Below, in pieces: positions 1-64,000 of a stretch of DNA of 64,000 nt. This DNA comes from Elusimicrobiota bacterium (GTDB lineage Bacteria > Elusimicrobiota > Elusimicrobia > UBA1565 > UBA9628): positions 9,330-73,329 of the forward strand of contig JBBTJN010000033.1 of NCBI GenBank assembly GCA_038059415.1. Reading direction: 5' to 3'. How positions within the stretch are numbered: the first letter of the stretch is position 1; every line of letters begins with the position of its first letter. The position numbers were made by a program, and so were the translations under genes. The notes under the pieces are model-generated. The model ran no database searches. It saw only the letters and a program-made list of their open reading frames with translations, and was not told the DNA's origin.

Positions 1-488
1 CGGGCCACGACGACGTTCAGCTTGACCGGGGCCAGTCCCTCTTCGAGAGCCGACTCAATTCCCTCGAGGACACCGCGCAGGCTGCCGAAGCGGGCGATCC
101 GAGCGAAGCGCGCGGCGTCCAGCGTGTCGAGGCTGATGTTGACGCGGCTCAGGCCCGCCGCCTTCAGTTCCCGAGCCTGGCCCGCCAGCAGGACGCCGTT
201 CGTGCTTAGAGAAAGGTCGCTAATGCCTGGTATCGAGGACAGCCGCCGCACCAAAGCCGGCAGGCCGGGGCGCACCAGCGGCTCGCCGCCGGTGATGCGG
301 ATATGCGACACGCCCAGGCGCGCGAAGGCGCCCGCCAGAACCACGATCTCGTCGTCGCGCAGCAGGTCGGCGCTAGGCGCGAAGCGCGGCGCCGATTCGG
401 GCAGACAATAGACGCAGCGCAGGTTGCACCGGTCCGTGACGGAGAGCCGCAGGTAATCGATCGCGCGGTTGAAGCCGTCGCGCATCAT
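1..488 (-). CDS. moaA: GTP 3',8-cyclase MoaA (radical SAM), N-terminal part. The gene continues beyond the window start.
   Basis: Minus-strand translation from the ATG at 488 reads MMRDGFNRAIDYLRLSVTDRCNLRCVYCLPE...ITGGEPLVRPGL, the canonical MoaA N-terminus with a CxxxCxxC motif. Its start overlaps the mobA stop. It is absent from the ORF track because it has no stop within the window. Confidence 0.8.
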   Translation of the reverse strand, partial: MMRDGFNRAIDYLRLSVTDRCNLRCVYCLPESAPRFAPSADLLRDDEIVVLAGAFARLGVSHIRITGGEPLVRPGLPALVRRLSSIPGISDLSLSTNGVLLAGQARELKAAGLSRVNISLDTLDAARFARIARFGSLRGVLEGIESALEEGLAPVKLNVVVA

Positions 489-1093
489 GGCCGCAGCCCC
501 TTGGCTCGCGCGTAATCCTCTCGGGTGTCGATGTCCATGAAGGAGAGGCCCTGCGGATCGACGCTTTCGATCTCCTTCTCCAGCATGAAGCGCGTGCGCA
601 GCGAATCGAACAGGCGGGAAATCCCGAACGCGTCCTCAGCTATCGAGGACCGGATCATGCCGACGCAGCCGCGCGCGTAGACGCCGCACAGCGGCTGCCG
701 CTTGCCGCGCCACACGGGGATGACGGCGTCGTAATCGGCGCGCGAGTGCCAGAGCGCCTCGATGAGCTCCGGCCGCACGAAGGGCATGTCGCAGGCGGCG
801 ACGAAGGCGTGCCCGGTTTCAAGGCCCTGAAGCGCGGTGAAGAGGCCGCCCATGGGATGGCCGTTGCGGCAGAGGTCCTCGACGACTTGAACGCGTTCGC
901 CGTTGAGAAACGAGAGCTCGGCCGTATTTTTCGTTGCGACGAGCACCGTGGGCAGGACTTCGAGCAGCGAGTTGACCACCGCCTGGACCAAGGGCGTTCC
1001 TTCCCAGTCGGCCAAGGCTTTATTGACGCCGAACCGGCTGCTGCGCCCGCCCGCCAAAACCACGCCGGTCATCGCGTCGATCATTTGAGCCAC
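485..1093 (-). CDS. mobA: Molybdenum cofactor guanylyltransferase MobA.
   Basis: 202 aa. The LAGGRSSRFG nucleotide-binding N-terminus and overall MobA-like sequence support the call. It is operonic with moeA and moaA. Confidence 0.8.
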   Translation of the reverse strand: MAQMIDAMTGVVLAGGRSSRFGVNKALADWEGTPLVQAVVNSLLEVLPTVLVATKNTAELSFLNGERVQVVEDLCRNGHPMGGLFTALQGLETGHAFVAACDMPFVRPELIEALWHSRADYDAVIPVWRGKRQPLCGVYARGCVGMIRSSIAEDAFGISRLFDSLRTRFMLEKEIESVDPQGLSFMDIDTREDYARAKGLRP

Positions 1094-2331
1094 CGGAACT
1101 TCAGCATGTCGCCTGGAACGATGCGCGAGACGCCCTCAGGCGCCACCGCCAAGGCGTTGGCTCGCGACGCCATGGCGAGCATGGCCGAACCTTGGGGCCG
1201 GATGATGGTCAGTTCGTAGCCGCCGGACGACGGCTTTGCCTGGCAGAACAGATACTGCCGGCGATCCGCGGGTTTGGGATAGTCGTTGAGGGCGATCCCG
1301 GTGAGATGGTAGCTGGGGTGCTTCGCAGCGTGGCCTTGGAGCGCTTCAAGGGCGGGTCGCACGAATTCCTCCAGGCAGACCAAAGCGGCGAGGGGATTGC
1401 CGGGAAGGCCGAAGGCGAGCTTGGGCGGCGAGTTCGGGGCTTCCTTCACCCCGAAGAGAAGGGGTTTGCCGGGCTTGATGGCGACCCGCCAGAAAACCTC
1501 GCGTAGGCCGAGCGCTGAGAAAACGGATTTGGTGCAGTCGAAATCGCCGACGGACACGCCGCCGCAGACCACGAGCACGTCGGCCCGGGCCAATGCGCGC
1601 TCGAGCGCGGCGCGCAGCGCCGCGGGCTCGTCCGGGGCGATGCCGAGGTTCAAGACGGGCACGCCCCACCGAGACAGCGCGGCGTGGAGCGCGGGTCCGT
1701 TGGAGTCGCGGATCTTGCCGGTGGCGAGCGCTTCGCGCGCGTCCACCAACTCGTCTCCGGTGGCGAGAACGGCGACCCGGGGCCGACGGATCACCGGGAC
1801 CTCCGTTATGCCTTGCGCGGCGAGCAAAGCGATGTCATAAGGGCGAAGCCGCGCCCCTAAGTCGAGGAGCAGGCTCCCCGCGAGGACATCCTCGCCCCGG
1901 GAGCGCACATGGCTGCCGGGCCTAGTCGCCTGAGTCAGCTTGACTTTACCGTCCGTTGCGGGCTGCGTTATTTCCCGCATCACGACGCTGTCCGCGCCGC
2001 GGGGCAAGGGCGCGCCGGTCATGATGCGCACCGCTTCTCCGGGCTTCACCTCAAGGCGCCCCGTCTCGCCCGCTCGGACGGTCTCGAGAACGGCTAATTC
2101 CACGGGACGCAGCGGCGAGGCATCCTTGATGTCCGAAGCCCTCAACGCGAAGCCGTCCATCGCCGAGTTGTCGAAGGGGGGGAGCGCTTCCCGGGCGAGA
2201 ATCTCCGAAGCGAGGACGCGATCGACGGCCTGTGCGAGGGAAACTTTTTCCTCGCCCAAAACGTTTGCGTGCTCGCAGATCAGACGCAGGGCTTCGTCGG
2301 GTGAAATCATGTGCGGCGTCGTGGTTTTCAT
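1081..2331 (-). CDS. moeA: Molybdopterin molybdenumtransferase MoeA.
   Basis: MoeA-like sequence (MKTTTPHMISPDEALRLI...) with MoeA/gephyrin E-domain features. The track ORF extends to 2409, but those first 26 codons translate a terminator hairpin. The internal ATG at 2331 gives a typical MoeA N-terminus. Confidence 0.8.
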   Translation of the reverse strand: MKTTTPHMISPDEALRLICEHANVLGEEKVSLAQAVDRVLASEILAREALPPFDNSAMDGFALRASDIKDASPLRPVELAVLETVRAGETGRLEVKPGEAVRIMTGAPLPRGADSVVMREITQPATDGKVKLTQATRPGSHVRSRGEDVLAGSLLLDLGARLRPYDIALLAAQGITEVPVIRRPRVAVLATGDELVDAREALATGKIRDSNGPALHAALSRWGVPVLNLGIAPDEPAALRAALERALARADVLVVCGGVSVGDFDCTKSVFSALGLREVFWRVAIKPGKPLLFGVKEAPNSPPKLAFGLPGNPLAALVCLEEFVRPALEALQGHAAKHPSYHLTGIALNDYPKPADRRQYLFCQAKPSSGGYELTIIRPQGSAMLAMASRANALAVAPEGVSRIVPGDMLKFRWLK

Positions 2332-2351
2332 TTGAGGGTGCGCCGATAAAT

Positions 2352-2394
2352 AAAAAAACGGGCTCCTCTCGATGAGCAAGGGAGGAGCCCGTCT
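2352..2394 (-). terminator. Rho-independent terminator downstream of the hemerythrin-like gene.
   Basis: On the minus strand the stem is GGGCUCCUC, then a 13-nt loop, then GAGGAGCCC, followed by UUUUUUUAUUU. Coordinates are approximate. Confidence 0.5.
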
Positions 2395-2585
2395 GGACGC
2401 AGACGGCAACTGGCCTCTCCTTTCCTAATTCAGCCCCGGTCCGGCGGGCTTCGAGCGGGCGGGACCTTTCGACCTTCGCCCTGCGGCAGGAGAGTCATGA
2501 CTCGGCTCGAGTTTTAGACCGTCCGGCTTCGGAGTGTCACTGTACCACGCAACAATGCTGCCATCGGGGATATGCCGTCGCGCCT

Positions 2586-3101
2586 TCAGGTCATGTAGCT
2601 TTCGACCTCGGCCCAATAGCGGTTGACGTCGCGTTCCATCGCCAGATATTGCTTGCGTGCCTGCTTGGAGAGGCGGTGCAGCGTCGAGCGTCCGGCGTAG
2701 GCGTTGAAGCTCGGCCAGAGCTTGCGCTCTTCATCCTCGATCAGGCCGCGCAGGAGCTGTGCTAGACGCACGGCCAGCGCTCGGAGAGACTCGCCGCCTT
2801 CGGGGGTGATGATGGTCAGCAGAGCGGAGGCTTCATCGCGCAGGGCGGACAAAGCCTTGTGCTGTCTCTCCACGCCGGCCAAGGCCTTGTACGCGGCCGC
2901 CGACGGCAATTCCAGGCTCTTGTCGTAGATCATGTGCTCGAGTTGCGCGTGCGCCTCAAGGGCCTTGAACATGACGAGAAGGATGTTGCGCGTCTCGCGG
3001 GCGGACGCGCGCGAATCCTTCTCCGCGGCGGCGCGCTCCAGACGCCCGACGAGCTTGAGCAGCAGCACGTGCTCCTGGCTTAGCGAGTCGAAGACGCTCA
3101 T
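2586..3101 (-). CDS. Hemerythrin-like (HHE cation-binding) domain protein.
   Basis: 171 aa with repeated H..E / H...E motifs (EAHAQLEHMIY, VERQHKAL, IEDEERKLW). Its start overlaps the stop of the upstream histidine kinase. Confidence 0.55.
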   Translation of the reverse strand: MSVFDSLSQEHVLLLKLVGRLERAAAEKDSRASARETRNILLVMFKALEAHAQLEHMIYDKSLELPSAAAYKALAGVERQHKALSALRDEASALLTIITPEGGESLRALAVRLAQLLRGLIEDEERKLWPSFNAYAGRSTLHRLSKQARKQYLAMERDVNRYWAEVESYMT

Positions 3102-4177
3102 GGCGAGACCTCCAGGGCGACCGTCGCGGGAAGTCTTATGGTGAAGACGCTTCCTTTGCCCTCTTGCGATTGGACCGTGATCTCTCCCCCCATCGCGAGC
3201 AATGCCGCCCGACAGAAGTTTAGCCCCAGGCCGAGCCCATGGTCCTTCCTGTCGCTCTCTCCCTGGTAGAAACGGTCGAAGATGTGCGGCAGGTCGCGCG
3301 CGGAGATGCCTTGGCCGTTGTCCGAGACGGTGATGAGAACCGCATGATCTTCCACGGAGGCCGCCGCTTGGATATGGATCCGGCCGCCCTGGGGCGTGAA
3401 TTTCAGGGCGTTGCCGATGAGGTTGGTCAGGGCGCGGTGCAGAAGCTTCGGATCGGCGAGCGCGCTCAGCATCGAGGCGGCGCCGATCGTCAGTTTCAAT
3501 CCGCGCGTCCTTGGGCCCGCCTCCTCCTCGCTGACGAGCTCCCGGATCATGCGGTCGACGTCCACGGGCACCGCGTGGACGAGCAGCGTTCCGTCCTCCA
3601 GCTGAGCCGTCTCCAGATACGATGCGATCAGATCATCGAGCCGGCGACCGTTGCGCGCACCTTTCTCGACGAGATCGATGTCGCTTTGATCGAGGGCGTG
3701 GCCGACGCCGAGATCCTGGACGGTGCGCAACACGCCGTACATGATGGTCAACGGAGCGCGGAAATCGTGCGCGAGCATCTGGCGCCACTCCTCCTTGTGC
3801 CGCCCCGCCTCGGCCTGGGGGGAGACGTCTTCTATGATGAGGAAAAGGTTTTCGACGCTGTGCCGGCGCACGCGCGAGCAGCGTACGCGGATATCCCGCC
3901 CGGTCGGGCCGTATCTCCCTTTGACGCTCAGAGCGTCCTTCGCGCCTCGGGGAACTCTCAGCGGACACGCGGACGCAACCTCGCCGCACGACCCGCCCAG
4001 ACCCTTGCACAGCAGCTCGCAGATCGAGGTTTCGCCGGCCGCTTGCGCGGCGGGACCGAGCAACTCCCCGACGGCGGCGTTGGCGTAAAGAAGCCGCCCC
4101 TGGGCGTCGGCGACGCAATAGCCGTCCGCCAGGCAGTCGAACAACGGCCGAATTGAGTCCAGGAAATCCGCGGTCAT
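3098..4177 (-). CDS. Sensor histidine kinase with a PAS-like N-terminus, HisKA and HATPase_c domains.
   Basis: The H-box is HDFRAPL. The N, G1, F and G2 boxes are LIGNALKFT, DNGQGI, FDRFYQ and GLGLGL. Confidence 0.75.
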   Translation of the reverse strand: MTADFLDSIRPLFDCLADGYCVADAQGRLLYANAAVGELLGPAAQAAGETSICELLCKGLGGSCGEVASACPLRVPRGAKDALSVKGRYGPTGRDIRVRCSRVRRHSVENLFLIIEDVSPQAEAGRHKEEWRQMLAHDFRAPLTIMYGVLRTVQDLGVGHALDQSDIDLVEKGARNGRRLDDLIASYLETAQLEDGTLLVHAVPVDVDRMIRELVSEEEAGPRTRGLKLTIGAASMLSALADPKLLHRALTNLIGNALKFTPQGGRIHIQAAASVEDHAVLITVSDNGQGISARDLPHIFDRFYQGESDRKDHGLGLGLNFCRAALLAMGGEITVQSQEGKGSVFTIRLPATVALEVSP

Positions 4178-4248
4178 AATGTGTAAGGTGCATCATTATT
4201 GCCACAAATAGGGTGACGCTGTCAATCGTGAGGAGGCCGGGCCGGAGA

Positions 4249-5247
4249 CTATGCCGCGACCGATTTGCCCGCGCGGCGGCGCGCCAGGCCGCGCGCGGCG
4301 ATGACTTCCTGCGTGCCGCACGAGCAGTAGTAAACGGAGAGGGTTTTGGTCCGTTCCAGCGCGAAGAGCAGGAGGTCGAGGGCGGCCACGCCGCTCTCGG
4401 CGGTCGGGCGCCAGAGCAGATGGGGGGAGTCGGACTTCAGCGGGACCTGGCCGCCGGCGACCACGCGCTCGCGGTTCTCCGCGCACAGGAATAGCTCGTG
4501 GATGTTGAGGAACGGCACGCCCAGGGCGTCAAGCTCGAGGACCATGCGCTCCAGCCGCTCCTTATGTTCGGGGACGACCGGTATCTCGACGGCGACTTCC
4601 GGGAATATATCGAGCGCGCGGCGTACGGGCTCGAGGTCGTAGTCGCGCGCGGCCAGGTCGAAGCGGATCGCGTCGAGTCCGGCGTCGCGCAGCCTGGCCA
4701 ACAGGTCGTCTGTCGCCAGATCGCCGTTGGTGTAAAGGTCCACGCGGGGAGGATCGGGCATGGCTTTCAGCGCGCCGAGCAAAGCCAGCACGCGCTCCGG
4801 GCGCAGCAGGGGCTCGCCTCCGGACAGGCCGACGCTGCGCAGGCCGTAGCGCGCGATGATCTCGACCGCCTCGCCGGGCTCGTCGATGGGGATGCCGTGA
4901 ACGACGGTTTCGTCTTTGCGCGGCTTCGCGTTGAAGCAGAAGAAGCAGTCGCGCGTGCACAGGCCGGTCACGTAAAGGTTGCTGCCCCTTCCTTTGAGGC
5001 AGGAGACGCAGCCCGGCGGCAGCCGCCGCGTGTAGAGCGTCAGGCTCTCGAGGTCGCCTTTGATCCCGGCGGCGCGCAGGCTCCCCAGCCGGGCGCGCAG
5101 GACCGACACGCGTTGCGGGTCGGGCTCCGCTCCCGGCAGGGGCGCGAAGGCCAGCGCCGCCTTGCGCGCGTACCAGGAGAGATCGTCGGCGTCGCTCAGA
5201 CTCACGCGTTTGCTCGCCTCGCAACATTCCGGCCTGGCGAACGCCAT
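4249..5247 (-). CDS. Radical SAM protein, subfamily unknown.
   Basis: 332 aa. The CTRDCFFC motif is CxxxCxxC, and a GGEPLL glycine-rich SAM motif is present. Confidence 0.65.
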   Translation of the reverse strand: MAFARPECCEASKRVSLSDADDLSWYARKAALAFAPLPGAEPDPQRVSVLRARLGSLRAAGIKGDLESLTLYTRRLPPGCVSCLKGRGSNLYVTGLCTRDCFFCFNAKPRKDETVVHGIPIDEPGEAVEIIARYGLRSVGLSGGEPLLRPERVLALLGALKAMPDPPRVDLYTNGDLATDDLLARLRDAGLDAIRFDLAARDYDLEPVRRALDIFPEVAVEIPVVPEHKERLERMVLELDALGVPFLNIHELFLCAENRERVVAGGQVPLKSDSPHLLWRPTAESGVAALDLLLFALERTKTLSVYYCSCGTQEVIAARGLARRRAGKSVAA

Positions 5248-5386
5248 CTATGATGGCGGGCATAGTCGGCCTCAGGCGCGTCCGCTACACTTACTGGTCA
5301 AGGGAGGGACAGTGGAGCAGCGGACGATCCGTCTGAATTTCGACTTGAGCTTCGTGTACGGCCCGCGCACCTGGCGCCTGCCGATC

Positions 5387-5980
5387 ATGGCGGCGATGCT
5401 GTTGGCGTCCGTCGGCGAACTCAACTCCGAGAGCGTGGTTCTGACCACCTATTACCCCGCGCCCTCCGGCGTGTACACAAGCATGATCACCACGGGATCT
5501 ACGATACTTGCTCGTAATTCGAACAGTGTTGTTATCAATTCGTTGGGCACGGCGCCTGTATCCAATGCTAACCTCAAGTTGGGTGTCAATGGGGGGGTGG
5601 CCGTGGGATCATACTGGAACCAGACTGCCCCCACCCCGGCCAATGGGCTCATCGTCAGCGGCCGCGTGGGCGTGGGGATTGCGACGCCGGCCACAGCTCT
5701 CCATGTCGTCGGCCACACCTATATCAACGCTTCAGGTTGCAGCAGTTGGCCTATCACGACAACATCAGCAGACGGCATTGTGTGCATGCCTGGTTCTTAC
5801 GCGACTTTCCAACCCGGCGTCTACATCGAGGGTACCACCTACAACTACTTGCCGCTCCCCCGTCTGACAGACAGCGGTGGTACTGTGCGAAAATTTGCCG
5901 GAATGACCGCGGCCAGTTTGCCTGTTGCTATGCCCATCAGCTATGACCCAGGTATCAAGGCCTTGTGTTGCCCTAAATGA
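5387..5980 (+). CDS. Hypothetical secreted protein, in a noticeably lower-GC segment.
   Basis: The track ORF 5060..5980 overlaps the rSAM gene at its 5' end. The internal start MAAMLLASVGE (an alternative GTG lies at 5312) gives a hydrophobic N-terminus. Motifs such as GRVGVGIATPATALHV recur in fibre-like hypothetical proteins. Confidence 0.3.
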   Translation: MAAMLLASVGELNSESVVLTTYYPAPSGVYTSMITTGSTILARNSNSVVINSLGTAPVSNANLKLGVNGGVAVGSYWNQTAPTPANGLIVSGRVGVGIATPATALHVVGHTYINASGCSSWPITTTSADGIVCMPGSYATFQPGVYIEGTTYNYLPLPRLTDSGGTVRKFAGMTAASLPVAMPISYDPGIKALCCPK

Positions 5981-6185
5981 CCTGCGTGAGAATGTGTCGG
6001 ATGATCCGGCGCCGGTCGGTTTCCCGGGCGACGAGTTCCGCCGGATCGTAGCTCCCTCCCAGAGCCCGGCGCAGATCGCGGTTAAGGAGCGTTCGGTCGG
6101 TGCGGTCGAAGAAGTTCATGGCCAGGAGCAGCGAGCGCTTGGCGCCGCGCAAAGTGGGGCTGGTTCCGCGCCGCATTATATACAA
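5973..6185 (-). CDS. Small hypothetical protein (70 aa), divergent from the 6197 gene. It is possibly a small regulator or possibly spurious.
   Basis: An ORF only, with no recognisable domain. Confidence 0.15.
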   Translation of the reverse strand: MYIMRRGTSPTLRGAKRSLLLAMNFFDRTDRTLLNRDLRRALGGSYDPAELVARETDRRRIIRHILTQVI

Positions 6186-6196
6186 TACGCGGCGCG

Positions 6197-9100
6197 ATGA
6201 TCACGACATCATGGCCGGTGACGGATTACTTCGGCACGCGGCTTAAGCCGCGCTCTCTCGTCGAAGGGCCGGCGCGACTGGGATTGCGGGACTTCACCTT
6301 GGTCCTCGGAGATGAAGGCGCGATCTTGAAGCTGAGCGGCGATCTCGGCTCGGACTCCGTCGCCCGCGCGATGACCTGGCTGCGCGGACGGCTGTCTCCC
6401 TTTCTGCCCTGCCGGGCCGAGATCGGGGCGGCAAAGCCGGGCGGCGATTTCGAGGACAGGCGTCGCCGACCGACATGGATCATCGCGCTTGGCGAGATTT
6501 TCGACGAGGCAAAGGACGCGGCGCGCGTGGAGGCCGAGGTCCTCCTCCGGCTCGGCGCGCAGGCGCGCGTGATCAGCTGGCGGCGCCCCGGCGGACCGCG
6601 GGGGGTGCGCCCCGCGCGCATCGTGGCGGCTTCGCTCGAACCGAGGGCGCTGGCCTGGCTTGAGTCGGCCATGGCCGAGGACGAGGAGGCCGCGCCCGCG
6701 GACGCTGACATGCTTCTCGACGGCCTGGAGTGGGGCGTGGCGCGGCGGCCGACCATAGCGCGGGCGTCCGCCGCCGGCGAGGCGGCGCCCATCCTCGTCG
6801 ATCCCGCGCGCTGCACCGGCTGCGGGACGTGCGCCGAGGTGTGCCCGACACGGAGCATGGCCTTGAGGGGAACCTTCGCGCCTGGCGGCGTGGAGAGATG
6901 CCTGGGCTGCTTCGACTGCGTCGAGGCCTGTCCGCAGGACGCGCTGCGCCCGCGCTACGGAGATTCGAGCGCCACCACGGCTCGGTCCCTTGCCGGCCGC
7001 CCGGGCTGGCTGTCCCGTCTGCGCGGGGCGCCGGGACCGGTTTTACCCGCGCTTTTTCCTCCGTCTTATCTTCTGCCCAAGCCGGAGCCGCAAGCGAAAC
7101 CGAAATGGATACTGGGCCTGGCCGTGACGACCAGGCAGGAGCACGCGGCCGCTTTGCTCGAGGACGGTTCGGTCGCGGGCGCGGTGGAAGAGGAGCGCCT
7201 TTCGCGCGTGCGCCATCACGGCTATGCGCCGAAGGGCCGCCCCGGCTCGACGCTCGCCTCCGATCCCACAGTGTGTCTCGAGGAGGTCCTGTGCCGCCGC
7301 GCCGTCGGCGCGCTGCTTCTGGAGCGGAGTCTGACGCTCGACGACATGGACGTCATCGCGGTCAACGGCATCCCCGCACGCTATCGCGGCGCCTATAGCG
7401 CGCACGAAGCCGGCAAGACCATCCCCGTCCTGCGCGTTGGGCGCGTCGTCTACGTGCCTCATCATCTCAGTCATGCCGCCTCCGCTTGGCGGGTCTCGGG
7501 ACAGAAGGACTCCTGGGTGCTGAGCGTAGACGGACGCGGCGACCGTGAAACCGCGGCGGTGTTCCGGGGCCGTCGCGGGCGCCTGCGCCAGATCGGCGAG
7601 ATACTGAGCCTCACCGACCGTTCCATCGGCGGCGTTTACGAGACGGTGACGCGCCTGCTGGGCTTCGGCTCTCATGGACAGGGAAGCGTCATGGCCCTGG
7701 CTTCCTTCGGGAAATCTCGCTTTGATCTTACGCGCTATTTATCGCGCCGCGCCCGCGGCGCGTATTCCATCCATGAATGGGGGATCGGCGAGCGCTTCAA
7801 GTCGCTGGCCCGCGCGTCCGGCGCGCCGCTTAAATCCGGCCACAAAAATATGGCCGCGTCCCTTCAGGCCGCCCTCGAGAAAATAGTCCTGGCGATCCTC
7901 AAGGACGCGGGCGTTCCCCGCGACGCGTCCGGATTGTGCCTGGCCGGAGGCGTGGCCCTCAACTGCCGCATGAACGAACTCATACGCCGGACCTTCAAGC
8001 CGAGGGCGATGTTCGTCCAGCCCGCAGCCAACGACGCGGGCACCGCGCTAGGCGCGGCGCTGGAGGCCGCCGCTATCGTAGGAATGCCCGCGGCGCGGGC
8101 GCTCGAGCATGCCGGTCTGGGGCCGGCGTTTACGGAGGATGAAGCGCGCACGGCTCTCGAGCACGCGGGGCTCGGATATACGCGTCCCGCTTCAGTGGCC
8201 CGCGAGACGGCGGCGTTGTTGGTGAAGGGGGATGTCGTATGCTGGTTCCAGGGCCGCTCGGAATTCGGGCCGCGCGCGCTGGGCGCGCGCAGCCTGCTCG
8301 CCGACCCGCGGCGCGCGGACATGCGCGCGCGCGTCAACCGCCTTAAGGAACGCGAGTCCTGGCGTCCTTTCGGGCCCTCCATTCTCGCGGGGCACGAAAA
8401 GGAGTGGTTTGAGGACGGCTTCGACTCCCGCTTCATGCTCTTTGCGCGCAAGCTTAAGAGGGGCCGGGCCGCGCGGGTGCCGGCCGTAGCCCACGTCGAC
8501 GCCACGAGCCGCCCGCAGTCGGTTCATGCCGCGGCGAGCCCTCTTTACCATGAACTCCTGACCGCGTTTCATGAAATGACAGGCGTGCCCATGGTGCTCA
8601 ACACATCCTTCAACCGCGGGGGGGAGCCCATCGTCTGCTCGCCCCATGACGCCGTGGACTGCTTCCTGGGCATGGCCGAGGCCGGAGCTTTGATTCTGGG
8701 CCCCTTCGTCGCGCGGCGCGAGCCTGCGCGCCGCGACATTGACGCCGTCGCGTTGCCCTCGCTTCCCGGCGGTCGGCGTCTCATGCTGCGACTGACCGCG
8801 CGCGACGACTGCGATCCCGCGCACGCGCCCATCGCGGACATCGCGCATCTGGGCGACCGGACGTTCGAGGACGCCGTGCGCGCCATGGACGCGGGGCGCA
8901 AGGCTTCCTGCTCCGAGCTCGTGATTATGCGCGGGGAGGCCACGCTGCGTCCGGACCTCGAAGAGTTGCTCAGGCGCGCGCGCGCGATGGGCTACGGCTT
9001 TATACAAATCCAAACGAGCGGCCGAAGCCTGGCGCGCGCCGGCATACGCGCGCGCCTCCTTCCGCTCGTTGACGCTTTCGAGATCACGCTGTTCGCGGCC

Positions 9101-9667
9101 GACGAGCATACGCACGACGCGTTGACCCGCCGCCCGGGCTCGCTGCGCGAGACGCTTGCGGGCGTCGGGGCCGCCGTTATGGCGGGACGAGAGGTCGTGC
9201 TCAATGTTCCGGTTCTTCGGCGCAACCTGCTGCGGCTAATTCCCATCGTGACCTTGGCCGCCAAACTGGGCGTGAGGCGCGTTCAATTCTGCTTTCCACG
9301 GCCGGTGGAGACGGCCGACGGCCTTCAAACGGAATTCCTCCCCCGGCTTTCCGACGCGGCCCCGCGCGTGCGCGAGGCGCTGCGCGCCGCCGCGGCGGCG
9401 GGGCTCTCGGCCTCGACGGAGGGCATCCCCTTCTGCCATCTCGACGCGCGGCAGCGGTCGGGCCCCGACTCTGATGAGCGGTGGGCGCGCTTTCGCGTCG
9501 ACGATCTCCATCGCCTCGAAGAGGCGCTGGGTCCCGCCCGGTCCGGAGCACGCCCCGAGGCGCCGGTCTGCCGCGGCTGCGGCGTCCGTGATTCGTGCCC
9601 GCGCACCTGGGCGCTTTACCTCGCGGTGTTCGGCAGTTCCGAGTTGTCGCCTCTCGCTATGACATAG
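6197..9667 (+). CDS. Giant fusion protein (1156 aa). It has an N-terminal domain of unknown function, a 2x[4Fe-4S] ferredoxin domain, a carbamoyltransferase (NodU/CmcH/TobZ/HypF-like) and a C-terminal rSAM-like TIM-barrel domain. The rSAM Cys triad of that last domain is degenerate.
   Basis: The ferredoxin domain contains CTGCGTCAEVCP and CLGCFDCVEACP. The carbamoyltransferase core (WILGLAV..., HHLSHAASAW, LAGGVALNCRMN, VVCWFQGRSEFGPRALGARSLL) matches the Kae1-like carbamoyltransferase fold. The C-terminal region is homologous to the rSAM domains in this locus but reads DCDPAHAP where they have CxxxCxxC. It ends with the CRGCGVRDSCPRTWALYLAVFGSSEL tail. Confidence 0.8.
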   Translation: MITTSWPVTDYFGTRLKPRSLVEGPARLGLRDFTLVLGDEGAILKLSGDLGSDSVARAMTWLRGRLSPFLPCRAEIGAAKPGGDFEDRRRRPTWIIALGEIFDEAKDAARVEAEVLLRLGAQARVISWRRPGGPRGVRPARIVAASLEPRALAWLESAMAEDEEAAPADADMLLDGLEWGVARRPTIARASAAGEAAPILVDPARCTGCGTCAEVCPTRSMALRGTFAPGGVERCLGCFDCVEACPQDALRPRYGDSSATTARSLAGRPGWLSRLRGAPGPVLPALFPPSYLLPKPEPQAKPKWILGLAVTTRQEHAAALLEDGSVAGAVEEERLSRVRHHGYAPKGRPGSTLASDPTVCLEEVLCRRAVGALLLERSLTLDDMDVIAVNGIPARYRGAYSAHEAGKTIPVLRVGRVVYVPHHLSHAASAWRVSGQKDSWVLSVDGRGDRETAAVFRGRRGRLRQIGEILSLTDRSIGGVYETVTRLLGFGSHGQGSVMALASFGKSRFDLTRYLSRRARGAYSIHEWGIGERFKSLARASGAPLKSGHKNMAASLQAALEKIVLAILKDAGVPRDASGLCLAGGVALNCRMNELIRRTFKPRAMFVQPAANDAGTALGAALEAAAIVGMPAARALEHAGLGPAFTEDEARTALEHAGLGYTRPASVARETAALLVKGDVVCWFQGRSEFGPRALGARSLLADPRRADMRARVNRLKERESWRPFGPSILAGHEKEWFEDGFDSRFMLFARKLKRGRAARVPAVAHVDATSRPQSVHAAASPLYHELLTAFHEMTGVPMVLNTSFNRGGEPIVCSPHDAVDCFLGMAEAGALILGPFVARREPARRDIDAVALPSLPGGRRLMLRLTARDDCDPAHAPIADIAHLGDRTFEDAVRAMDAGRKASCSELVIMRGEATLRPDLEELLRRARAMGYGFIQIQTSGRSLARAGIRARLLPLVDAFEITLFAADEHTHDALTRRPGSLRETLAGVGAAVMAGREVVLNVPVLRRNLLRLIPIVTLAAKLGVRRVQFCFPRPVETADGLQTEFLPRLSDAAPRVREALRAAAAAGLSASTEGIPFCHLDARQRSGPDSDERWARFRVDDLHRLEEALGPARSGARPEAPVCRGCGVRDSCPRTWALYLAVFGSSELSPLAMT

Positions 9668-9685
9668 ATCATAGACGAACGGGGT

Positions 9686-10789
9686 TTGAGGAGGTCTAAT
9701 TACGCTGTGATCATCAAACTCCTCCTGGCGTCTCTGTTCATAAGTCCCACCTCCGCTGTCGCGGTTGATTCCCCGCGGGGAGAAAGCCTCACCAGCACGG
9801 CTCGCGTGAGCGCCAATCAACGGATTTCCGAGCGCTGCCGGAGGCCGTTGTTCAGCGTCGATGAAATTCTAGCCGACGCGAATCTTCGCTCAGATATGGC
9901 GACCTGCGCCTGCACTGAGGGGGCAGACCCTAATGACTATGTCGCGTGCCGCGCTCTGCAGGGAGCGTCCGACGGATGCGAGTCGCTTGAGCATTTCGGC
10001 AAAAAACGCGCGAATGTGTGCCGGATTGCAGTGCTGACGGACCTCCTTTTGTATCAGATTTGGCGCGACGGCGACGCGCCCACCGCATGCCGGAAACTGA
10101 TGGAGGTCGAAGGCGTGCGAGGGCCTTCCCTGGAGAAAGGCTGCGCCGCTTTGATCCGGGGAGTTCGCGGCATAGACGTTGCGGCGTCCTGCGTGGTGCT
10201 CAAGAGGGAATTCCCATTCGACTCCCAGGAACAGTGCGAACCCTTACTGAAGGCATGGTCCGGAGAGATTAGCGCCTGCAAGGGGGGGAACAAGGATTAC
10301 CTGCGCTCCTGCCGCGCGCAAGCGGCTTTGGTGGCCGGTCTGCGCGATCCCGCCCGGTGCGCGGCTTCGCCCTCGTGCCAGGCGCTTATTGCGAAGTCGC
10401 CGGGAGCGTGCGATGGCTTGCGCGAGCAAGTCTCCCGCGCGCTCTGCGCAGGCGTCGCCAAGAATCTCGCCGCCGAGCAACAGCGTTTGGCTCAGGAAAT
10501 ACGCAAAGAGGACATACGCAAAGCGGAAATGCGCCAAGAGGAAATGCGCCAAGCGGAAATACGCAGTCGAAAGGAACTGCAGAAGAAAATTGCGGACGAG
10601 GCTGCGGCGCGGGCCGCAGCCGCAGCCAAGATTGCCAAGGAGAAGCCGCAGTTCCGCAAGGGTGAGCCGATGGAGACGACCGACCCTCATGTTTTGGAGA
10701 GAATAAAAGCGATCGAAGAAGGCCGTCCCATTCCCATTCCCAAACCTGAGCCCAAGATGGGAACCGAGAAGGCCCCGGACGAGGAGTAA
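9686..10789 (+). CDS. Secreted Cys-rich protein with a C-terminal coiled-coil repeat region.
   Basis: The signal peptide is MRRSNYAVIIKLLLASLFISPTSAVA. There are more than 20 Cys, and the EIRKEDIRKAEMRQEEMRQAEIR repeats are encoded by 15-nt tandem repeats. Confidence 0.45.
   Translation: MRRSNYAVIIKLLLASLFISPTSAVAVDSPRGESLTSTARVSANQRISERCRRPLFSVDEILADANLRSDMATCACTEGADPNDYVACRALQGASDGCESLEHFGKKRANVCRIAVLTDLLLYQIWRDGDAPTACRKLMEVEGVRGPSLEKGCAALIRGVRGIDVAASCVVLKREFPFDSQEQCEPLLKAWSGEISACKGGNKDYLRSCRAQAALVAGLRDPARCAASPSCQALIAKSPGACDGLREQVSRALCAGVAKNLAAEQQRLAQEIRKEDIRKAEMRQEEMRQAEIRSRKELQKKIADEAAARAAAAAKIAKEKPQFRKGEPMETTDPHVLERIKAIEEGRPIPIPKPEPKMGTEKAPDEE
10496..10570 (+). repeat. Five tandem 15-nt repeats (GAAATMCGCMAAGMG) encoding E-I/M-R-K/Q-E/A pentads.
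   Basis: Read directly from the sequence: gaaatacgcaaagag / gacatacgcaaagcg / gaaatgcgccaagag / gaaatgcgccaagcg / gaaatacgcagtcga. Confidence 0.6.
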
Positions 10790-10796
10790 ATAGGGT

Positions 10797-10813
10797 TTGG
10801 CTGCAGTGTTGCG
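10797..10813 (+). promoter_or_regulatory. Candidate sigma-54 promoter TGGCTGcagtgTTGCG (-24 GG / -12 GC) upstream of the regulator and hxs genes.
   Basis: It matches TGGCAC-N5-TTGC with correct GG/GC spacing, and the GC lies 12 nt before the ATG at 10825. Coordinates are +/-2. Confidence 0.45.
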
Positions 10814-10824
10814 AAGAGGGACTT

Positions 10825-11118
10825 GTGCCCAGAACTCGTTGCTCTTTCCAGCCCATCGACAGCGATGCGGCGCGCCTGCTCAAACTGCTGGGCGCCAGGC
10901 GTATGGCTGCAATTCAGGCCGCCTTGGGCGGCAGGCGGATTTGGATTCCCAAGAGCGGCATCAACCCGCGTTGCGCCGTCTGCGGCCTTCGCGATGAGTG
11001 CATACGCGCTTGGCGAAGACAGGGCATGAGCGTCGCGCGCATCGCCAAACGTGTTGGAATATCGGCGAAGACGGTCTACCGCGTCCTCAGCGGCAGTTTC
11101 GCGCCGAGACCGGGATGA
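10825..11118 (+). CDS. Small Mor/C-family-like transcriptional activator with a C-terminal HTH.
   Basis: 97 aa. GRRIWIPK is followed by the C-terminal MSVARIAKRVGISAKTVYRVLSG helix-turn-helix, which is the Mor-like architecture. It lies immediately upstream of hxsD. Confidence 0.4.
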   Translation: MPRTRCSFQPIDSDAARLLKLLGARRMAAIQAALGGRRIWIPKSGINPRCAVCGLRDECIRAWRRQGMSVARIAKRVGISAKTVYRVLSGSFAPRPG

Positions 11119-11217
11119 TTCTCATCTATGGCATAAAATAGAATGGCCGGGACGAGGTTAAGCCGCTACCATAAGCACAGTCTCCCTGCTTTTCGACTTT
11201 CACTCCAAGAGGAACCC

Positions 11218-11865
11218 ATGAGCGCATGCGACCAAGCCGAAATAGCCTTTGATCTCGACGAGAAGCTATACCCTCTCGAGGCCGTCCAGAACGCAATCTA
11301 CGTCTTCACCGACCGCGCTTATGTGCGTGTTGAGCGCTGCGCGCCGGAACGACTCCAGGTCGTCATGACGCTCAAGGCGGGGGCTGCGCCGTCCGCTCAG
11401 AGCGCGTTGAAGGGGGAGTTCGACAACGAGCTCATTCACCAGATTCTCCGTCAGCGCGTCTCAGATTCCAACCAGAAGATCCGCGAGTACATCGTGACCA
11501 AGGCGCTGGTCTCGGCCCTGCCGTCCTCACCAGCGGCCGGATCGTCGCCGGTCGCCGCGCCTGGCGAAGCGCCCTGTCCGGAATGCGTCGAGGCGGAGGG
11601 GGCGCCACCCGCGCCGCCGCAGATCGACGCGGCCCTGGAGAAGGAAATCGACCGGCTCCTGGCCGAGATCGAGAGCGGCGACGGCGCGGCCGATCCCTTG
11701 GGCGTGTCCGTTCCTTGGGAAGAGGCGTTCGGTGCCAAAAGCGGAAGTCCGAAGAAGACAATCTCCGTTCCAGACAAGACAAAGGCTCCCGCCAAGGCGA
11801 CGGTTTCCTCCAAGTCTCGGGCGTCCGCGAGGGTGAAGGCGCCCGCCAAAGAGAAGCGTTCATGA
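11218..11865 (+). CDS. hxsD: HxsD-like protein of the His-Xaa-Ser system, with an extended Pro/Ala/Lys-rich tail.
   Basis: The position is right: immediately upstream of, and overlapping, the HxsB rSAM. The conserved core FDNELIHQILRQ resembles the LLNDYxLRE signature of HxsD. An AAGAGGAA RBS precedes the internal ATG at 11218. Confidence 0.5.
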   Translation: MSACDQAEIAFDLDEKLYPLEAVQNAIYVFTDRAYVRVERCAPERLQVVMTLKAGAAPSAQSALKGEFDNELIHQILRQRVSDSNQKIREYIVTKALVSALPSSPAAGSSPVAAPGEAPCPECVEAEGAPPAPPQIDAALEKEIDRLLAEIESGDGAADPLGVSVPWEEAFGAKSGSPKKTISVPDKTKAPAKATVSSKSRASARVKAPAKEKRS

Positions 11866-13358
11866 GCATCGCCAGGGCCGTCGACATCCCCGTCCTCAAC
11901 CCCGTCAAGACGGGCCCTTTCCGTTTTCGCAAGGTGTCAGGAAAGATGCTGATCACCAACGACTTGGGCCGTCACCATCTTCTTGATGACGCGCAGTTCC
12001 GGCAATTCGTCACCGGGGAGCTCAGGCCGGGCGATGTCCTGTACGAGAGGCTCAAGGTCGACGGCTTCATCCGCGACCAGATAGATTTCGACGCCGTGGC
12101 CGGCGTGTGGGCGCGGCGCAATAAGTTCCTCTGGCACGGCCCGGGCCTCCATGTGATCGTGACGACGCTGCGCTGCAACCACCGCTGCCTCTATTGCCAC
12201 GCCAGCGCGCTCGGCATGGCCGACGCCTCCACGGACATGACCGAGGAGACCGCGCGCAAGGTCGTCGACCGCATTTTTGAAAGCCCCAGCTCCGCGATCA
12301 CCATCGAATTCCAGGGCGGCGAACCGCTGGCGAACTGGCCCGTGGTCAAGTTCGTCGTCGAGTACGCGACCGAGAAGAACAAAATCGCGGGAAAGAGCCT
12401 CTGGCTGAACCTCGTCACGAACTTGAGCCTCATGGACGACGAGAAGCTTGATTGGCTGCTCAAGCGCGGCGTGAACTTCTGCACGTCCATCGACGGGCCG
12501 GCCGCCCTTCATGACCGCAACCGCCCCTGGAGCAAGGGGGCCAGCCACGCCGAGACGGTCAAGTGGTTCAAGAAGATCAATGCAAAGACTCGGAACAAGA
12601 TGTTCCGCATCGACGCGCTGTTGACGGTGACGCGCCTGTCGCTGAGCCAGCCGCGAGAGATCGTGGACGAATATGTTGCGCTTGGCTCGCGCGGCGTGTT
12701 TCTCCGGCCTCTGAATCCCTACGGGATGGCTGTGGCCACTTGGAACAAGATCGGCTACGGTCCGGAAGAGTTCTTGGTCTTTTACGCGAAGGCCCTCGAC
12801 CGGGTACTTGAGGTCAACAAGAAGAGAGGTCTGCGACAGCCTTTTTTTGAGCAAACGGCGCGTCTCTATTTGGCCAAGATCCTGACCGACGACGACCCGA
12901 ACTACCTAGACCTGCGCTCTCCTTGCGGGGCGGGCATAGGTCAGATGGCCTACAACTGGGACGGCTCCGTCTTCACCTGCGACGAGGGCCGCATGCTCAA
13001 CCGGATGGGCGACGATACCTTCCTCATCGGCAAGGTCGGGGAAGGCACCTATGCTGAGTCGGTCGGGCATCCCGTCGTCCGGGCGCTGGCAATCGCCTCC
13101 AACCTCGACAATCAAGTCGAGTGCTCTAAATGCGTCTACAAGCCCTACTGCGGCATTTGCCCAGTCCAATGCTACAAGGACCAAGGCGATATTACTGGAC
13201 GCATGCCGACCAACTCCCGCTGCAAGATCAGCATGGGCATCCTCGACCTCCTGTTCGAGCGCCTTCAGGACAAGCGTAACGAGCGTATCTTCCGATCTTG
13301 GTTGAAAAAGAGGAAGGGCGAGAATGAAAAAGTCGCCGCGCTCTACCAGCGCGGTTAA
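11862..13358 (+). CDS. hxsB: His-Xaa-Ser system radical SAM/SPASM maturase, HxsB-like.
   Basis: The rSAM motif is CNHRCLYC. The C-terminal SPASM domain carries CGAGIG...FTCDEG and CSKCVYKPYCGICPVQC. It sits immediately upstream of the His-Gly/Ala-Ser repeat precursor. Its start ATG overlaps the hxsD stop (ATGA). Confidence 0.8.
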   Translation: MSIARAVDIPVLNPVKTGPFRFRKVSGKMLITNDLGRHHLLDDAQFRQFVTGELRPGDVLYERLKVDGFIRDQIDFDAVAGVWARRNKFLWHGPGLHVIVTTLRCNHRCLYCHASALGMADASTDMTEETARKVVDRIFESPSSAITIEFQGGEPLANWPVVKFVVEYATEKNKIAGKSLWLNLVTNLSLMDDEKLDWLLKRGVNFCTSIDGPAALHDRNRPWSKGASHAETVKWFKKINAKTRNKMFRIDALLTVTRLSLSQPREIVDEYVALGSRGVFLRPLNPYGMAVATWNKIGYGPEEFLVFYAKALDRVLEVNKKRGLRQPFFEQTARLYLAKILTDDDPNYLDLRSPCGAGIGQMAYNWDGSVFTCDEGRMLNRMGDDTFLIGKVGEGTYAESVGHPVVRALAIASNLDNQVECSKCVYKPYCGICPVQCYKDQGDITGRMPTNSRCKISMGILDLLFERLQDKRNERIFRSWLKKRKGENEKVAALYQRG

Positions 13359-13370
13359 GAGGATCGTGAA

Positions 13371-13823
13371 ATGGATGACATGGACAAGAAGAAGGACGCT
13401 TCCAAAGGGGAATTCGTTCCGCGAGTCGCCAAGGACCTCTCCCGTTTTTTGACCAGCGAGGAGGGTAAGATTCTTAAAAAAGACGTGCTCAAGGCGGCGG
13501 CGGTTCTGGGCATCATCGGGGCGGCCATCATGCGCGCGGAGGATCTGCTTGCGCAGTCTCACACCAACGCGATCCACAACTCCGGAAACGCCCCGGCCCG
13601 GCATAGCAGCCACAGCTCTCACGCCAGCCATGCGTCTCACGGCAGCCACGGCAGCCACGGCAGCCACGGCTCGCACGGGAGCCACGGCTCACATGGGAGC
13701 CACGGCTCGCACGGGAGCCACGGCTCGCACGGGAGCCACGGCTCCCACGCCTCGCACGGCTCCCACGGATCCCACGGATCCCACGGATCCCACGGTTCAC
13801 ATGGCAGTCACGGGCAATGGTGA
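13371..13823 (+). CDS. hxsA: His-Xaa-Ser repeat precursor protein, HxsA-like.
   Basis: 150 aa. It has an N-terminal region with a hydrophobic helix ([16 protein letters not shown]). The C-terminus is (H-S/G/A-S)n, about 25 tripeptide repeats, [20 protein letters not shown]...GSHGQW. Confidence 0.8.
13602..13811 (+). repeat. About 23-25 tandem 9-nt repeats (CAC GGN AGC and variants) encoding His-Gly/Ala-Ser.
   Basis: Directly visible as cacggcagccacggcagccacggctcgcacgggagc... Boundaries are approximate. Confidence 0.85.
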
Positions 13824-15720
13824 GGCCAGCCGCCAACGACGCGCCGGCCTGATACGTCTGGCGCGGACCGCAGCGAAGGCGGTCCGCGACGCGGGGGTGG
13901 TCCCGGCGCGAGCATGCATTCGTGTCGATCCCTCCGTTGACGCACCCGTCTGCGTGTGGAGGGCCCTGCCGAGGGCCGGACGAGCCGCAGAATTCCTGGT
14001 GCCGCCGCCTTTGCTCGATGCGGACGCCGGTCCGCGCCTCGCGGGTCTGCTTTCGGTCGCTCTGGCGCGGGCGGGAAACGGATCGTCATACCCCGCTTTA
14101 CCGACCGCTGCCGCCGTGCAGGTTCTCCTTTTTCGCAGCCTTCTCGAGGCGCCGGGCAAGGAAGGAGCGGATCGTCTCAACCAGGGGACATTGTATCTCG
14201 CCTCGGCGTTGCGCGCGGCCGGAGCGGAGGTCGTCCTTTCCGACGCCAAGGTCTCCCGCTTCGCTCGCGAGCCGCGAGAACGAGAGGACCTCGCCCGCCT
14301 GCTCAAAGCCAATCCGGACATCACCTTGGTCGCGCTGAGCCTGTACGATGCCTACTTCGAGGATGCCGCAGCCCTGGTGAGCTTCTTGCGCGAACGCACG
14401 AGAGCCCGGATCGCGATCGGGGCGCTCATGCCCACCCGCGACCCGGAGTCCGCCCTCCTTCATCTGCCGGGCGTCGACTTCGTCTGTCGGGGAGCCGGCG
14501 AGGAGATCCTTCCACGGTTGGCCGCGTTAGCCTCCGTTTGTCCGAGGAGCGCCTTCGACGAGGCCGCCCAAGGGGCGCTGCTCGCCATGGACGGCGTGCT
14601 GGCCGTCGACGACGGGCGTTCGTCCTATTGGGCAGGGGCCGAGGACATCCTGCGCGTCCCCGATCTCGATGCCTCGGCTCTCGACTTCTCGTTCGTGGAA
14701 CGCCGCGACGTTCAATCAGGGCCGACGTTCTGCCTCTCGAGGGGCTGCGGGAGCGCCTGCCACTTCTGCACCTCCCCGGATCAAGGACGCTTTCACGGCA
14801 AGAGCGCCGTCGAGGTCGGGCGGGTGCTGGCCGGGTATGGACGCCGGCTCAAGGAGCTTTATGGGTCCTGGAGCGCGGCTCCGGACGACGCCTTCGCAAT
14901 TGGATTTTATGACGACGACTTCCTGTCCGACGCGCCGCGGGCGTTGGCCGTTTTTGACGTCGTGCGCCGTTCGCCTTTCCATCTGCGCTTTCTACAGGCG
15001 AGCATTCGAGCTTTCTTCCGGCGCGGCAAGGGCGGCGCGATTGGGGGCCTCGACGAGAGCCTGCTTGATGCGCTGTCGCCGGAACTCTTCGTGCCGAAGC
15101 TCGGGCGAGGAAAAGCCTCCCGTGGTCCCCAGCTCTATCTGGGCACCGAGAGCTTCTGCGACGCGGAGCTAGCGCGCCTGGGCAAGGGTTATGGCGTGGC
15201 ACAGGTGGAGGACGTGGTCCGAGCCCTCTCGCGACGGGGATTGAGCCAAGCCCACCACTTTATCGCGACGAACGCCCGTACCCGCCCCGAGGATGTGCTC
15301 GATAGCCTCGGGCGCATCGTGCGCCTGCGCGATGAGTGCGGCATGGATTTCGGCGTGCTCGAGCCCGTAATCTCCCATCTCGTCTCCTTCCCCGGGACCG
15401 CAAGCCTGCGCGCGCTTCAGCGCGAGAGGCTGGATGCGTGCGTCGAGTCGCGCGGCGTCCTGGCCGTTGCGGGCTTCCCGGAATTCGATTATCCTCTCAC
15501 CGTCCGGGAGGTGCCCGCCGACGCAGACGTCGCGGCTTGGGTGGAGCGGCTGAAAATGAAGGGCGCCGGGTTGGATTGGGAGAACGAGTTCGAGGGATTG
15601 CTGTTTGAATGGCTCCTGCTCAGTGAGAGCCTCAGCGCGCGCGGCGCGCAACCCGAGCGCGCCGCGAATCTTCGCCGTGCCGTGGACGCGCAGGCGGGCC
15701 TCATGGGGACGGCACCATGA
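13801..15720 (+). CDS. B12-binding-domain radical SAM protein (class B-like) with an N-terminal extension. The start is uncertain.
   Basis: A Rossmann-like B12-binding region (VQVLLFRS...[13 protein letters not shown]...) is followed by CGSACHFC (CxxxCxxC) and a GTESFCD GxES-type motif. The track ORF starts at 13549 inside hxsA. An ATG at 13801 overlaps the hxsA end. Confidence 0.55.
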
Positions 15721-16721
15721 GCCGCCATCGAAGCCTGAAGGCTAATCTTCAGCTGTTCGTGACCAGACGCTGCCAGCTGCGCTGCCGCTACTGCCCTATC
15801 CTGAAGGGGGAGTCCATCATGCCGCTGTCGACCGCGCTCAGGGGCGCCGACCTGCTCCTGGGGCACGGCTCCTCGCGTTTGCGCCTTGACTTCGGCGGAG
15901 GGGAGCCGTTGCTGAACTTCGACGTGGTGCGAGAGGTCTCGGACTACGCCCTGCGCCGCGCCAAGAACCTGGGCAAGGACCTGCGCTTCTACATGGTCAC
16001 CAACGGCGTCCTGATCGACGATGCTTTCCTGGAGTGGGCGCGCGACCGGAAGGTTCTTTTGGAATTCAGCATGGACGGAACGCGCGAGGACCATAACCGC
16101 TACAAGTCCGCCTACGACCGCGGGCTCGATCCTTACGCTGCCACGCGCGCGGGGGTGGAGCGCGCACAGCGCTCCGGGATCGCGCATTTCGTCATCATGG
16201 TGGCCAGCCCGGCCAATGCGAGCCGCCTCGCGGAGAATTTCGAGCATCTCTTCGACATCGGCGTGCGGCGCGTGGACCTGAGCTACGCCGTCGGCGGCGT
16301 CTGGTCCGCGCAGGATGAGGCGGTCTACTTCGAGCAGGTGTCGCGCGTCCTGACCCGCCACGCCCGCGCGCTCGACTCCGGCGAGATCCATCTCGGCAAC
16401 GCGCGTCAGCGTCTCGAGCCGACCATCCTTAACAGCGAGCTGATGGTGGATCCCGACGGATCGCTGCATCAGATGAGTGAGTGGATGTTCGAAACGACTC
16501 CTGCGAAGACGACACCGCCGTTCCCCGTGGGTACGCTCGACACCGTCAAGAACATCAACGTCCTGCGCTGGAGCCGATTCCATTCCTACTACACCCTCGC
16601 GAAAATGCACGAGGGCAATTCGGAGGTTCAGGCGGCTCTGCTCAACAACATCTCCTTCGGACTGCGCGTCGGCAAGTTCTTCCGCGCGGCCGTGGGGCGC
16701 TTAGGGAAGGTGCCCGCGTGA
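15717..16721 (+). CDS. Radical SAM protein, a candidate HxsC-type partner maturase.
   Basis: The motif is CQLRCRYC and the glycine-rich motif is GGGEPLL. The C-terminal LNSELMVDPDG segment is shared with paralogs at 16718 and 20108. Confidence 0.7.
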   Translation: MSRHRSLKANLQLFVTRRCQLRCRYCPILKGESIMPLSTALRGADLLLGHGSSRLRLDFGGGEPLLNFDVVREVSDYALRRAKNLGKDLRFYMVTNGVLIDDAFLEWARDRKVLLEFSMDGTREDHNRYKSAYDRGLDPYAATRAGVERAQRSGIAHFVIMVASPANASRLAENFEHLFDIGVRRVDLSYAVGGVWSAQDEAVYFEQVSRVLTRHARALDSGEIHLGNARQRLEPTILNSELMVDPDGSLHQMSEWMFETTPAKTTPPFPVGTLDTVKNINVLRWSRFHSYYTLAKMHEGNSEVQAALLNNISFGLRVGKFFRAAVGRLGKVPA

Positions 16722-17935
16722 GGAGTCTCTACGAAGCCTCGATGGCTCGCGCCGAGCGCGCGCTCCTCAACGCGGACAAGGACGGCGGCGTTTGCGCGCG
16801 CCGGACCTTGGCGGCCCTCGACGCGGCTCTTTTCGAGGCCTTGCGCCGGGCCGAGTCCGCTCCGGATGGCTGCGCCCGCGCCGCGCGCCGCGCCGAGCTC
16901 AGGGGCTGGGCCTTCTACCGGCGTCGCCTGCTCAGCCGCCTCATTAAGACCGGATTGCGACCCAACGGCGACCACCTGCGGGCGCTTTTCTCGGGCTCGG
17001 GGAGCGACCGGCTGATCCTGCTCGTCACCCACGCCTGCCAGCTGCGCTGCGCGTATTGCCGCGTTCGCAAGTATGGCGCGACGATGGATGCCGAAACGGC
17101 GGATGCCGGGGTGCGCTGGCTGATGAGCTCGCTGCGTCGGGACGTGGAGCTTCAGTTCTTCGGGGGCGAGCCGCTCCTGGCCCTGCCCATCCTGCGTCGC
17201 GCGGTCGCCCTTGCAGAAACCTCGGCCCGAAACGCAGGGAAAAGCGTGCGCTTTCTGTTGACGACCAACGGCCTGGCGCTTGATGAAAAGGCGATTTCTT
17301 TCTTGCGGGAGCATCACTTCACCGTGGAGGTGAGCTGCGACGCAACGATGAGCGCCCAGGACGCCCAACGCCCGATGGCGAAGGGTACGAGTTCGTGGTC
17401 TGCGCTGCGTTCCGGTATGGAGCGCCTGCGGCGGGCCGAGATTCCCCATCAGGTCATCGCCGTGGTGCTCCCGGAAGACGCGGCTTGCGCGCACGAGCGC
17501 GTCGCGGCTCTGGCGGAGATGGGCCACCGGCGCATTCAGATCAACTATGCTCTCGGCCGCCACTGGACCGATGACCAGGCAGCTGCCTTGCGCGAGTCCA
17601 TGGACCGCGCCGCAGCCGCCTCCAAGCGCCTGGGAGTCGAACTGGTCAACCTAACCGTGAAGCGCCGCGAGCCGGTAGTGCTCAACAGCGAACTTACGGT
17701 GGACTGCGACGGGACGGTGTTCCGCGAAACCGGGGTGTGCCTGGAGGAGGATTTCCAGGAGATGAAGAAGCGCTTTCGGGTGGCCGACATTAGGAATGCC
17801 GGGCTCTTCGAAACCTACGGGGCCACGCCCTTCGACAACTTCGCCATCCTCGCCTCGGCGTACGGCCGCGGAGAGATGCGCAGCATCTTGCTCAGCAATC
17901 TCGAGCTTGGACGTTCGTTTGCGAGGGCGAAGTGA
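16718..17935 (+). CDS. Radical SAM protein, paralog of the 15717 gene.
   Basis: The motifs are CQLRCAYC and FGGEPLL, and LNSELTVDCDG is shared. The GTG at 16718 overlaps the upstream stop (GTGA). An alternative ATG lies at 16745. Confidence 0.65.
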   Translation: MRSLYEASMARAERALLNADKDGGVCARRTLAALDAALFEALRRAESAPDGCARAARRAELRGWAFYRRRLLSRLIKTGLRPNGDHLRALFSGSGSDRLILLVTHACQLRCAYCRVRKYGATMDAETADAGVRWLMSSLRRDVELQFFGGEPLLALPILRRAVALAETSARNAGKSVRFLLTTNGLALDEKAISFLREHHFTVEVSCDATMSAQDAQRPMAKGTSSWSALRSGMERLRRAEIPHQVIAVVLPEDAACAHERVAALAEMGHRRIQINYALGRHWTDDQAAALRESMDRAAAASKRLGVELVNLTVKRREPVVLNSELTVDCDGTVFRETGVCLEEDFQEMKKRFRVADIRNAGLFETYGATPFDNFAILASAYGRGEMRSILLSNLELGRSFARAK

Positions 17936-20118
17936 AGGTGCTCCTTCTCAACCCGCGCAACCCCGATCCGCCTCCGGTCTACTTCGGCGCGCCCTACGGC
18001 CTGTCCTTGCTCGGAGCCATCCTGAATTCCCGCGGCGTCGAGGTCGTCGGGCGCGACTATACCCATTTTCCCCAGGCGGCCATGCTCGGCGACGCGTCCG
18101 CCGTAGTCGAGAGGGAAGGTCCGGACCTCGTGGGCATTTCCTGCCAAAGCTCCAACCGCGGGGCGGCCGTCGCCTTAGTTCGGCGTCTCAAGGAAGAATC
18201 GCCCAAACTTCGCGTCGTGGTGGGTGGGCCCTTCGCCAGCACCGACCCCGAACTGGTCCTGCGCCGCACCGGAGCCGACTGGGTCGTTGTTGGAGACGGC
18301 GAGGAGACTTTGCCCGAGCTCGTCATCGCGCTCTCCCGCGGCGGCGACGCGCGCGAGGTCGCGGGCCTGCTTTGGTCCGAGCGCGGCAAGGTTCGTCGGT
18401 CGGCGCAACGGGAGCCCTTTTCGGATCTCGACTCATTGCCCGATCCCGACTTCGACCTGTTCGAGGCCGCGTCCAACCTGAGCCGATTTCAGAGGCCGCG
18501 CGCGGAGGCTCTGGCCGCGCCCGTCGGGGCGGCGGGCCGTCCGTGCCTGGTCATGCATAGCGCCATCATGCTCCTGAGTTCGCGAGGTTGCGTGTATCGC
18601 TGCGTGTTCTGCCCCATGAGCACCTTCAAGGGCAAGCCCCGCCTGCACTCTCCCGCCTATTTCGTCCGTCAGGTCTCCGTGATGGCCCGGCGCTACCGCT
18701 GGCGCGATTTCGTCTTCGGCGACAACTACTTCACCCGTGACCGAAAGCGCGTACTGGAGATCTGCGCGGGGCTGCGCCGTGAGGTGCCCGGCATCCGCTG
18801 GATATGCATGACGCGCTCAGACGCTATGGACCCGGTGTTGGCTCGCGAGATGGCCGCCGCGGGCTGCCGCGAAATCTCCTACGGCATCGAGAGCGGTTCG
18901 CCGCGGGTGCAGAAGGCCATCGGCAAGAGCCTGGACCTCGACCGCGTGCCCGCCGCTTTCGCCGCCACGCGCGAGGCGGGGATGCAGACGGTGCTCATGC
19001 TCATGGTGGGCAACCCCGGAGACAATCTTGAGACGACGCGCGAGACGGCCGACTTCCTGCGCCCAATCCAGGCGGATCGGATACAGGTGCACACGACCAA
19101 GGTCTATCCCGGCACCGCCATTCACGCGACGGCGGCGGCGGCCGGAGTGATCCCTCCCGACTTTTACGAAAGCGACGAGCATCAGCCTCCGCTGTACACG
19201 GTGGAGCGCAGCGCCGCCGAGCTTTCGCAGATGCGAGTTCTCCTGCCCTCCCGCACGCATTATATTGAGGCAAATTCCGGCTGTGTCAACGGCTGCTGTT
19301 TGTTGCGCCGTCCCGCCGCCCGCAAGAAGATCGCCTTATCCGCCGCGTTGGCGCAGACCGCGTTCCGGGCGGAACGGGGCGTACTGGGGGGGGGGGAGTC
19401 TCTCCTCATCGCGGACCTGGACAAGGCGCTTGACGACGCCGAGGCCCTGCAGGTGTTCGACCTGAGCTTGTACACCACGGCTAGGCCCCTGGCCGACGCG
19501 CGCAGGGTCTCGGGTCTGCGCGCGCGCAAGGAGATGCGCCGCCTGGTCGTACCTCTTCTGTCTCCCGAGGCAGCGCGTCACGATGCGCGCGCCCGCGTGC
19601 CCGGGGCCCTGGCCCAGACGAAACTTGGTCTGCGGCACTGGCTGCGAAGCGGCGGCGAAATTCTGGCCTGGCTCATACCCATGAGGGAAGACCTCGCCGA
19701 ACTCGGGACATGGACGCGTCGCCTGGCTGGCGAGGGCGTGCGAGAGGCGCTTCTCATTCATCGCGAGCCGCCTCCCGGCTGGGGCGGCCTGCCTTTGGAG
19801 GACACCCCGCGCCTGGAGCCCTTCGCCGCCGCCGCGGCCGAGGCCGCCTTCCGCGCCAAAGAGGCGGGCCTGACGTTGAGCGTGTTCGGTCTGCCTCCCT
19901 GCCTCTGGGATGGGAAGCTGGCTCCACGGCATGAGGACCGCGCTCTCTACGACGAGGTGGTCTCTGACGCGGCGGAGGCGGTGACTGCCCGTTCGCGGCG
20001 CCTCCTGCGGCAGGCCTTCAGCCCGTGTTGTTCCGGTTGCGCGCGGCGGCCTTCGTGCGACGGCGTCTGGGGCGATTATCTCGCCCGGCACGGGGAGGAG
20101 GAGCTTCATGCCCTCTAA
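17932..20118 (+). CDS. B12-binding-domain radical SAM protein with a roughly 300-aa C-terminal extension.
   Basis: The N-terminal B12-binding fold is MKVLLLNPRN...LVGISCQSS. The rSAM motifs are CVYRCVFC and SYGIESGS. The tail is CSGCARRPSCDGVWGDY...EEEL. The GTG start overlaps the upstream stop. Confidence 0.75.
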   Translation: MKVLLLNPRNPDPPPVYFGAPYGLSLLGAILNSRGVEVVGRDYTHFPQAAMLGDASAVVEREGPDLVGISCQSSNRGAAVALVRRLKEESPKLRVVVGGPFASTDPELVLRRTGADWVVVGDGEETLPELVIALSRGGDAREVAGLLWSERGKVRRSAQREPFSDLDSLPDPDFDLFEAASNLSRFQRPRAEALAAPVGAAGRPCLVMHSAIMLLSSRGCVYRCVFCPMSTFKGKPRLHSPAYFVRQVSVMARRYRWRDFVFGDNYFTRDRKRVLEICAGLRREVPGIRWICMTRSDAMDPVLAREMAAAGCREISYGIESGSPRVQKAIGKSLDLDRVPAAFAATREAGMQTVLMLMVGNPGDNLETTRETADFLRPIQADRIQVHTTKVYPGTAIHATAAAAGVIPPDFYESDEHQPPLYTVERSAAELSQMRVLLPSRTHYIEANSGCVNGCCLLRRPAARKKIALSAALAQTAFRAERGVLGGGESLLIADLDKALDDAEALQVFDLSLYTTARPLADARRVSGLRARKEMRRLVVPLLSPEAARHDARARVPGALAQTKLGLRHWLRSGGEILAWLIPMREDLAELGTWTRRLAGEGVREALLIHREPPPGWGGLPLEDTPRLEPFAAAAAEAAFRAKEAGLTLSVFGLPPCLWDGKLAPRHEDRALYDEVVSDAAEAVTARSRRLLRQAFSPCCSGCARRPSCDGVWGDYLARHGEEELHAL
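19386..19396 (+). repeat. Homopolymeric G tract of about 11 inside the 17932 gene.
   Basis: ctgggggggggggag encodes GGGE. The exact length is +/-1. Confidence 0.6.
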
Positions 20119-21976
20119 GAAAATACTAAACACGACGCGCTCGGTCATGCTCATGGCCACGTACGAGTGTCAGTTGCGCTGCGCCTACTGCCAGATCCGG
20201 CGTGGGCCCCGGCGCATGGACGAGCGCACGGCCTTGCGCGGCGCGGACCTTCTTCTGTCGTCGCATGCCGACCATCTCCTCCTCAACTTCTTCGGCGGCG
20301 AGCCCCTGTTGGTCTGGGACCTGGTGCGCAAGACGGCGGCCTATGCCCGCGAGCGCCGCGGGGGCCGCCCCTTGCGCATCAACCTCACCACCAACGGCCT
20401 TCTGCTCGATGACAAGAAGATCGAATTCCTTCAAAGTGTGGACGGCTATGTGCACCTGAGCCTCGACGGCCCCGCCGAGGCCAACGCTTCGCGCCTGCGC
20501 TCCGCCGGTCCCGGCGCGCAGAAGGCGATGCAAAGTGCGCTCCGCCGTCTCGCGGCCTCCGGCCTGCCATACCATGTCAACGCCGTCGTCGATCCCGTGC
20601 GCGCGGCCTCCTTCGACTGCGACTTGCTCGCCCTCGAGGATCTGGGCGCGCGCCGTATCCAGTTCGGCTATCAGGTCGGCGTGCTTTGGAGCAAGCGGGC
20701 CATCGGCGACCTTCTCGCGGCGCTCGACCGCTACGCGGCGCGCGGGAAAGCCGAGCTTAACAACCGCACCTCGGACAGCGAGCCGGTTATGCTCAGCCAG
20801 GAGGTCATCGTCGATACCGACGGCCGCATTTATTGGGACGGAGGGCTCTTTCTAGAGGCGACCTTGCCGAAGGTGCGTGAGGCGCTGCTCTTGGGATGCC
20901 TCGACGCGTCGCCCGACGTTGACGCCTTCGAGCGAGAGCCGCGCAAACCCTACGAACGGCTGACGACCGCCTACCCGGCGAACACGAAGGGCGGTCATAT
21001 CATCCTCAATAACGTCAAGGTGGGCCTGGCCCTCAAGCGCCATTGGGTGGGCCAGCGCGGCAACGAGGACCCCGCCATCCGGCGCGGCGTGGTCCAGGCG
21101 CGGTTCACCGAGCAGGTCCGCTTCCTGAAAGAGCGCATGCCGGGGCTCGACCGCGTATTCCTCTTCATGAAAGGCGGCTGCGACCTGGACTGCCTGTTCT
21201 GCCGCAACAAGCCGGAGAAGGATTATCAGACGCTTGAAGAAATAGACGCTTGTCTCGCCGAGAACGCCGTATTGCGTCGTGCGAAAATCGCTTTAGTCGG
21301 CAACGAACCCCTGGCTCATCTACAGATCGCCGACATCGTGAAGTTATGCCGCCACTGGGGCTTCACCGACATCGAGGCGATGACATCCGGTCTGCGCCTG
21401 GAGGCGCTGGCGCGTCCATTGGCCGATGCCGGCATGAGTTCCTACGCTTTAGCTCTTCACGGCTCGACGGCCAAAGTCCATGACGCCGTGGTCCGCCATG
21501 ATGGCGCGTTCGACGCCGCCTTGCGCGGCGCCGAGGGGGCGCAGGCGGCCGGTTCGCGAGTCTTTGTGCATGCCAGCGCCTGCCGGGCGAACCTATCCGA
21601 TCTCCCAGCCCTCGAAAAGCTGGTCCGCGAGCGCGCCTGGCCGTTCTCGATTCACCCGCTGCGTCCCAAGGACGCCGACGGCATGAACGAGCCCTACGAC
21701 AAGATCGCGCCGGACTATGCCGAGCTTCGCGCCGCTTTGACCGGCCGCGTTAGATCGCTGACCGGCTTTCCCTCCTGCGTGGCCCGCGCCGTGCAGGGCC
21801 GAGCTTCGTGCCCGGCCGCGCAGATCGCCGATTCCATGCGGCTTTACCTCCATCATCAGGCCTTCGTGAAGCCCGCGACATGCTCCGCGTGCCCGGAGCG
21901 CGAGGATTGCGTGGGCACATTCGAAGAGCATCTCCGCTCCCGTCCCGCGGAGAAAAAGGAGCTGACTTTCTCATGA
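20108..21976 (+). CDS. Tandem double radical SAM domain protein.
   Basis: Two CxxxCxxC motifs are present: CQLRCAYC near the N-terminus and CDLDCLFC at about residue 360. The N-terminal half is paralogous to the 15717 and 16718 genes. The tail is CSACPEREDCVGTFEEH. Confidence 0.75.
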   Translation: MPSKKILNTTRSVMLMATYECQLRCAYCQIRRGPRRMDERTALRGADLLLSSHADHLLLNFFGGEPLLVWDLVRKTAAYARERRGGRPLRINLTTNGLLLDDKKIEFLQSVDGYVHLSLDGPAEANASRLRSAGPGAQKAMQSALRRLAASGLPYHVNAVVDPVRAASFDCDLLALEDLGARRIQFGYQVGVLWSKRAIGDLLAALDRYAARGKAELNNRTSDSEPVMLSQEVIVDTDGRIYWDGGLFLEATLPKVREALLLGCLDASPDVDAFEREPRKPYERLTTAYPANTKGGHIILNNVKVGLALKRHWVGQRGNEDPAIRRGVVQARFTEQVRFLKERMPGLDRVFLFMKGGCDLDCLFCRNKPEKDYQTLEEIDACLAENAVLRRAKIALVGNEPLAHLQIADIVKLCRHWGFTDIEAMTSGLRLEALARPLADAGMSSYALALHGSTAKVHDAVVRHDGAFDAALRGAEGAQAAGSRVFVHASACRANLSDLPALEKLVRERAWPFSIHPLRPKDADGMNEPYDKIAPDYAELRAALTGRVRSLTGFPSCVARAVQGRASCPAAQIADSMRLYLHHQAFVKPATCSACPEREDCVGTFEEHLRSRPAEKKELTFS

Positions 21977-22923
21977 CCGCCCCCGGGATCCTTGCGGCCT
22001 CCCGGCGTTTGGAGTTGCATCTCTCCTACGTCTGCGGCCAGCGCTGCGCCTTCTGCTCGGAGAGCGTGCGCATGGACCGATGGCGACACGCGCCGCTCAA
22101 GGGCGAAGAGATATCCGCTGTCCTCATCAAACGCCGCAAGGCGGGCTTCAACCACGTGACCTTCACCGGAGGGGAGCCTACGGCGCAGGCGCTCCTGCCG
22201 GCCGCGCTCGCTGCGGCCCGTAAGCTCGGCTTCAACACATATCTGACCACCAACGGCGGGCTCTTCGCTCAGGAGAAATACGCCCGGGAGGTCCTGCCGC
22301 TCGTCGATGAAATCTGCCTGTCCGTTCACGGCCCCGACGCCGAGACCCACGATGCCGCGGCCGACACGCGGGGCTCCTTTGATCGGGCGATGAAGGCCCT
22401 GGCCAACATCGAGGCACACGGCGCGAGCACCTACCTTCTCACCAACACCGTCGTCACGCGACTCAACTGGGACCGTCTTGAGGACACCTTGGCCCTGCTG
22501 ACCTCTCATCCTAAGGTCCGGCATTGCCTCCTCTCCAACGTCGCTCCGGAAGGCCGCGCGTCCGGCGCTTACAAGTCCTTGGTCGTGCCGCTGTCGAAGT
22601 GGCGTCAGCGAGTGCCTGCGCTCGCCCGCCCCTTCGAGACAAACGGCGTGGTCCTGCGGCTGTTCGGCCTGCCTCTGTGCGTCCTAGGCGGGCGGCTGGA
22701 ACTGTCCAATGACGCCCATTATTCCCCGCGTGTGACCGTGGAGCGCCGCGGCGCGAAAGGCAGGCCCGGCCTGAGCGCAATCGCCAGCGTCGACGCCTCG
22801 CGCCGCCGCAGCAAGCCCGGAATCTGCCGCTCCTGCGACGGGCGTGGAGATTGCGCCGGCGTATTCGACCGCTACCTCGCCGCTTACGGAAGTTCGGAGC
22901 TCGCGCCCCAGAGGGCGAACTAA
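21973..22923 (+). CDS. Radical SAM protein.
   Basis: The motifs are CGQRCAFC and TGGEPT. The tail is CRSCDGRGDCAGVFDRYLAAYGSSEL. The ATG overlaps the upstream stop (ATGA). Confidence 0.75.
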   Translation: MTAPGILAASRRLELHLSYVCGQRCAFCSESVRMDRWRHAPLKGEEISAVLIKRRKAGFNHVTFTGGEPTAQALLPAALAAARKLGFNTYLTTNGGLFAQEKYAREVLPLVDEICLSVHGPDAETHDAAADTRGSFDRAMKALANIEAHGASTYLLTNTVVTRLNWDRLEDTLALLTSHPKVRHCLLSNVAPEGRASGAYKSLVVPLSKWRQRVPALARPFETNGVVLRLFGLPLCVLGGRLELSNDAHYSPRVTVERRGAKGRPGLSAIASVDASRRRSKPGICRSCDGRGDCAGVFDRYLAAYGSSELAPQRAN

Positions 22924-23864
22924 TGGCCACGCTCGCATATCTACAGGTTGCGCGCATCTGCAATCAAAAATGCCTGTTCTGTTCCAACCCGGAGAACGGG
23001 CGCGTGATCTCCTGGAAGGAAGCGACGGATCTGGTGGATTGCTTTGCCAAGGAGAAGGCCGCCGGAGTGATCATCACTGGGGGCGAACCGACCTTGTTCG
23101 ACCGTTTGCCGGAGTTGGTGGCCTACGCCCTCAAGAGGGGATTGCCGCCGCGTCTCATCACCAACGGTCAGCGAGTCTGCAGGCCTGATTACCTCAAGGC
23201 GCTCGTCGACGCCGGGCTCAGCCACATGCATATCTCCGTGCATTCGGCTAGGCCCGAGGTGCAGGGAGAGCTCACGGGCAATAACAACTCTCTTGCGAAC
23301 ATACTGCGCGCCCTGGAGAACGCCGGGAAGCTGGGGGTGCGCGTGGACATCAACAGCGTCATCAATAGTCGCAACGCCGGGCACCTGAGCTACACGCCGC
23401 GCTTTCTCGTTGAGCGCTTCCCGTTCCTTTGCCACTTCGTCTGGAACAATCTGGACCCGCAGATGAATGCCGCCTCGCTCAATGCCGAACTCGTGCCCAA
23501 GTTGAGAGCATTCGAGGTGGAACTCCATCGCGCGATGACCTGGCTGGCCAAGGCCGGGAAAAGCTTTCGCGTCGAGCGCGTGCCGCTCTGCTTCATGTCC
23601 GATTTCGGTCATTTCTCCACGGAGACGCGCAAGTTCGTCAAGAACGAGGGCCGAGACATCTATTTCTTGGACGAGAAGGGACGCAAGAAACAGGACAAAA
23701 GCTCCTGGAGTTACGACAAGGCGCCGCGCTGCAAGGCGTGTTCCGTCAATAAGATTTGCGCCGGGTTGTATCAGATGGACGTGTACTACTCTTCCTCGGA
23801 GCTCTGTCCCATACTGACTCCGGCAGACGAGGTGGTCGCGAAGGTCCGCGCGGAGGCGTCATGA
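22923..23864 (+). CDS. Radical SAM protein, paralog of the minus-strand gene at 25671..26609.
   Basis: The motifs are CNQKCLFC and TGGEPTL. The tail is CKACSVNKICAGLYQMDVYYSSSEL. Confidence 0.75.
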   Translation: MATLAYLQVARICNQKCLFCSNPENGRVISWKEATDLVDCFAKEKAAGVIITGGEPTLFDRLPELVAYALKRGLPPRLITNGQRVCRPDYLKALVDAGLSHMHISVHSARPEVQGELTGNNNSLANILRALENAGKLGVRVDINSVINSRNAGHLSYTPRFLVERFPFLCHFVWNNLDPQMNAASLNAELVPKLRAFEVELHRAMTWLAKAGKSFRVERVPLCFMSDFGHFSTETRKFVKNEGRDIYFLDEKGRKKQDKSSWSYDKAPRCKACSVNKICAGLYQMDVYYSSSELCPILTPADEVVAKVRAEAS

Positions 23865-24817
23865 GCGATCGGGTCGATCTTAAGGTCGGGTTTCGCTGCA
23901 ACAACTACTGCCAATTCTGCGTGCAGGGCGATAAGCGCGAGCGCCTGCCGGTCAAGCCCGAGGCGGAACTGATCAAGTCCCTGGAAGAAGGGAGAGCGGG
24001 GGGCGCAATCGGCGTCGTCATTACAGGCGGCGAGCCCACCCTCCACGAGGGAATCGTCAAGATCGCGCGCGCGGCGCGCGACCTCGGCTACACCCTCATC
24101 CAGGTGCAGAGCAACGGGCGCACCTTCTGCTACGAAGATTTCTGCAAGCGCCTCATCGACGCGGGCGTCAACGAGTTCGGGCCGTCCCTGCACGGCTCGA
24201 CGGCTAAAATACACGATTATCTTACGGGATCGCCCGGGGCCTTCATGCAGGTGGTCTCCGGCATACGCAACCTCAAACGCCTTAAGCAGCGCGTCATCAC
24301 CAACTCGGTGATCACCAAGGTCAACTACCGCGACCTGCCCTCCTTGGCGACCTTGCTCGTCGCCTTGGATGTGGAGCAGTTCCAGTTTGCCTTCATGCAT
24401 ATGAGCGGACGCGCGGGGGAGAACAAGGAGTGGCTGACCGCGCGCAAGAGCCTCATCGAGCCGTACGTGAAAAAAGCGCTCGATGTCGGCATCAGGGCGG
24501 GCAAGATCGTGATGACCGAGGCCATCCCATACTGTCTGATGAATGGCTACGAGGCCTATGTCGCCGAGCAGATCATACCGCGAACGCGCATCTACGACGC
24601 GGACTGCGTGATTGCCGACTACACGCGTACGCGCATCGACGAGGGCAAGAGCCGCGGGCCGCGGTGCGTCGAGTGCGACTGGCACTTCAAATGCGAGGGG
24701 CCGTGGAGGGAATATCCCGAGCTGTTCGGCTGGGACGAGTTCGTGCCGGTTAAGAAGGCCGCGCCCGCGCCGAAGAAGGCGGCGCCCGTCGCCAGAGCGG
24801 AGAGAAAGAAACGTTGA
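23861..24817 (+). CDS. Radical SAM protein with a Lys/Ala/Pro-rich C-terminus.
   Basis: The motifs are CNNYCQFC and TGGEPTL. The tail is CVECDWHFKCEGPWREYPELFGWDEF. Confidence 0.75.
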   Translation: MSDRVDLKVGFRCNNYCQFCVQGDKRERLPVKPEAELIKSLEEGRAGGAIGVVITGGEPTLHEGIVKIARAARDLGYTLIQVQSNGRTFCYEDFCKRLIDAGVNEFGPSLHGSTAKIHDYLTGSPGAFMQVVSGIRNLKRLKQRVITNSVITKVNYRDLPSLATLLVALDVEQFQFAFMHMSGRAGENKEWLTARKSLIEPYVKKALDVGIRAGKIVMTEAIPYCLMNGYEAYVAEQIIPRTRIYDADCVIADYTRTRIDEGKSRGPRCVECDWHFKCEGPWREYPELFGWDEFVPVKKAAPAPKKAAPVARAERKKR

Positions 24818-25674
24818 GGAGCGAGGATCTGTTGGTTCTGGTCCTCACGCGCCGCTGCGAGCGGCGGTGCGGTCATTGCCCGCAGTCCTTCGACGAGGCC
24901 GACATGTCCGAGGGCACTCTCGACGCGGCATTGGAGGGCCTGCTGCCGCAACTGCGCCCTCCCGCCCGCGTCAAGCTGTTCGGCGGCGAGCCCCTGCTGC
25001 GCCCGGACCTCGTGACGCGCGCCCTTGAGCGCCTGGCGGTCCTGGCTCCGGGCACGGCCGTGGAACTTCCCACTCACGGCACGGGACTGTCCGCGGTGGA
25101 GGCGCTTCTGGCTCGCCGTCCCGAGGTGGAGGTGTTTGTCAGCTTCGCCGATCCCGCGGCGGCCCGCCTGTCGGGCGTGGTGCACAACTTCTTGATCCCG
25201 CCCGGAGAGGCCCCGGCCTCAACGGCGCGCCGCATGGCTCTGGCGCGCAAGCGCGGCTACAACCGTTTCAACTTCCTGCCCGCTTACTTCGTGCCCTGGA
25301 CGCCCGCTCAACTCAAGGGCCTGGCCTCCTGCTTTGCCGCGGTGCGCAGGGTGCTCGACTGCTGGTCCGCCGCAGGCCGCTGCGCCGAGGTGGTCAATCT
25401 CTCTCGGCGCGGGACGACGCCGCTGTACAACGATGGCCTGGTCGTCGACACCGACGGCGAGGTGTACAACTCGAATCTGATTTTGGCCGCCGCCGTTAGG
25501 CCTCACAGGGGGAGGCTGCATCTGGGCCGGGTACACGAGCCCGGCAATCTGTCCGCGCGACCGATCGCCGAAGCCGCGCAAGTCATGCGGGACTCCTTTC
25601 CCGCGGATGTCTTGGCGGCAACGTCGGCGGTAGACGCGGAGCTGACCGCGTTCTGCCTCAGGCTCTCCCGCTAG
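24814..25674 (+). CDS. Radical SAM protein.
   Basis: The motifs are CERRCGHC and FGGEPLL. The TTG start overlaps the upstream stop. Confidence 0.65.
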   Translation: MRSEDLLVLVLTRRCERRCGHCPQSFDEADMSEGTLDAALEGLLPQLRPPARVKLFGGEPLLRPDLVTRALERLAVLAPGTAVELPTHGTGLSAVEALLARRPEVEVFVSFADPAAARLSGVVHNFLIPPGEAPASTARRMALARKRGYNRFNFLPAYFVPWTPAQLKGLASCFAAVRRVLDCWSAAGRCAEVVNLSRRGTTPLYNDGLVVDTDGEVYNSNLILAAAVRPHRGRLHLGRVHEPGNLSARPIAEAAQVMRDSFPADVLAATSAVDAELTAFCLRLSR

Positions 25675-26609
25675 GGGCTTGCCCTGATCCTGCGCCGCAC
25701 CTCTTGCGCGGGCAGGGCGGACGGACACAACTCCTGCGACGAGTAGTGCGTGTCCATCTGATACAGCCCCGCGCAGACCGAAGTCAGCGAGCAATCCTCG
25801 CATCGCGGGCTCTTTGCGTAGCTCCAATGAAGACCGTGCTGTTCCTGAAGGCCCTTCTCGTCGAGGAAGTAGATGCTGCGCGACTCTTTCTTGACGATCC
25901 GACGCGTCTCAGTCGAGCACTCCGGATAATCCGACATGAAGCACAGCGGCACGCGCGCGACGCGGAAAGTCCGTCCGGTGGAGTCGAGTTGGGCCATAGC
26001 CTTGTGCAGTTCTATCTCGAGGTCGCGTAGGCGCGCTACCAGGTCAGGGCCCAGGGACGCGCCGTTCATGAGCGGGTCGAGGTTGTTCCACACGAAATGG
26101 CGCAGATAGGGCCAGCGTTCGATGAGCCAGCGCACCAAAGCGGAGAGTTCGCTCGCGTTGACCTTGGTGATAGTGGTGTTGATGTCCACCGTGAGGCCGA
26201 GCGCGCCCGCGTTGTCCAAGGTCTTGATGATGTTGGCCAGGGAGCGAGGGTTGCGGGAGAGGGACGCCTGGGTCTTGCCGGATGGGGAATGGACCGAGAC
26301 GTGCATGAGGCGCAGGCCGGCGGCGTAAAGCGATTTCAGGTATTTCGGATCGGCGGTTTTCTGGCCGTTGGTGATGAGGCGTGGCGTCAGGCCCTTGTCG
26401 ATTGCGTAAGCCGTCAATTCGGCGAGCTCCTTGAAGAGGGTGGGCTCGCCGCCGGTGAGGATAAGTCCGTCGTAGTTCTTCGCGGCGAAGCCGTCGACGA
26501 GGTCGATGGCCTCCTTCCAGGAGAGGACCATGCCGTTGTCGGGGTTGGAGCAGAAGGTGCACTTCTGATTGCATAGGCGCGATACCTGCAGATAAGCCAT
26601 TTCGGCCAT
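25671..26609 (-). CDS. Radical SAM protein, convergent with the plus-strand array.
   Basis: The motifs are CNQKCTFC and TGGEPTL. The tail is CEDCSLTSVCAGLYQMDTHYSSQEL. The track ORF extends to 26834, but the internal ATG at 26609 (MAEMAYLQV...) matches the paralog N-terminus and abuts the upstream stop. Confidence 0.7.
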   Translation of the reverse strand: MAEMAYLQVSRLCNQKCTFCSNPDNGMVLSWKEAIDLVDGFAAKNYDGLILTGGEPTLFKELAELTAYAIDKGLTPRLITNGQKTADPKYLKSLYAAGLRLMHVSVHSPSGKTQASLSRNPRSLANIIKTLDNAGALGLTVDINTTITKVNASELSALVRWLIERWPYLRHFVWNNLDPLMNGASLGPDLVARLRDLEIELHKAMAQLDSTGRTFRVARVPLCFMSDYPECSTETRRIVKKESRSIYFLDEKGLQEQHGLHWSYAKSPRCEDCSLTSVCAGLYQMDTHYSSQELCPSALPAQEVRRRIRASP

Positions 26610-29600
26610 CAGGGCACCGTCCGCAGCTCGGAGGAGCCGAACATTTCGAGATACAGCGCCCAGGTGCGCGGGCAGGTCTCGCGCAAGACGCAGGTCCGGC
26701 ATGCGGGAGGCGTGGGGCGGGACTGTATCTGGGCGCCCATGCCGTCGTGGACGCCGTTGAGATCGTCGGCGCGGAAGCGGTCCCACTGTCCCGCACTTTC
26801 CGCGCCGCTGCGCAGACTTTCGTCGAGTAGGCACGCAGGCAGGCCCTCGGTGGTGACGTTCAGGCCTAAGGCCGAGGCGGCGCGCGCGGCGCGGCCCACG
26901 GCCTCGGCGGCGTCCGCGAGGCGGACCAAAGGTCCGACGACCACTTCGCGCGGCAATTGGACGGGACGTGGGAAATTGAATTGTATTCTCCTAACCCCTA
27001 ATTTAGCGAGCAAGGCCGGGATATGTTCAAGATGATCGATGTTCCCGCGCAGAACCGGAACGGTGACCAGGACATCCTTGCTCGCGTCGAGTAAGACCTT
27101 GGTTCCCATGAGGGCCTCGCGCAACGAGCCTGCGGTACCGCTCAGGCCGTCGTGGGTCGCTTCGTCGTGCCCGAGGATAAGGACTTCTGCCGCGTCGATT
27201 TGCGCCAGGAACTTCTGCGGCCGCGTAAAGGAACGAGCATTGGTCTGGAGCTGGATGTAGCGGTAGCCCATCTCGCGCGCGGCGGCGAGCATCTCCGGCA
27301 GGCGCGGCCATGACGCTGGCTCGCCGCGCATCACGATGAGCTCGTCGCAGTTTGCACGGCGCCCGTTCTCAAGAGAGGCGATCGCGGCTACATAAGTCCT
27401 CGGCGCGAGGCCGGCGATATCCGCGATCGTGCAGTGCGGACATTGCAAATCGCAGTCCACCGTCACCCGCAAAGACAGGCGCCGTCCGCCGGGCAAGGCG
27501 CGCAGGATCGCCGGGTCGGCGCTCGCCGTCGCACGAGGCTTCGCGACCGTGGCGATGAACGGCCCTATGACCAATGCGTCGGCACCCAGGGATACGAAGG
27601 CCTCCGCCGCCTGCGAGGGGGTGCAGACGATAGGCTCGTCCTTGCGGTTGAAGGAGGTGTTGAGGACCATGGGCACGGCGGTGAGCTTCTCGAACTCACA
27701 GATGAGGCGGTGGTAGAGAGGAGATTGGGCGGCATGGACGCTTTGCGGACGCGTAGTGCCGTCGTCGTGGAGCACCGCGGCGATGAGCGCCTTTTTCTCC
27801 GCGCGCACTGGGACGGTGAAAAGCATGAAGCGCGAGTCGAAGGCGTCCTCGAACCACTCGGTTTCGCGGCCGGCTAAAATGGACGGCCCGAACGGCCTCC
27901 AAGAATGGCGCGACTTGAGGGCGTTGAGCCGGTCCTTAGAACCCGGGTCGCGCGGGTCGGCCAGCAGGCTGCGGGCGCCGAGGGCGCGGGGGCCGAATTC
28001 TAGACGGCCCTGAAACCAGCCCAAAATCTTCCCTTCGGAGAGCATCTTCGCCGCATCCCGGCACAGATCGTCCGGACGGCGATAAGAAAGCCCCGCTGCG
28101 TCCAGCGCGGAGGAGATCTCGCTTTCGGTGAAATCGGGGCCTAGATAGGCGTCGCCCATGACGAAGTCCGGGCCGCCGGGCGAGGTCAGGGCGTGGGCTT
28201 CCAACGCCGCGCCCAAAGCCGTGCCCGCGTCGTTGGCCGCGGGCTGGACGAACATCTGTTTCGGCAGGAATTTCTCGCGGATGAGTTGGTTCATTCGGCA
28301 GTTGAGCGCGACGCCTCCAGCCACGCATAAACCGGCGGGGTTGGAAGGAACGAATTCATCGAGTATGCCGAGGATCGTCTCCTCCAGTGATTTTTGAAGC
28401 GAGGCCGCGAGGTCGCGGTGCTCGAGCTTGAGCGCCTCGTGGGGCGCGCGCCGATAGGTCTCGAGTTCGGCGGACAACTCCTCGTTGATCGATATCTTTT
28501 TCTTGCCTTGCCAAGATAAGAAGCGCTCGAAGGGAATGCCGGGCCGGCCGGTGCCTGACAAAGCCATCACGATCCCCTGGCCATGTGCGCCGAATCCCAG
28601 CAGTCTTGTCGCGGACTCGTACACGCCGCCGATCGAGCGGCGGACCAAAGACGGCAGCTCGTAAACCTGGTTCAGCGCGCCGCCGCGGGCGCGGAACAGC
28701 GCGGCCGTCTGCCGTTCGCCCCGCCCGTCCACGGTGAGCACCCAGGAGTCTTTTTGCCCCGAGGCTCGGAAGGCGGAGGCGGCGTGGCAGAGGTGATGGG
28801 GGATGAACATCAGGCGTCCGCAGCGAATGACGGGCAAGGGCTCGCCGGGCGGCGCCGAGGCATGGGCCATGCCGTAGCGGGGAGGCAGGCCGTTGATCGC
28901 GATCACATCCATGTCGTCGAGCGAGAGGCCCTCCTTTGACAGGAGGACGCGTATGGCCCTGCGGCAGAACGCCTCCTCCAGGGTGAAGCCGAAGCGGCGC
29001 GCGCCCGGCTCCGGCCAGCCGTAATGGCGGATGCGAGCCAGCTTTTCTTCTTCCACGGCGCCGACGAGCACTCCGTCCTTGAGCAAGGCGGCCGCATGCT
29101 CCTGCATCGTGTGGATGGCCAGACCCAGTATGTAGCGAGGCTTTTTCGGGGGATCGAGCTTGGGCAGGAGATAGGAGGGTGGAAACGGGGCAGGCGCGGC
29201 CGGGCCCGCTTTGCCGCGCAGGCGCGACAGCCAGCCGGGGCGGTCGGCGGCGGCCTCGGCGCGCATCGCGCTGGTGAAGCGGTAAGGCGGACGCAAGGCG
29301 TCCTTGGGGCAGGCCTCCACGCAGTCGAAGCAGCTGAGGCAGGCGGCGGCGTCAGGGAGCGCCGTGCCGCCGCGCTTTAGGCGCCCGGCCGGACAGACGC
29401 CGGCGCAGACGTCGCACGGCTCGCAGCGAAGGGGATCGACGACGATATCGTCGCCTTGCGCCGCAGCCGTCGGCCGGCGCAGTATGCCTCGTTCGAGACC
29501 ATCTATCAGTATCCGGAAATCCTTCGGCACAGGCGCGGGGGAGCTGCCGAGATGGGAGGCGAACCATGAAAGCGCCTTTCGTTCTTGGGCCGCGGCGATA

Positions 29601-30106
29601 AAGATCGCGGGGGCCAAACCTGTCGAGTTTTCACGTCGGCGCCAAGCCAGGAGAAACGGTCCCGTTCCGGCGGTGACCGGACCGGCTCCGATTGTGGAGG
29701 CATGCAGACGCGATAGGAGTTTCTTCAGCCCAGCCGGCGGCACTCCTTTTTTTGAGCCCAAGCGCCGCGTCAGGAAGCCGGCGCAGGACCGGGCATTCTC
29801 CGGGGAGACCTCGACCAAGGCCACGGTGAGTGTGGGAACTCGTCGTTTGTCTTCGATTCGAGGCGTCTTCCCGTCAGGGAGATCTTTGACCGTCGTGCGC
29901 ACGGAGAGTCCGGCGAAACGATCCTTCAGCCAAGCGTGCGCCTCCTCAAGGTCCGGATGCCTGGAATTCGAGGTCAGGATGGCGCCCTCGTCGTCGAGGG
30001 TCAGCAGGAAGCCGCCTTTGAGCTTTGCCGCGACGCCGCGCAGAAGTTCCGCCGTAGAGAGCTTCGTGCCGCAAGCGTCGGTCACGGGAGAGGCGGTCAT
30101 GGTCAA
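26609..30106 (-). CDS. Giant fusion protein (1165 aa): N-terminal domain, 2x[4Fe-4S] ferredoxin domain, carbamoyltransferase and an intact C-terminal radical SAM domain.
   Basis: It is a paralog of the 6197..9667 gene. The ferredoxin motifs are CEPCDVCAGVCP and CLSCFDCVEACP. The carbamoyltransferase core carries HHLCHAASAF. The C-terminal domain has CDLQCPHC (CxxxCxxC). The tail is CRTCVLRETCPRTWALYLEMFGSSEL. Confidence 0.8.
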   Translation of the reverse strand: MTMTASPVTDACGTKLSTAELLRGVAAKLKGGFLLTLDDEGAILTSNSRHPDLEEAHAWLKDRFAGLSVRTTVKDLPDGKTPRIEDKRRVPTLTVALVEVSPENARSCAGFLTRRLGSKKGVPPAGLKKLLSRLHASTIGAGPVTAGTGPFLLAWRRRENSTGLAPAIFIAAAQERKALSWFASHLGSSPAPVPKDFRILIDGLERGILRRPTAAAQGDDIVVDPLRCEPCDVCAGVCPAGRLKRGGTALPDAAACLSCFDCVEACPKDALRPPYRFTSAMRAEAAADRPGWLSRLRGKAGPAAPAPFPPSYLLPKLDPPKKPRYILGLAIHTMQEHAAALLKDGVLVGAVEEEKLARIRHYGWPEPGARRFGFTLEEAFCRRAIRVLLSKEGLSLDDMDVIAINGLPPRYGMAHASAPPGEPLPVIRCGRLMFIPHHLCHAASAFRASGQKDSWVLTVDGRGERQTAALFRARGGALNQVYELPSLVRRSIGGVYESATRLLGFGAHGQGIVMALSGTGRPGIPFERFLSWQGKKKISINEELSAELETYRRAPHEALKLEHRDLAASLQKSLEETILGILDEFVPSNPAGLCVAGGVALNCRMNQLIREKFLPKQMFVQPAANDAGTALGAALEAHALTSPGGPDFVMGDAYLGPDFTESEISSALDAAGLSYRRPDDLCRDAAKMLSEGKILGWFQGRLEFGPRALGARSLLADPRDPGSKDRLNALKSRHSWRPFGPSILAGRETEWFEDAFDSRFMLFTVPVRAEKKALIAAVLHDDGTTRPQSVHAAQSPLYHRLICEFEKLTAVPMVLNTSFNRKDEPIVCTPSQAAEAFVSLGADALVIGPFIATVAKPRATASADPAILRALPGGRRLSLRVTVDCDLQCPHCTIADIAGLAPRTYVAAIASLENGRRANCDELIVMRGEPASWPRLPEMLAAAREMGYRYIQLQTNARSFTRPQKFLAQIDAAEVLILGHDEATHDGLSGTAGSLREALMGTKVLLDASKDVLVTVPVLRGNIDHLEHIPALLAKLGVRRIQFNFPRPVQLPREVVVGPLVRLADAAEAVGRAARAASALGLNVTTEGLPACLLDESLRSGAESAGQWDRFRADDLNGVHDGMGAQIQSRPTPPACRTCVLRETCPRTWALYLEMFGSSELRTVP

Positions 30107-31245
30107 TTCGTGGCGCGGCTCCCTTTTTTCACTGGTTTCATCGCCGCGAAGCCCTTTTCGCGGATATCAACGATGCTCATCCCGTCGCAGCGGATTTCCA
30201 GGGCACAGCCGCGGCATTGCGAGGCCTTCTGGAAGTAGCGGGAGTCGATATAGAACTTGGCGAAGGCGAAGATGTCGGGCTTCTTGCCGAAGAGGAAAGG
30301 CTCGGGCTTGCCCGCCGGGCGCAGGCACAGGGGGCCGGTCTTGGCCGGCAGGCTGCCGTCCTTGGTGAGCAGGCGGAGGTCAGTGCAAAAATCGCGGAGG
30401 AAGCAATGTTGGCAGGCGTCGCCGGCGCAACTGGGATCTTTCCCGGCGTTGAGGTAGCGCGCGAAGATGCGGCGGCGACCGCGGACTTCGTCGAGTATTT
30501 TCGTCGGCGGCTGGATGAGGGACTCGAAGCCGGCGAGATGCTCCGGGCGCAGACGGTTGGTCCAGATGTGCAGATCGGGGCGGCGGCTGAGCTCGAGCGC
30601 GTGGTGGAGGTGTGCGAGATTCTCGGGCTGGGTGAAGTCGCAATGGAGCGCTGCGCGGTTCTTCCAGGCGTCGCCGAAGGGGACCAGGGCGAGCAGATCG
30701 AACTCCCCGACGCCCAGTCCGATGCAGAAATCGAGGTGCTCGCGCAGGACGGGCAGGTTCAGCTTGTTGATGACGACGTCCACGCTTACGATGAGCCCCG
30801 GAGTGGCCAGCGCGGCGCGCAGGCCCGAGAGCGCCTGGACGAATGACCCCGGAACCTGCGTGAGCTTGTCGTGAAGGGCGGGCGTGTTGCCGTGGAGAGA
30901 GAAGGTGATTTCCTTGAGTCCCGCCGCGACGGCCTTTTTCAAGAAATCGGGATAGCAGAACTTGCGGCCATTGGTAATCGTCTGGATGTGGGTGTATCCC
31001 AACTTGCGGGCCAGGCTAAGGATCTCGATGAACTCGGGATGGACGGTGGCTTCGCCGCCGCTGAGCACCGCGCGGCGCAGCCCCAGCTTGCGGCCGGTGA
31101 GCAAGGAGCGCTTGATGGAGGCCATTGGGACGTCGCCCCCGGTCTGAGCATAGCGGTCTAGGCAGAAGATGCAGCGCTGGTTGCAATAGCGGGTGAGCCG
31201 GACCCAGTGCCGCTTCTCGAAGGCGCCCTCGCCGTTCTCGCTCAC
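30103..31245 (-). CDS. Radical SAM protein with a Cys-rich C-terminal region.
   Basis: The motifs are CNQRCIFC and SGGEATV. The C-terminus is CAGDACQHCFLRDFC...CRGCALEIRCDG. The track ORF (724 aa) runs through the upstream gene. A GTG at 31245 with a GGAGG RBS overlaps the upstream stop (GTGA). Confidence 0.65.
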   Translation of the reverse strand: MSENGEGAFEKRHWVRLTRYCNQRCIFCLDRYAQTGGDVPMASIKRSLLTGRKLGLRRAVLSGGEATVHPEFIEILSLARKLGYTHIQTITNGRKFCYPDFLKKAVAAGLKEITFSLHGNTPALHDKLTQVPGSFVQALSGLRAALATPGLIVSVDVVINKLNLPVLREHLDFCIGLGVGEFDLLALVPFGDAWKNRAALHCDFTQPENLAHLHHALELSRRPDLHIWTNRLRPEHLAGFESLIQPPTKILDEVRGRRRIFARYLNAGKDPSCAGDACQHCFLRDFCTDLRLLTKDGSLPAKTGPLCLRPAGKPEPFLFGKKPDIFAFAKFYIDSRYFQKASQCRGCALEIRCDGMSIVDIREKGFAAMKPVKKGSRATN

Positions 31246-32555
31246 GCGACCTCCAGCTTTTCTAGATTCATGCCCTGCGAGACGCCGTTGGCCACGCGAG
31301 AGAGAAAGCCCAAAGCGCCCTGGAAGCCCAGGAACGGCTCGTCGCGCAGGAAGTGCGTGTCTTCCGAGGGATAGCCGAATTCCATGAACTTCGGGCCGCG
31401 GTGGATTTGGGCGAAGGCGAAATCGCTCCCGATGACAAGGTCGGCCCCGCCCTCGCGTCGGCAGAGCGCGCCCCACCGGTCGCGGACCTCGATGGGGAGG
31501 GGCTCGAACAAGGTGCCGGAGCGGCGCTCCAGGGCCCGTCTCTGCGCTTCGTTTAGATGGTAGGCGCCGCCGATCACGATCGTGCCCGCGATATTGCCGC
31601 CCAGGTCTTCGATCATCTCGGCGAATGCCAGGGCGTAATGCGGGTCGCCGGAGAAGGCGAAGGTCCGGTTCAGGAAGACATGAGGCACGCTCCAGGCCAG
31701 GCGCGGGGCGATCTCGTCGAGCTCGGCGGCGATGAAGGCTTTGGCCCGCTCCACTCTCCCGCACTCGTGGCCGAGCTGTTCGACGAAGCGGCGCGTCGCC
31801 TCGAGACCGAACGGCAGTTCCGCGTCGACGAGGGGCACTCTCAGGCGCTGAGCCAGGATCATCGCGGCCTTGCGGCCGTGGGGCATCGAGATGATCGCAC
31901 CGGCTCGGCGCACGTCGCGCAGGCGCTCGTAGGGCCGGCCGGACAGCCAGATCGAAACGGGCTCCAGCCCCAGGGCGCGGACGATGCGTTCGAGCTCCTT
32001 CAGGTTCCCCTGGTGATCGCCCTCGTTGCGGTCCATCAGGTAACCGACAAGGGCGACGTTCTTGTTCTTCGGCCTGGCTCCGTTGAGGTCCATGCCCGTC
32101 GCCATGGCCTCCATGACCGAGGCGTAGCCGTCGAGCCAGTCGCCCGACACGGCGGAGCGGCGCGGCATGGTGAAGGAGGGCTTGGCGTGGCCCGCCATGG
32201 CCTGGCGCAGTATGCGGTCGTAGTCGGTCCCGACGATGGAACACATCGGCATCGAGCCCAGAAAGACCACGCCGCACTTGGGCAGGGCCGCCATGCTGCG
32301 CAAAGAGGCGACGATGTCGCCCTCGCAGTCCCCGGCGATGTTGAAGACGTTGACGCCCGTGTGCTGTATGCGGTGGCGGCTATCGCAGGACAGCAAGGTC
32401 GAGAACAGGTCGTGGCGGCCGTGGATGTGGGAAGCTTTGTCGAAGATACAGCTGGGTCCGTCGCCGAGGAAGAAGGCGTCGGGGACGGCGTTCAAGGCCA
32501 GGTAGGCTCCCTGAAGGAAGGGGATGTTGATGCGGACACCGATTTTATTTGACAT
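31242..32555 (-). CDS. Nitrogenase component-1-like oxidoreductase subunit, A-type (NifD/NifE/BchN-like family), copy 1.
   Basis: 437 aa. VNIPFLQGAYLALNAVPDAFFLGDGPSC, GSMPMCSIVGTDY and GYLMDRNEGDH are conserved across five paralogs. It resembles PF00148-family proteins. Confidence 0.7.
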   Translation of the reverse strand: MSNKIGVRINIPFLQGAYLALNAVPDAFFLGDGPSCIFDKASHIHGRHDLFSTLLSCDSRHRIQHTGVNVFNIAGDCEGDIVASLRSMAALPKCGVVFLGSMPMCSIVGTDYDRILRQAMAGHAKPSFTMPRRSAVSGDWLDGYASVMEAMATGMDLNGARPKNKNVALVGYLMDRNEGDHQGNLKELERIVRALGLEPVSIWLSGRPYERLRDVRRAGAIISMPHGRKAAMILAQRLRVPLVDAELPFGLEATRRFVEQLGHECGRVERAKAFIAAELDEIAPRLAWSVPHVFLNRTFAFSGDPHYALAFAEMIEDLGGNIAGTIVIGGAYHLNEAQRRALERRSGTLFEPLPIEVRDRWGALCRREGGADLVIGSDFAFAQIHRGPKFMEFGYPSEDTHFLRDEPFLGFQGALGFLSRVANGVSQGMNLEKLEVA

Positions 32556-34275
32556 GATCGGCTCCCTGGGTTCCGGCGAGGTGGGCGGCGTAGCGGCGGT
32601 AGAACGGCAGGCGGCAGACGGAGAGGAGTTTTTTGAAGGTATTCATCGCACCGGCCAGGCCCATTTCGAAATCCTTGCCGCCGAAGCGGGCCTTGCCGGC
32701 CTGCATGATGCGCCAGTCGAAGACGACGTCGGAATAGACGGCGCGGAAGTCGTCGCCGGCCAGGGCCTTCTCCAGCTCCCAGGGCGTGCGGAACACCGTC
32801 ACGCGTGCGTCCTTGAGCCCGGAGGGGAGTGCGGGCGCGGCGCCATGCAGGTCGTAGTAGATGATGTCGATGGGAAATCCCATCTCGCGAACCATCTTCG
32901 CCAGCGGCGCGCCGCAGCCGTAGCGCAGGGTCATCAGCCGCGGCAAGGTCGCCTCGGAGGCGACGAAGGCGACGCGGTAGTTCGCGGCCTCCTTTTTCAT
33001 CTCGTTCCATGCGGCGAGGCAATCGACTGTCGTCTCGGCCCAGACCGTCTTGAACTCGGCTTCCTTGCCGACGGCGGCGGCGATGCCGCGCAGGCATTCG
33101 CGCGTGCTCTCGATGCCGTAGGGAGCGTTCACGACGATAACCGGACGCGAGGTCTTGGCCAGCATGTCTTGAAGCTTCGTCGGGTATGAGCTCCGGTCGC
33201 AGAAGATCTGCCATATCGCTTTGGGCAGGTCGTCGAGGACGGAGAGACGGATGTCGGGCATGACGGTGATGTTGGTCTTGAGCCCGATCTTCTGGAGGAA
33301 CGGCTTCAATTCGGCTTCGCGGTAATTCGGCGGGAAATGGAACAGGTTGACGGCCAAGGCGTCGGCGGGCGCCTCGAAGAATCCGGGACGGCCGAGCAAG
33401 GCGCGGAAGTGCTCGCCGAAGTTGTCGTTTGCGTCGCGGTCCTTCTGGCTCCAGCGCACGGAGGTGCCGTCGACCTCCTTTTCGCAGCGGCGCGCTAGGC
33501 CAGAGAAGTCCTCGCCCATGATGATGGGCGTGCACAGATGGGTGAAGAGAAGGTAGCTGCCGTTCTTGGCGCGCTTGCGGACCGCCTCGACCAGGGCGTC
33601 GGCGCGTTCGCCTGTCCCCATGATCATATCGCGCTCCTCGAGCTCGGTTACGATGGAGGAGTCCTCGCCGTCGTCGCGCACGCCGACCTCGCTTTCCTGG
33701 GGCCAGTCGAGAAAGGTCCACTTCTTGAAACTGCGATGCGGCCGCGCGTAGTAGCATTCAAGGTCGGCGTATTCGATGTTCACCGTGCGCTTGTCGGAGC
33801 ACGAAGGCACGCTCAGCAGAACCTCAAAATCCTGGTCCGCGTAGAAGTTCCGCCAGCCCGCCCCGAGCAGGCTGATAGGCTGGCCGATGCAGGGGACCTT
33901 GACTTGGTCTCCCTCCAGCTCGGGGACTATGTCCTCGGCGAAGGAGAGAGGGTCGACCTCGAGCAGGCGAGCGACGTTTTCGAAGCGGCGGGCTCCGAGA
34001 CGTGCGGCGGAGGCCTTGAGGAACTTCATGACGGAGGGGCCGGCCTCGCCTTCCGGCAGGAAGGACAGGCCGGGCGCCTTGATCGCGCTGCCGGGCGAGG
34101 TGCGGGGAAGAATATAGAAGACCAGACGATGCTCGCCGTGACGCAGACGCACGCAGATGTTCTTCTGATCTAGGCCGCACAGCCCTTCGAGACGCCAGCC
34201 CTTCGAGTCGGCCTTGAGGCCCAGCAGGGCCTCCATCACCGCCATCGCCCGGGGCCCCGCCGTGATGTGGCGCAT
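32545..34275 (-). CDS. Nitrogenase component-1-like oxidoreductase subunit, B-type (NifK/NifN/BchB-like family), copy 1.
   Basis: FTHLCTPIIMGEDF (Cys-x-x-x-x-IGDD-like) and the shared C-terminus AVYSDVVFDWR...KDFEMGL support the call. The internal ATG (MRHITAGPRAM...) matches paralog N-termini. Confidence 0.65.
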   Translation of the reverse strand: MRHITAGPRAMAVMEALLGLKADSKGWRLEGLCGLDQKNICVRLRHGEHRLVFYILPRTSPGSAIKAPGLSFLPEGEAGPSVMKFLKASAARLGARRFENVARLLEVDPLSFAEDIVPELEGDQVKVPCIGQPISLLGAGWRNFYADQDFEVLLSVPSCSDKRTVNIEYADLECYYARPHRSFKKWTFLDWPQESEVGVRDDGEDSSIVTELEERDMIMGTGERADALVEAVRKRAKNGSYLLFTHLCTPIIMGEDFSGLARRCEKEVDGTSVRWSQKDRDANDNFGEHFRALLGRPGFFEAPADALAVNLFHFPPNYREAELKPFLQKIGLKTNITVMPDIRLSVLDDLPKAIWQIFCDRSSYPTKLQDMLAKTSRPVIVVNAPYGIESTRECLRGIAAAVGKEAEFKTVWAETTVDCLAAWNEMKKEAANYRVAFVASEATLPRLMTLRYGCGAPLAKMVREMGFPIDIIYYDLHGAAPALPSGLKDARVTVFRTPWELEKALAGDDFRAVYSDVVFDWRIMQAGKARFGGKDFEMGLAGAMNTFKKLLSVCRLPFYRRYAAHLAGTQGADHVK

Positions 34276-34337
34276 CTTAGGCGGCGGCCTGCGCGCCGCG
34301 GCGCCCGCCGACGGACTTTTCATTTGGGTTGGAGGTA

Positions 34338-35150
34338 TCATCGGATGCTTCCTTCAAAGGATTTTATTTCGCGCGGAAGCGCGGGGAGGTCCGGGCGCAG
34401 TTCCGGCGCCGCCGACGCGAGCCGACGGCGCAGGTCCATGAAGAACTCGCCGTAGCGGCGGCCGAAGGCGATGTTATTGAGCAAAATCCGCCGCTGGCGC
34501 GCATTCCCGGCGTACATCGTGAAATGGGCGCTGGCGCAATGGAAACGATTGATGTAGAGGGAGTCGTAGGGGGGAGCATCGATCACGTTGCCCAAAGCGC
34601 GAGGCGTCGGGGCTCCCGGCGGCACGACCTCCATCAGCCATTCGGTGAGCAGGCGTATGGTGCCGTCCGTGTCCACGGTGAACTCGGGGTTGATGACCCC
34701 CGGCTCGACATCGCCGCGCAGATTGCCGATGCGGATATCGCCGGTCGCCAGTGCCCGGCGATGGCGCGCGAGCGATAACTCCTCGGCCTCGAGCAGGGCG
34801 TCGAGGAGGACGCGCTCGAACTCCTCGAGCCAGCCGATGGGAGCGGCCTTGGCCAGGCGCGCGAGGCAGGCGCGGACCAAGGGATCGTCCGCGTTCTTCG
34901 GCGAAGGCGCGGGCGTGACGGAAAAGCCCTCGCCGCATAGGGCGGTGAGCCTCACGATCCGGTATAGGTTCTCGAGAAGCTCCGACACGGGGGATTCCTG
35001 TCTCGCGATGAAGATGAGGTGCTCCTGATTGAGGCCGCAGCGCGCGAATTCGAGGGCGACCTCCTCGATGCGCGCGTAGCGGCTTGTTTTTCCCAGGCGC
35101 TTGAGCTGGGCGTCGCAGAAGCTGCCGGTCTCGATGCGAAGAGGCCTCAT
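34338..35150 (-). CDS. Radical-SAM C-terminal-half homolog lacking the CxxxCxxC motif. It is either a truncated remnant or an accessory subunit.
   Basis: It starts at the GxES-type motif (IETGSFCDAQLKRLGK), homologous to [16 protein letters not shown] of the 13801 gene. It also carries the LNSEL-like segment (INPEFTVDTDG) and the ILLNNIAFGRRYGEFF tail of the 15717 family. No Cys triad is present. Confidence 0.45.
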   Translation of the reverse strand: MRPLRIETGSFCDAQLKRLGKTSRYARIEEVALEFARCGLNQEHLIFIARQESPVSELLENLYRIVRLTALCGEGFSVTPAPSPKNADDPLVRACLARLAKAAPIGWLEEFERVLLDALLEAEELSLARHRRALATGDIRIGNLRGDVEPGVINPEFTVDTDGTIRLLTEWLMEVVPPGAPTPRALGNVIDAPPYDSLYINRFHCASAHFTMYAGNARQRRILLNNIAFGRRYGEFFMDLRRRLASAAPELRPDLPALPREIKSFEGSIR

Positions 35151-36445
35151 GCGAGGGTCCTCTCGGAGACCGCGCGCATCCGCGCGAGCATGAGATGCTC
35201 GGAGAGGCGGTCGGCGAAATTCAGAAAGCCTAGGAAGCCTAGAAAGGGCCGCGAGGCCAGCGCATGATGGAAGTAAGAGGGAAAGCCGAACTCCATGACC
35301 GGGCCCGCCTCTAGCCCCAACACCTGCCAGCCGACATTGTTGGCCACGCACAGATCGTAGGGCCCCCCGGCTTTGACGGCGGCGAGCAAGGCTGTCTCCT
35401 CGGGTTCCACGAGAGGGGGGGGGTCGAGAGCGAGCGCGCGCGGGCCGAGGCGTCCCTCTCGGGAGACGACCGCTGAGGCTTCGACGCGCGCGCCGAGCAG
35501 GGCGGCGATCTCGCAGAACCCTTCGAGCAGATGGGGGTCGCCAAGGTAGAGGAGGCGGCGGTTAAGGAAGACCTGCGGGGCCGCCCACTCCAGCGGGGGA
35601 ACGACGCGGCGCAGCTCCGCGTCGATGAAGCGCTCCGCCGCGGTATCGCGGCCGAGCGTGGCGGCCACCTTCCGGACCCAGCGGGTGCTCGCGTCCAGCC
35701 CGAAGGGCAACTCCGTCTCGATGAGCGGGACCTTCAGGCGCCTGGCGAGCGCGCTCGCCGCTTTGCGCGCATAGGGCAGACTGATCACGGCCGAGGCGCG
35801 GCGGGCTTCGGTCAGGTCGGCATAGGGCCCGCCGGAGGGCCAGGCGCTGGCAAGGTCGAGGCCGAGCGCCTTGAACATGCGTTTGAGTTCCGCTAGGTTG
35901 CCGTTCTGGTCGCCCTCGTTGCGGTCCATCAGATGGCCCACGACGGCCACGGCGTTGCGCTCACGCTTCGAGCGTCCGAGATCGATATTGCGCGCGATCT
36001 CCTCCCAGACGGAGGCGTAGCCGTCGAGCCAGTCCTGGTCCAGCGAGTCGCAGCGGATCTCCAGAAAGGGAGTGCGCGTCTTTCTGCTCAGAGGCTTGAT
36101 GAGGCGGTCATATTGGATGCCGGACAGGCCGCACATCGTTAGCGATGAGACCATCACCAGCCCCGCGTCGGGGCGCTTGAGCACGCGGTCGAGCAAGGTT
36201 TTGATCCGCTGTTCGCGGCTGAAGGTGACGGTGTCCCATGTGGTGCCCGTCATGACGATGCGGTGATAGCCGGAGGGGTCGAGCAAGGTCGAGCGCCAGT
36301 CGTGCTTGCCTGACAGATGCTCTGCCTTGAAGGAGATGCACTGAGGACCGTCGACGAGGAGATAGGCGTCGCGCACCGTGTTCACCGCGGCGTAGACGCC
36401 GAGGAGATAGGGGAGGTTTAGGCGAAGGGAGCGGCTGTCAGCCAT
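35147..36445 (-). CDS. Nitrogenase component-1-like subunit, A-type, copy 2.
   Basis: LNLPYLLGVYAAVNTVRDAYLLVDGPQC and the rest of the protein are paralogous to the 31242 gene. The internal ATG at 36445 was chosen to match paralogs. Confidence 0.65.
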   Translation of the reverse strand: MADSRSLRLNLPYLLGVYAAVNTVRDAYLLVDGPQCISFKAEHLSGKHDWRSTLLDPSGYHRIVMTGTTWDTVTFSREQRIKTLLDRVLKRPDAGLVMVSSLTMCGLSGIQYDRLIKPLSRKTRTPFLEIRCDSLDQDWLDGYASVWEEIARNIDLGRSKRERNAVAVVGHLMDRNEGDQNGNLAELKRMFKALGLDLASAWPSGGPYADLTEARRASAVISLPYARKAASALARRLKVPLIETELPFGLDASTRWVRKVAATLGRDTAAERFIDAELRRVVPPLEWAAPQVFLNRRLLYLGDPHLLEGFCEIAALLGARVEASAVVSREGRLGPRALALDPPPLVEPEETALLAAVKAGGPYDLCVANNVGWQVLGLEAGPVMEFGFPSYFHHALASRPFLGFLGFLNFADRLSEHLMLARMRAVSERTLA

Positions 36446-38789
36446 GGGGGGCCATCTCCGTGAGGTAGCGCGTGTAATCCTTGTACAGCGCAATTGCAGA
36501 GACGCCGAGCAGGCGCTCCAAGCTTCGGACGGCGCCCTCGACGCCCGGCTCGAAGAAGGGCAGAGAGAACTGGCTCTTGCCGGCGCGCGTGAGCCGGGTG
36601 TCGAAGAAGATGTCGGAGTAAACGGCGTCGATCGGTCGTTCGCGCAAAAGCGTCTCAAGCTCGGTCGGGGAGTGGAAGCGGCGGATCGTTTCCATCTCGC
36701 GCCTGTCGCCGGCCGACGGGTGCGGCTGTGCGCCGCTGCACCCGCACCACAGCAGCCAATGCAGGCCGAAGCCCATTTCCCGAAGAGTGGAGAGCAGCGG
36801 TATGCCCGCGCTCCAGCGGCAGTCGCGGAGCTGAGCCAGACGCGTGGCGTCGCAGACGAAGCCGAGGCAACGCCTGCCCGCCTGGAGCTTCAGAGCTTCC
36901 CAGCGCGGCCTGCGCGGCTCGTATTTCGCGGCCCAGAGCTCGTCAAATCTTTTTGTGAGGTCGAAGAATTGCGCGATTTCGCCCAGCCAGCGGCGGGTGC
37001 CCTGCATACCGTAGGGCGGCTCGAGGACGAGCGGCGGGATCGGGAGTTTCCCGAAGAGGTCGGTCGTGAGTCCCTCGTATGCGTGGTACGGCCGTATGAC
37101 CTGAAGATCCGCGTCTGCATAGCGCGCGATGCTGTCTTGATCGAACTCGGGCAGAAGGCAGGCGTTGACCTCGATGCCCAGAGCGCCGAGCCAGGCGGTG
37201 AGCTCTCCTAGGGCGCGGTCGCGCGGGAAGCCGACGAGGTTGAGACGAGGCCCCCTCCCGCGCCGGGCGGGCGGGGCTTTTTTCCCCGCGAGAGCGAAGA
37301 GATCGGACAATAGGTCGGTGTGTTGGTCCGCGTCGCGGTCGGGGAACAAGGTGGGGATTTTCGAGCGTAGACGGAAGCGCTCGATGATCGCCTCGTTGTC
37401 ATCGCCGATCACGACCGCCGGGCATGAAGTGAGGAACACCGCCAGCGCGGTCTTGCCCGGGTCCGCGGCAAGGCCGGTCATTGCAGCCTCCAGCTTCCGG
37501 CCGCCGCCCATGATGATCTCCCCGTCCTTGATGTCGGACACGATCTGGCGCGAGTTGAGCCGTCGCAGCTCGAAGGGCAGGGGAAGGACGTTCGAGCAGT
37601 GATTGGGCCAGGGATGGTTGATGAAGCCGGCCGTCCCGTCGTCGCTGCGCGCCTCGACGAAGAAGCACTCTAGCTCCTTCTGCACGACGAAGGCGGTGCC
37701 GCGCAGGAGCGGCTTGGCTGAGTTGAGCTCAATCTCCGGGTTGGCGAAGAATTGACGCCACTGATCCTCCACGCCCCAGGTCCACGTCATCCAACGGGTG
37801 TAGGGGGGCGCTGCGGCGGCACCTGCGGCTTTCGCCAACTCGTGCGGATGGCCTGGTGCCCGCGCGGGAAGCGGCGCAGACGCCGGGGTGTCCTTGACGC
37901 ACGTCTCCACGGGAGGCGCGGCGGCCGCGGCGCGAGCGCAGCGAGGACGCCTGCGCAAGAGGAAGCGGTTTCGGTTCGCATCGTAGAATTCCGCCTCGTC
38001 CATGGGCTCGGGCACCGTGAGCTTGCTGCGGTCCAGGGCGCGCAGGCGTTTGGCGATCCGCTCCAGGTTGGGTAGGGCCGTCGGCCGCGGCACGATCTCC
38101 GTCAGGCAGCGCTCTCGAGACTCAGCTTCTCGGAATGAGAGGTCGCGGTTTACGACGCCGACGACGCTGGTGCCGATGCGGCGGGCGAAGCGCTTGATGA
38201 GCCCCACGTCGGCGCCGGGATCCCGGAGATTGGCGACGAGCCCGCAGAGGCCGACGCCGTTGCCCGCGTAATTGCGGACCGCGTGTGCGATGTTGTTGGC
38301 GGCGTACAGCGACATCGCCTCCTCGCTGACGACGATCACGACTTTCTCCGCGAAGCCCAGGCGCAGGGGCGCGGCGAAGCCTCCGCAGACCACGTCTCCC
38401 AGCACGTCGAACGTCACGATGTCGTAGGCGCCGCGCTCGATGATCCGGTCGCGCTGGAGCACCTCGATCATTTTGCTGATGCCGCGGCCCGCGCAGCCCA
38501 CGCCCGGCTCCGGCCCGCCCGCCTCAATGCAGTCCAGGCCGAGCCGGCTGCGCATGAGGAATTCCGAGGATGGAGCGACGCCGAGATCCTCGCCTTGACG
38601 GCTCAGCACGCAGCGCGCCTCGGGCCGCTCCACGAGCAATGCGGTCGAGTCTCGCTTGGGGTCGCAGCCGACGTGGAGAACGCGCAGTCCCGATCTGGCG
38701 TAGATCGCGCTCAGGTTCGAGGAGATGGTCGACTTGCCGCTTCCGCCCTTGCCGAAGAATACGAGTTTTTCCGGCGTCCGTGAAATCAT
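36438..38789 (-). CDS. Fusion protein: N-terminal NifH-like (nitrogenase iron-protein family) ATPase joined to a C-terminal B-type nitrogenase component-1-like domain.
   Basis: The N-terminus is [13 protein letters not shown] (P-loop). It has the cluster Cys pair GCAGRG...VCGGFA, which matches the NifH/BchL/CfbC signature. The C-terminal 500 aa align with B-type paralogs ([51 protein letters not shown]). Confidence 0.75.
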
Positions 38790-38822
38790 TGCTCTCCGTT
38801 CATGGGGCCGACAAGACTGCTA

Positions 38823-38839
38823 TGCAACGCTACGGCCAA
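38823..38839 (-). promoter_or_regulatory. Candidate sigma-54 promoter for the minus-strand nitrogenase-like/rSAM operon.
   Basis: The reverse complement reads TTGGCCGTAGCGTTGCA, which is TGGC-N8-TTGCA with -24 GG / -12 GC spacing, about 20 nt upstream of the ATG at 38789. Coordinates are +/-2. Confidence 0.45.
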
Positions 38840-38893
38840 CCCGTGCTCGTCTTTGAGAGGTCTCAGTCGTGGAGATGCTTGTGTGGCCCCTAT

Positions 38894-38909
38894 TGGCCAG
38901 ATTGTTGCA
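38894..38909 (+). promoter_or_regulatory. Candidate sigma-54 promoter for the plus-strand nitrogenase-like/rSAM operon.
   Basis: TGGCCAGATTGTTGCA matches TGGCAC-N5-TTGCA. The GC lies about 22 nt upstream of the ATG at 38930. Coordinates are +/-2. Confidence 0.45.
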
Positions 38910-38929
38910 TAACTATGTAGTATTCATCC

Positions 38930-40135
38930 ATGAAGTCGACAACTCGATGTAACCAGAAGCCGAAATCTCTGCGCTTGTCCGAACGGGCGGGGGAAGCGAC
39001 GGATCGTCGCCAACTCGCGACGCGCCTCAGCCGTCTCGGTCTGAGGACTGAGGACCCCTTTCACAGCGCGACCATCGGCGAGGTCTACCTCATGCTCACG
39101 ATGGATTGCAATCTGCGCTGCCAGGCCTGCTCGCTGTGGGGCGAGGGCGGCGCATGCCATCGTAAGGCGTACTTCGAGGGCATCTCCGAGGCGGCGCCGT
39201 TGGAGCGTTTGCGCGCGTTCATCGACGAACTCGTCGCCTTCCGGCCCGAGTATGTGAACTTCGCGGGCGGCGAGCCACTGATGAGCCCGCACTGGAGAGA
39301 GCTGTCCCGGCGCGCCAAGGACCGAGGCCTGCGCACCATCCTCACGACGAACGGCGTGTTCCTAGACCGCTTCGCCCAGGAGGTGGCAGCAAACTTCGAC
39401 CAGGTCAACATCTCAATCGCGTGCCCGCCCGCCATGAGCAAGGAACTGCGCGGGGGACCTTCGGGGCATTACCAGGTCATGATGTGCGGCCTCAAGCGCC
39501 TGGCGGGCCTGCGCGACCGCGGCGCCGGGCGTAAGCCGATACTGAGGCTGATGTGCGAAGTCTTCGATTCCAACGGCGATCATCTCATTTCGCTCATCGA
39601 CCATCTCAAGGACGAGGGCGTGGCCTTCGATGAGATTTATTTCATGCACTTGATTTTCAACCGTCCAAGCGTGTTGTCGGCGCAGAAGCGGGTGTTCAAA
39701 GAGGAGTTCGGCATCCCTCTCGGTCTGTGGAACGGCTACGGCTATCGTCCGCACGCCATGGATTACGAGGCGCTGGACCGGGCGTTGGGCAAGCTGCGGG
39801 ACTCCTTGCCTCACGCGCGCTTCAATATCGCCCTGCGTGGCGCGAAGGCGCTGCGCGACTACTACGAGGGCCGCCGCAGGGGACTGGGCGCGGCATTCTG
39901 CGACGGGCCCTGGCGTCAGGTTAATGTATTTCCGAACGGGCAGGTCTGGGTGTGTCCCGATTACGTGCTGGGCGACCTTCGCGAGGGGAACTTCGCCGGA
40001 ATATGGGACGGTCCCAAGGCCCGCGCGCTTCGCCGCCGGACTTTCTCGAATATCTTTCCGGCGTGCCGCGGCTGCTTCTCGTTCTATGAGAAGGAGCAGC
40101 CGGTCGGCTCCGTTGACGCGGGAGCGCCCGAGTGA
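38930..40135 (+). CDS. Radical SAM/SPASM-domain protein.
   Basis: The motifs are CNLRCQAC and AGGEPLM. The C-terminal SPASM-like cysteines are CDGPWRQVNVFPNGQVWVCPDY...CRGC. The start may instead be the ATG at about 39092 (MLTMDC...), which is preceded by GAGG. Confidence 0.7.
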   Translation: MKSTTRCNQKPKSLRLSERAGEATDRRQLATRLSRLGLRTEDPFHSATIGEVYLMLTMDCNLRCQACSLWGEGGACHRKAYFEGISEAAPLERLRAFIDELVAFRPEYVNFAGGEPLMSPHWRELSRRAKDRGLRTILTTNGVFLDRFAQEVAANFDQVNISIACPPAMSKELRGGPSGHYQVMMCGLKRLAGLRDRGAGRKPILRLMCEVFDSNGDHLISLIDHLKDEGVAFDEIYFMHLIFNRPSVLSAQKRVFKEEFGIPLGLWNGYGYRPHAMDYEALDRALGKLRDSLPHARFNIALRGAKALRDYYEGRRRGLGAAFCDGPWRQVNVFPNGQVWVCPDYVLGDLREGNFAGIWDGPKARALRRRTFSNIFPACRGCFSFYEKEQPVGSVDAGAPE

Positions 40136-41820
40136 AGCACTCGACGGCCGGGCCCCGGGCCCTGGCGGCCGTGTCGACGCTTCTTGGCTTGGAGGCAAAG
40201 GGCTGGAGGCTGGACGGCCTGTGCGTCGAGGGCGGCGAACGCGCGCGCCTGTGCTTAGTGAGAGGCGAGCATCGCTTCGTCTTTCATCTTCTGGCGAGCG
40301 GGTTCGCGCTGAAGGCGGAGACCGAGGCGGGGCCGGCGCAGAAGCGCCTGCTGGAATTCCTGGCGGCGAGGCTGGGGCGCCGGCGGCTCGCGGACGTGGT
40401 GAAGCTCATCGATTCCGATCCCGACTCTTTCGTCGAGGAACTGACGCCCGGCGCGGACGGCGACCGCATAAAGGTCCCTTACGTCGCCGGGCCCATGGGC
40501 TTGTGGGAAGCGGGCTGGCGCAACTTCTTCGCGGATCAGGACTTCGAGATCCTGATGGAGGCGCCGGAGCCCACGTCGAACAACACTGTCACCGTCGAAT
40601 ACGCCGACCTCGAGTGCTTCTGCGCCCGCCCGGACATCAGTTTCAGCCAGTGGAGCTTCCTCGACTGGCCCGACGAGTCCGTGGACCTCGGCGAGGCCGG
40701 CGAGGACGCCTTTGTCGCCATTGAGCTCGAAGAGAAGGACATGGTCATGGGGACCGGCGAGAAGGCCGACGAGATGATCTCCGAGGTTCGCCGCCTCGCC
40801 GACGCCGGCAATTACATGGTCGTCACCCACCTGTGCACTCCGATCGTCATGGGCGAGGACTTCCAGGCGCTGGCGAAGCGTTGCGAGGAGGAGGTGGGCG
40901 GGACCTCGGTGAGCTGGAGCCAGAAGGATCGCGACCGCGGCGACAATTTCGGCGCGCATTTCCGTGAACTTCTCGGGAGACCCGGATTTTTCGAGGGCCC
41001 CGGCGACGCCGCCGCCGTCAACCTTTTTCACTTCCCGACGGAGTTCCGCGAGAAGCAGCTGCGCCCGTTCCTTGAGGAGATGGGACTCAAGGTCAACGTG
41101 TGCGTATTCCCCGTCGTGGATTTCCCGTCGCTTGAGCGCCTGCCCTTGGCACGCTGGCAGGTTTTTTGGGAGAAGCCGTCCTACGCCGACAAGACCCTTC
41201 AGTTCATGCGTGAGACCACTCGTCCGGTGGTGATGGCGCGCGCGCCTTATGGTGTGAAGGGGACGCGCCACTGCCTGCGCGCCATCGCAGCAGCGGTGGG
41301 TATGGAGCGGCAGTTTGAGGCGGTCTGGGCCAATCAATTTGCGTCCTTCCTCCCGTCCTGGGAGGAACGATGCAAGGAGGCCGCAACCTACCGGCTCGCC
41401 TTCGTAGTGTCGGAGTCGATCATGCCGCGCCTTCTGGATCTGCGCTACGGCCACGGCGCGCCCCTGGCGAGCATGCTGATGGAGATGGGTTTCGTCCTCG
41501 ATCTATTGTACTTCGACCGCCATGGAGGAGTTCCGCAACTGCCGCCGGGGTTGCACGGGGCGACGATCACGACATTCCGCAGCCCGTGCGAACTGGAGCG
41601 CCTGCTGCGCGAGGGGGAGTTTCGCGCCGTTTACTCGGATATCTTCTTCGACTGGCGCGTCAGCGCCGCAGGCAAGTCCCGGTTCTCCAGCCGCGATTTC
41701 GAGATGGGGCTCTCGGGCGCGAGTCGCAGTCTGGATCGGCTCTTGAATGCCTGTCGCCTTCCCTTCTACCGCCGCTACGGCGCGCGGCTGGCCCGCCGAT
41801 CCCGGAGGGTGAATGTCTAG
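40132..41820 (+). CDS. Nitrogenase component-1-like subunit, B-type, copy 2.
   Basis: It is a paralog of the 32545 gene, with THLCTPIVMGEDF and [29 protein letters not shown]. Confidence 0.7.
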   Translation: MKHSTAGPRALAAVSTLLGLEAKGWRLDGLCVEGGERARLCLVRGEHRFVFHLLASGFALKAETEAGPAQKRLLEFLAARLGRRRLADVVKLIDSDPDSFVEELTPGADGDRIKVPYVAGPMGLWEAGWRNFFADQDFEILMEAPEPTSNNTVTVEYADLECFCARPDISFSQWSFLDWPDESVDLGEAGEDAFVAIELEEKDMVMGTGEKADEMISEVRRLADAGNYMVVTHLCTPIVMGEDFQALAKRCEEEVGGTSVSWSQKDRDRGDNFGAHFRELLGRPGFFEGPGDAAAVNLFHFPTEFREKQLRPFLEEMGLKVNVCVFPVVDFPSLERLPLARWQVFWEKPSYADKTLQFMRETTRPVVMARAPYGVKGTRHCLRAIAAAVGMERQFEAVWANQFASFLPSWEERCKEAATYRLAFVVSESIMPRLLDLRYGHGAPLASMLMEMGFVLDLLYFDRHGGVPQLPPGLHGATITTFRSPCELERLLREGEFRAVYSDIFFDWRVSAAGKSRFSSRDFEMGLSGASRSLDRLLNACRLPFYRRYGARLARRSRRVNV

Positions 41821-43114
41821 CCCGGGCGTCCGGTTCAATCTTCCCTTTCTCCACGGACTCTATGTCGCCTTCAACGCCATCCCCGACGCCTACTTCTTGG
41901 GCGACGGACCGAGCTGCGTATTCGCCAAGGCCGAGCACATACACGGCCGCCACGACCAGTTCTCCACGCTTCTCTCCTGCGGCAGCGATCATCGCATCCA
42001 GTACACGGGAGTCAACGTCTTCAACATCGCCGGCAACTTCGAGGCGGAGATATCCTCGGCGCTCAAGCGCATCGCAGGCTGGCGGAGTTCCGGCGTGATC
42101 TTCACCGGGGCGATGCCCATGTGCGCCGTCGCCGGTACCGATTACGAGAGAATACTGCGCGACGCCTTGGCCGGATGCGGCAAGCCCGCGTTCCTCATCC
42201 CGAGGCGTTCGGCCGTCTCCGGCGACTGGCTTGATGGCTACGCGGGCGGCCTCGAGGTCATCGCCGCAGGCATCGATCTCGCAGGAGCCAAACCCAAAAA
42301 GGGAAGCGCCGCGATCGTGGGCTATTTGATGGACCGCAACGAGGGCGACCACCAGGGCAACATACGCGAGCTCGAGTGCATGCTGCGCGCTTTGGGCATC
42401 GAGCCGGTCTCGATCTGGCTCTCGGGCCGCCCGTACGAGCACCTGCGCGAGATCCGGCGGGCGGGGGCGATCATCTCCCTGCCCTACGGCCGTGCGGCGG
42501 CGAAGACGCTGGCTAAGCGCCTAGGCGTGAAGCTCGTCGAGGCTGAGCTTCCCTTTGGGCTGGAGGCGAGCCGGCGGTTCGTGGAACTGCTGGGACGCGA
42601 GTTCGGCAGCGAGGACAAGGCTCGCGCCTTCATCGAGGCGGAGCTCGATGCGGTGGTGCCGCGGCTGGAGTGGAGCGTTCCGCACGCCTTCGCCAACCGC
42701 CGCTTCGCGTTCGCGGGGGATCCGCATTACGCCGAGGGATTCGCTGAGGTTGTCGAGGAACTCGGCGGACGCATCGTGGCGACGATCGTTATGGGCCGCA
42801 CCGGACATCTCAACGAGGAACGGCGGCGTCTGCTCGAGGCCCGGTCCGGCACGGTGTTCGAGCCGGATCGGGCCAAGTTGCGGCGCCTGTTCGGGGCGAC
42901 GACGCGCTGGGAGGTGGACCTTCTTGTCTGCAACAGCCGCAGCCTCAAGTACATCAACCCCCGGATTCCGTGGCTCGAGTTCGGCTTTCCCTCGGAATAC
43001 ACCCATTTCCTCGACAACGCGCCTTTCCTGGGATTTCGGGGAGCGCTCACCTTCCTCTCGCGGATGGCCAACGAGGTTGTCAAGGGCCTGCGCATGAAGT
43101 CGGCGGCGCCGTGA
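41813..43114 (+). CDS. Nitrogenase component-1-like subunit, A-type, copy 3.
   Basis: The N-terminus is MSSPGVRFNLPFLHGLYVAFNAIPDAYFLGDGPSC. It is a paralog of the 31242 gene. Confidence 0.7.
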   Translation: MSSPGVRFNLPFLHGLYVAFNAIPDAYFLGDGPSCVFAKAEHIHGRHDQFSTLLSCGSDHRIQYTGVNVFNIAGNFEAEISSALKRIAGWRSSGVIFTGAMPMCAVAGTDYERILRDALAGCGKPAFLIPRRSAVSGDWLDGYAGGLEVIAAGIDLAGAKPKKGSAAIVGYLMDRNEGDHQGNIRELECMLRALGIEPVSIWLSGRPYEHLREIRRAGAIISLPYGRAAAKTLAKRLGVKLVEAELPFGLEASRRFVELLGREFGSEDKARAFIEAELDAVVPRLEWSVPHAFANRRFAFAGDPHYAEGFAEVVEELGGRIVATIVMGRTGHLNEERRRLLEARSGTVFEPDRAKLRRLFGATTRWEVDLLVCNSRSLKYINPRIPWLEFGFPSEYTHFLDNAPFLGFRGALTFLSRMANEVVKGLRMKSAAP

Positions 43115-44499
43115 GCGCTCTCAACGTGGCGCCGGCTCGCGCCTTGCTCGCGGAAGGCCGGCTCGAGGAGTGTGCGAGGGAGATCTCGCGGCTGATCGCC
43201 TCCAAGCCGGCATGGCCGAAGGGCTCCCTCATCGGCTCCGTCCAGGGCCTACTGGCCGCTCGCGGCTGGACCATTGCCGTCGCGTCGCCGCGGGGCAAGG
43301 TGGTTCTCGCGGTCAGGCGGATGGAAGACGAGAGTGTCCTCGGCGCGTACATACTCGAGTACCGGGCCGCGCTGGATTGCGCGCGGAGCGTGTCCGTTCC
43401 CGCGCTGTTCCATCTGCGCCGCCTGCCGGGCAGCGCCGGGACGCGCCTGAGCGCGGAGGAGAAGCCGGAGCTCGAAAATCTATCGACCGGGTTGTGCCTT
43501 CTTTTCGAATCTTTGCGCGGGCGGTCCGGCGGCGGCACCGGCTTGATCGTTCAGGCAGAGACGCACGAGGCGGGCCGCGAAGGCCTCGAGAGGATTCTTC
43601 GCATCACGTCGGCCTGCAATCATCGCTGCCCGTTCTGCTTCGTTCCCGTTAACGCGGGCGGTGCCGATCGCGCGGAGCTCGAGCGCGAGCTCGACGCGCT
43701 GGCTCCCGTCCTTGGGCCGCACGGGACCGTGGTGATCTCGGGCGGCGAGCCCACCGTGGACCCGCGCCTGGTGGACATCATCGCGTCTGCGCGTCGCCGC
43801 GGGCTGCGGCGCTTCGTGCTGCAGACCAACGGGGCGGCCCTCGTCCGTCCGGGCCTGATGGAAAGCCTGCTCGCGCTCGGCGTGGAGGGTTTCGACGTTT
43901 CCTTCCATGCGCACAAGCCCAGTTCCCATGCCCGAATCACCGGGAACCGCGACACCTTTCCCAAGGTCGTCGAAGGCCTGGGTCGGCTGCTGGATTCGGG
44001 ACGGTGCCGGGTGACGGCGTGCGTGCTGGTCAACGCTTGGAACTATCGGGAGTTGCCCCAATTGGTGGGGTTCTTGGGGAAGTTGTCCCGGGAGCGGCTC
44101 AAAAAGGGAACGGGCCGTCTCGAGGTCGCCTTCTCCTTCATGAACGGGGCCGGCATGAACACCGCTGCGCGCATGGCCGTCGATCTCAAGAAGGCCGCGC
44201 CCTATCTGCAACGGGCGCTCGCGCGCTGCCATCAAGAGGGCCTCGTGGCCCAACGCTTCACGGGTGAGACCGCCATGCCGCCCTGCCTCGTCGCCGACTC
44301 GGCGGCGTACGCGGGCGACATCGAGTTCTCTCAGGAGCGCGTGCGTTACGCGGAGGACTTCCGCGGAGAGACCGGCAACGTCGGGCGCGCCAAGAGCCCC
44401 TCATGTAGGAAGTGCGTGTACGACTTGCGATGCATGGGCGTGCCGGCGGAGTACGCCAGACGGTTCGGCCTGGGAGCGCTGTCATGCAGAACCAAGTAA
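43111..44499 (+). CDS. Radical SAM protein with an N-terminal domain of about 170 aa.
   Basis: The motifs are CNHRCPFC and SGGEPTV. The tail is CRKCVYDLRCMGVPAEYARRFGL. The GTG start overlaps the upstream stop. It is a paralog of the 56357 gene. Confidence 0.65.
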   Translation: MSALNVAPARALLAEGRLEECAREISRLIASKPAWPKGSLIGSVQGLLAARGWTIAVASPRGKVVLAVRRMEDESVLGAYILEYRAALDCARSVSVPALFHLRRLPGSAGTRLSAEEKPELENLSTGLCLLFESLRGRSGGGTGLIVQAETHEAGREGLERILRITSACNHRCPFCFVPVNAGGADRAELERELDALAPVLGPHGTVVISGGEPTVDPRLVDIIASARRRGLRRFVLQTNGAALVRPGLMESLLALGVEGFDVSFHAHKPSSHARITGNRDTFPKVVEGLGRLLDSGRCRVTACVLVNAWNYRELPQLVGFLGKLSRERLKKGTGRLEVAFSFMNGAGMNTAARMAVDLKKAAPYLQRALARCHQEGLVAQRFTGETAMPPCLVADSAAYAGDIEFSQERVRYAEDFRGETGNVGRAKSPSCRKCVYDLRCMGVPAEYARRFGLGALSCRTK

Positions 44500-45488
44500 G
44501 ACCGCTCCGGCTCGACCTCATCCTGACTCGGATCTGCCCCATGGCCTGCGTGTACTGCCATATGGATCACCGGCCGGGCGTGATGAGCCCGCGCGTGTGG
44601 CGCAAGGCCGTGGACCTCCTTCTCAGGGAGCAAGGGCCTCTGGAACTCCAGCTCATGGGGGGCGAGCCGCTCGTCGAGTATGATCTCGTGCGGGAGATTT
44701 TGACCTACGCGGCCGCGGCGGCCGCCAAAAAGAGGAAAGCCCTCGGCCTCGGGGTGACCACCAATGGGCTGCTCCTCACCGCGAAGCGCGCTGCCGAGCT
44801 CCGGCGCCTCGGAGCCCGCGTGATGCTGAGCTTCGACGGCGACAAGGACGTGCAGACCGCGCAGCGGACTCAGCGGGCGGGCGGGGAAAAGTTCTGGACG
44901 GTGCTGAAGCGCAATTTGGCGGCGTTGGGGGCCTCCGGAAATCCCTTCTTCGTCAACATCGTCGTCACCCCCGAGTCCGCCGGACGATTGTCCCAAGGCG
45001 TCACCTTCCTGCTTGGTCAAGGAGTGCGCGCCTTCCAGATCAGCTACGCCTTGGGTGTTTTTTGGGATGAGGAGCGCTTGAATATCTTGGAAGAGGAACT
45101 GCGCAAGAGCTACCGACAGGCCGACGCGGCTCTTCCACCTGCGGAGGTGTTCAACCGCCGCAACGACGCCGAGCCGGTGCTGCTGAGCCCGCAGCATGTC
45201 GTTGATACAGACGGGCGGCTGTATGTCGGAACCTCGATCGTGCTCGAGCATCTCTGGCCGGCTCTGCACCGGTCTTTCCTGGTCGGCGCCGTCGGCAAGC
45301 TGCGCAGCTTTCCTGGGCGAGGCGTGGGGCCGCAGGAGCAGCTTCGCCGCCTGCGCGCCGCGGATGTCGCCGGCGAGGCGCGCCGGACCATGCGCAACAA
45401 TCTGGCGGTCGGGAAACGGATGCGCGAGTTCTGGAAGAAGGAGATACTCCTCGCGCCGGGATCCGATTATCGCAAAGGAGGCCGCTGA
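44484..45488 (+). CDS. Radical SAM protein.
   Basis: The motifs are CPMACVYC and MGGEPLV. The internal ATG at 44484 (MQNQVRPLRLDL...) is placed just upstream of the Cys motif. Confidence 0.65.
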   Translation: MQNQVRPLRLDLILTRICPMACVYCHMDHRPGVMSPRVWRKAVDLLLREQGPLELQLMGGEPLVEYDLVREILTYAAAAAAKKRKALGLGVTTNGLLLTAKRAAELRRLGARVMLSFDGDKDVQTAQRTQRAGGEKFWTVLKRNLAALGASGNPFFVNIVVTPESAGRLSQGVTFLLGQGVRAFQISYALGVFWDEERLNILEEELRKSYRQADAALPPAEVFNRRNDAEPVLLSPQHVVDTDGRLYVGTSIVLEHLWPALHRSFLVGAVGKLRSFPGRGVGPQEQLRRLRAADVAGEARRTMRNNLAVGKRMREFWKKEILLAPGSDYRKGGR

Positions 45489-47242
45489 TGTCTTTCCAGG
45501 CTCAGGTGGCGCACCTGTTGGCGGGCGCGAAATCCACGGCGGCCCTTGCGAAGCTGCTGGGCGTGTCGGGGGCGAAGGATGGGTGGACCTTGCGGTCGTT
45601 GTGCGGAGTCGGCGCGACGAATGTCCGCGTCGGCCTAAGCAAAGGCAAGATGCGCCTCGCGTTCTATCTTCTGCCCAAGGGCGCGCCGAACGCCGTCGCC
45701 GAGACCGCCGGGCTGTCCTTGACTGCCGAGGGAGATCCGGGGCCGGCCATGAGAAGGCTCGTCGCAGCTGTGGCCGGACGGCTCGGCGCGCGCACCCTGG
45801 AGGACGTCCTCAAAATAATCGCGGACGATCCCGAGACCTTCGTCGAGATGGTGCCGGGCGGAGGCCCGGAGAGCGGCCTGCGCGTGCCCCTGGCCGCGGG
45901 CCCGATCAACCTTCTCGAGGCCGGCTGGCGCAACTTCTTCGCCGATCAGGACTATGAGGTCCTTCTCGGCTATCCTGAGCTGAAGATGAACAAGACGATC
46001 TACGCGCGCTACTCCGACCGCGAGTGCCTGTACTCGTGGTCCGGCAACGACCCTCGCAAATGGTCGTTCTTCGCCTATCCGGTGCGGGTTCCCTCCGACA
46101 GCTTCGGGGCGACGGTGTTTCGCACAGGGATCGTGATGGAACTTGAGGAGCGCGACATGGTCCTGGGCGCAGTCGAGAAGGCTGACGCCTTGGTCGAGTC
46201 GGTGGCCAAGGCCTCGGTCGGCTCCGGCGCGGATTACGTCGTCTTCAACCACTTCTGCACCTCAATTGTCATGGGCGAGGACTCCGGGTCGATTACGCGC
46301 CGCATCGAGGAAGCCAGCGGACTGAAAACCGTCTGCTGGAGCCACGGCGATCGCGATCAACTCAACAACTTCGGCGAGCACTTCAAGCAGTTGTTCGCCA
46401 AGCCCGGATTCTTTGACGCCCCCGTCGAGAAATCGTCCGTGAACCTTTTCCATTTCCCGACTGACTTCCGTGAGGCGGAGTTGGTGCCGCTGCTCGGGGA
46501 GATGGGAGTGAAGGCCAACACGCGACTGTTCCCCGATGTGGATTTCCCGTCCATGGAGAGGATTTCAAGCGCCGCCGCCCATGTCTTCTGCGCGGCGACC
46601 TCCTACCAGTCCAAGCTTCCGGAACTCCTGGCCGGCGGGCCCCGTCCGGTGCTGACGACGCGGGCGCCGTACGGGATCGAGGATACCGGAGAGTGCCTCA
46701 AGGCCATCGCGAAGGCCGCGGGACGAGAGAAGGCCTTCGCGGCGGCCTGGAAGAAGAAGCTCTCGGCGCTCAGACCCGCCTGGGAGGACATGACGAAGCT
46801 GGCCCGGGGGTTCCGGCTTGCTTTCGTCGTGTCGGAGACGACCTTGCCCATGCTCTGGGAATTGCGCCACGGGCAGGGCGCGCCCATGATGCGTATGATC
46901 GAGGAGATGGGATTTGGCGTCGATATCCTCTACTACGACCCGCACAACGAGAGGCCGGATATCAATGCGGACTCCCGCTGCGCGAAGCTCCAAACCTTCC
47001 GTACGCCGCGGGATCTGACGCGGGCCTTGCGCGAAGGTGATTTCCGTGCGGTCTATTCGGATATCTTCTTCGACTGGAGGATCAGCGCGTCGGGCAAAGC
47101 GCGCTTCTCCAGCAAGGACTTCGAGATGGGGCTGGACGGGGCGCTGCGGTCGCTGCGTCGGCTGCTCGCGGTTTGCCGTCTGCCTTTCTATGACCGCTAC
47201 GGCAGCCATTTGGCCGGGCTTGCAGGGAGGGAACTTGCCTAA
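45488..47242 (+). CDS. Nitrogenase component-1-like subunit, B-type, copy 3.
   Basis: It is a paralog of the 40132 gene, with NHFCTSIVMGEDS and [29 protein letters not shown]. Confidence 0.7.
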   Translation: MSFQAQVAHLLAGAKSTAALAKLLGVSGAKDGWTLRSLCGVGATNVRVGLSKGKMRLAFYLLPKGAPNAVAETAGLSLTAEGDPGPAMRRLVAAVAGRLGARTLEDVLKIIADDPETFVEMVPGGGPESGLRVPLAAGPINLLEAGWRNFFADQDYEVLLGYPELKMNKTIYARYSDRECLYSWSGNDPRKWSFFAYPVRVPSDSFGATVFRTGIVMELEERDMVLGAVEKADALVESVAKASVGSGADYVVFNHFCTSIVMGEDSGSITRRIEEASGLKTVCWSHGDRDQLNNFGEHFKQLFAKPGFFDAPVEKSSVNLFHFPTDFREAELVPLLGEMGVKANTRLFPDVDFPSMERISSAAAHVFCAATSYQSKLPELLAGGPRPVLTTRAPYGIEDTGECLKAIAKAAGREKAFAAAWKKKLSALRPAWEDMTKLARGFRLAFVVSETTLPMLWELRHGQGAPMMRMIEEMGFGVDILYYDPHNERPDINADSRCAKLQTFRTPRDLTRALREGDFRAVYSDIFFDWRISASGKARFSSKDFEMGLDGALRSLRRLLAVCRLPFYDRYGSHLAGLAGRELA

Positions 47243-48572
47243 GGCACCGGGAGTGCGCCTCAATCCTCCGTATCTTCATGGGGCATTTTTGGCCCTCAAC
47301 GCGATCTCAGACGCCTATTTCCTGGGCGACGGTCCTGACTGCATTCGGGCCAAGGGCGAGCAGATACACGGCAGGCATGATCTCTTCTCGACCTTGATGT
47401 CCTGCAAGGGCGAGCACCGCATCCATTACACGGGTCTGAGCGTGTTCAACATCGCAGCGAACCTCGAAGGCGAGATCGCCGCGGGCCTCGAGCGCATCGC
47501 GCAAAGGCCAGCCTGCGGCGCGGTCTTCATGGGCTCGGTGCCGATGTGCACAATCGCTGGCACCGATTACGAACGTATCGTGAGGCAGGTTTTCGACGGC
47601 GGCTTCAAGCCGGCCTTCGTCGTTCCTCCTCAGATCGGCCTGGCGGGGGACTGGCTCGACGGCTACGCAGCGGTTCTCGAAGTCATGGCCAAGGGCATGG
47701 ACCTGAGCGGCGCCGCGCCGCGGTCGGAGAACGTGGCGGTGGTCGGCTACATGATGGGGCGCAACGAGGGCGACCACAAGGGCAATATCCGTGAGATCGA
47801 GAGAATCCTACGCGCCCTGGATCTCGAACTGGTTTCGACCTGGCTTTCGGGCGGCGACTACGAGAGCCTGCGGGCGGTTCGCCGGGCCGGATCCATCATC
47901 GCCTTCGGACATGGGCGCAAGGCGGCGGGAATATTGGCGGAGAGGCTGGGCGTCAGGCTCATCGACGCCGAGCTTCCCTTCGGCCTGGCCGCGACGAAGC
48001 GCTTCGTCGAAGCTCTCGGTCGTGATTTCGGCAGGGAGGCGCAGGCCGAGGCCTTCATTCGTGCGGAGCTCGATGCCGTGGTTCCGGCGCTCGAATGGGC
48101 GGTGCCTCATGCCTTCCTGGGACGGCGCTTCGCCTATGTCGGCGACCCGCATTACGCAGCGGCCTTCGCCGAGATGATCGAGGAACTGGGCGGGGAGATC
48201 GCGGGGATGATTTTGCTCGGCGGGGAGCGGCATCTGAGGCAGGCCGCGAGAGCCTCTCTGACGGCGCGTTCGCGGACCGTATTCGAGCCAATGCAGAACG
48301 ATCTCGCGCGGGACTGGGTCGGCCTGAAGCGCAAGGACGCAGACGTGCTCGTGGCCACCACGATGGCCGTTGAATTCCTCAGGCCCGAGACGTCGTGGCT
48401 CGAATTTGGCTATCCCTCGGACTACACGCACTTCCTCAAGGACGAGCCTTTTCTCGGTTTCCGCGGAGCGCTGGGATTCTGCTCTCGGCTGGCCAACGAG
48501 GTGACCAAGGGGTTCTGCATGGATTGGATGACGCCGCGGGAAATGCAGTCAAAGGAAACTGTATCATCATGA
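47235..48572 (+). CDS. Nitrogenase component-1-like subunit, A-type, copy 4.
   Basis: The TTG start gives LPKAPGVRLNPPYLHGAFLALNAISDAYFLGDGPDC, paralogous to other A-type N-termini. It is preceded by GGAGGG. Confidence 0.65.
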   Translation: MPKAPGVRLNPPYLHGAFLALNAISDAYFLGDGPDCIRAKGEQIHGRHDLFSTLMSCKGEHRIHYTGLSVFNIAANLEGEIAAGLERIAQRPACGAVFMGSVPMCTIAGTDYERIVRQVFDGGFKPAFVVPPQIGLAGDWLDGYAAVLEVMAKGMDLSGAAPRSENVAVVGYMMGRNEGDHKGNIREIERILRALDLELVSTWLSGGDYESLRAVRRAGSIIAFGHGRKAAGILAERLGVRLIDAELPFGLAATKRFVEALGRDFGREAQAEAFIRAELDAVVPALEWAVPHAFLGRRFAYVGDPHYAAAFAEMIEELGGEIAGMILLGGERHLRQAARASLTARSRTVFEPMQNDLARDWVGLKRKDADVLVATTMAVEFLRPETSWLEFGYPSDYTHFLKDEPFLGFRGALGFCSRLANEVTKGFCMDWMTPREMQSKETVSS

Positions 48573-48618
48573 AGGTCCTAGATGAGAGAGGCGGTCAGAG
48601 GATTTACAGGAGCTGCCA

Positions 48619-49449
48619 ATGAGCATGGAGAACAACATCGTCGTCTTTGGGAAGGGCGGCATCGGAAAATCCACGATCTCGTCGAACTTAAGCTCGATCT
48701 ATGCCCTCCAGGGACTCAAGGTCCTGCACGTGGGCTGCGATCCCAAACACGACAGCACGTTGGGCCTCGTTGATGGCGAGCTGATCGAAACTTTCATGGA
48801 GAAGTACACGCGGATATTCGGGGTGCGCGATCATGCCGAGCTCAAGCCCTCCGACCTCATCGTCAAGGGCCGCCTCGGCATCGACTGCGTCGAGGCCGGC
48901 GGACCGGAGCCGGGCGTGGGATGCGCGGGACGGGGAATCTCCCTGATGCTCGAGGCGTTGCAGGACCTGGGCGTGTTGAAGGCGGGCGGCTATGACGCGC
49001 GAATATTTGATGTTCTTGGAGACGTCGTATGCGGCGGCTTCGCCGCGCCTCTGCGCAAGGGCTTCGCCGAGAAGATAGTCATCGTGGTTTCGGAGGAGCT
49101 CATGGCTCTGTACGCGGCCAACAACATCGCCAAGTCCGTTAAAACGTACTCCTCGAACGGCGTTTATCTCGCGGGCTTGGTGGCCAACCTGAAGGACGGC
49201 AAGGTGGAACGCAAGAAGCTCGAGACCTTTGCTAGAACACTGGGGACCCGAATACTGGAGTTTGTGCCGCGCGATCCGGCCGTGCGCAAGGCGGAATTCG
49301 CCCGCAAGAATACGGTCGTCGAGATGGCGCCCAAGAGCCCTTTCGCGAAGAGCATCACGTCCCTGGCGGCGAAGGTTCGTGCCATCCGCAGAGAGGACTG
49401 CCCTATTCCCACACCCATGGATGATCGCCAATTCTACAAGGGCTGGTGA
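48619..49449 (+). CDS. Stand-alone NifH-like ATPase (nitrogenase iron protein / BchL / CfbC family).
   Basis: 276 aa. The P-loop is VVFGKGGIGKST. The cluster Cys pair is GCAGRG and [12 protein letters not shown]. It has 60-70% identity to the N-terminal domains of the two fusion proteins. Confidence 0.85.
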   Translation: MSMENNIVVFGKGGIGKSTISSNLSSIYALQGLKVLHVGCDPKHDSTLGLVDGELIETFMEKYTRIFGVRDHAELKPSDLIVKGRLGIDCVEAGGPEPGVGCAGRGISLMLEALQDLGVLKAGGYDARIFDVLGDVVCGGFAAPLRKGFAEKIVIVVSEELMALYAANNIAKSVKTYSSNGVYLAGLVANLKDGKVERKKLETFARTLGTRILEFVPRDPAVRKAEFARKNTVVEMAPKSPFAKSITSLAAKVRAIRREDCPIPTPMDDRQFYKGW

Positions 49450-49497
49450 GCGTGCTATGAATCAGGTCGACCTCTGCCGCCGCGCGAAGGCGGCGCC

Positions 49498-50700
49498 GTG
49501 ACCGCGGTTTTCTACTACGGACTCTTCGTGATCCTAGCCTCGGTCATTTCGTTCCAGGACTGGAGGGAACGCAAGATTCGCAACAGCCTGATCGTCATGG
49601 GATTGCTCGCCTGCGGGGCGGGCTTCTGCCTGCTCCTGACGAACAGCCTCATAGGCGCGAGCCATGCGCGCCTCTGGCTGCTGGGAGAATACTATCTTCC
49701 TCTGGGCTACTATCCCAGAATGATCGTCCATGTCTTTCTAAGCCTCGTGGCCGGCGTGGGCTTGTGGCGCTATTCGATCTGGCCGGCCGGGGACGCGAAA
49801 TTCTTCACGCTGGCGGCGTTCTTCACCGCCCTGATCGATCCGAACATCCCCGGCTTCCCCTATTTACTTTTCCTGGTGCTTCTCATCAACATCTTCGTGC
49901 CGGCGGGCCTGGTTTTCGTAGTCGAGACTCTCGCAAATCTCGCGCTGAGCATCCCGCGCCTGCGCACGGTCAATTGGAGCGGGCGGCTTAAAGCCTGCGC
50001 AGAGGTGGTCGCCATTCGCGCCGGGGAGATGTGGCCCTATCGCGTCGAGTATCTGATCCTCGGCGTGAACCTCTTAGCCTTTTTTTTCGCGCTGCAGATG
50101 ACGGTGTTTCATTACAGCAAGCTCGTCAGGGAGCCTTGGGGGTCGCTGGCTATTTTCGTGCTCATGTTCGCCTGCTGGGGCAGCATGGTGAAAGTGCTGC
50201 GAAATAAGAAGGTCGGGGTCGTGGTGTTTACGGTCCTCTGTGTCGTGGTGCTGATGGGCGTGTTCCACCTGCACTGGGCCGTCAGGGAGGGCTTCTTCGC
50301 GGCCCTGCGCATGGTCTTTAATTTCGGGATGCTTCTCTCCGTGGGCAGACTGCTCTTTTCCTGGATCATCGAGCGCGACAGCCTCCGGGAGCTTTGCGCG
50401 TCGGACCTCAAATACGGCGACATCCTCTCTGATTTGACCTGGGCTAAAATCAGCGCGGAGAGCGACCTCTCCGGGAAAATGGGTGAGCGCTACGTCGACG
50501 GCCTGTCCCATAGCGACGTCGCGACGCTGAAAGCCTGGCTGGCGAGCCGAACGACGGCGGACTACAACATCTATCACACGATCCCGTTCGCGCTGTGGAT
50601 ATTTCTCGGAACGCTTTGGACCATTTCATATCGGGGCAGCGTCGTCACGGCCCTCGCTCCGTATTTCATCCGAGCTCAGGAGGTCCTTTGCAAAAGATAA
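49498..50700 (+). CDS. Polytopic membrane protein with an A24-type (prepilin-peptidase-like) aspartyl peptidase signature.
   Basis: It has multiple hydrophobic helices. A first Asp context (SFQDWRERKI) and the second-Asp GxGD-like motif WPAGDAKFF resemble the GGDVK/GxGDxK motif of A24 peptidases. GC content is lower than in surrounding genes. Confidence 0.45.
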   Translation: MTAVFYYGLFVILASVISFQDWRERKIRNSLIVMGLLACGAGFCLLLTNSLIGASHARLWLLGEYYLPLGYYPRMIVHVFLSLVAGVGLWRYSIWPAGDAKFFTLAAFFTALIDPNIPGFPYLLFLVLLINIFVPAGLVFVVETLANLALSIPRLRTVNWSGRLKACAEVVAIRAGEMWPYRVEYLILGVNLLAFFFALQMTVFHYSKLVREPWGSLAIFVLMFACWGSMVKVLRNKKVGVVVFTVLCVVVLMGVFHLHWAVREGFFAALRMVFNFGMLLSVGRLLFSWIIERDSLRELCASDLKYGDILSDLTWAKISAESDLSGKMGERYVDGLSHSDVATLKAWLASRTTADYNIYHTIPFALWIFLGTLWTISYRGSVVTALAPYFIRAQEVLCKR

Positions 50701-52991
50701 CGATTTTCGGTAAAGGCGGCATCGGCAAGTCCACGTTGTCGGCCAATCTGGCGGCCGTCTACGCCAAGCGCGGCCTGAAGGTCATCCTCGTGGGCTGCGA
50801 CCCCAAGCATGACACGACCATCTCTCTGACGGACGGCAAGCCCATCCGAACCGTAGTCGAGCATTCCGCCTTCATGGATTCCTCGGGCGGAGAGCTCTCC
50901 GGGATTCTGGTGCGCGGCCGGTTGGGCGTCGACTGCGTGGAGGCGGGCGGGCCCGAGCCCGGCATCGGCTGCGCGGGCCGGGGCATCGGCCGGACGATCA
51001 GCTTACTCGAGGACGCGGGAGTCCTTGATGCGGGCCGCTACGATGTCGCTCTCTTCGACGTGCTGGGGGACGTGGTCTGCGGAGGATTCGCCGCTCCCCT
51101 TCGGGAGGGCTTCGCGGACAAGGTCGTGATCGTGACCTCCGAGGAGTTGATGGCTCTCTACGCGGCCAACAATATCGCCCGCGCCATCCGCAACTACAGC
51201 GAGAACGGCGTCGCCCTGTGCGGCCTGGTTGCCAATCTCCGCGACCTGGACGCTGATCGCGCGAGCGTGTCGCGATTCGCCGAGCAGATCGGGACCGGTG
51301 TCCTCTCCTTCTTCTCCCGCGAGGCCGCCGTCCGCGAGGCGGAGTACAAACGCGTCACCTTGGTCGAGCACGCGCCCGAAAGCGAGCTGACCCGGAAGAT
51401 CGAGGCGTTGGCAGGGAGCCTCCTGAGCTTCGATCGCAGGACGGTGAGCGTGCCCAACCCTCTTACGGATGAACGCTTCAACGAGCTGTCCCGGCAGGCG
51501 TTCATCGTCAGTTCCCCCCAGTTCGGCGCGGCTCGTCCTCCTCGTCCCAGGGTTGCGCCGGTTGCTCCGCCGCCGCAGGCGCGCTCCGTCTCGCCGGTCC
51601 GGCCCGATATGGAAAAGGACATGGCTTGGCAGTCCAAGCTTTGGGAGGGGAACCCGGGCATGAACTCCCAGGTGTGGGGGGCGCAAGATCAGTGGCGGCG
51701 TTTCTACTGCGACTTTGAAACGCGCCGCAACGTCAGGATGTCCATGGAGGGAGGGACCCCCATGGTCAACGTCTGGCATCAGGACCTTGAGTGCACCTAC
51801 TCCACGCCGAACTTCGAGGACGGGAGCCTGCCGGCCTTCTACAAATTCCCCTGGCCCCGCGCGGAAAGGAACAACGATAACGGCGAGGACCGGCCTGATG
51901 ACATGTCCTTGAGCACCATCATGACGAACATCAAGGATCTCGACGTCATCCACGGCGGCGGCAAGAAGCTCGATGAGGCCATCGGCGAGGCAGTGAAGAA
52001 CGCGAAGGGACGCGCGCAAGCCATCATCGTCCACTCGACCTGCATTCCGACCGTCATCGGAGACGACGCCGAGGCCGTCGTCAAGCGCTGGCAGGCGCGC
52101 ACGAGGATCCCGATCGTCTACATGAATCCCGCCGAGAACAGCTGTCAGGAATTGGACGTATGCTTGATGCTCTTCAAGAAGATGCAACAGGCTCCTTCGT
52201 TCGCTAAGATCGCACGGCGCAAGAACACAGTGAATCTGGTGGGCTTTCCCCCCGGTCCGGCTCTCAAGGAGCTCGTAAGCCTGCTGCATGACATCGGCAT
52301 CCGGGTCAACTCCTGCGTGATGCCGACGCTGAGCCTGGAGGTCGCCCGGCGTTACCTCGCCGCCGAAGTCCAAGTCCTCTATCCGAACGCGGCCTATGCG
52401 GCGACTTATAAGGAATTTTTCGAGCCCATGCCCATCCGCACCCTCAAGCCCGGCGCGCCGTATGGATTTGAGGGGACGAAGAAGTGGCTGGAGACTTTGG
52501 CAGGCGAGTTCGGCTTGAAGAGAAAGGTCCGCTCCGCCTACGGGCAGGCGGCGAAAACTTTGACCGCCGATTGGGAGGCCGGTCGCCGCGAGGCGGCTGG
52601 CCAGGGCCTGGCCTTCGTCGTGGACGCCTATCACGTGGGGCGCCTGGCCGACCCGGCTCTGACCTGGGCGATTCCGGTGCTGAGGTTCCTGCGCGAGATG
52701 GGATTCGGCGTGGAGATATTGTGCTACGGCCGGGCCCTAAAGCAGGCGCCCCATTTTACCCCCTTCAGCGCTCCAGCGGAGCTCGAAGCGCTGCTGCTTG
52801 AGGGCCCGTTCCAGGCCGTCTACTCGGAATACGCCTATGACTCGAGGTTGGCCCGGGCCGGGAAGGCGCAGTTCTCTCTCGAGGATTTCGAGATGGGCCT
52901 GGGCGGGGCCGTGCGCACCTTGCGCAAACTGGGCGGGATTTGCCGCTGGCCGTTCCAGAGGAGATATGCGAAATACATGGGGATGTTGTAA
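50688..52991 (+). CDS. Fusion protein: NifH-like ATPase joined to a B-type nitrogenase component-1-like domain, second copy.
   Basis: A TTG start gives LQKITIFGKGGIGKST and GCAGRG...VCGGFA. The C-terminal domain carries WRRFYCDFE, DVIHGGGKK, VHSTCIPTVIGDD and AVYSEYAYDSRLARAGKAQFS. The track ORF starts 31 codons earlier inside the upstream gene. Confidence 0.75.
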   Translation: MQKITIFGKGGIGKSTLSANLAAVYAKRGLKVILVGCDPKHDTTISLTDGKPIRTVVEHSAFMDSSGGELSGILVRGRLGVDCVEAGGPEPGIGCAGRGIGRTISLLEDAGVLDAGRYDVALFDVLGDVVCGGFAAPLREGFADKVVIVTSEELMALYAANNIARAIRNYSENGVALCGLVANLRDLDADRASVSRFAEQIGTGVLSFFSREAAVREAEYKRVTLVEHAPESELTRKIEALAGSLLSFDRRTVSVPNPLTDERFNELSRQAFIVSSPQFGAARPPRPRVAPVAPPPQARSVSPVRPDMEKDMAWQSKLWEGNPGMNSQVWGAQDQWRRFYCDFETRRNVRMSMEGGTPMVNVWHQDLECTYSTPNFEDGSLPAFYKFPWPRAERNNDNGEDRPDDMSLSTIMTNIKDLDVIHGGGKKLDEAIGEAVKNAKGRAQAIIVHSTCIPTVIGDDAEAVVKRWQARTRIPIVYMNPAENSCQELDVCLMLFKKMQQAPSFAKIARRKNTVNLVGFPPGPALKELVSLLHDIGIRVNSCVMPTLSLEVARRYLAAEVQVLYPNAAYAATYKEFFEPMPIRTLKPGAPYGFEGTKKWLETLAGEFGLKRKVRSAYGQAAKTLTADWEAGRREAAGQGLAFVVDAYHVGRLADPALTWAIPVLRFLREMGFGVEILCYGRALKQAPHFTPFSAPAELEALLLEGPFQAVYSEYAYDSRLARAGKAQFSLEDFEMGLGGAVRTLRKLGGICRWPFQRRYAKYMGML

Positions 52992-54262
52992 TGGGACAGC
53001 AATTCAGCTCGCCGATGAATTATCCGACCCTTCTCGGCGTCTACCTGGCGGTCAACGCGCTGAAGGACGCGTACGTGCTAGTCGACGGGCCCGACTGCGC
53101 CTTTTACAAGGCCCACTTTATCCACGGCCGTCATGACCTGAACTCGACCTTGCTTCGCATCAGCGGCCGCCATCGTGTCGCCTTCACCAACATCTGCTCG
53201 CGCGGCGTCGTCAAGGAGCACGACGACATCCTCGGCCGTGAGATTCAGAGGATGGATGGCCTTGAGGAATCAGGGCTGGTCCTGGTGACGGCGCTGCCCA
53301 TGTGCTCGATTACGGGAGTCGATTACGGCCGCGTGATCCGACTGCGCGCCAAAAGCCTGAGCAAGCCGGCCATCGACATACCGCCCGAGTCTTTGGTCGG
53401 CGATTGGCTCGACGGCTATGACCAGACGCTCCACGCGTTGGCCAAGGGGATCGAGCTCGACGCCAGCCTGCGTCGTCCGAGGACCGTGGCCGTCGTCGGT
53501 CATCTCATGGACCGCAACGAGGGCGATCATCTCGCCAACATCGCCGAGATGCAGCGTATGCTTCAAAGCCTTTCTTTGGAGACGGTCTCCGTCTGGCTCA
53601 GCGGGCAGGATTGCTCAGACCTACGCCGCGTCGAGGAGGCCGACATCATCGTCTCCTTGCCCTACGGTCGCGCCGCGGCGCGGCGCCTGGCGAAGCGGAC
53701 GGGCGCGCGCCTCGTGGAGACCGAGCTCCCGTTCGGGCTTCCCAAGACCGTGCGCTTCATGCGCGACGTCGGCGCCGCCGCGGGCAAGGACCGGGAGGCC
53801 GAGGCCTTCATCGACGCGGAATTGTCGAGGGTGGTTCCGCGCCTGAAGTGGATCATACCGCAATATTTCCTCAATCGCCGCACGGGTTTCATGGGCGATC
53901 CGTATCTCCTGGGCGGCTTCCGGGACATCGCCGAGGACCTCGGCATGAAGGTGGAGGGGGCCATCGTCCGCGGTCGCAGCGCGCACGGCGTCGCATCGGC
54001 GGGCGCCGACGTGCTTTATGAACCGCCGTCCATGTCCGACGAGGTCCGCAAATTTATGCAGCTCCCTCTCGATGTTTTTGTCTCCTGCTGGTGCGAGCAT
54101 GAGTGGCCTCAACTTAAATTCCCGACGATGGAATTCGGCTTTCCCAGCTACCGTCACCATGCGCTCTCCGACCGTCCTTTCCTGGGTTTCAACGGGTTCT
54201 TGGCCTTTGTGGAGAGAATGGCCGATGAGTTGACCCGTCCGCCCCGGAAGGCCCATGGTTAA
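52991..54262 (+). CDS. Nitrogenase component-1-like subunit, A-type, copy 5.
   Basis: The N-terminus is MGQQFSSPMNYPTLLGVYLAVNALKDAYVLVDGPDC. The ATG overlaps the upstream TAA (TAATG). Confidence 0.7.
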   Translation: MGQQFSSPMNYPTLLGVYLAVNALKDAYVLVDGPDCAFYKAHFIHGRHDLNSTLLRISGRHRVAFTNICSRGVVKEHDDILGREIQRMDGLEESGLVLVTALPMCSITGVDYGRVIRLRAKSLSKPAIDIPPESLVGDWLDGYDQTLHALAKGIELDASLRRPRTVAVVGHLMDRNEGDHLANIAEMQRMLQSLSLETVSVWLSGQDCSDLRRVEEADIIVSLPYGRAAARRLAKRTGARLVETELPFGLPKTVRFMRDVGAAAGKDREAEAFIDAELSRVVPRLKWIIPQYFLNRRTGFMGDPYLLGGFRDIAEDLGMKVEGAIVRGRSAHGVASAGADVLYEPPSMSDEVRKFMQLPLDVFVSCWCEHEWPQLKFPTMEFGFPSYRHHALSDRPFLGFNGFLAFVERMADELTRPPRKAHG

Positions 54263-54452
54263 GGGCCGAGGCAAGGAGTCGGTTCAGGTTTGGGAGACTT
54301 TCATTGAGCAGGGGCGGCTCGATGAGAAAAAGGAGATGCGTGAAATCCTGGAGGCGGGGCTGAAGCGAGCCAAAGGCATCCGCCGTCCGGAACACTCTCT
54401 CAACTCGATCTGGCTGGGACGCCATGCTCGTCCTCCTCATGAAGAAGCTTAA
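54255..54452 (+). CDS. Small ORF (65 aa) after the last nitrogenase-like gene. It is possibly a small protein or peptide, and very uncertain.
   Basis: An ORF only. It reads MVKGRGKESVQVWETFIEQGRLDEKKEMREILEAGLKRAKG, is charged and helical, and has no domain match. Confidence 0.12.
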   Translation: MVKGRGKESVQVWETFIEQGRLDEKKEMREILEAGLKRAKGIRRPEHSLNSIWLGRHARPPHEEA

Positions 54453-54577
54453 CATCACCCGCAGTGCCGCCTGACCTGCGTGCAGATGCGCAAGATTTTG
54501 ACGTCCAGGCTCGATTGGGATGAAGGAGTCCGGCGCTGGAGGAAATACATGCAACCCCTACGGATGGAGAGACTTCC

Positions 54578-55336
54578 TTGACGACGGACACGACGCTTTC
54601 CAAGCACGTGCTTTTCCTCGTGCCTTGGCACATCGGCAACAGGCTTGATGTCACGGTCCACGCGGCCCGCCTCGCGCGAAATATTCGCGTTTTCCTGACG
54701 GAGGAGCCCGCGCTCACCCGGCGCCAGTTCGAGGGCGACTTGGGTGTCGACTGCAAGGGGAAGGAATTCCTGCTCATCCCCGAAAAGGAGAATCCGCGGT
54801 TCCTTAAGGAAGTCCTGGCCAGGCTGCGCACGGAGGACGTGGCCTTGATCTGCTCGGGCGGCATTCCCTGTTTTATCGATCCCGGCGCCTGGCTGGTCAA
54901 GAGCCTACGCGAGCGCGACATGCCGATGAGGGCATTGGCCGGCGCCTCGATCCTGTCTACGATGCTGTCGCTGAGCGCGATGGACTGGACGGGGACGCAT
55001 AATCGCGGGACCTTCGTCATCTATCTCGCCTCCGGTCCCGAGGGCGACGTGCACGCCTCCCTGCTTGAGGCCGTTCGCCGGGAGGACGAGCCGGTGTTCA
55101 TCTTCCTGGCCCTGACCCAGTTCCGGGAGTGCATCACGAACATCGAGCCCGTCATCGGCAAGCGCCTCGTCAGCACCTTCTTCGACCTCACCAAGAAGCC
55201 GCCTGGGAAGTACCCTTACGCGGACCGGGTGATGACCAAGGGCTGTCGCGAATGGCTGAAGGAGGCGGATCGCATCCCGTGGAAGGAGATTTCGGACGTG
55301 GCGCTGATGGTCCATCCTCGCGAGGCCGCGGCATGA
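54578..55336 (+). CDS. Tetrapyrrole-methylase-fold (TP_methylase, RsmI-like) SAM-dependent methyltransferase family protein.
   Basis: LFLVPWHIGNRLDVTVHAARLARNIRVFLTE and ICSGGIPCFIDPGAWLVKSLRE...ALAGASILSTMLSLSAMDW parallel RsmI/CobA-type motifs (LVSDAGTPLISDPG...). Confidence 0.55.
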   Translation: MTTDTTLSKHVLFLVPWHIGNRLDVTVHAARLARNIRVFLTEEPALTRRQFEGDLGVDCKGKEFLLIPEKENPRFLKEVLARLRTEDVALICSGGIPCFIDPGAWLVKSLRERDMPMRALAGASILSTMLSLSAMDWTGTHNRGTFVIYLASGPEGDVHASLLEAVRREDEPVFIFLALTQFRECITNIEPVIGKRLVSTFFDLTKKPPGKYPYADRVMTKGCREWLKEADRIPWKEISDVALMVHPREAAA

Positions 55337-55385
55337 CCGAGCTTAAGCGAGGAAATGGTCCCGTCGATCTCCGTAGGGGGGGACC

Positions 55386-56360
55386 ATGACCGAGCCGCGC
55401 CGGGTCGAAATCCATCTTGGCACCCTCTGCAACAATCTTTGCGTCTTCTGCATGAGCAGCATGAACCGCGACCACCATGAGTCCTGGGCTACGCTTGACC
55501 GGGTTCAGGAGGAGCTCCGGCACTTCCGGGAGAAGGGTTGCAGCTCCGCCGGCTTCCTCGGCGGAGAGCCGACCGTCTATCCCCACATCGTCGAATCGAT
55601 CGCCTATGCGAAGTCGCTCGGCTATGACCGGATCGCCCTCTGCACCAACGCAACCCGCATGTCCGACCCGGCCTTCTGCGCCGCCTTGGTGGAGGCGGGC
55701 CTCACGCGCGTGACCCTCTCCATCCACAGCCACCGTGCCGAGGTTGAGGACGAGCTCATCACCGGCGTACCCGGCAACCTCGTTCGCAAGATCGCCGCGA
55801 TCAAGAATCTGTTTGCGCTGAAGCTCAAGGGGAAGTTGCCGGGAAACATCGCGCTCAATCCGGTCCTCTGCCGTCCCACCTTGGACGAGATGGAGGAGTA
55901 CGTCGCCTTCTTCGGGGCGATGGGCTTGGAGGATATCCGCTTCAATTATATCTGGCCCCAAGGTGAGGTGGGCCGCGACCGCCGCTGGATACCTACCTTC
56001 AAGGAAGCCATGCCGAAGATCGTGCGCATCATGCTGCTCAACGAGAAGCGCTTGCGCAAGCACCTGACCTTCGGGGGAATTCCGAAGTGCGCGCTCCTCC
56101 TGGCCGGGGTGAAGGGCCCGACGCTCGAGTATCTTGCGGCCAAGTATCTCGACGAAGCGGGCTTCGATCCCGACAACGACGTGAGCATGGCCACCAAGAA
56201 TGGCCCGATGCCGGACCGGTTCGTCTGGCAGAAGGTCAAGAAGGATACCCTCAAGGCCAAGGGGCCGAGGTGCGCCCGCTGTGCACACCACGACCGCTGC
56301 GAGGGGGTTTGGGGCAGCTATGGCGAGCTCTACGGATTCTCGGAGTTGACGCCTCTATGA
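55386..56360 (+). CDS. Radical SAM protein.
   Basis: The motifs are CNNLCVFC and LGGEPTV. The tail is CARCAHHDRCEGVWGSYGELYGFSEL. Confidence 0.75.
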   Translation: MTEPRRVEIHLGTLCNNLCVFCMSSMNRDHHESWATLDRVQEELRHFREKGCSSAGFLGGEPTVYPHIVESIAYAKSLGYDRIALCTNATRMSDPAFCAALVEAGLTRVTLSIHSHRAEVEDELITGVPGNLVRKIAAIKNLFALKLKGKLPGNIALNPVLCRPTLDEMEEYVAFFGAMGLEDIRFNYIWPQGEVGRDRRWIPTFKEAMPKIVRIMLLNEKRLRKHLTFGGIPKCALLLAGVKGPTLEYLAAKYLDEAGFDPDNDVSMATKNGPMPDRFVWQKVKKDTLKAKGPRCARCAHHDRCEGVWGSYGELYGFSELTPL

Positions 56361-57589
56361 CGCCGCCAAGCGGGGTGAGCGTCGTGTTGGCCCGCCACGG
56401 CTGGGTTCTGCGCCGCCGCGTGCGTGCGGAGCTCATCCGCTTTACGGTGAGCCGGGCCGGCGAGGGCCGCGCCTTCTGCGAATTCTCCGGCGAGCTTTCC
56501 TCGGGCGCGCTGCGGTCCTTGACCCCGGGCGCCCGGCTTCAGACCGCTCTTGCTCCCGGCGTCCGCCTGAAGGCCTCGGAAACAAAGGGGATCGCGGAGC
56601 TGCAAGCCGAGCTCGGCCGACTCTTGGAATTCTTGCTGCGATCCTCGCCGGGTCCCGCGCGGGGCACGGCCCTGGCCGAGAGCCATGAGGGCCACCAGGG
56701 CCGTGATCTTCTCCTCCGGACGACCTTCGCCTGCAATCAGAAATGCCCGTTCTGCTTCGTGCCCATGACGGGGAAGGGCGCGGACTTCGACGAGATCGAG
56801 CGCGAGCTAGACGCCCAGGCCCGCAGGGCAGGCCCGCGCGGGGAGCTGACCCTCTCCGGAGGCGAGCCCGCCTCAGACCCGCGCCTGCCCGCGATCATCG
56901 CCTCGGCGCGCCGTCGGGGTTTTCGCCGGTTCGTGCTGCAGACCAACGGCGTGTACCTGACGCGCCCTGGGCTGCTGGAGAATCTGATCGCGCTTGGCGT
57001 GAAGTCCTATTTTTTCTCGCTCCACTCCCACAAGGCCGCCGTCTATGACAAGGTCACCGGCAGCCGCGGCCAATATCCCCGCGCCGTGGCGGGCCTTTCC
57101 CGACTCCTGCGCAGCCCCGGTTGTAGCGTCGCCGTGAACGTGGTGGTTAACGCGCATAATTATCGTGACCTGCCCGGGCTAGTCGATTTCGTCGCGAGGC
57201 TCGGCCGTCCGAGCCTGTACTTTTCCATGATCAACGAGCGCGGCCATCAGAAGGCCCCATCCTGGACGGTCGCGCTGGAGGAGGCCGCGCCTTATCTGCG
57301 ACAGGCGGTCGCGCGCTGCCGCAAGGAGGGACTCTCCATCTCCCGCTCCGGCGGCGAGAGTTCCTTCCCGGTCTGCCTGTTTGATGAGCCCGCCCGCCAC
57401 GCGTCGCAACGGCCCCTGCCTCAGGAGCGCGTGCGCTATGCGGAGGATTTCTCGGGGGAGGCCGGCTTCATCGGTCGGGCCAAGCCTCCGTCCTGCCGCG
57501 CATGCCCCTACGACGCCCGCTGCGTCGGAGTTCCCGCGCAATACGCCCGCCTTTACGGCTTGGCGGCGCTGCGCATGGAGGCGAAATAG
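56357..57589 (+). CDS. Radical SAM protein with an N-terminal domain. It is a paralog of the 43111 gene.
   Basis: The motifs are CNQKCPFC and SGGEPAS. The tail is CRACPYDARCVGVPAQYARLYGL. The ATG overlaps the upstream stop (ATGA). Confidence 0.65.
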   Translation: MTPPSGVSVVLARHGWVLRRRVRAELIRFTVSRAGEGRAFCEFSGELSSGALRSLTPGARLQTALAPGVRLKASETKGIAELQAELGRLLEFLLRSSPGPARGTALAESHEGHQGRDLLLRTTFACNQKCPFCFVPMTGKGADFDEIERELDAQARRAGPRGELTLSGGEPASDPRLPAIIASARRRGFRRFVLQTNGVYLTRPGLLENLIALGVKSYFFSLHSHKAAVYDKVTGSRGQYPRAVAGLSRLLRSPGCSVAVNVVVNAHNYRDLPGLVDFVARLGRPSLYFSMINERGHQKAPSWTVALEEAAPYLRQAVARCRKEGLSISRSGGESSFPVCLFDEPARHASQRPLPQERVRYAEDFSGEAGFIGRAKPPSCRACPYDARCVGVPAQYARLYGLAALRMEAK

Positions 57590-57637
57590 TTCCGATGGCG
57601 CCGTCGTGCCGAACTCCTATCCGTCACGGATACTGCT

Positions 57638-58279
57638 TCAAGGGACCACTTCCAGGATGACGGTGTTGGAGACGGCGCGCAATCCTCCCTTGGAAGCGTA
57701 GACGGCCTTGAGGCGGTAGATCCCCGGGATCTCGAAACGGAAAGTGGTCTGGAGGTCCCGGAAGCGGTCGGCGGATCCGGAGCCTCGGGTGAGCAGATAA
57801 TCGCCCGGTGCTAAAGTGATTTCGAACCCGGATTCCGGTTCCCGGGCGGGGGCCGTGCCCGCCTGAACCTTCGCCGTTTCCTTGGGAACGCAGGGCAAGA
57901 GAGCCTCCGTTCCTCCCGGTAGCGTCGCATAGAATTTATACCCGTTGGGGCCGCAGAGAGAGCCGTCCTTGGTGAAGGAGGGGGCTATTTCCCTGAACAG
58001 GAGGGGTTCGCGCCCCACGTTCTGCATCTCAAGGCGATAGTGGAAGGTCGCGCCCGCCCTGATCCTAGACCGATCCGACAGAAGCAGGATATTGAGCTTG
58101 CGCGGTGCGTTCTCGGGCTGCCACCCCGGCATCGGCTGGCGCAGGAGGTCTTTACGGTCTCGTTGTTCGGCGGTGAGGGGAAGGGCTGGCTCGGAGGCTT
58201 GCTCGTTTCGGCAGGCACTGAGGACCAGAAGCGGGAACAGGTAGAGCCAACGTCCTTTCCAAGTGAGGGGATAGTTCAT
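57638..58279 (-). CDS. Hypothetical lipoprotein.
   Basis: The signal sequence is MNYPLTWKGRWLYLFPLLVLSAC, with an L-S-A-C lipobox. The track start at 58300 (TTG) is also possible. Confidence 0.45.
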   Translation of the reverse strand: MNYPLTWKGRWLYLFPLLVLSACRNEQASEPALPLTAEQRDRKDLLRQPMPGWQPENAPRKLNILLLSDRSRIRAGATFHYRLEMQNVGREPLLFREIAPSFTKDGSLCGPNGYKFYATLPGGTEALLPCVPKETAKVQAGTAPAREPESGFEITLAPGDYLLTRGSGSADRFRDLQTTFRFEIPGIYRLKAVYASKGGLRAVSNTVILEVVP

Positions 58280-58346
58280 GAGTGCTCGTGATCGTAGCAA
58301 CGATCCTGCCGGAAGGGGTGGTCGTCTTGTTGCACTGCGGACCTAG

Positions 58347-59027
58347 TTGAGCACGGATCAAAATCAAATCGTCGCCCTTTTCGCCCGGACTCCTCCTTTC
58401 GCAGGAGCGTCCAGGGCTGATATCGCGGCCTTGGCCGCGGGGTGTTCGCTTTACCGATTCGCGCCCAAGGCGCAGGTGTTCGCCGAGGGCGATCGGGCCA
58501 CGGCGGGTTGGATGATCCTCTCTGGCCGCGTGCGCATATTGGTCTTCGTGGACGGCGCGCGCACGCTTCAAGCCGAGTTGCTCGGGCCCGGAGAAATGTT
58601 CGGTTTGTATTGCCGTCTCGCAAGCCGGATACCCTATCCCTGCACCGCCGTGGCGGACGGCCCGCTCACCGCGGTGCGCATACCGGACGGGGCCTTCGAG
58701 GCTTTGGCCCGACGATCGCAGGGTGTCGCGCGCTGCGCTTTGGAGCGCTGTGCCGGGCGCATGCGCTTGATTTTGGGACTTGTCCGCTTCGGCAGGGAGA
58801 GCGTGCGCGCGCGCATCATCGAGACTTTGCTCTCTTTGCGGGCCCGCTTCGGCGACGAGATTCCGGCCACGCGCCACGAATTGGCGGCCTGGGTGGGCGC
58901 CTCCCAGGAGACCGTGTTCCGCGGTCTGGCGGAGCTGCGCGCCCAGTCAATTTTGCGCACCGAGCGCGGGCGCGTCATCATACTGGACGCGAAGAAATTG
59001 CTCCGGGCGAGCGCGCGGAGGGAATGA
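58347..59027 (+). CDS. Crp/Fnr-family transcriptional regulator.
   Basis: A cNMP-binding beta-roll (GEMFGLY...) is followed by a C-terminal HTH (RHELAAWVGASQETVFRGLAEL). It has a TTG start. Confidence 0.7.
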   Translation: MSTDQNQIVALFARTPPFAGASRADIAALAAGCSLYRFAPKAQVFAEGDRATAGWMILSGRVRILVFVDGARTLQAELLGPGEMFGLYCRLASRIPYPCTAVADGPLTAVRIPDGAFEALARRSQGVARCALERCAGRMRLILGLVRFGRESVRARIIETLLSLRARFGDEIPATRHELAAWVGASQETVFRGLAELRAQSILRTERGRVIILDAKKLLRASARRE

Positions 59028-59899
59028 TGAGCCGGCTGCGCCCGGAATGGGAAGCCATCGTGGTCGGCGGCGGGCCCGCGGGGCTTGCGGCGGGCATTCA
59101 GCTTTCCCGCGCGGGCTTGCGCACCGCCTTGCTGGAACGTGATGCGCTGGGCGGCCAGGCGGGCCGCCTGGCGCTCATTGAGAACGCGCCGGGCTGGCCC
59201 GATGGAATCTCCGGGCGGCGCCTCATGTCGACGTACGTCCGGCAGGCGCGGGCCTGGGGCCTGCGGACTCTCAAAGGCGAACTCGTCGGGCTTTGCCCGG
59301 GACCCGCCGCCCAACGCCTGCTCTTGGCTGATGGACGCCGTCTCTCGGCGCGTTCGGTGGTCCTGGCGACCGGCGCATGTTTCAAGTCGTTGCGAGCGCC
59401 GGGCGCCGGACGTTTACGCGGCCGGGGAATATTTCATGCGGCTTTCGACGTACCCGCGAATTGGCGAGGCCGCCGCGTCGCCGTGGTCGGAGGCGGCGAG
59501 GCCGCCGTGCACCAGGCGGTTCATCTCGCGGGCCGTGCCCGGCGTGTGTTCCTCATCGCGCGCGGGCCGCTGAGCGCGCACCGGCTTCTGCTGTCGCGCC
59601 TCGCGGCCCTGCCGAACGTGGAAATCCTGCGCGGTCGCGTCATTCGCGTCGAGGGGCGCTCCCGGGTGTCGGCGCTCGTGCTGCGCGGCGCGCGCGGCGC
59701 GCGCGCGCGCCTGCCGGTGGCGGCCGTCTTCGTCTTGATCGGCGCCCGCGCCTCCGCCTGGTCGCGCCTGCGCGGGCGTCCGGGCGTGTTCGTGGCCGGA
59801 GACGCGCGCGGAGGCGTCGAGCGCCAGGTCGCGGTGGCCGCGGGAGACGGCATGGCCGCGGCCGTGCGGGCCCTGCGCTGGTTGCGCGAGCGGGCATGA
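59024..59899 (+). CDS. Thioredoxin-reductase-like FAD/NAD(P)-dependent oxidoreductase.
   Basis: It has IVVGGGPAGLAAG (FAD GxGxxG), VAVVGGGEAAV (NAD GxGxxA) and a C-terminal GDARGG motif. The ATG overlaps the crp stop. Confidence 0.6.
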   Translation: MMSRLRPEWEAIVVGGGPAGLAAGIQLSRAGLRTALLERDALGGQAGRLALIENAPGWPDGISGRRLMSTYVRQARAWGLRTLKGELVGLCPGPAAQRLLLADGRRLSARSVVLATGACFKSLRAPGAGRLRGRGIFHAAFDVPANWRGRRVAVVGGGEAAVHQAVHLAGRARRVFLIARGPLSAHRLLLSRLAALPNVEILRGRVIRVEGRSRVSALVLRGARGARARLPVAAVFVLIGARASAWSRLRGRPGVFVAGDARGGVERQVAVAAGDGMAAAVRALRWLRERA

Positions 59900-61500
59900 A
59901 GATACTGGAGACGCGTTCGGTCGGCCCGCTCGGACGCCTCTATCTGGCGCGCTTGCCTGGGGAAAGTCGGCGGCTCATCGAATTCGTCGACACGGTCGAA
60001 CCGGGCGTGGAGAAGGCGCGCAAGTGGGTGCTGATGCTCTCCACCCAGGTCGGCTGCGTGATCGGCTGCCGCATGTGCGACGGCGGCGCTATGGGCTGGC
60101 GAGGGAACCTCACCGCAGCTGAGATCGTGGCGCAGGTTCGACGCGTCGTCAAAGACAACCCCGGGCTTGAGGCGCGCCGACACCCGAAGTTCAAGGTTCA
60201 CTTCGCGCGCCTGGGCGAGCCGACCTTGAACCCGGCGACGCCTCGGGCTCTTGAGATGCTGGCGGCGCAGTGGGGCGGGCCGGGCCTGACCGCCTCGATC
60301 TCGACGGTGGCGCCCGACGCGCCGACGGCTGCGGCGTGCCTTGAGGAGATGCGCGCGGTCAAGGACCGGCTCTATCGAGGGGGACGCTTTCAGCTGCAGT
60401 TCTCCGCGCACTCAACCGACGAGTCCGTGCGCCGCCGGGTCATGCGCGCGCGGCCCTGGGCCCTCGAGCGCGTGGCGGACTTTGGCCGACGCTGGTGGCG
60501 CGCGGGCGACCGCAAGGTGACTTTGAACTTCGCGCTGGCACCCGACCAGCCTCTCGCTGCGCGGTCGGTCGCGCGGACTTTCGACCCGGAGCGCTTCCTC
60601 GTCAAAATCACGCCCGTCAACCCGACGCGCGCCGCTCACGCGAGCGGGTCGTCTCGCCTCTGGAGCGAACCGCCGCCCGATGTCGCGGCGGCGGCCGCGG
60701 GCCTGCGCGCGCACGGATTTACGGTGATCCTGTCGCCGAGCACTCCCGAAGAGGTGGCGGCCGAGACCTCCTGCGGCCAGCTCTGGTCGAGCGCCCTGCG
60801 CGACGAGGCCCGCGCCGGCCTGCGCGCCGACCGGCTCGAAAGCGACTGCTATGTCGTCGCCGGGACGATGCCGGAGAAGGCTAGGGGCTGGATGTCGGAC
60901 CTGTCCCGTTTCAAATCGCGCGGCGAGCCCCTGCGCCCGGAGAAGGCGGGCCTGCTCATCGTCGATCTGATCGATTTCTTCATCGACCGCAATTCCTCAG
61001 CCTATCTGCCTCAGTCCCGCGCCGCCGTCCTTGGCGCCGTGCGCTTGCTTGCCGCCTTCCGCGAGGCCGGGCGGCCGGTGTTTTTCGCGCGCCATGCCCA
61101 CCGCGACCCGGCGCGCGACGGGGGCCTGATGACGCGGTGGTGGGCGAAGGTCTGCCGTGACGGCCTTCCCGAGTCGCGCGTCACCGCGGCGCTGGCGCCG
61201 CGTCCCGGCGAGACGGTCCTGCGCAAGACCCGCTATAGCGCGTTCTCGAACCCGCGCCTGGCGGGCGCGTTGCGCGACGCCGGCGTCTCGGACCTCGTGG
61301 TCTGCGGCCTGGCGACGAACCTGTGCGTCGAATCGACCGCGCGCGCGGCCTTCGACCTGGGGTTGAGCACCTTCGTGCCTGCCGACGCGACCGTCGCCCA
61401 CGACGAGGAGCTCCATCTTGGAGCGCTGCGCAGCCTCGCGCAAGGCTTCTCGCGCGTCATGCTCGTCGATGACATCGCCGCGGCGCTGAGAATCCATTAA
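59896..61500 (+). CDS. Fusion of an RlmN/Cfr-like radical SAM domain with a C-terminal isochorismatase-like (cysteine hydrolase) domain.
   Basis: The N-terminal part has LSTQVGCVIGCRMC (CxxxCxxC) followed by GWRGNLTAAEIV, as in RlmN/Cfr. The C-terminal part has LLIVDLIDFF...VVCGLATNLCVESTARAAFDLGL, typical of the isochorismatase family. The track ORF has a 173-codon Arg-rich false extension. Confidence 0.6.
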   Translation: MKILETRSVGPLGRLYLARLPGESRRLIEFVDTVEPGVEKARKWVLMLSTQVGCVIGCRMCDGGAMGWRGNLTAAEIVAQVRRVVKDNPGLEARRHPKFKVHFARLGEPTLNPATPRALEMLAAQWGGPGLTASISTVAPDAPTAAACLEEMRAVKDRLYRGGRFQLQFSAHSTDESVRRRVMRARPWALERVADFGRRWWRAGDRKVTLNFALAPDQPLAARSVARTFDPERFLVKITPVNPTRAAHASGSSRLWSEPPPDVAAAAAGLRAHGFTVILSPSTPEEVAAETSCGQLWSSALRDEARAGLRADRLESDCYVVAGTMPEKARGWMSDLSRFKSRGEPLRPEKAGLLIVDLIDFFIDRNSSAYLPQSRAAVLGAVRLLAAFREAGRPVFFARHAHRDPARDGGLMTRWWAKVCRDGLPESRVTAALAPRPGETVLRKTRYSAFSNPRLAGALRDAGVSDLVVCGLATNLCVESTARAAFDLGLSTFVPADATVAHDEELHLGALRSLAQGFSRVMLVDDIAAALRIH

Positions 61501-61559
61501 GCGTTGTTTGGTATCAATGTGCGCCGTAAGGGAGCACTTTAGTGCGGAATTTTTGTTGC

Positions 61560-61577
61560 GTACAAGCCCGCTTGTGC
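61560..61577 (+). promoter_or_regulatory. Imperfect palindrome GTACAAGC-cc-GCTTGTGC in the nrdD upstream region, a candidate operator.
   Basis: Seen directly, about 40 nt upstream of the nrdD RBS AGGAGAAG. The regulator is unknown. Confidence 0.25.
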
Positions 61578-61609
61578 ATTTTCATCACTCTTAGGAGAAG
61601 AAAACCAGG

Positions 61610-63643
61610 ATGACGACCAAAATGGCGGAGACGAAGGCCCTGGTTTCGACTTTGCAGTCGGTCAACAAGAGAGACGGCTCATGCGTCGCGTTCGATCCCG
61701 CCAAGGTTCGCTCCGCCATCGCCCGCGCGGGCGCGGCCACGGGGGAGTTCGGCGACGAGGACGCCGGTCCGCTCACCGAGCAGGTGGTCAAGGTCCTCGT
61801 CCGCCGGACCGGCGCCGGCGTGCTGACCATCGAGAAAATACAGGACGTCGTCGAGCACGTCCTGATCTCGGCCGACCACTTCAAGACCGCCCGCGCCTAT
61901 ATCGTCTACCGCGAGCAGCACCGGAAGCTGCGGCGCGACTTTAAGACCGTCGTCGACGTCGAGTCCTCGATCAACGAGTACGTCAACCGCCTCGATTGGC
62001 GCATCAACGCCAACGCCAACCAGGGCTATTCTCTGGGCGGGCTGGTCCTCAACGTCGCGGGCAAGGTCGTCGCGAATTATTGGCTCAACCATGTCTACTC
62101 GCCCGAGATGGGGGAGGCGCATCGCAGCGGCGACATTCATATACACGATCTGGACATGCTGGCGGGCTACTGCGCGGGCTGGTCGCTGAGGACGCTTCTA
62201 CAGGAAGGGCTCAACGGCATTCCCGGAAAGGTCGAGGCGGGACCGCCCAAACACCTGTCGAGCGCCGTGGGGCAGATCGTCAATTTTCTGGGCACTTTGC
62301 AGAACGAGTGGGCCGGCGCCCAGGCGTTCAGCTCGTTTGACACCTACATGGCCGCGTTCATCCGCAAGGACAGGCTCGCATACGGGGAAGTGAGGCAATC
62401 CATTCAAGAGCTCATCTACAACCTCAACGTGCCCTCGCGCTGGGGCACGCAGACGCCCTTCACCAACCTGACCTTCGACTGGGTTTGCCCGGAGGATCTG
62501 CGCGATAAGCATCCTCTGATCGGAGGCGTGGAGATGCCCTTCGCCTACGGCGAGCTTCAGGTCGAGATGGATATGATCAACCGGGCCTACATCGAGGTCA
62601 TGACGGCCGGCGATTCGAAGGGACGCGTCTTCACGTTCCCTATCCCGACCTACAACATCACCGCGGATTTCCCCTGGGAAAGCGAGAACGCGGATCGTTT
62701 GTTCGAGATGACCGCGAAGTACGGCCTGCCGTATTTTCAGAACTTCCTCAACTCCGAGCTCAAGCCGAACATGATCAGGTCTATGTGTTGTCGCCTGCAG
62801 CTCGACCTTCGAGAGCTGCTCAAGCGCGGCAACGGCCTGTTCGGCTCGGCAGAGCAGACCGGGTCGCTGGGCGTGGTCACGATCAACTGCGCCCGCCTCG
62901 GCCATCTGCATAAGGGCGATGAGGCCGCGCTTCTTGGCCGGCTGGACGCGCTCATTGAAATCGCCCGCAACAGCCTCGAGATCAAGCGCAAGGTCATCCA
63001 ACGCCTGATGGACGACGGCCTGTTCCCGTACACGCGGCGCTACCTCGGCACCATGCGCAACCACTTCTCGACGATCGGGGTCAACGGGATCAATGAAATG
63101 ATCCGCAATTTCAGCGGCGACGCTTACGACATCACGGCCCCCGAAGGGCACGCGCTGGCCGTGCGCTTCCTCGATCATGTGCGCGCGCGCATGGTCGCCA
63201 TCCAGGAAGAGACGGGGCACATGTACAACCTCGAGGCGACGCCCGCGGAAGGAACGACCTACCGTTTCGCCAAGGAGGACCGCAAGCGCTTCCCCGGCAT
63301 ACTCCAGGCCGGCACGGCTGAGCGGCCCTACTACACCAATTCCTCGCAGCTTCCCGTCGGCTTCACCGACGATCCTTTCGAGGCCTTGGAGCGGCAGGAC
63401 GAACTTCAGCGCAAGTATACCGGCGGCACCGTTCTCCACCTCTACATGGGCGAGAGAGTTTCCAGCGGACAGGCCTGCAAGATGCTGGTCAAGCGCGCGT
63501 TGGAGCGCTTCCGGCTTCCGTACATCACGATCACGCCCACTTTCTCGATCTGCCCGAGCCACGGCTATCTGGACGGCGAGCATCAATTTTGTCCGAAGTG
63601 CGACGTGGAACGATTGGCGGAAAAACAAAGGAGCGCAAAATGA
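61610..63643 (+). CDS. nrdD: Anaerobic ribonucleoside-triphosphate reductase large chain (class III) with an ATP-cone.
   Basis: The N-terminal ATP-cone is VNKRDGSCVAFDPAKV. It has a long NrdD core and a C-terminal Cys/His cluster, ICPSHGYLDGEHQFCPKC. The glycyl-radical motif itself is not in this ORF. Confidence 0.85.
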   Translation: MTTKMAETKALVSTLQSVNKRDGSCVAFDPAKVRSAIARAGAATGEFGDEDAGPLTEQVVKVLVRRTGAGVLTIEKIQDVVEHVLISADHFKTARAYIVYREQHRKLRRDFKTVVDVESSINEYVNRLDWRINANANQGYSLGGLVLNVAGKVVANYWLNHVYSPEMGEAHRSGDIHIHDLDMLAGYCAGWSLRTLLQEGLNGIPGKVEAGPPKHLSSAVGQIVNFLGTLQNEWAGAQAFSSFDTYMAAFIRKDRLAYGEVRQSIQELIYNLNVPSRWGTQTPFTNLTFDWVCPEDLRDKHPLIGGVEMPFAYGELQVEMDMINRAYIEVMTAGDSKGRVFTFPIPTYNITADFPWESENADRLFEMTAKYGLPYFQNFLNSELKPNMIRSMCCRLQLDLRELLKRGNGLFGSAEQTGSLGVVTINCARLGHLHKGDEAALLGRLDALIEIARNSLEIKRKVIQRLMDDGLFPYTRRYLGTMRNHFSTIGVNGINEMIRNFSGDAYDITAPEGHALAVRFLDHVRARMVAIQEETGHMYNLEATPAEGTTYRFAKEDRKRFPGILQAGTAERPYYTNSSQLPVGFTDDPFEALERQDELQRKYTGGTVLHLYMGERVSSGQACKMLVKRALERFRLPYITITPTFSICPSHGYLDGEHQFCPKCDVERLAEKQRSAK

Positions 63644-63825
63644 ACGAGACCTCAGCCCCGCCGCGGACGCCCGCGTCGCCCATCAGACTCGAGGAGTCGG
63701 AGCGTCAGCCCTGCGAAGTCTGGACCCGGGTGATGGGCTACCACCGCCCGGTGGCTTCATTCAATATCGGCAAGAAGGGGGAGCACTACGATCGCCGATT
63801 CTTCAAGGAATGCCCCGCCGCGTAA
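63640..63825 (+). CDS. Small ORF encoding the NrdD C-terminal glycyl-radical segment, either as a separate subunit or as a frameshifted continuation.
   Basis: 61 aa containing ...QPCEVWTRVMGYHRPVASFNIGKKGEHYDRRFF. The RV.GY glycyl-radical motif and the NrdD C-terminal consensus are present. An AAAGGAG RBS lies 6 nt upstream. It is in a different frame from nrdD. Confidence 0.5.
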   Translation: MNETSAPPRTPASPIRLEESERQPCEVWTRVMGYHRPVASFNIGKKGEHYDRRFFKECPAA

Positions 63826-63835
63826 CGCCGCGGGA

Positions 63836-64000
63836 CTGCGCCTCGGCGGCCTGACGCCGCTGAGCACGGCGGACTATCCCGGCGCGCTGTCGGCGGTGCT
63901 GTTTTGCTGGGGCTGTCCCTGGCGCTGCGGCTATTGCCACAACTCGCACCTGGTCATGCCGGGCGCCGCGCCGCAGTGGACGTGGGAGGAGGCCCTCGAT
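63836..64000 (+). CDS. nrdG: Anaerobic RNR activating enzyme (radical SAM), N-terminal part. The start codon is unresolved.
   Basis: GLTPLSTADYPGALSAVLFCWGCPWRCGYCHNSHL is the canonical NrdG N-terminus with CxxxCxxC. No ATG is found in frame after the upstream stop, so the start may be non-canonical or at the GTG near 63895. Confidence 0.5.
   Translation, partial: MRLGGLTPLSTADYPGALSAVLFCWGCPWRCGYCHNSHLVMPGAAPQWTWEEALD

Follow-up and report, generated by a model that had tools for sequence, protein, structure and literature searches.

A probable pair of divergent sigma-54-type promoters between the two operons of a Group VI nitrogenase-like cluster in Elusimicrobia

The 140-bp gap (38790-38929) between two divergent operons of nitrogenase-like and radical SAM genes in this Elusimicrobiota genome carries two GG-N10-GC elements on opposite strands, and it is probable that these are back-to-back divergent sigma-54-class promoters, which would be read by a compact sigma-54 homologue and opened by an adjacent activator. 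One such promoter per operon had been proposed in a preliminary description of the window (the whole 64-kb stretch of DNA analyzed here), and the rank of the motifs, the conservation of their cores and the sigma-54 and activator genes found nearby lend this proposal support at the sequence level. Considering motif strength, conservation, the machinery encoded on the contig and the wider pattern in the lineage together, sigma-54-class promoters therefore most likely drive both operons.

The genes concerned form a Group VI nitrogenase-like (NFL) cluster of groundwater Elusimicrobia MAGs, with the same multiple NifH/D/K paralogues and many radical SAM genes as the published Group VI clusters, whose proteins are not expected to fix N2 (bioRxiv 10.1101/765248; PMC13474568). 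The minus-strand operon (25671-38789), delimited from ORFs and Pfam matches, consists of about eight tightly packed genes with no intergenic gaps, and runs from a NifH-NifD fusion (36438-38789) through NifK-like, unknown, NifD-like and NifK-like genes to a radical SAM gene, a HypF-like carbamoyltransferase/radical-SAM fusion and a final radical SAM gene. The plus-strand operon (38930-54452; ORFs, Pfam and gene calls in contig CAYHZH010000004.1, our L064) opens with a radical SAM/SPASM gene (38930-40135), continues with NifD/K-like pairs, radical SAM genes and a NifH-like gene, and closes with a second NifH-NifD fusion and a NifK-like gene; it may extend to 57589 via a tetrapyrrole methylase and two radical SAM genes. 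Promoters, sigma factors and regulators of the cluster are not mentioned by Meheust et al. 2020 (bioRxiv 10.1101/765248) or in a Chem Rev 2026 review (PMC13474568), and no entry for rpoN or sigma-54 appears in the supplementary files of the preprint (bioRxiv 10.1101/765248). Both the promoter pair and the regulatory module close to it go beyond this published description.

Reading the gap directly, the plus-strand element P(+), TTGGCCAGATTGTTGCAT, lies at 38893-38910 (GG at 38895-96, GC at 38907-08), and the minus-strand element P(-), TTGGCCGTAGCGTTGCAT, at 38839-38822 (GG at 38837-36, GC at 38825-24). Both are in non-coding DNA, each oriented toward the gene that opens a gap-free operon. The slightly shorter motifs quoted in the preliminary description, TTGGCCAGATTGTTGCA (38893-38909, plus strand) and TTGGCCGTAGCGTTGCA (38839-38823, minus strand), are present with the exact GG-N10-GC spacing claimed for them, as is the 8-nt inverted repeat of the -12 elements, TATGCAAC (38821-28) and GTTGCATA (38904-11). 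The repeat can be lengthened to arms of 19 nt each, 79% complementary and separated by 53 nt. The interior between the two -24 elements (38840-38892) is also 53 bp, and its length is conserved while its sequence is not. No Rfam family was matched in 38500-39200.

The two promoters would differ in the leaders that they produce. P(+) is predicted to start transcription near 38920, giving the operon that runs from the radical-SAM/SPASM gene to the NifD/K-like genes (38930 onward) a leader of 8-10 nt before ATG 38930, in which there is no Shine-Dalgarno sequence. This ATG is conserved, together with the N-terminal extension of the radical-SAM/SPASM protein, in two of the related genomes described below (L001 and L018). 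P(-) would start near 38812, with a 23-nt leader to ATG 38789, and transcribe the NifH-NifD-fusion operon down to 25671. It had been stated that each element sits 20-22 nt upstream of the first start codon. This holds on the plus strand, where 20 nt separate TTGCA from ATG 38930; on the minus strand an ATG does stand about 20 nt away (38803), but it opens a five-codon uORF rather than the gene, and the NifH-NifD fusion itself starts at 38789, 33 nt after the minus-strand TTGCA. The uORF, ATGAACGGAGAGCAATGA (38786-38803, minus strand), has a stop codon that overlaps the fusion ATG (ATGA) and holds a Shine-Dalgarno-like GGAGAG at 38797-38792. Its ATG is 21 nt after the -12 C of P(-), mirroring the plus side, and the same uORF, ATGA overlap included, is found in L018 and L074.

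Motif strength, taken as the extended match to TGGCAC-N5-TTGCW, was assessed with two matrices, the first following the Barrios compilation and the second built from the 178 curated sites of S2 Table of PMC12316311 (training median 17.4 bits). The S3 Table of the same paper, said to carry the seed promoter matrix, contains protein motifs, and the S2 sequences were used. P(+) scores 17.2 bits with the first matrix and 16.0 bits with the second and ranks first of the 128,000 positions on both strands with either, whereas P(-) reaches 12.3 bits (rank 8) and 6.5 bits (rank 33), respectively. The plus site therefore stands above background. The minus site has a modest score and is backed by conservation instead. 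In dinucleotide shuffles of the gap, a maximum at least as high as that observed had a probability of 0.0008 (first matrix) or 0.002 (second matrix), and the observed pair on opposite strands one of approximately 0.0002 with either. Across the 64-kb window the bare pattern TGGC-N7-TTGC occurs six times vs. 2.6 expected, a count reached by 6 of 100 shuffles (P ~0.06). Of the eight matches of at least 12 bits, five fall in non-coding DNA, which makes up 3.3% of the window.

Some of these further matches also precede genes. The candidate GTGGCAATAATGATGCAC (4188-4205, minus strand; 13.4 bits with the first matrix, 9.3 with the second) lies in a 71-nt gap upstream of a kinase-hemerythrin pair, and the ATG of the PAS histidine kinase (4177) is 13 nt after its -12 C. 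ATGGCAGCATTGTTGCGT (2547-2564, minus strand; 12.8 and 5.8 bits) fits TGGC-N7-TTGC exactly and lies in the gap that precedes moeA, and CCGGCAGGATCGTTGCTA (58295-58312, minus strand; 12.3 and 10.6 bits) has the ATG of an unknown 213-aa protein (58279) 18 nt after its -12 C. The preliminary description had named a third good match, TGGCTGCAGTGTTGCG, upstream of a regulator gene and hxs genes. The site is present at 10798-10813 but scores poorly: with the first matrix it reaches 9.6 bits (rank 19), and with the second it falls to -3.3 bits (rank ~956). Its full element, TTGGCTGCAGTGTTGCGA (10797-10814, plus strand), is weak and lies within a 35-nt gap that follows a stop codon; 13 nt further on is the GTG of a 97-aa HTH protein ahead of hxsD/hxsB, whose products exceed the NCBIfam cut-offs for HxsD and HxsB. 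Several high-scoring intragenic matches, such as 48395 on the plus strand and CTGGCAGGTCTTCTGCGA, were rejected as conserved coding sequence that recurs in the NifK/NifD-like paralogues of many loci.

The same cassette of P(+) and P(-) is found in three further genomes (L001, L018/L019 and L074; 75-86% protein identity), where it is kept although a flanking gene may differ (in L001 this is a 346-aa ORF, in L074 it encodes a 1919-aa protein). The sequence nGGCC-N5-GTTGC(A/G)T is retained on both strands in all four genomes, with GG-N10-GC conserved in 8/8 copies. Among these eight copies the N5 spacers all differ, and the 53 bp between the sites cannot be aligned. The distance from -12 C to -12 C is nevertheless 84, 84, 83, and 84 bp. 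Several orthologous copies carry G at -11 (TTGCG) or C/G for T at -26, bases that are rare among validated promoters, and score near or below zero with the second matrix. Such a site is absent from the more distant NifH-NifD orthologues L072 (71% identity) and L073 (58%) and from the low-GC relative L069, and the promoter pair is therefore a feature confined to one clade. Metagenome contigs scanned with the single radical-SAM/SPASM protein yielded no close relatives, and a profile scan for this gene returned only distant loci in which it is operon-internal, so no extra copies of the promoters were obtained. For related loci, curated and called gene coordinates were used in place of a GC3-based non-coding mask, which was dropped because it is too permissive in GC-rich genomes.

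Candidates for the machinery that sigma-54-class promoters would need are encoded on the same contig (L064), where genes for an activator and a PAS kinase, together with that for a sigma-54 homologue, lie 1-4.5 kb past the end of the window. This agrees with the earlier expectation that an activator would be found outside the window: a six-frame search for GAFTGA, the RpoN box and Walker A gave no match in the window or in L001-L017, and the activator encoded 1 kb beyond the end of the window (L064 13334-14695) is of the GAFTGA-bearing NtrC/AtoC type. It combines a receiver, a Sigma54_activat domain (236 bits) and HTH_8, and its translation carries GESGTGKE, ESELFGH, and GAFTGA, the GAFTGA loop being intact. 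A PAS-HisKA histidine kinase gene adjoins it. The best NCBIfam matches of the kinase and activator are AtoC, NtrC, ZraR, and AtoS, with scores under the equivalog cut-offs (455 vs. 714 and 422 vs. 559), so the pair is not orthologous to a named system. The activators of two related genomes are devoid of HTH domains.

The sigma-54 homologue itself (360 aa; L064 15862-16944) is encoded 28.6 kb downstream of the promoter pair, just outside the window, and belongs to a family of 355-362 aa proteins. The absence of rpoN from the genome had been named earlier as grounds for rejecting the promoters; with this homologue on the contig, highly divergent as it is, these grounds do not apply. The protein matches the Pfam Sigma54_DBD domain (49.2 bits vs. 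a cut-off of 22.8) and no Pfam core-binding (CBD) or activator-interacting (AID) domain, and scores 56.6 bits against TIGR02395 (rpoN), far under the cut-off of 277.35; its role as a sigma factor is therefore only putative. Homology over the C-terminal HTH and RpoN-box region is shared with canonical RpoN (477 aa in E. coli, 398 aa in Aquifex aeolicus), the differences being its shorter length, the missing AID and CBD matches and an RpoN box that reads SRRTVNAVR rather than ARRTVAKYR, with RRTV kept but AKY not. Across 33 family members, the S, RRTV, N, V, and R of this box do not vary. At its N-terminus the protein looks like region I of sigma-54, and the family profile matches only sigma-54 chains in the PDB (E 2e-6). 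An AlphaFold model of the protein (pLDDT 78.9) also matches sigma-54 structures significantly and no others: the top 27 Foldseek matches in the PDB are all sigma-54 chains (probability at least 0.75, E down to 5e-8), with alignments of 227-432 columns that span nearly the whole protein. Low TM scores (0.25-0.34), such as were obtained here, are to be expected when a protein has several domains. The model thus suggests a sigma-54 fold over the whole length. In public records the compact homologues are annotated as hypothetical protein, transposase or XRE regulator, and Elusimicrobium minutum, the only cultured reference surveyed, has been reported to be without sigma-54 and its activators (PMC3162934).

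In the proposed mechanism, RNA polymerase carrying the compact 360-aa homologue would read both promoters, and the adjacent NtrC/AtoC-type response-regulator ATPase, through its GAFTGA loop, would open them under the control of its PAS histidine kinase. With sigma factor, activator and kinase shared by both promoters, one signal, plausibly redox or oxygen, would thus switch on the entire Group VI nitrogenase-like/radical-SAM cluster. The likeness to nif-style regulation that had been drawn earlier holds only as far as sigma-54 plus an activator is concerned. Divergent sigma-54 nif promoters activated by NifA are exemplified by Klebsiella nifH/nifJ, and the proteobacterial systems share with the present one GG-N10-GC elements upstream of nitrogenase-family operons, a divergent pair and an implied AAA+ activator. 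However, the enzymes here are of Group VI, the -24 elements are only 53 bp apart, and the NifA-style upstream activator sequence TGT-N10-ACA, for which a search had been suggested, occurs 0 times in the 64-kb window vs. ~2.9 expected. A NifA-type activator (GAF + AAA+ + HTH) is also lacking in the window, and the activator 1 kb beyond it is a response regulator with a receiver instead of a GAF domain. Another parallel is provided by the NtrB/NtrC and AtoS/AtoC systems, which likewise pair a PAS-HisKA kinase with an activator of receiver, AAA+ (GAFTGA) and Fis-type HTH domains, although all matches on this contig are under the equivalog cut-offs. Enhancers of sigma-54 promoters are typically located about 80-150 bp upstream; a search for a shared palindromic dyad upstream of nine candidate promoters of the contig gave nothing convincing. 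The HTH-less activators of the two related genomes resemble those of the FlgR/CtcC type, which work without an enhancer.

The promoter class is also seen elsewhere in the lineage. On related contigs, an oriented site of at least 10.5 bits precedes 13 of 50 gene starts that have an upstream gap of at least 25 nt and none of 33 operon-internal starts. The sigma-54-like gene is itself preceded by a high-scoring site in 4/5 related contigs (19.0, 19.1, 12.4, and 14.7 bits); in the fifth, L069, which is distant and low in GC, no site precedes it. In these contigs the distance from -12 C to ATG peaks at 13-16 nt (7/49 matches vs. a 2.3% background). The sigma-54 rule, by which transcripts begin 11-13 nt after the GC, puts the start site at about this point. 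It is possible, though we hold this broader reading only tentatively, that the compact sigma-54 and one conserved PAS-kinase/NtrC-type module constitute a near-global transcription system of high-GC groundwater Elusimicrobia that includes the Group VI operons. The activator of this module would be without a DNA-binding domain in some genomes, and -24/-12 promoters, often as back-to-back divergent pairs, would stand before about a quarter of the sampled transcription units, the strongest before the sigma gene itself. Frequently the ATG would lie 13-16 nt beyond the -12 C, leaving the mRNA with little or no leader.

The two elements could alternatively be the operator or dyad arms of an ordinary DNA-binding regulator that controls another type of promoter, a role for which the 360-aa sigma-54-like protein is itself a candidate, as a repressor or activator instead of a sigma factor. 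The 19-nt inverted repeat with its 79% complementarity and the constant arm-to-arm distance of 83-84 bp in four genomes are in keeping with such an arrangement, as are the score of the protein under the rpoN cut-off and the fact that sequence models detect only its DNA-binding part. Sigma-54 also binds at its own gene in some bacteria. We nonetheless consider an operator unlikely, as the element also occurs singly before many genes, always directed toward the gene and at a fixed short distance from the ATG, which is the behavior of a promoter. Additionally, the modelled structure of the protein can be aligned to sigma-54 almost from end to end (250-430 columns), the region-I-like N-terminus is kept, and the sigma-54-like gene adjoins the GAFTGA activator in five genomes.

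Still less likely are promoters of the sigma-70 family, housekeeping or ECF, that would produce leaderless or short-leader mRNAs and resemble -24/-12 elements only incidentally. By eye, TGGCCA-N18-TAGTAT can be picked out on the plus strand (8/12 positions), which would place the start at ATG 38930, and many neighboring genes have their start codon 13-22 nt from the motif. However, a consensus scan of 38500-39200, gap included, detected no sigma-70-type site, and L001, L018 and L074 keep GGCC and GTTGC but not the putative -10. With 12 bp between their centres, these conserved blocks cannot be a -35/-10 pair. Finally, a chance resemblance in a GC-rich genome, toward which the slight excess of the bare pattern, the low ranks of the minus and third sites with the second matrix and the plainly coding nature of some high-scoring matches might point, is very improbable and is already disfavored by the shuffle statistics of the pair (P ~2e-4), the concentration of strong matches in non-coding DNA and the invariance of both cores in four genomes in which the rest of the gap is unalignable.

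A divergent sigma-54-class promoter pair would be the first regulatory lead for the Group VI cluster, which is among the least understood of the nitrogenase family. Together with the kinase/activator/sigma module, it predicts an operon pair of ~29 kb that stays silent until a single phosphorylation signal turns it on, and the model names the proteins that would be needed for switching the cluster on in a heterologous host. The leaderless geometry, if true, would represent an unusual use of enhancer-dependent promoters. Furthermore, there is a blind spot in annotation, with a whole family of compact Elusimicrobia sigma-54 homologues labeled hypothetical and the reference species scored as being without sigma-54.

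The window and the sequence beyond it derive from the 82-kb contig CAYHZH010000004.1 (GCA_964360845.1) of an uncultured Elusimicrobiota genome, and the window's cluster is a "Group VI" nitrogenase-like cluster, a type described for groundwater Elusimicrobia. Two gene-dense, gap-free operons, both rich in NifD/K-like, NifH-like and radical SAM genes, diverge from a 140-bp gap (38790-38929): the minus-strand operon (38789 down to 25671) begins with a NifH-NifD fusion and the plus-strand operon (38930 to at least 54452) with a radical-SAM/SPASM gene. There are two NifH-NifD fusions in the cluster (36438-38789, minus strand, 783 aa; 50595-52991, plus strand, 798 aa), with hundreds of homologues of 750-1090 aa in Elusimicrobia and matches outside this group in one myxobacterium (Pseudenhygromyxa) and one entry labelled Deltaproteobacteria. 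Two giant fusions of ~1160 aa (6197-9667, plus strand; 26609-30106, minus strand) combine ferredoxin-like 4Fe-4S motifs with a HypF/NodU-type carbamoyltransferase and a radical SAM domain. The TP_methylase (tetrapyrrole methylase) gene at the end of the plus-strand block (54578-55336, plus strand) agrees with a published conjecture of tetrapyrrole modification by the cluster. At 25671-25674 the 3' end of the minus-strand operon overlaps that of a plus-strand radical SAM block running towards it, and no terminator was seen between them. Between the cluster and nrdD/nrdG lies a Crp/Fnr-family regulator gene (cNMP_binding and HTH_Crp_2; 58512-59027, plus strand), a possible additional regulator for anaerobic genes.

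The preliminary description placed one sigma-54-type element on each strand of the gap; both, P(+) at 38893..38910 and P(-) at 38822..38839, are present exactly as quoted, with the GG-N10-GC spacing of -24/-12 promoters, as is the inverted repeat formed by their -12 parts. The bare pattern TGGC-N7-TTGC is mildly over-represented across the whole window (6 vs. 2.6 expected), and position-weight scoring is more informative. Two matrices were used: matrix 1 (18 columns) followed the Barrios compilation, and matrix 2 (19 columns, training median 17.4 bits) was derived from a curated set of 178 promoters, of which 24 belong to E. coli and 154 to Desulfovibrionales (PMC12316311, S2 Table). The plus-strand site (38893) is the top position of the window on either strand with both (17.2 and 16.0 bits), whereas the minus-strand site (38839) ranks 8 with matrix 1 (12.3 bits) and 33 with matrix 2 (6.5 bits). 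A third site once considered a good match (10797, plus strand) fares poorly, with 9.6 bits and rank 19 from matrix 1 and -3.3 bits and a rank of about 956 from matrix 2, the latter largely owing to a G at -11. The genes following it (10825-13358, plus strand) encode a small HTH protein whose match to BcepMu gp16 is weak and below the cut-off, then HxsD and HxsB (His-Xaa-Ser system), both above NCBIfam cut-offs, and about ten radical SAM and B12-radical SAM genes come next. High-scoring sigma-54-like strings also occur inside NifK-like/NifD-like genes (48395-48412, plus strand; 33197-33214, minus strand) and at the same place in paralogues from many genomes (L004 2093 and 3912; L005 2102 and 10032; L008 10876; L014 10915). 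These were rejected as promoters, being conserved coding sequence (e.g., W-L-E-F-G-Y-P-S), and give false positives whenever this cluster is scanned for sigma-54 sites.

The divergent cassette is also found in three other genomes: L018/L019 has both flanking genes as in the window, L001 differs in its minus-side gene, and the L074 cassette is flanked by NifH-NifD and a 1919-aa protein. At most related loci no promoter is expected, because the radical-SAM/SPASM gene is operon-internal there. The motif nGGCC-N5-GTTGC(A/G)T is common to all eight predicted promoter copies of the four genomes, while the eight N5 spacers all differ and the gap interior is unalignable; the -12 C positions of each pair lie 84, 84, 83, and 84 bp apart. 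Fixed GG and GC blocks around a free spacer are what a bipartite -24/-12 element predicts; the interior, otherwise free, keeps a fixed length. Comparable sites are absent from distant orthologues (L072, 71% identity; L073, 58%) and from the low-GC relative L069, so the feature belongs to one clade. The two elements could instead form an operator for another regulator, but this is less likely given that the motif occurs singly and gene-directed elsewhere. Nor do sigma-70-type promoters account well for the operons, as a scan of the gap found none and a spacing of 12 bp between the blocks is wrong for a -35/-10 pair. Chance resemblance is opposed by the conservation and by dinucleotide shuffles of the gap, in which a site as good as P(+) arose in 0.08-0.2% of trials and the observed opposite-strand pair in about 0.02%. 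Of the eight window matches scoring 12 bits or more, five lie in the non-coding 3.3%, all facing a gene, compared with 0.24 expected in shuffled non-coding DNA.

An enhancer-binding activator was implied to be encoded outside the window, and a candidate lies there: neither an activator nor an RpoN box was found within it, and past its right end (window-equivalent positions) lie a single-domain response regulator (64556-64906), a 453-aa GAFTGA activator (64943-66304), a PAS-HisKA-HATPase kinase (66306-67388) and, divergently oriented, a 360-aa protein with a Sigma54_DBD match (67471-68553; 15862-16944, plus strand, of contig stretch L064). The activator has receiver, Sigma54_activat (236 bits), lid and HTH_8 domains, and its translation contains GESGTGKE, ESELFGH and GAFTGA. 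The presence and nature of these parts are clear. As for rpoN, a sigma-54 homologue is thus on the same contig, although it fails the NCBIfam rpoN model (56.6 vs. 277 bits) and gives no Pfam AID or CBD match. Its N-terminal sequence (MKQTQKLSLAASQRL...PEREFAQEI..LEKDPLF) is similar to region I, with PSTVSRA in its HTH and SRRTVNAVR at its C-terminus. A profile of 33 family members matched only sigma-54 chains in the PDB (E 2e-6), and sigma-54 structures are the only significant matches of its AlphaFold model (pLDDT 78.9; top 27/27 Foldseek matches, 227-432 aligned columns). Several lines, from sequence and predicted structure, mark this protein as a sigma-54 homologue and a putative, unorthodox sigma factor. 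Members of the family (355-362 aa) occur widely across Elusimicrobia MAGs, where they carry the labels hypothetical protein, transposase or XRE regulator. The literature is less encouraging: Elusimicrobium minutum was judged to have neither sigma-54 nor its activators (PMC3162934). In each of the five genomes examined, the gene is divergent from an adjoining PAS histidine kinase and NtrC-type activator (L064 12947-15779, minus strand; L066 7005-9861; L068 5594-7950; L069 7293-9960; L070 7076-9899), and three of them also have a single-domain response regulator there; in two (L068, L069) the activator lacks an HTH_8 domain.

The same promoter class recurs in the window and lineage. In four genomes a strong site (19.0, 19.1, 12.4, and 14.7 bits) lies directly ahead of the sigma-54-like gene, and in three a near-identical site, CTGGCCGTTTCATTGC, lies upstream of the single-domain regulator. 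Further sites precede genes for a radical SAM protein, malic enzyme, cation ATPase, YceI and acetyl-CoA hydrolase in the contig tail and related contigs, and window candidates on the minus strand lie upstream of moeA (2564), an unknown gene (58312) and a PAS kinase/hemerythrin pair (4205). This pair, a PAS histidine kinase followed by a hemerythrin-domain protein (2586-4177, minus strand), recurs in a related genome (L066 20127-21071, minus strand). In a systematic count, 13/50 starts preceded by a gap of 25 nt or more had an oriented site scoring 10.5 bits or higher within 110 nt, vs. 0/33 operon-internal starts; matrix 2 at 9 bits or more gave 10/50 and 1/33. Spacings between the -12 C and the ATG concentrate at 13-16 nt (7/49 matches vs. 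2.3% background), the transcript start position under the sigma-54 rule, so many such mRNAs would be leaderless; this implies that enhancer-dependent promoters may here give leaderless or near-leaderless mRNAs. Starts at this distance (L064 13297; L066 7352, 16494, 16559; L068 10097, 14424; L070 11114; window 4177, 10825) are often preceded by GGC. Back-to-back divergent pairs with -24 elements 0-8 nt apart (L064 15784-15825; L066 16506-16548; L068 about 10053-10086; window 58295-58336) sit in very short intergenic regions, and simultaneous occupation of both sites by two polymerases would hardly be possible.

At the gap, RNA polymerase with the compact sigma-54 would bind both elements as closed complexes, which the phosphorylated NtrC-type activator would remodel using ATP. 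Transcription from P(+) would start near 38920, leaving an 8-10 nt leader; this predicted leader lacks a Shine-Dalgarno sequence, and the ATG is conserved in L001 and L018. Transcription from P(-) would start near 38812, giving a 23-nt leader with GGAGAG and a uORF. The minus-strand start codon 20 nt downstream (38803), initially counted as the first, begins this five-codon uORF; the gene ATG (38789) lies 33 nt after TTGCA. The uORF (MNGEQ or MNGAK) is conserved (window 38786-38803, minus strand; L018 5788-5805; L074 about 2987-3004), and the overlap of its stop with the NifH-NifD ATG at 38789 (ATGA) suggests that the two may be translationally coupled. We infer the pairing of this sigma factor and activator with the gap promoters, as well as the start sites and the signal.

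The divergent sigma-54-type pair is upheld by the top rank of the plus-strand site with both matrices, cores conserved in four genomes, and the sigma-54 homologue and activator on the contig. The label "nif-style" does not apply in the NifA sense: NifA-regulated nif promoters have TGT-N10-ACA and a GAF-type activator, whereas the motif was not found in the window and the activator here is non-GAF. Its closest relatives are AtoC, NtrC and ZraR, with scores below all equivalog cut-offs. The gap pair would work like any enhancer-dependent sigma-54 promoter and, on computational grounds, is best classed as a new example of this promoter type. The literature on the Group VI nitrogenase-like cluster describes no regulation of it. 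Computational analysis thus adds a link between sigma-54-class promoters and this cluster, a compact sigma-54 family, and the promoter geometry of the predicted sigma-54-class sites.

Follow-up and report, generated by a model that had tools for sequence, protein, structure and literature searches.

Nitrogenase runs on a Fe-protein cycle of ATP-driven docking, electron transfer, dissociation and re-reduction, a process that is central and still debated, and dissociation-linked steps limit the rate of the enzyme. The 64-kb stretch of DNA analysed here (the window) raises the question of whether a reductase of this kind can be covalently joined to its catalytic component, since two of its genes, which we call fusion 1 and fusion 2, appear to encode a NifH-like domain and a nitrogenase component-1-like domain on one polypeptide. 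A sequence-only reading had singled them out on the grounds that the reductase is separate in all characterised nitrogenase-like systems, and a 2026 review of the family (PMC13474568) indeed mentions no fusion or tether.

Both open reading frames run uninterrupted through a NifH-family domain, a disordered linker of ~60 aa and a component-1 domain (Table 1), and their matches to both Pfam domains are far beyond chance: Fer4_NifH at residues 2-270 (E 1.6e-82) and Oxidored_nitro at 410-682 (E 4.2e-28) in fusion 1, and at residues 8-268 (E 6.6e-69) and 417-617 (E 6.3e-18), respectively, in fusion 2. With no stop or frameshift in either frame and both domains significant, the fusion is real at both loci, and the junctions, which had been guessed at about 51500 and 37950, were close to the approximate linker positions located here. 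Fusion 1 starts with a TTG at 50688, preceded by an AGGAGG Shine-Dalgarno sequence; the longest open reading frame in this frame begins upstream, with a GTG at 50595. The two fusions are 39% identical overall. An AlphaFold2 model of fusion 1 (pTM 0.67, relative domain orientation unreliable) comprised two confident domains and a low-confidence linker, with pLDDT <50 at residues 276-314. Among fusion homologues, the linker is rich in Ala, Pro, Arg and Gly and measures 47-121 aa, with a median of 62. Such a fusion had been expected to be structurally unusual and to constrain docking and undocking: the covalent link stands, but a long, disordered, flexible linker is a tether and not a rigid joint, which weakens the argument for a constraint.

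Table 1 Coordinates, strands and main properties of the fusions and neighbouring genes in the window.
Feature	Coordinates	Strand	Description
Fusion 1	50688..52991	+	767 aa; NflH-like domain, linker, alpha/D-like component-1 domain
Fusion 1 NifH-family domain	50688..51503	+	residues 1-272; P-loop, switch I and II, Cys95/Cys131
Fusion 1 linker	51504..51674	+	residues 273-329; disordered, Ala/Pro-rich
Fusion 1 component-1 domain	51675..52988	+	residues 330-767; alpha/NifD/NifE/MarD-like; conserved Cys369, Cys452
Fusion 1 K/beta-like partner	52991..54262	+	423 aa; conserved Cys in DGPxC and PMC motifs
Fusion 2	36438..38789	-	783 aa
Fusion 2 NifH domain	37965..38789	-	
Fusion 2 linker	37782..37964	-	
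Fusion 2 D-like domain	36441..37781	-	
Fusion 2 K/beta-like partner	35147..36445	-	432 aa; start overlaps fusion end by 8 nt
Stand-alone NflH-like reductase gene	48619..49449	+	276 aa; Fer4_NifH E 1.8e-81
Unfused D-like and K-like pair	45488..47242 and 47235..48572	+	directly upstream of the free NflH gene
Unfused D-like and K-like pair	40132..41820 and 41813..43114	+	
Unfused D-like and K-like pair	32545..34341 and 31242..32555	-	
Polytopic membrane protein gene	49498..50700	+	between the free NflH gene and fusion 1

An erroneous read-through that merged adjacent nflH and nflD genes could in principle produce such frames, given that the window comes from a metagenome-type assembly and that the exact fusion 1 protein, with either start (50688 or 50595), is absent from the gene index. 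Fusion 2, however, matches P0078 from Hainich groundwater assemblies over 783/783 residues, and the gene shows no nucleotide difference between three ENA contigs assembled separately, so that the independent assemblies proposed as a refuting test returned an intact gene each time and no split genes. The suggested database search for proteins carrying both domains likewise yielded 78 full-length fused homologues of fusion 1, at 36-85% identity and from many samples, which together with the two window fusions form the 80-sequence alignment used below, while P0039 and P0073, close relatives of fusion 1 that look unfused, are truncated at a contig edge, with the frame open to that edge. Across fusion 1 and its homologues, dN/dS was lowest in the NifH domain (0.10), intermediate in the D-like domain (0.18) and highest in the linker (0.47), where all indels were in frame. 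Because fusion 2 is identical in three assemblies and fusion 1 has 78 fused homologues with constrained residues and low dN/dS, both fusions are genuine, selected genes; a sequencing or assembly artefact is refuted for practical purposes and retains a negligible probability. The architecture is also not unique to the window: it occurs widely in public metagenomes, and of the 150 best family representatives, 21 carry the fusion.

The N-terminal domain, described from the letters as a NifH-like unit of ~270 aa that retains the P-loop and the two cluster cysteines, has these features in both fusions. The P-loops read GKGGIGKST and GKGGSGKST, and both proteins carry the switch I motif CDPKxD, the Cys97 equivalent in GxGCAGRGI, and the switch II/Cys132 equivalent ([11 protein letters not shown]); in fusion 1, Cys95 and Cys131 are the equivalents of Av NifH Cys97 and Cys132. 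Residues G8-T16, C37-D42, C95, R98 and D124-C131 are invariant in the 80 aligned fusions. The two domains scored 277.5 and 232.8 bits against Pfam PF00142 (cut-off 25) and show the NifH fold, which places them, as judged by sequence, in the NifH/Fe-protein-like reductase superfamily. Their scores of 276 and 235 bits fall below the cut-off for true NifH (TIGR01287, 394), and the fusion 1 domain likewise falls below those for CfbC (NF033200, 284 versus 402 bits), BchL (TIGR01281, 201 versus 345) and BchX (TIGR02016, 160 versus 331). Structural matches include the MinD/ParA/Get3 ATPase switches, the group to which NifH belongs, so the domain might be imagined as a degenerate or regulatory ATPase module, such as an ATP- or redox-gated lid, that transfers no electrons. 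We regard this as very improbable, as the cluster cysteines, nucleotide motifs and switch motifs are invariant in 80 sequences, the dN/dS of the domain is low, and a regulatory function alone would give no reason to keep the cluster cysteines.

The C-terminal domain scored above the PF00148 gathering threshold and shows the component-1 fold. It had been labelled a B-type subunit; the component-1 assignment holds, whereas the B-type label is disfavoured: the domain scored 38 bits against BchB (TIGR01278, cut-off 490), and its best family match was NifE (NCBIfam, 61 bits), with PDB matches to NifE/NifEN. Sequence and structure matches thus lean towards an alpha/NifD/NifE-like subunit without being decisive. 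In the 80 fusions, E368, C452, G458 and D459 never vary and C369 is kept in at least 90%; C452 aligns with TC..IGDD, a P-cluster-ligand motif in MarD, NifE and NifD, and each partner K-like subunit carries two invariant cysteines. Two conserved cysteines per D or K subunit were found and no more, matching the statement that Group VI D/K pairs retain at most four of six P-cluster Cys positions (Chem Rev 2026, PMC13474568). The fused enzymes would in this respect resemble DPOR (BchL2/(BchNB)2), COR (BchX/BchYZ) and CfbC/CfbD, which pair a NifH-type, ATP-dependent reductase carrying a bridging [4Fe-4S] cluster with a component-1 fold that has a simple interface [4Fe-4S] cluster and no FeMo-co, as predicted here, although the reductases of those systems are free homodimers. 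Cluster ligation by two plus two cysteines also appears to differ from that in DPOR, which uses three Cys plus Asp. The methylthio-alkane reductase MarHDK (PDB 9d9u, 9fmg) differs as well, with an identity of only 14-17%, a separate MarH protein, and complex P- and L-type clusters for which the fused proteins do not have the required Cys set.

The NifE-like matches bring up a different role, in which the fused NifH acts as a maturase or insertase that loads or remodels the metallocluster of its own D/K pair, or supplies that pair with a substrate or cofactor, with the free NflH as turnover reductase for all five pairs. In its favour, NifH serves several functions in nif biosynthesis, including roles in P-cluster maturation and alongside NifEN; the locus also has a free NflH gene, and three pairs are without a tethered reductase. 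We nevertheless consider this role unlikely. Only simple clusters are expected, and we know of no characterised NFL system that needs NifH-assisted maturation for these; the ten radical SAM proteins that were scanned gave no NifB-type family match; and switch I, switch II and Arg98 (equivalent to the docking residue Arg100) are fully conserved, as a turnover reductase needs.

On sequence evidence, the locus is a Group VI NFL system of groundwater Elusimicrobia, a named group with no characterised member (Méheust 2020, bioRxiv 10.1101/765248; Chem Rev 2026, PMC13474568, section 7). The closest homologues of the fusions are proteins of the Elusimicrobia MAGs GWA2_69_24, RBG_16_66_12 and RIFCSPLOWO2_12_FULL_59_9, with further homologues in GWF2_62_30. 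In a neighbour-joining tree, which is rough, carries no bootstrap support and is biased in sampling towards fused proteins, the three window NifH sequences lie in an Elusimicrobia lineage IV/V clade, apart from the NifH-family sequences of other genomes (subfamilies unchecked); this tree offers no basis for the number or direction of Group VI fusion events. As in other Group VI loci, H, D and K genes occur in several copies among many radical SAM genes, and the D/K pairs are divergent and appear to have a reduced Cys set. Radical SAM and B12-radical SAM genes crowd the window, where ~18 radical SAM genes stand beside five D/K pairs and three NifH-like units, two of them fused domains and one a gene. 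A NifH domain lies on two of the five first-of-pair subunits; this two-of-five count had been read correctly, as had the third, free NifH-like gene at 48619; two of three NflH copies are therefore covalently joined to D-like subunits.

Fusion 1 is embedded in tightly overlapping genes, its TAA stop and the ATG of its partner sharing the sequence TAATG and its start overlapping the 3' end of the membrane protein gene by 13 nt. Where the fusions have NifH, the unfused D-like protein at 40132..41820 carries an N-terminal ~100-aa alpha/beta domain and a disordered linker. The N-terminal domain of the unfused paralogues was considered as a decayed NifH and rejected: hhalign aligned the D cores only, and the predicted model shows the small alpha/beta domain instead. 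Foldseek matches for an unfused D-like paralogue covered the core, with none to the N-terminal domain.

Functionally, a tetrapyrrole substrate has been proposed for Group VI (Méheust 2020, 10.1101/765248). No tetrapyrrole pathway genes were identified in the window, where no neighbouring gene reached a curated family cut-off; the sole TP_methylase-fold gene (54578..55336) is RsmI-like and below cut-off, and the radical SAM proteins give their highest partial scores to the peptide maturases HxsC, HxsC4, PapB and ApyD and weaker ones to AhbC/AhbD/NirJ, all below cut-off. The neighbouring genes thus speak neither for nor against a tetrapyrrole substrate.

Published accounts treat NflH, NflD and NflK as separate proteins, and the fusion is not mentioned in the texts of 10.1101/765248, whose image Figure S6 may show fused genes, or PMC13474568; nobody seems to have described or studied it in Group VI. 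For natural NifH-D fusions, our literature search returned only a table entry, "fused nifH/nifE" (Borrel 2014, PMC4153887), besides engineered fusions. The latter, NifH fusions and Nif polyproteins in plant or yeast (PMC13385145, PMC10017450), resemble the window fusions in that NifH tolerates a larger polypeptide, but are artificial and serve expression or targeting, not a reductase-catalytic tether. A NifH-motif scan of genome contigs (GKGG[IS][12 protein letters not shown]) returned mainly ordinary nifH genes, ~six loci being true fusion relatives, and also revealed fusions in Methanomassiliicoccales. Similar fusions have arisen independently, as NifH-NifE-like proteins in Methanomassiliicoccales and as NifH-NifH-D tandems in metagenomes. 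They share with the window fusions an N-terminal NifH and a C-terminal alpha/E-like domain, followed by a separate ~433-aa component-1 partner gene (L008, L087), but belong to different NifH clades in the rough tree and have FecCD/ABC transporter neighbours, unlike the window. The inter-Pfam gap of the Methanomassiliicoccales fusions is much shorter (~27-38 residues), and the metagenomic tandems have two NifH domains in a row. To our knowledge, none of these natural fusions has been characterised.

We posit that the fused domain is probably a tethered ATP-dependent reductase, borne by the alpha subunit of a Group VI NFL enzyme whose beta subunit is separately encoded and translationally coupled. 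Two tethered NifH domains would dimerise round a bridging [4Fe-4S] cluster, with the Cys97 and Cys132 equivalents coming from each; the dimer would bind MgATP and dock on the D/K pair, an electron would pass to a [4Fe-4S]-type cluster of simple form, ligated by two D and two K cysteines, and with ATP hydrolysed the dimer would undock on its leash and then be re-reduced. Such a tether would provide a high local concentration and enforce cognate pairing, which would be useful where five paralogous D/K pairs and three reductases are encoded at one locus. It is not required for this enzyme type, as three of the five D-like paralogues have an unrelated N-terminal domain and no NifH.

As for the stoichiometry and dimer partner of the fused NifH, we infer that in an (H-D)2K2 assembly a single reductase dimer would serve the two catalytic halves, implying alternating, half-sites service. 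The independent NifH-NifH-D tandems are consistent with a need to supply the reductase dimer in cis, while the short gap in Methanomassiliicoccales may not allow canonical cis docking and suggests that other geometries may occur. The free NflH could be the true electron donor or a heterodimer partner of the fused domains. In the latter arrangement, each tethered protomer would recruit a soluble NflH protomer and each D/K half would receive its own dimer, which would solve the mismatch of one fused domain per alpha subunit with one dimer per docking site; the free NflH lies in the clade of the fused domains in the rough neighbour-joining tree, and its gene is one gene upstream of fusion 1. Heterodimers are nonetheless improbable, in that many related contigs (e.g., L001, L084), albeit incomplete, have a fusion and partner with no free NflH in the sampled stretches, the tandems show that both protomers can be supplied in cis, and one free NflH would need to fit two fusions of limited mutual identity. 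A bolder form of the tethered-reductase reading, which we consider possible but less likely than not, is an (H-D)2K2 complex whose one intramolecular Fe-protein dimer would swing between the halves, with obligate half-sites behaviour and no dissociation, the fusion dedicating each reductase within a five-enzyme NFL/radical SAM assembly line that would make a heavily reduced, methylated product.

For the family, one consequence is that Group VI annotation needs correcting. Fused genes are currently annotated as "AAA family ATPase", "nitrogenase iron protein NifH" or "nitrogenase component 1", labels that skew per-genome subunit counts. About one third of Group VI genomes are reported with "only NflH and NflD" (PMC13474568), and some of these might, we infer, hold fused genes annotated as NifH. 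Beyond annotation, a conserved natural fusion whose reductase is unable to diffuse away is a ready system for trapping and imaging docking states. Recent cryo-EM (e.g., PDB 7ut9) reportedly captured one Fe protein per MoFe protein during turnover, and the fusion offers a test of half-sites models if one reductase dimer serves two catalytic halves. It could also inform the design of nitrogenase-like systems that work in heterologous hosts as one polypeptide of fixed stoichiometry. Finally, if the swinging dimer were correct, the independent H-D, H-E and H-H-D fusions in other phyla would represent a general way of handling the Fe-protein cycle that has been overlooked.

Both fusion genes translate without interruption (50595/50688..52991 for fusion 1, 36438..38789 for fusion 2) in a window of ~65% G+C, and on each polypeptide Pfam places Fer4_NifH ahead of Oxidored_nitro, the nitrogenase component 1 domain, bearing out the NifH–component-1 fusion proposed by the sequence-only reading. 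Fusion 1 likely starts at the TTG at 50688, which is preceded by AGGAGG and yields the canonical NifH N-terminus, M-x-K-I-x-I-F-G-K-G-G. The P-loop and both cluster-ligating cysteines ascribed to the NifH domain are present in each fusion, within a motif set that comprises the P-loop, switch I, GxGCAGRGI (the Cys97 and Arg100 equivalents) and an 11-residue motif containing switch II and the Cys132 equivalent. The stand-alone NifH-like gene (free NflH) was likewise confirmed by Pfam, and the window encodes three NifH-like units.

Features of the window and of related natural fusions (window positions unless a contig is named)
Feature	Position or identifier	Strand	Length	Content
Fusion 1	50688..52991	+	767 aa	Fer4_NifH residues 2-270 (E 1.6e-82); Oxidored_nitro residues 410-682 (E 4.2e-28)
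Fusion 2	36438..38789	-	783 aa	Fer4_NifH residues 8-268 (E 6.6e-69); Oxidored_nitro residues 417-617 (E 6.3e-18)
Free NflH	48619..49449	+		Fer4_NifH (E 1.8e-81)
D-like/K-like pair	31242-34341	-
D-like/K-like pair	35147-38789	-
D-like/K-like pair	40132-43114	+
D-like/K-like pair	45488-48572	+
D-like/K-like pair	50688-54262	+
Unfused D-like paralogues	40132-41820; 45488-47242; 32545-34341			~100-aa N-terminal alpha/beta domain, disordered stretch, D core
Membrane protein	49498-50700		400 aa	polytopic; weak prepilin-peptidase-like N-terminus
TP_methylase-fold gene	54578-55336
Radical SAM proteins scanned	17932-20118; 22851-26834; 38930-40135; 42970-45488; 55386-57589
Carbamoyltransferase paralogue	6197-9667	+	~1160 aa	4Fe-4S ferredoxin, NodU/TsaD-type carbamoyltransferase, C-terminal radical SAM (HxsC4-like)
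Carbamoyltransferase paralogue	26609-30106	-	~1160 aa	as preceding
Methanomassiliicoccales MAG fusion	L008 9697-11817		706 aa	NifH residues 5-273; Oxidored_nitro (NifE-like) residues 301-658 (both Methanomassiliicoccales ORFs)
Methanomassiliicoccales MAG fusion	L020 6497-8650		717 aa	as preceding
Metagenomic NifH-NifH-component-1 tandems	P0113, P0115, also P0114, P0116; L087 8001-11300		~1090 aa	two complete NifH domains, then component-1 domain
Long Deltaproteobacteria/Myxococcota-type forms	P0104, P0082, P0088, P0118		990-1085 aa	NifH, ~400-aa spacer, D-like domain

Sequence comparisons show that the fusions are not an assembly artefact. Fusion 2 matches a database protein (P0078) at 783/783 residues. 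At least five contigs encode this protein; in the three examined, ENA contigs from separate assemblies (ERZ1292622, ERZ2470813, ERZ1300416), the gene does not differ from the window by a single nucleotide, so that independent assemblies show it intact rather than as two separate genes. The database search suggested by the sequence-only reading, run with fusion 1 across 5.8 billion proteins, returned >100 clusters in which a single chain carries both PF00142 and PF00148. Across an alignment of 80 sequences (78 full-length fused homologues, 36–85% identical, plus the two window fusions), the NifH half is invariant at G8-K9-G10-G11, G13-K14-S15-T16, C37-D38-P39-K40, D42, C95, R98, D124, G127-D128 and C131, and the catalytic half at E368, C452, G458 and D459, with C369 kept in at least 90%. 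Compared with its homologue of 80% identity from an NCBI MAG contig (L001), fusion 1 has a dN/dS of 0.10 in the NifH domain, 0.18 in the catalytic domain and 0.47 in the linker, and indels are in frame without exception. The sole unfused-looking close relatives of fusion 1 (P0039, P0073) were rejected as such, as both begin at contig edges, and the frame of P0039 is open to the first base, running directly into the conserved linker end. Neither ground on which the sequence-only reading would have rejected the fusion, an artificial read-through or two separate genes in independent assemblies, thus applies.

The interdomain stretch spans 47–121 residues (median 62) in the 80 sequences, contains abundant Ala, Pro, Arg and Gly and shows low conservation. 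An AlphaFold2 model of fusion 1, built with this alignment as input, has a mean pLDDT of 83.9, with both domains confident and residues 276–314 below 50, and the linker is thus modelled as a flexible tether. The concern that fusion would constrain docking and undocking therefore seems overstated as regards rigidity; the covalent connection stands, and it is made by a long, low-pLDDT linker.

The fused subunit had been called “B-type”, a label that probably does not hold up: its catalytic domain finds MarD, NifE and NifD alpha chains as leading PDB matches in sequence searches and nifE as best NCBIfam match (61 bits). The core of an unfused D-like paralogue is homologous to it (hhalign probability 100%), and the first 46 listed Foldseek matches of the modelled paralogue are all alpha chains, so that sequence and model together lean towards an alpha/D/E-like subunit. 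The next gene after each fusion encodes a beta/K-like partner, and the overlap of stop and start (TAATG at 52991 for fusion 1; 8 nt at 36445 for fusion 2) indicates translational coupling. Cys452, within a TC..IGDD motif, aligns with the P-cluster ligand position Cys154 of alpha chains, and the K-like partners hold two invariant cysteines, in DGPxC and PMC motifs; together with Cys369 these make four candidate ligands, a number that would suit a single [4Fe-4S]-type cluster where D and K meet and that agrees with a 2026 Chem Rev review's account of Group VI D/K pairs (PMC13474568). Separately, in one of the three assemblies (L086, 5345-7450) a single 701-aa gene call takes in both fusion 2's K-like partner and a downstream 270-aa gene lacking family matches, which elsewhere are two genes (L084, 5345-6643 and 6640-7452; window ~34338-36445, -); an indel variant or a difference between assemblies might account for this.

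The entire window is one very large locus, with ~18 radical SAM genes, some of them B12-binding. It represents the nitrogenase paralogue system known as “Group VI”, reported in Elusimicrobia lineages IV and V with multiple nifH, nifD and nifK copies amid radical SAM genes and predicted to reduce a tetrapyrrole (Méheust 2020, bioRxiv 10.1101/765248). The best homologues come from groundwater Elusimicrobia MAGs, and the contigs bearing fusion 2 from groundwater metagenome assemblies. The locus type is thus already known, and what appears new is the fusion: it is unmentioned in the main and supplement text of Méheust 2020, where figure S6 might show one, and the review handles NflH, NflD and NflK as separate proteins, with fused, fusion, tether and linker absent from it in an H–D sense (PMC13474568). 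The approximately one third of Group VI genomes listed there with “only NflH and NflD” (section 7) may partly reflect annotation, with H–D fusions labelled NifH or AAA ATPase.

As to substrate, the NifH-like sequences reached no NCBIfam cut-off for NifH, CfbC, BchL or BchX. The sole gene in the locus with a TP_methylase (“tetrapyrrole methylase”) fold, syntenic in L001, has the rRNA methyltransferase RsmI as best match, below cut-off, so that the published proposal of a tetrapyrrole substrate gains little specific support from it. Of the radical SAM proteins scanned against NCBIfam, none reached its cut-off; the best partial matches were the peptide maturases HxsC, HxsC4, PapB and ApyD, together with HpnJ and ladderane-type B12-radical SAM proteins, with the haem-related AhbC, AhbD and NirJ weaker. 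The locus also encodes two paralogous ferredoxin–carbamoyltransferase–radical SAM proteins, an unusual architecture. Between free NflH and fusion 1, and overlapping the start of the latter by 13 nt, lies a membrane protein gene to which no family was assigned; this could point to a step or substrate associated with the membrane.

Fusions of this kind recur elsewhere. The sole literature trace of a natural fusion that we found is a “fused nifH/nifE” table entry for a Methanomassiliicoccales genome (Borrel 2014, PMC4153887), matched by two MAG ORFs in which the interdomain gap is only ~27–38 residues and a partner ORF follows (433 aa with Pfam component-1 in L008; putative, 462 aa, in L020). The NifH–NifH tandems amount to a covalently linked Fe-protein pseudo-dimer joined to a D-like subunit; on L087 the tandem neighbours a 433-aa component-1 partner and FecCD/periplasmic-binding/ABC transporter and methyltransferase genes. 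Within the window, the N-terminal domain of the unfused D-like paralogues is modelled with confidence and has no Pfam or NCBIfam match, and its presence there implies that NifH and linker sit where another N-terminal module would. The spacer of the long forms may hold one or more copies of this domain, in which case it would bridge the unfused and the fused architectures. When 1.84 billion representative proteins were scanned exhaustively with HMMER, the D-like family had 293 members at E ≤ 1e-30, and NifH motifs occur in 21 of the best 150. These findings thus point to a recurrent architecture that evolved more than once.

A lone NifH protomer contributes just one half of the bridging cluster, so the tethered domains would have to pair up; in an (H-D)2K2 complex there would be one reductase dimer per two catalytic halves, which would be served alternately. 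By an estimate from the general dimensions of the Av1–Av2 complex, a 60-residue disordered leash would be long enough for the reductase to dock over the D/K interface, hydrolyse ATP, let go and be re-reduced without diffusing off. The H–H–D tandems elsewhere fit a need for a dimer in cis. Free NflH could instead supply the second protomer by heterodimerising with the fused domain, an arrangement we regard as unlikely. Similarly improbable, in our judgement, is a division of labour in which the fused domain acts as maturase or insertase and free NflH as turnover reductase. For the tethered reductase dimer, the advantage would likely be high effective concentration and insulation, and, where a single locus makes three reductases and five paralogous catalytic pairs, a covalent joint would guarantee cognate pairing. 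On the sequence evidence the fusion is real and functional-looking, and would represent a natural tethered Fe-protein system.

Follow-up and report, generated by a model that had tools for sequence, protein, structure and literature searches.

Removal of a leader peptide by a membrane-embedded, cluster-encoded protein is a known step of RiPP and bacteriocin systems, in which PCAT ABC transporters carry a C39 domain that cleaves the leader at the cytoplasmic face of the membrane and couples this cleavage to export. Presenilin and signal-peptide peptidase are GxGD intramembrane aspartyl proteases that belong to the same Pfam clan as peptidase family A24, and their substrates are membrane-anchored hydrophobic segments. 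Among the systems built on His-Xaa-Ser repeats, HxsABCD of E. coli is an antiphage system whose HxsA protein is exported after N-terminal cleavage (Li et al. 2026, PMC13128918). This cleavage is non-canonical and the protease that performs it in E. coli is unidentified (PMC13128918).

We analysed a 64,000-nucleotide stretch of an Elusimicrobiota contig (JBBTJN010000033.1), called here the window, in which an earlier note made from the letters of the sequence had pointed to an A24-like membrane peptidase gene lying between NifH-like genes and had suggested that its product might process HxsA. A literature search for a link between prepilin or A24 peptidases and radical SAM or RiPP clusters retrieved nothing relevant, and a peptidase is mentioned neither in the Elusimicrobia NFL paper nor in a 2026 NFL review.

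The 400-residue membrane protein and peptidase family A24

The reading frame at positions 49498 to 50700 of the forward strand starts with GTG, stops with TAA and encodes a polytopic membrane protein of 400 residues, which from its homologs and a PF01478 match is a divergent A24-like (two-Asp) peptidase homolog. It is a real gene encoding a strongly conserved membrane protein. The N-terminus of the protein, MTAVFYY, agrees with those of its homologs, 90 of which are close, and a full-HMMER search retrieved 1466 representative proteins at E<=1e-3 (178 of them at E<=1e-30), most of which are about 370-420 residues long. The protein belongs to a large family (over 1400 representative clusters) whose members are mostly named 'hypothetical' and for which Pfam and NCBIfam hold no curated model; none of the NCBIfam families was matched by the 400-residue protein or by three of its relatives. 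As the earlier note had placed it, the gene lies in the window between a stand-alone NifH-like gene upstream (48619 to 49449, forward strand; PF00142, E 1.8e-81), of the group VI NFL type by an assignment that relies on gene context and on the literature (Meheust et al. 2020), and a NifH-NifD-like fusion downstream (50688 to 52991, forward strand; PF00142 plus PF00148). Reading of the sequence places an AGGAGG at 50678-50683, four nucleotides ahead of a TTG at 50688, which is most likely the start of the fusion; with this start, the fusion would overlap the last 13 nucleotides of the A24-like gene.

To situate the protein relative to family A24, profile searches were carried out with the protein, its relatives and its N-terminal core. 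The match of the 400-residue protein to PF01478 is below threshold (E 0.0059; 17.5 bits, where the gathering score is 26.5) and spans residues 9-134 and profile positions 2-98 of 104. The same profile is matched by 19 of 34 family members, with a best E of 8.7e-8, and one relative, P0095, scores above the gathering threshold with 29.4 bits. A profile of the N-terminal core recovered 76 proteins, one of them archaeal, and most of these carry a precomputed PF01478 match or the name 'CpaA'. Homology to A24 is thus established transitively, at the level of the family, by the PF01478 matches of the relatives and by what the core profile retrieves.

Both Asp motifs announced in the earlier note were found in the checked translation, ISFQDWRERKIRN with D21 and WPAGDAKFF with D99. 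D21, the first of the putative catalytic Asp residues, is encoded at 49558 to 49560 of the forward strand and belongs to a D-x5-I-R-N motif; it is invariant in alignments A1, A2 and A6. WPAGDAK (residues 95-101; 49780 to 49800, forward strand) contains the second putative catalytic Asp and, from its conservation and its alignment with GGDVK, is the counterpart of the A24 motif GGGDVK. In an alignment of 60 sequences sharing 18-76% identity, D21, N29, W90, A97, G98, D99 and K101 are invariant, and D21-x5-I-R-N29 and A97-G98-D99-A100-K101 persist throughout; they align respectively with D135 and GGDVK (D206) of PilD-type enzymes, D21 falling on the invariant Asp of the IDWDTFLIPD motif. The conservation of the two motifs is far above chance. 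A third motif, PFALW (50584 to 50598, forward strand), lies in the last conserved transmembrane helix and is, from conservation and hhalign, the counterpart of the A24 motif PFGPF; F364 is invariant and W367 and G371 nearly so in the 60 sequences, and P363-F364-A-x-W367 aligns with PFGPF with weak statistical support (probability about 5%).

About ten hydrophobic segments or helices were detected by a KD scan and in the AF2 secondary structure, close to the 9-10 previously counted. The N-terminal A24-like core, delimited by the Pfam match, hhalign and the core profile, covers residues 1-145 (49498 to 49932, forward strand), that is TM1-TM5 with both putative catalytic Asp residues. It is followed by a family-specific insertion of about 215 residues (residues ~146-360; 49933 to 50562, forward strand, as far as residue ~355) that PilD-type enzymes lack and that comprises an amphipathic K/R-rich stretch, four transmembrane helices and a soluble domain of about 70 residues. 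The soluble domain (residues 292-361; 50371 to 50580, forward strand), predicted to be cytoplasmic by the positive-inside rule, mixes strands and helices in the AF2 model, has conserved G307 and W315 and a Y-x-D-G335-L motif, and gave no significant match among solved structures. G335 is the only invariant residue of the insertion in the 60-sequence alignment, the insertion being otherwise poorly conserved, and a short relative of 239 residues (P0090) is devoid of most of this region. The soluble C-terminal extension of about 120 residues previously described has to be redrawn, since the soluble stretch spans only about 70 residues and is followed by another conserved transmembrane helix, IPFALWIFLG (residues 362-378), which aligns with the PFGPF helix closing canonical A24 peptidases; what sets the family apart is therefore an insertion inside the protein and not a C-terminal tail. 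Because the positive-inside rule assigns the K/R-rich loops at 20-29, 156-185 and 235-238 to the inside, D21, which a K/R-rich loop follows, and D99 are predicted to stand at the cytoplasmic membrane boundary, at the cytoplasmic ends of TM1 and TM4, as in A24 enzymes.

Direct comparison with PilD-type enzymes and with solved structures gave no significant match. Aligned by hhalign with E. coli GspO alone and with an alignment of 26 PilD-type sequences, the full-length family matched over the C-terminal PF(A/G) helix only. Excision of the insertion made the alignment to A24 colinear over 157 columns, pairing D21 with D135, AGDAK with GGDVK and PFAxW with PFGPF, a result short of significance against PilD-type enzymes (E 0.009, probability 4.5%), and hmmsearch cross-scores between the family and PilD-type A24 proteins were insignificant, at 10 bits or less. 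When the full-length AF2 model (pLDDT 78, pTM 0.62) and a high-confidence short-form model (pLDDT 88.6, pTM 0.85) were compared with the PDB by Foldseek, no match at E<0.8 was returned, and FlaK was absent in both cases; TM-scores did not exceed 0.23. As Foldseek performs poorly with all-helical membrane proteins, the absence of FlaK is no strong negative evidence. The family alignment, used as a profile against PDB sequences, yielded only noise, for example the L7/L12 C-terminal domain at E=2. Assignment to a UbiA-type prenyltransferase or to a transporter was considered and rejected, as A24 is the sole family matched and the invariant residues are exactly those of the A24 motifs.

Taken together, these sequence comparisons make the 400-residue protein a remote relative of the prepilin-type aspartyl peptidases, related to A24 and architecturally novel. 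The earlier A24-like call stands in this form, as remote homology, through the PF01478 matches of relatives, the A24 proteins retrieved by the core profile and the invariant Asp pair; instead of an unrelated transporter family with unconserved Asp residues, which the earlier note had named as fatal to its proposal, A24 similarity was found and both Asp residues are invariant. The DiS_P_DiS domain, for which it had recommended a search, is absent from the protein.

Radical SAM and His-Xaa-Ser gene clusters around the family

The window contains three Hxs components that score above their curated cut-offs, 36-38 kb upstream of the A24-like gene. All three are on the forward strand: an HxsD-like protein (11143 to 11865; TIGR03976, 59.9 bits against 50), the radical SAM maturase HxsB (11583 to 13358; TIGR03978, 510.5 bits against 370 over residues 112-574), whose true start is probably near 11916, and the His-Xaa-Ser repeat precursor HxsA4 (13371 to 13823; NF038313, 112 bits against 55), the proposed substrate. 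These genes and the A24-like gene are part of one continuous radical-SAM/NFL cluster that extends over about 50 kb and contains 17 or more radical SAM genes; the canonical four-gene HxsD-B-C-A architecture was not found in it.

HxsA4 begins with a basic N-terminus, followed by a FLTSEEGK motif, a 13-residue hydrophobic stretch and (SHG)n repeats. Among 20 HxsA4 leaders, one position is occupied by Gly in 17 and by Ala in three; acidic rather than basic residues precede it, and the hydrophobic stretch, of 13-16 residues, starts about 9 residues beyond it. Judged from its sequence, this leader appears unlike a classical class III signal peptide, and no nearby substrate with such a signal (basic leader, Gly or Ala at -1, hydrophobic helix of about 20 residues) was found. 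A regular-expression search of all six frames of the window gave no prepilin-type motif, and a search for further HxS-repeat reading frames that the leader HMM might have missed gave none. The window also encodes a secreted-type protein of an unannotated 'TLTTYYPAPxGxY' family, identified by motif scan as a reading frame at about 5315 to 5980 (forward strand, start approximate). Members of this family occur in 26 of the 83 loci anchored on the peptidase, often as two or three tandem copies, and in 11 of 22 long loci anchored on HxsA4.

Across 87 loci, at least one radical SAM gene is near the family gene in 84, at least three in 68 and at least five in 43; the family gene is on the same strand as these genes and often overlaps with them, in loci spanning 31-65% GC. 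On a contig of 31% GC it comes after eight consecutive radical SAM genes. Two distant long variants (P0164 and P0198) have no adjoining radical SAM genes. NifH/DK-like genes were found in only 27-28 of the 87 loci. The nitrogenase-like setting described by the earlier note is thus true of the window, where, as in loci L001 and L003, NifH-, NifD- and NifK-like genes of group VI NFL type accompany radical SAM genes, but it is a lineage-specific arrangement that does not define the family, whose constant partners are the radical SAM genes.

Orthologs of HxsB (above 200 bits; the scores are bimodally distributed) occur within 10 kb of the family gene in 46 of 83 loci, usually in the order HxsB, HxsC-like gene, A24-like gene, HxsC4-like gene. 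The first three of these follow one another in L043 and L047, with HxsB at 432.6 bits and the HxsC-like protein at 161.6 bits, below its cut-off of 267.9. HxsA4-like reading frames were detected in 19 of the 83 peptidase-anchored loci, directly adjoining the gene in L012 and L106, and the reciprocal search found the family in 7 of 22 long HxsA4-anchored loci, twice at the extreme edge of the flank; these HxsA4 counts refer to linkage within 10 kb, and the clusters are longer than the 10-kb flanks surveyed. In the minimal NFL cluster L001, HxsA4 and HxsB are both absent over the 10 kb around the gene, and a regular expression for the leader motif had no match in L001, L003, L005, L007 and L171. 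In a distant lineage of 42% GC (L172), the gene of a 262-residue relative that matches PF01478 (P0395) has as neighbours, at a distance of 2-4 kb, HxsD, a radical SAM gene and an HxsA-like precursor of 83 residues that bears the same leader motif, FLSNEDGRI.

Pilus assembly genes are not among the recurrent neighbours of the family, and Elusimicrobia encode a separate canonical PilD (PF06750 plus PF01478), which in L061 is even on the same contig as the family gene. The family belongs not to pili but to giant radical-SAM/His-Xaa-Ser maturation clusters of Elusimicrobia, some of which include nitrogenase-like genes.

Proposed role and competing explanations

We infer the activity, substrate and cleavage site of the protein, and place at roughly 0.45 the probability that it is a peptidase dedicated to leader removal or processing in a type-4 Hxs system, for which it would be the best candidate protease acting on the HxsA4 precursor. 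The A24-like core consists of TM1-TM5 and the last helix, with the A24 signatures D-x5-I-R-N, AGDAK and PFAxW in this order. The cluster would be built around the type-4 system (HxsD, HxsB, HxsC-like and HxsC4-like radical SAM enzymes, and HxsA4), and the group VI nitrogenase-like genes may be later additions in some lineages, that of the window included. Of the cluster genes examined, that of the A24-like protein alone was recognised as encoding a polytopic membrane component. In the sequence of events that we propose, cytoplasmic radical SAM (and NFL) enzymes would modify the HxS repeats of HxsA4, the short hydrophobic segment would bring the precursor to the membrane and the peptidase would cut at the cytoplasmic face to remove the conserved leader, which is basic, with a candidate site after the conserved S-E-E-[G/A]. 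This cleavage would release the product or permit its export, and the cytoplasmic domain of the peptidase may dock the leader or the maturases. The suggestion of HxsA processing is supported by the neighbourhood, through HxsD, HxsB and HxsA4 in the window and the co-localisation of HxsB and HxsC-like genes and of HxsA4 elsewhere, the distant low-GC lineage included; the cleavage itself we infer.

The role of the protein could be other than proteolysis, or not proteolysis alone, if it anchored the radical-SAM/NFL machinery or its product to the membrane, acted as a scaffold for them or offered them a route of export, with the Asp pair retained for binding or ion coupling. None of the other genes examined in the window cluster was recognised as encoding a polytopic membrane protein, the insertion of four transmembrane helices and a cytoplasmic domain is unnecessary for A24 catalysis, the structure searches yield no protease match, and a dedicated accessory translocation has been proposed for E. 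coli HxsA (PMC13128918). However, it is exactly the residues of the A24 catalytic motifs that are strictly invariant over 18-76% identity, a pattern to be expected of an active enzyme, and the insertion is poorly conserved, with G335 alone invariant, and is mostly absent in short relatives; we regard this explanation as unlikely. It is rather improbable, in turn, that a dedicated cluster peptidase acts on a substrate other than HxsA4, namely some protein of the cluster that has a hydrophobic segment near its N-terminus. The foremost candidate would be the 'TLTTYYPAPxGxY' family, failing which a cluster enzyme with a long N-terminal extension. Besides its presence in the window, in 26 of 83 peptidase-anchored loci and in half of the long HxsA4-anchored ones (11/22), this family immediately precedes the peptidase gene in L027 and L033 (at offsets of -655 and -845), and its proteins have a basic N-region, a hydrophobic region of 12-15 residues and a strongly conserved junction, LGSE-TLTLTTYYP. 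That junction, though, follows the hydrophobic region, on the trans side, which suits signal peptidase I and not Asp residues at the cytoplasmic face; no conserved Gly/Ala stands ahead of the hydrophobic region, and the family is missing from the distant L172 cluster, which has Hxs components only.

Annotation would favour an ordinary Flp/Tad-type prepilin peptidase (CpaA) that is in the cluster by chance: in JGI annotation 'Flp pilus assembly protein protease CpaA' is the name of P0015, of P0077 and of several short relatives, NCBI calls a few members 'prepilin peptidase', and the lack of a DiS_P_DiS domain is shared with CpaA/FlaK-type enzymes. A chance location is hard to reconcile with a gene that stands on the same strand among radical SAM genes, often overlapping them, in 84 of 87 loci from 31 to 65% GC, with a window devoid of pilin-like motifs, with recurrent neighbours that include no pilus assembly gene and with a canonical PilD encoded separately in Elusimicrobia, and we consider it very improbable. 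No more credence can be given to a part in the tetrapyrrole-cofactor pathway attributed to group VI NFL clusters, for instance as a membrane enzyme or carrier for a hydrophobic tetrapyrrole. The published reading of these clusters is indeed tetrapyrrole reduction (bioRxiv 10.1101/765248, PMC13474568), and the clusters hold a TP_methylase-fold gene (54578 to 55336) and HemN-like radical SAM genes. Nevertheless, most loci with the family have no NFL genes, the A24-like protein is similar neither to prenyltransferases nor to tetrapyrrole enzymes, the best match of the TP_methylase-fold gene is RsmI, a weak one at 56 bits where the cut-off is 168, and the clusters hold genes of the peptide-maturase type together with a ribosomal precursor.

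The reading of the protein as the HxsA4 peptidase would supply a concrete candidate for the N-terminal processing step of His-Xaa-Ser systems. It can be extended, more doubtfully, to a leader peptidase or export gate of a giant ribosomal-peptide pathway in which a dozen or more radical SAM enzymes and, in lineages such as that of the window, group VI NFL reductases as well would remodel HxsA4. If this were true, the substrate of group VI NFL enzymes would derive from a peptide and not be a tetrapyrrole, and A24-type peptidases would serve outside pilus and flagellum biogenesis. The location of group VI NFL genes of Elusimicrobia within Hxs-type peptide-maturation superclusters challenges the tetrapyrrole-cofactor guess.

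Comparison with described systems

The resemblance to PCAT transporters is one of function only, in that the proposed role is likewise to remove a leader from a ribosomal precursor in connection with release or export. The PCAT protein unites a Cys protease with an ABC transporter, whereas the A24-like protein would be a two-Asp polytopic peptidase of unrelated fold, with no ATPase, and HxsA4 has no double-glycine motif. With presenilin and signal-peptide peptidase the protein shares two Asp residues on neighbouring transmembrane helices, the second within a G-D motif, and cleavage within the membrane would be in keeping with the hydrophobic, Gly-rich stretch of HxsA4 (LGIxG); the protein differs from them in having neither the YD nor the PAL motif and no Pfam or Foldseek match to them.

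TadV/CpaA (Flp prepilin peptidase) and the archaeal FlaK/PibD (A24B) are short A24 peptidases that have no methyltransferase domain. The family, like them, starts at the transmembrane helix of the first Asp, without a DiS_P_DiS domain, and shares the D-x5-(I/L)-x-(N/D) and G-D-x-K motifs, the terminal PF(G/A) helix, the PF01478 relationship and an active site predicted at the cytoplasmic face. By contrast, its members are about 400 residues long instead of about 170-250, owing to the 215-residue insertion, they have WPAGDAK in place of GxGD(A/V)K, and their genes are accompanied by radical SAM and Hxs genes, with no pilin, flagellin or Tad genes nearby; Foldseek detected no structural match to FlaK. 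With the A24A enzymes PilD/GspO, the three motifs are shared in the same order once the insertion is removed, whereas the N-terminal Cys-rich DiS_P_DiS/methyltransferase domain is lacking and the sequence similarity is statistically insignificant. Under the proposed role, the A24-type two-Asp peptidases would be extended both in architecture and in the kind of client that they serve, which would here be a repeat peptide matured by radical SAM enzymes and no longer a pilin or flagellin.

As for E. coli HxsABCD, the window shares with it HxsD, HxsB and an HxsA-type repeat precursor, all above NCBIfam cut-offs. HxsA4 of the window is, unlike E. coli HxsA, a small leader-plus-repeat peptide devoid of a peptidoglycan-binding domain. 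It should also be noted that the system is widespread in Elusimicrobia and not sporadic, so that a defence role is not to be assumed for it. Finally, the canonical E. coli system comprises four genes and works without a membrane peptidase, whereas the cluster of the window extends over about 50 kb and combines its 17 or more radical SAM genes with NFL reductases and an A24-like peptidase.

The target gene and its relation to A24 peptidases

The open reading frame at 49498..50700 on the forward strand begins at a GTG preceded by a GAAGG-type ribosome-binding site and encodes a 400-aa protein whose N-terminus (MTAVFYY) agrees with those of its homologs. As the earlier note had held, the gene has a stand-alone NifH-like gene (48619-49449) on one side and a NifH-NifD-like fusion on the other, both Asp motifs can be read in the protein (D21 in ISFQDWRERKIRN and D99 in WPAGDAKFF), and a Kyte-Doolittle scan together with the AlphaFold secondary structure gave about ten membrane helices. 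By contrast, the C-terminal soluble tail of 120 aa described in that note is absent: a soluble stretch of about 70 aa (292-361) is followed by a conserved membrane helix, IPFALWIFLG. The fusion probably starts at the TTG at 50688 (+), which has a perfect AGGAGG ahead of it (region 50678-50700), rather than at the GTG at 50595 given by the ORF finder. With this start the fusion would overlap the last 13 nt of the peptidase gene, suggesting translational coupling.

A word-indexed search yielded 90 homologs, nearly all of about 400 aa and from Elusimicrobia MAGs, and an exhaustive HMMER profile search retrieved 1466 representative proteins at E<=1e-3, 811 at E<=1e-10 and 178 at E<=1e-30. Relatives were found in 219 genomes when one genome per species was scanned, the best 80 of the 219 being all Elusimicrobiota or unclassified MAGs; neither Pfam nor NCBIfam holds a curated model for the family. 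In an alignment of 60 sequences, down to 18% identity, D21, N29, W90, A97, G98, D99, K101, G335 and F364 were invariant, so that the two Asp residues initially singled out are among the family's most conserved features.

Several members depart from the usual length. In a near-identical relative (P0350 and P0076, 96-98% identity) the peptidase gene is seemingly split, a 140-aa N-terminal fragment being called alone while the gene call runs the C-terminal fragment into the start of the NifH fusion. The split might reflect a frameshift, a pseudogene or an error of assembly; both proteins were placed on one contig solely because the length listed for the longest contig, 34,851 bp (ENA), is the same for each. 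Gene calling in a 31%-GC MAG (L171:8001-9226) divides the family gene into two ORFs of 249 aa and 125 aa, and a full-length version of 409 aa (P0425) belongs to the same 90% cluster as these pieces; some 'short forms' are therefore split genes and not truly short proteins. The distant long variants P0164 and P0198 (460-550 aa, contigs of 72-73% GC) retain the WPAGDxK motif and the C-terminal YxDGL/PFA motifs.

The sole Pfam family matched by the target was Peptidase_A24 (PF01478), and this match is weak (E 0.0059, 17.5 bits for a gathering score of 26.5), yet covers almost the whole model. Whereas the target itself stays below threshold, 19 of 34 relatives match PF01478 (best E 8.7e-8) and one, P0095, passes the threshold with 29.4 bits. 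A profile of the N-terminal 148 residues returned 76 of 5.8 billion proteins, most of them short (130-260 aa) with a precomputed PF01478 match or a CpaA name, and one archaeal. Excision of residues 146-355 gave a colinear but statistically weak hhalign alignment (E 0.009, probability ~5%) between the family and the A24 domain of PilD-type enzymes, in which the first catalytic Asp (IDWDTFLIPD) is matched by D21, GGDVK by AGDAK, and PFGPF of PilD/GspO by its counterpart PFAxW in the C-terminal helix. HMM cross-searches between the family and Elusimicrobial PilD were insignificant, a profile search of PDB sequences returned nothing, and Foldseek found no match with either of two models, that of the full-length target (pLDDT 78) and a high-confidence one of a short relative of 239 aa (pLDDT 88.6, pTM 0.85). 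The PF01478 matches of relatives, the core profile and the motif order bear out the A24-like call as remote homology, the target being, as judged from sequence, a distant A24 relative of the short type represented by CpaA and FlaK. Under the positive-inside rule three K/R-rich loops are predicted to be cytoplasmic, which would place D21 and D99 where TM1 and TM4, respectively, meet the cytoplasm and would make the soluble domain cytoplasmic as well.

Radical SAM partners and the group VI nitrogenase-like cluster

Neighbours within 10 kb were mapped in 87 loci (83 non-redundant). At least one radical SAM gene, mostly on the same strand and flanking, was present in 84 of the 87, at least three in 68 and at least five in 43, compared with NifH/NifDK-like genes in 27-28 of 87; nitrogenase-like (NFL) genes are thus an addition in some lineages, and radical SAM enzymes are the constant partners. 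These partners belong to the His-Xaa-Ser (Hxs) type. In 46/83 loci the family gene has an HxsB ortholog within 10 kb, with sharply bimodal scores (206-777 bits versus <=40 bits), and the usual order runs from HxsB (432.6 bits, above cut-off) through an HxsC-like gene (161.6 bits, below cut-off) and the family gene to an HxsC4-like gene. Also recurrent are a class V, cysteine-desulfurase-like aminotransferase and radical SAM genes of the HemN-like and B12 kinds. On a 31%-GC contig eight consecutive radical SAM genes precede the family gene, and the gene for P0395, a Pfam-positive relative of 262 aa (42% GC), has HxsD, a radical SAM gene and a precursor of 83 aa at a distance of 2-4 kb; this precursor has the leader motif FLSNEDGRI, as in the HxsA4 leader, and a C-terminal HSSHSSY. 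These distant low-GC lineages (42% and 31% GC) give independent support to HxsA4 as the candidate substrate. The distant long variants (GC 72%) have no adjoining radical SAM genes, their neighbours in L169 and L170 being a TPR protein or a DUF4932 protein. A separate carbamoyltransferase gene lies near the family gene in L007, and a Crp/Fnr-type regulator (cNMP_binding and HTH_Crp_2 in Pfam) just downstream of the cluster in L003 (16052-16702) and L004; a similar gene, judged by eye, occupies the same position in the window (58347-59027, +).

In the window, HxsD (11143-11865), HxsB (to 13358) and the HxsA4 repeat precursor (13371-13823), all on the forward strand and above the NCBIfam cut-offs, are followed by further radical SAM genes to ~27 kb, by NFL genes on the reverse strand to 38.8 kb and by a forward block (38.9-57.6 kb) that contains the target. 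Counted together, the radical SAM genes number at least 17, alongside five NifD/K-like pairs, three NifH domains and a single precursor, and the target is the only polytopic membrane protein recognised among the cluster genes examined. Two ~1160-aa fusions (6197-9667, +; 26609-30106, -) join a NodU/carbamoyltransferase-like part (~144 bits) to a C-terminal HxsC4-like radical SAM domain. Unannotated N-terminal extensions precede the Oxidored_nitro domain of NifD-like proteins (~190-215 aa) and occur in two long HxsC-like radical SAM proteins (~200 aa); the extension-bearing proteins are encoded at 40132-41820, 45488-47242, 42970-44499 and 56087-57589 (+).

Clusters of this kind have been described from groundwater Elusimicrobia as 'group VI' nitrogenase-like clusters; tetrapyrrole reduction is a proposal only for them, and they had yet to be characterised in 2026. 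The target gene is mentioned in neither of the two papers (bioRxiv 10.1101/765248; PMC13474568). A tetrapyrrole-related role of the target is unlikely. The TP_methylase-fold gene of the window (54578-55336, +) has no match to a tetrapyrrole methylase model, and its best match is RsmI, a 16S rRNA 2'-O-methyltransferase, at a weak 56 bits for a cut-off of 168, which makes it poor evidence for a tetrapyrrole pathway. The HxsD-HxsB-HxsA4 set and the group VI NFL genes share one continuous cluster (~4.2-57.6 kb), so that the NFL substrate could be HxsA4 and not a tetrapyrrole; NFL genes and HxsA4/HxsB also co-occur on contigs L022, L033, L083, L090, L098 and L126. The wider implication, and the most interesting lead, is that group VI NFL genes would be part of a peptide-maturation supercluster.

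Candidate substrates and proposed role

The suggestion that the putative peptidase may process HxsA is supported by the neighbourhood. In 19/83 loci the family gene has an HxsA4-like ORF within 10 kb, nearly always on the same strand, and in L012 and L106 the two directly adjoin. In the minimal NFL cluster L001, by contrast, neither HxsA4 nor HxsB is present within 10 kb. Conversely, the family was found in 7 of 22 long HxsA4-anchored metagenomic loci, twice right at the boundary of the retrieved flank, which shows that flanks of 10 kb cut these clusters of 20-50 kb short. The leader of HxsA4 shows strong conservation, with a basic N-terminus, an invariant F and S-E-E, G (17/20) or A (3/20), a charged stretch of ~9 residues and a Gly-containing hydrophobic stretch of 13-16 aa (LGIxG), followed by an acidic stretch, H-x-N and the HxS repeats. 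A candidate cleavage site follows S-E-E-[G/A], but the leader does not qualify as a classical class III signal peptide, from which it deviates by acidic residues before G/A, a spacer after it and a short hydrophobic stretch. Prepilin peptidases tolerate Gly and, less efficiently, Ala at position -1. In the E. coli HXS antiphage system, HxsA is N-terminally cleaved by a non-canonical route requiring HxsB, HxsC and HxsD and is then exported; the protease was not identified (PMC13128918).

The substrate could instead be an unannotated secreted family, with no Pfam or NCBIfam match, of 210-320-aa secreted-type proteins with the conserved N-terminal junction LGSE-TLTLTTYYPAP(Y/S)G(G/V)Y. This TLTTYYPAPxGxY family is recurrent (26/83 target-anchored and 11/22 long HxsA4-anchored loci), with a member at ~5315-5980 (+) in the window, tandem copies in L045, L047 and L076 and another at L027:9331-9957; its junction, however, lies on the wrong side of the hydrophobic segment for an active site at the cytoplasmic face. 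That the target is a generic Flp peptidase is unlikely: a scan of all six frames of the window gave no prepilin-type motif, in agreement with the earlier statement that no pilin genes are near, and a normal PilD also exists in Elusimicrobia, in L061 on the same contig as the family gene. The target may also have a scaffold or export role without proteolysis.

Taken together, these results demonstrate that the target, encoded within Hxs/radical-SAM clusters, is a conserved membrane protein with remote homology to A24 peptidases and with two Asp residues predicted at the cytoplasmic face. We propose that cytoplasmic maturases act first and that the target would then cleave the conserved HxsA4 leader at the cytoplasmic face, possibly after S-E-E-[G/A], a site to be taken as a lead and not a test. 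Cleavage would free the product or license its export, and the cytoplasmic domain of the target may bind the leader or dock the maturases.

We found no literature tying A24-like peptidases to radical SAM, Hxs or NFL clusters. Like CpaA and FlaK, the target has no DiS_P_DiS domain; a large internal insertion of four TM helices and a soluble domain is its own, making it a putative A24-type peptidase of novel architecture outside a pilin context.
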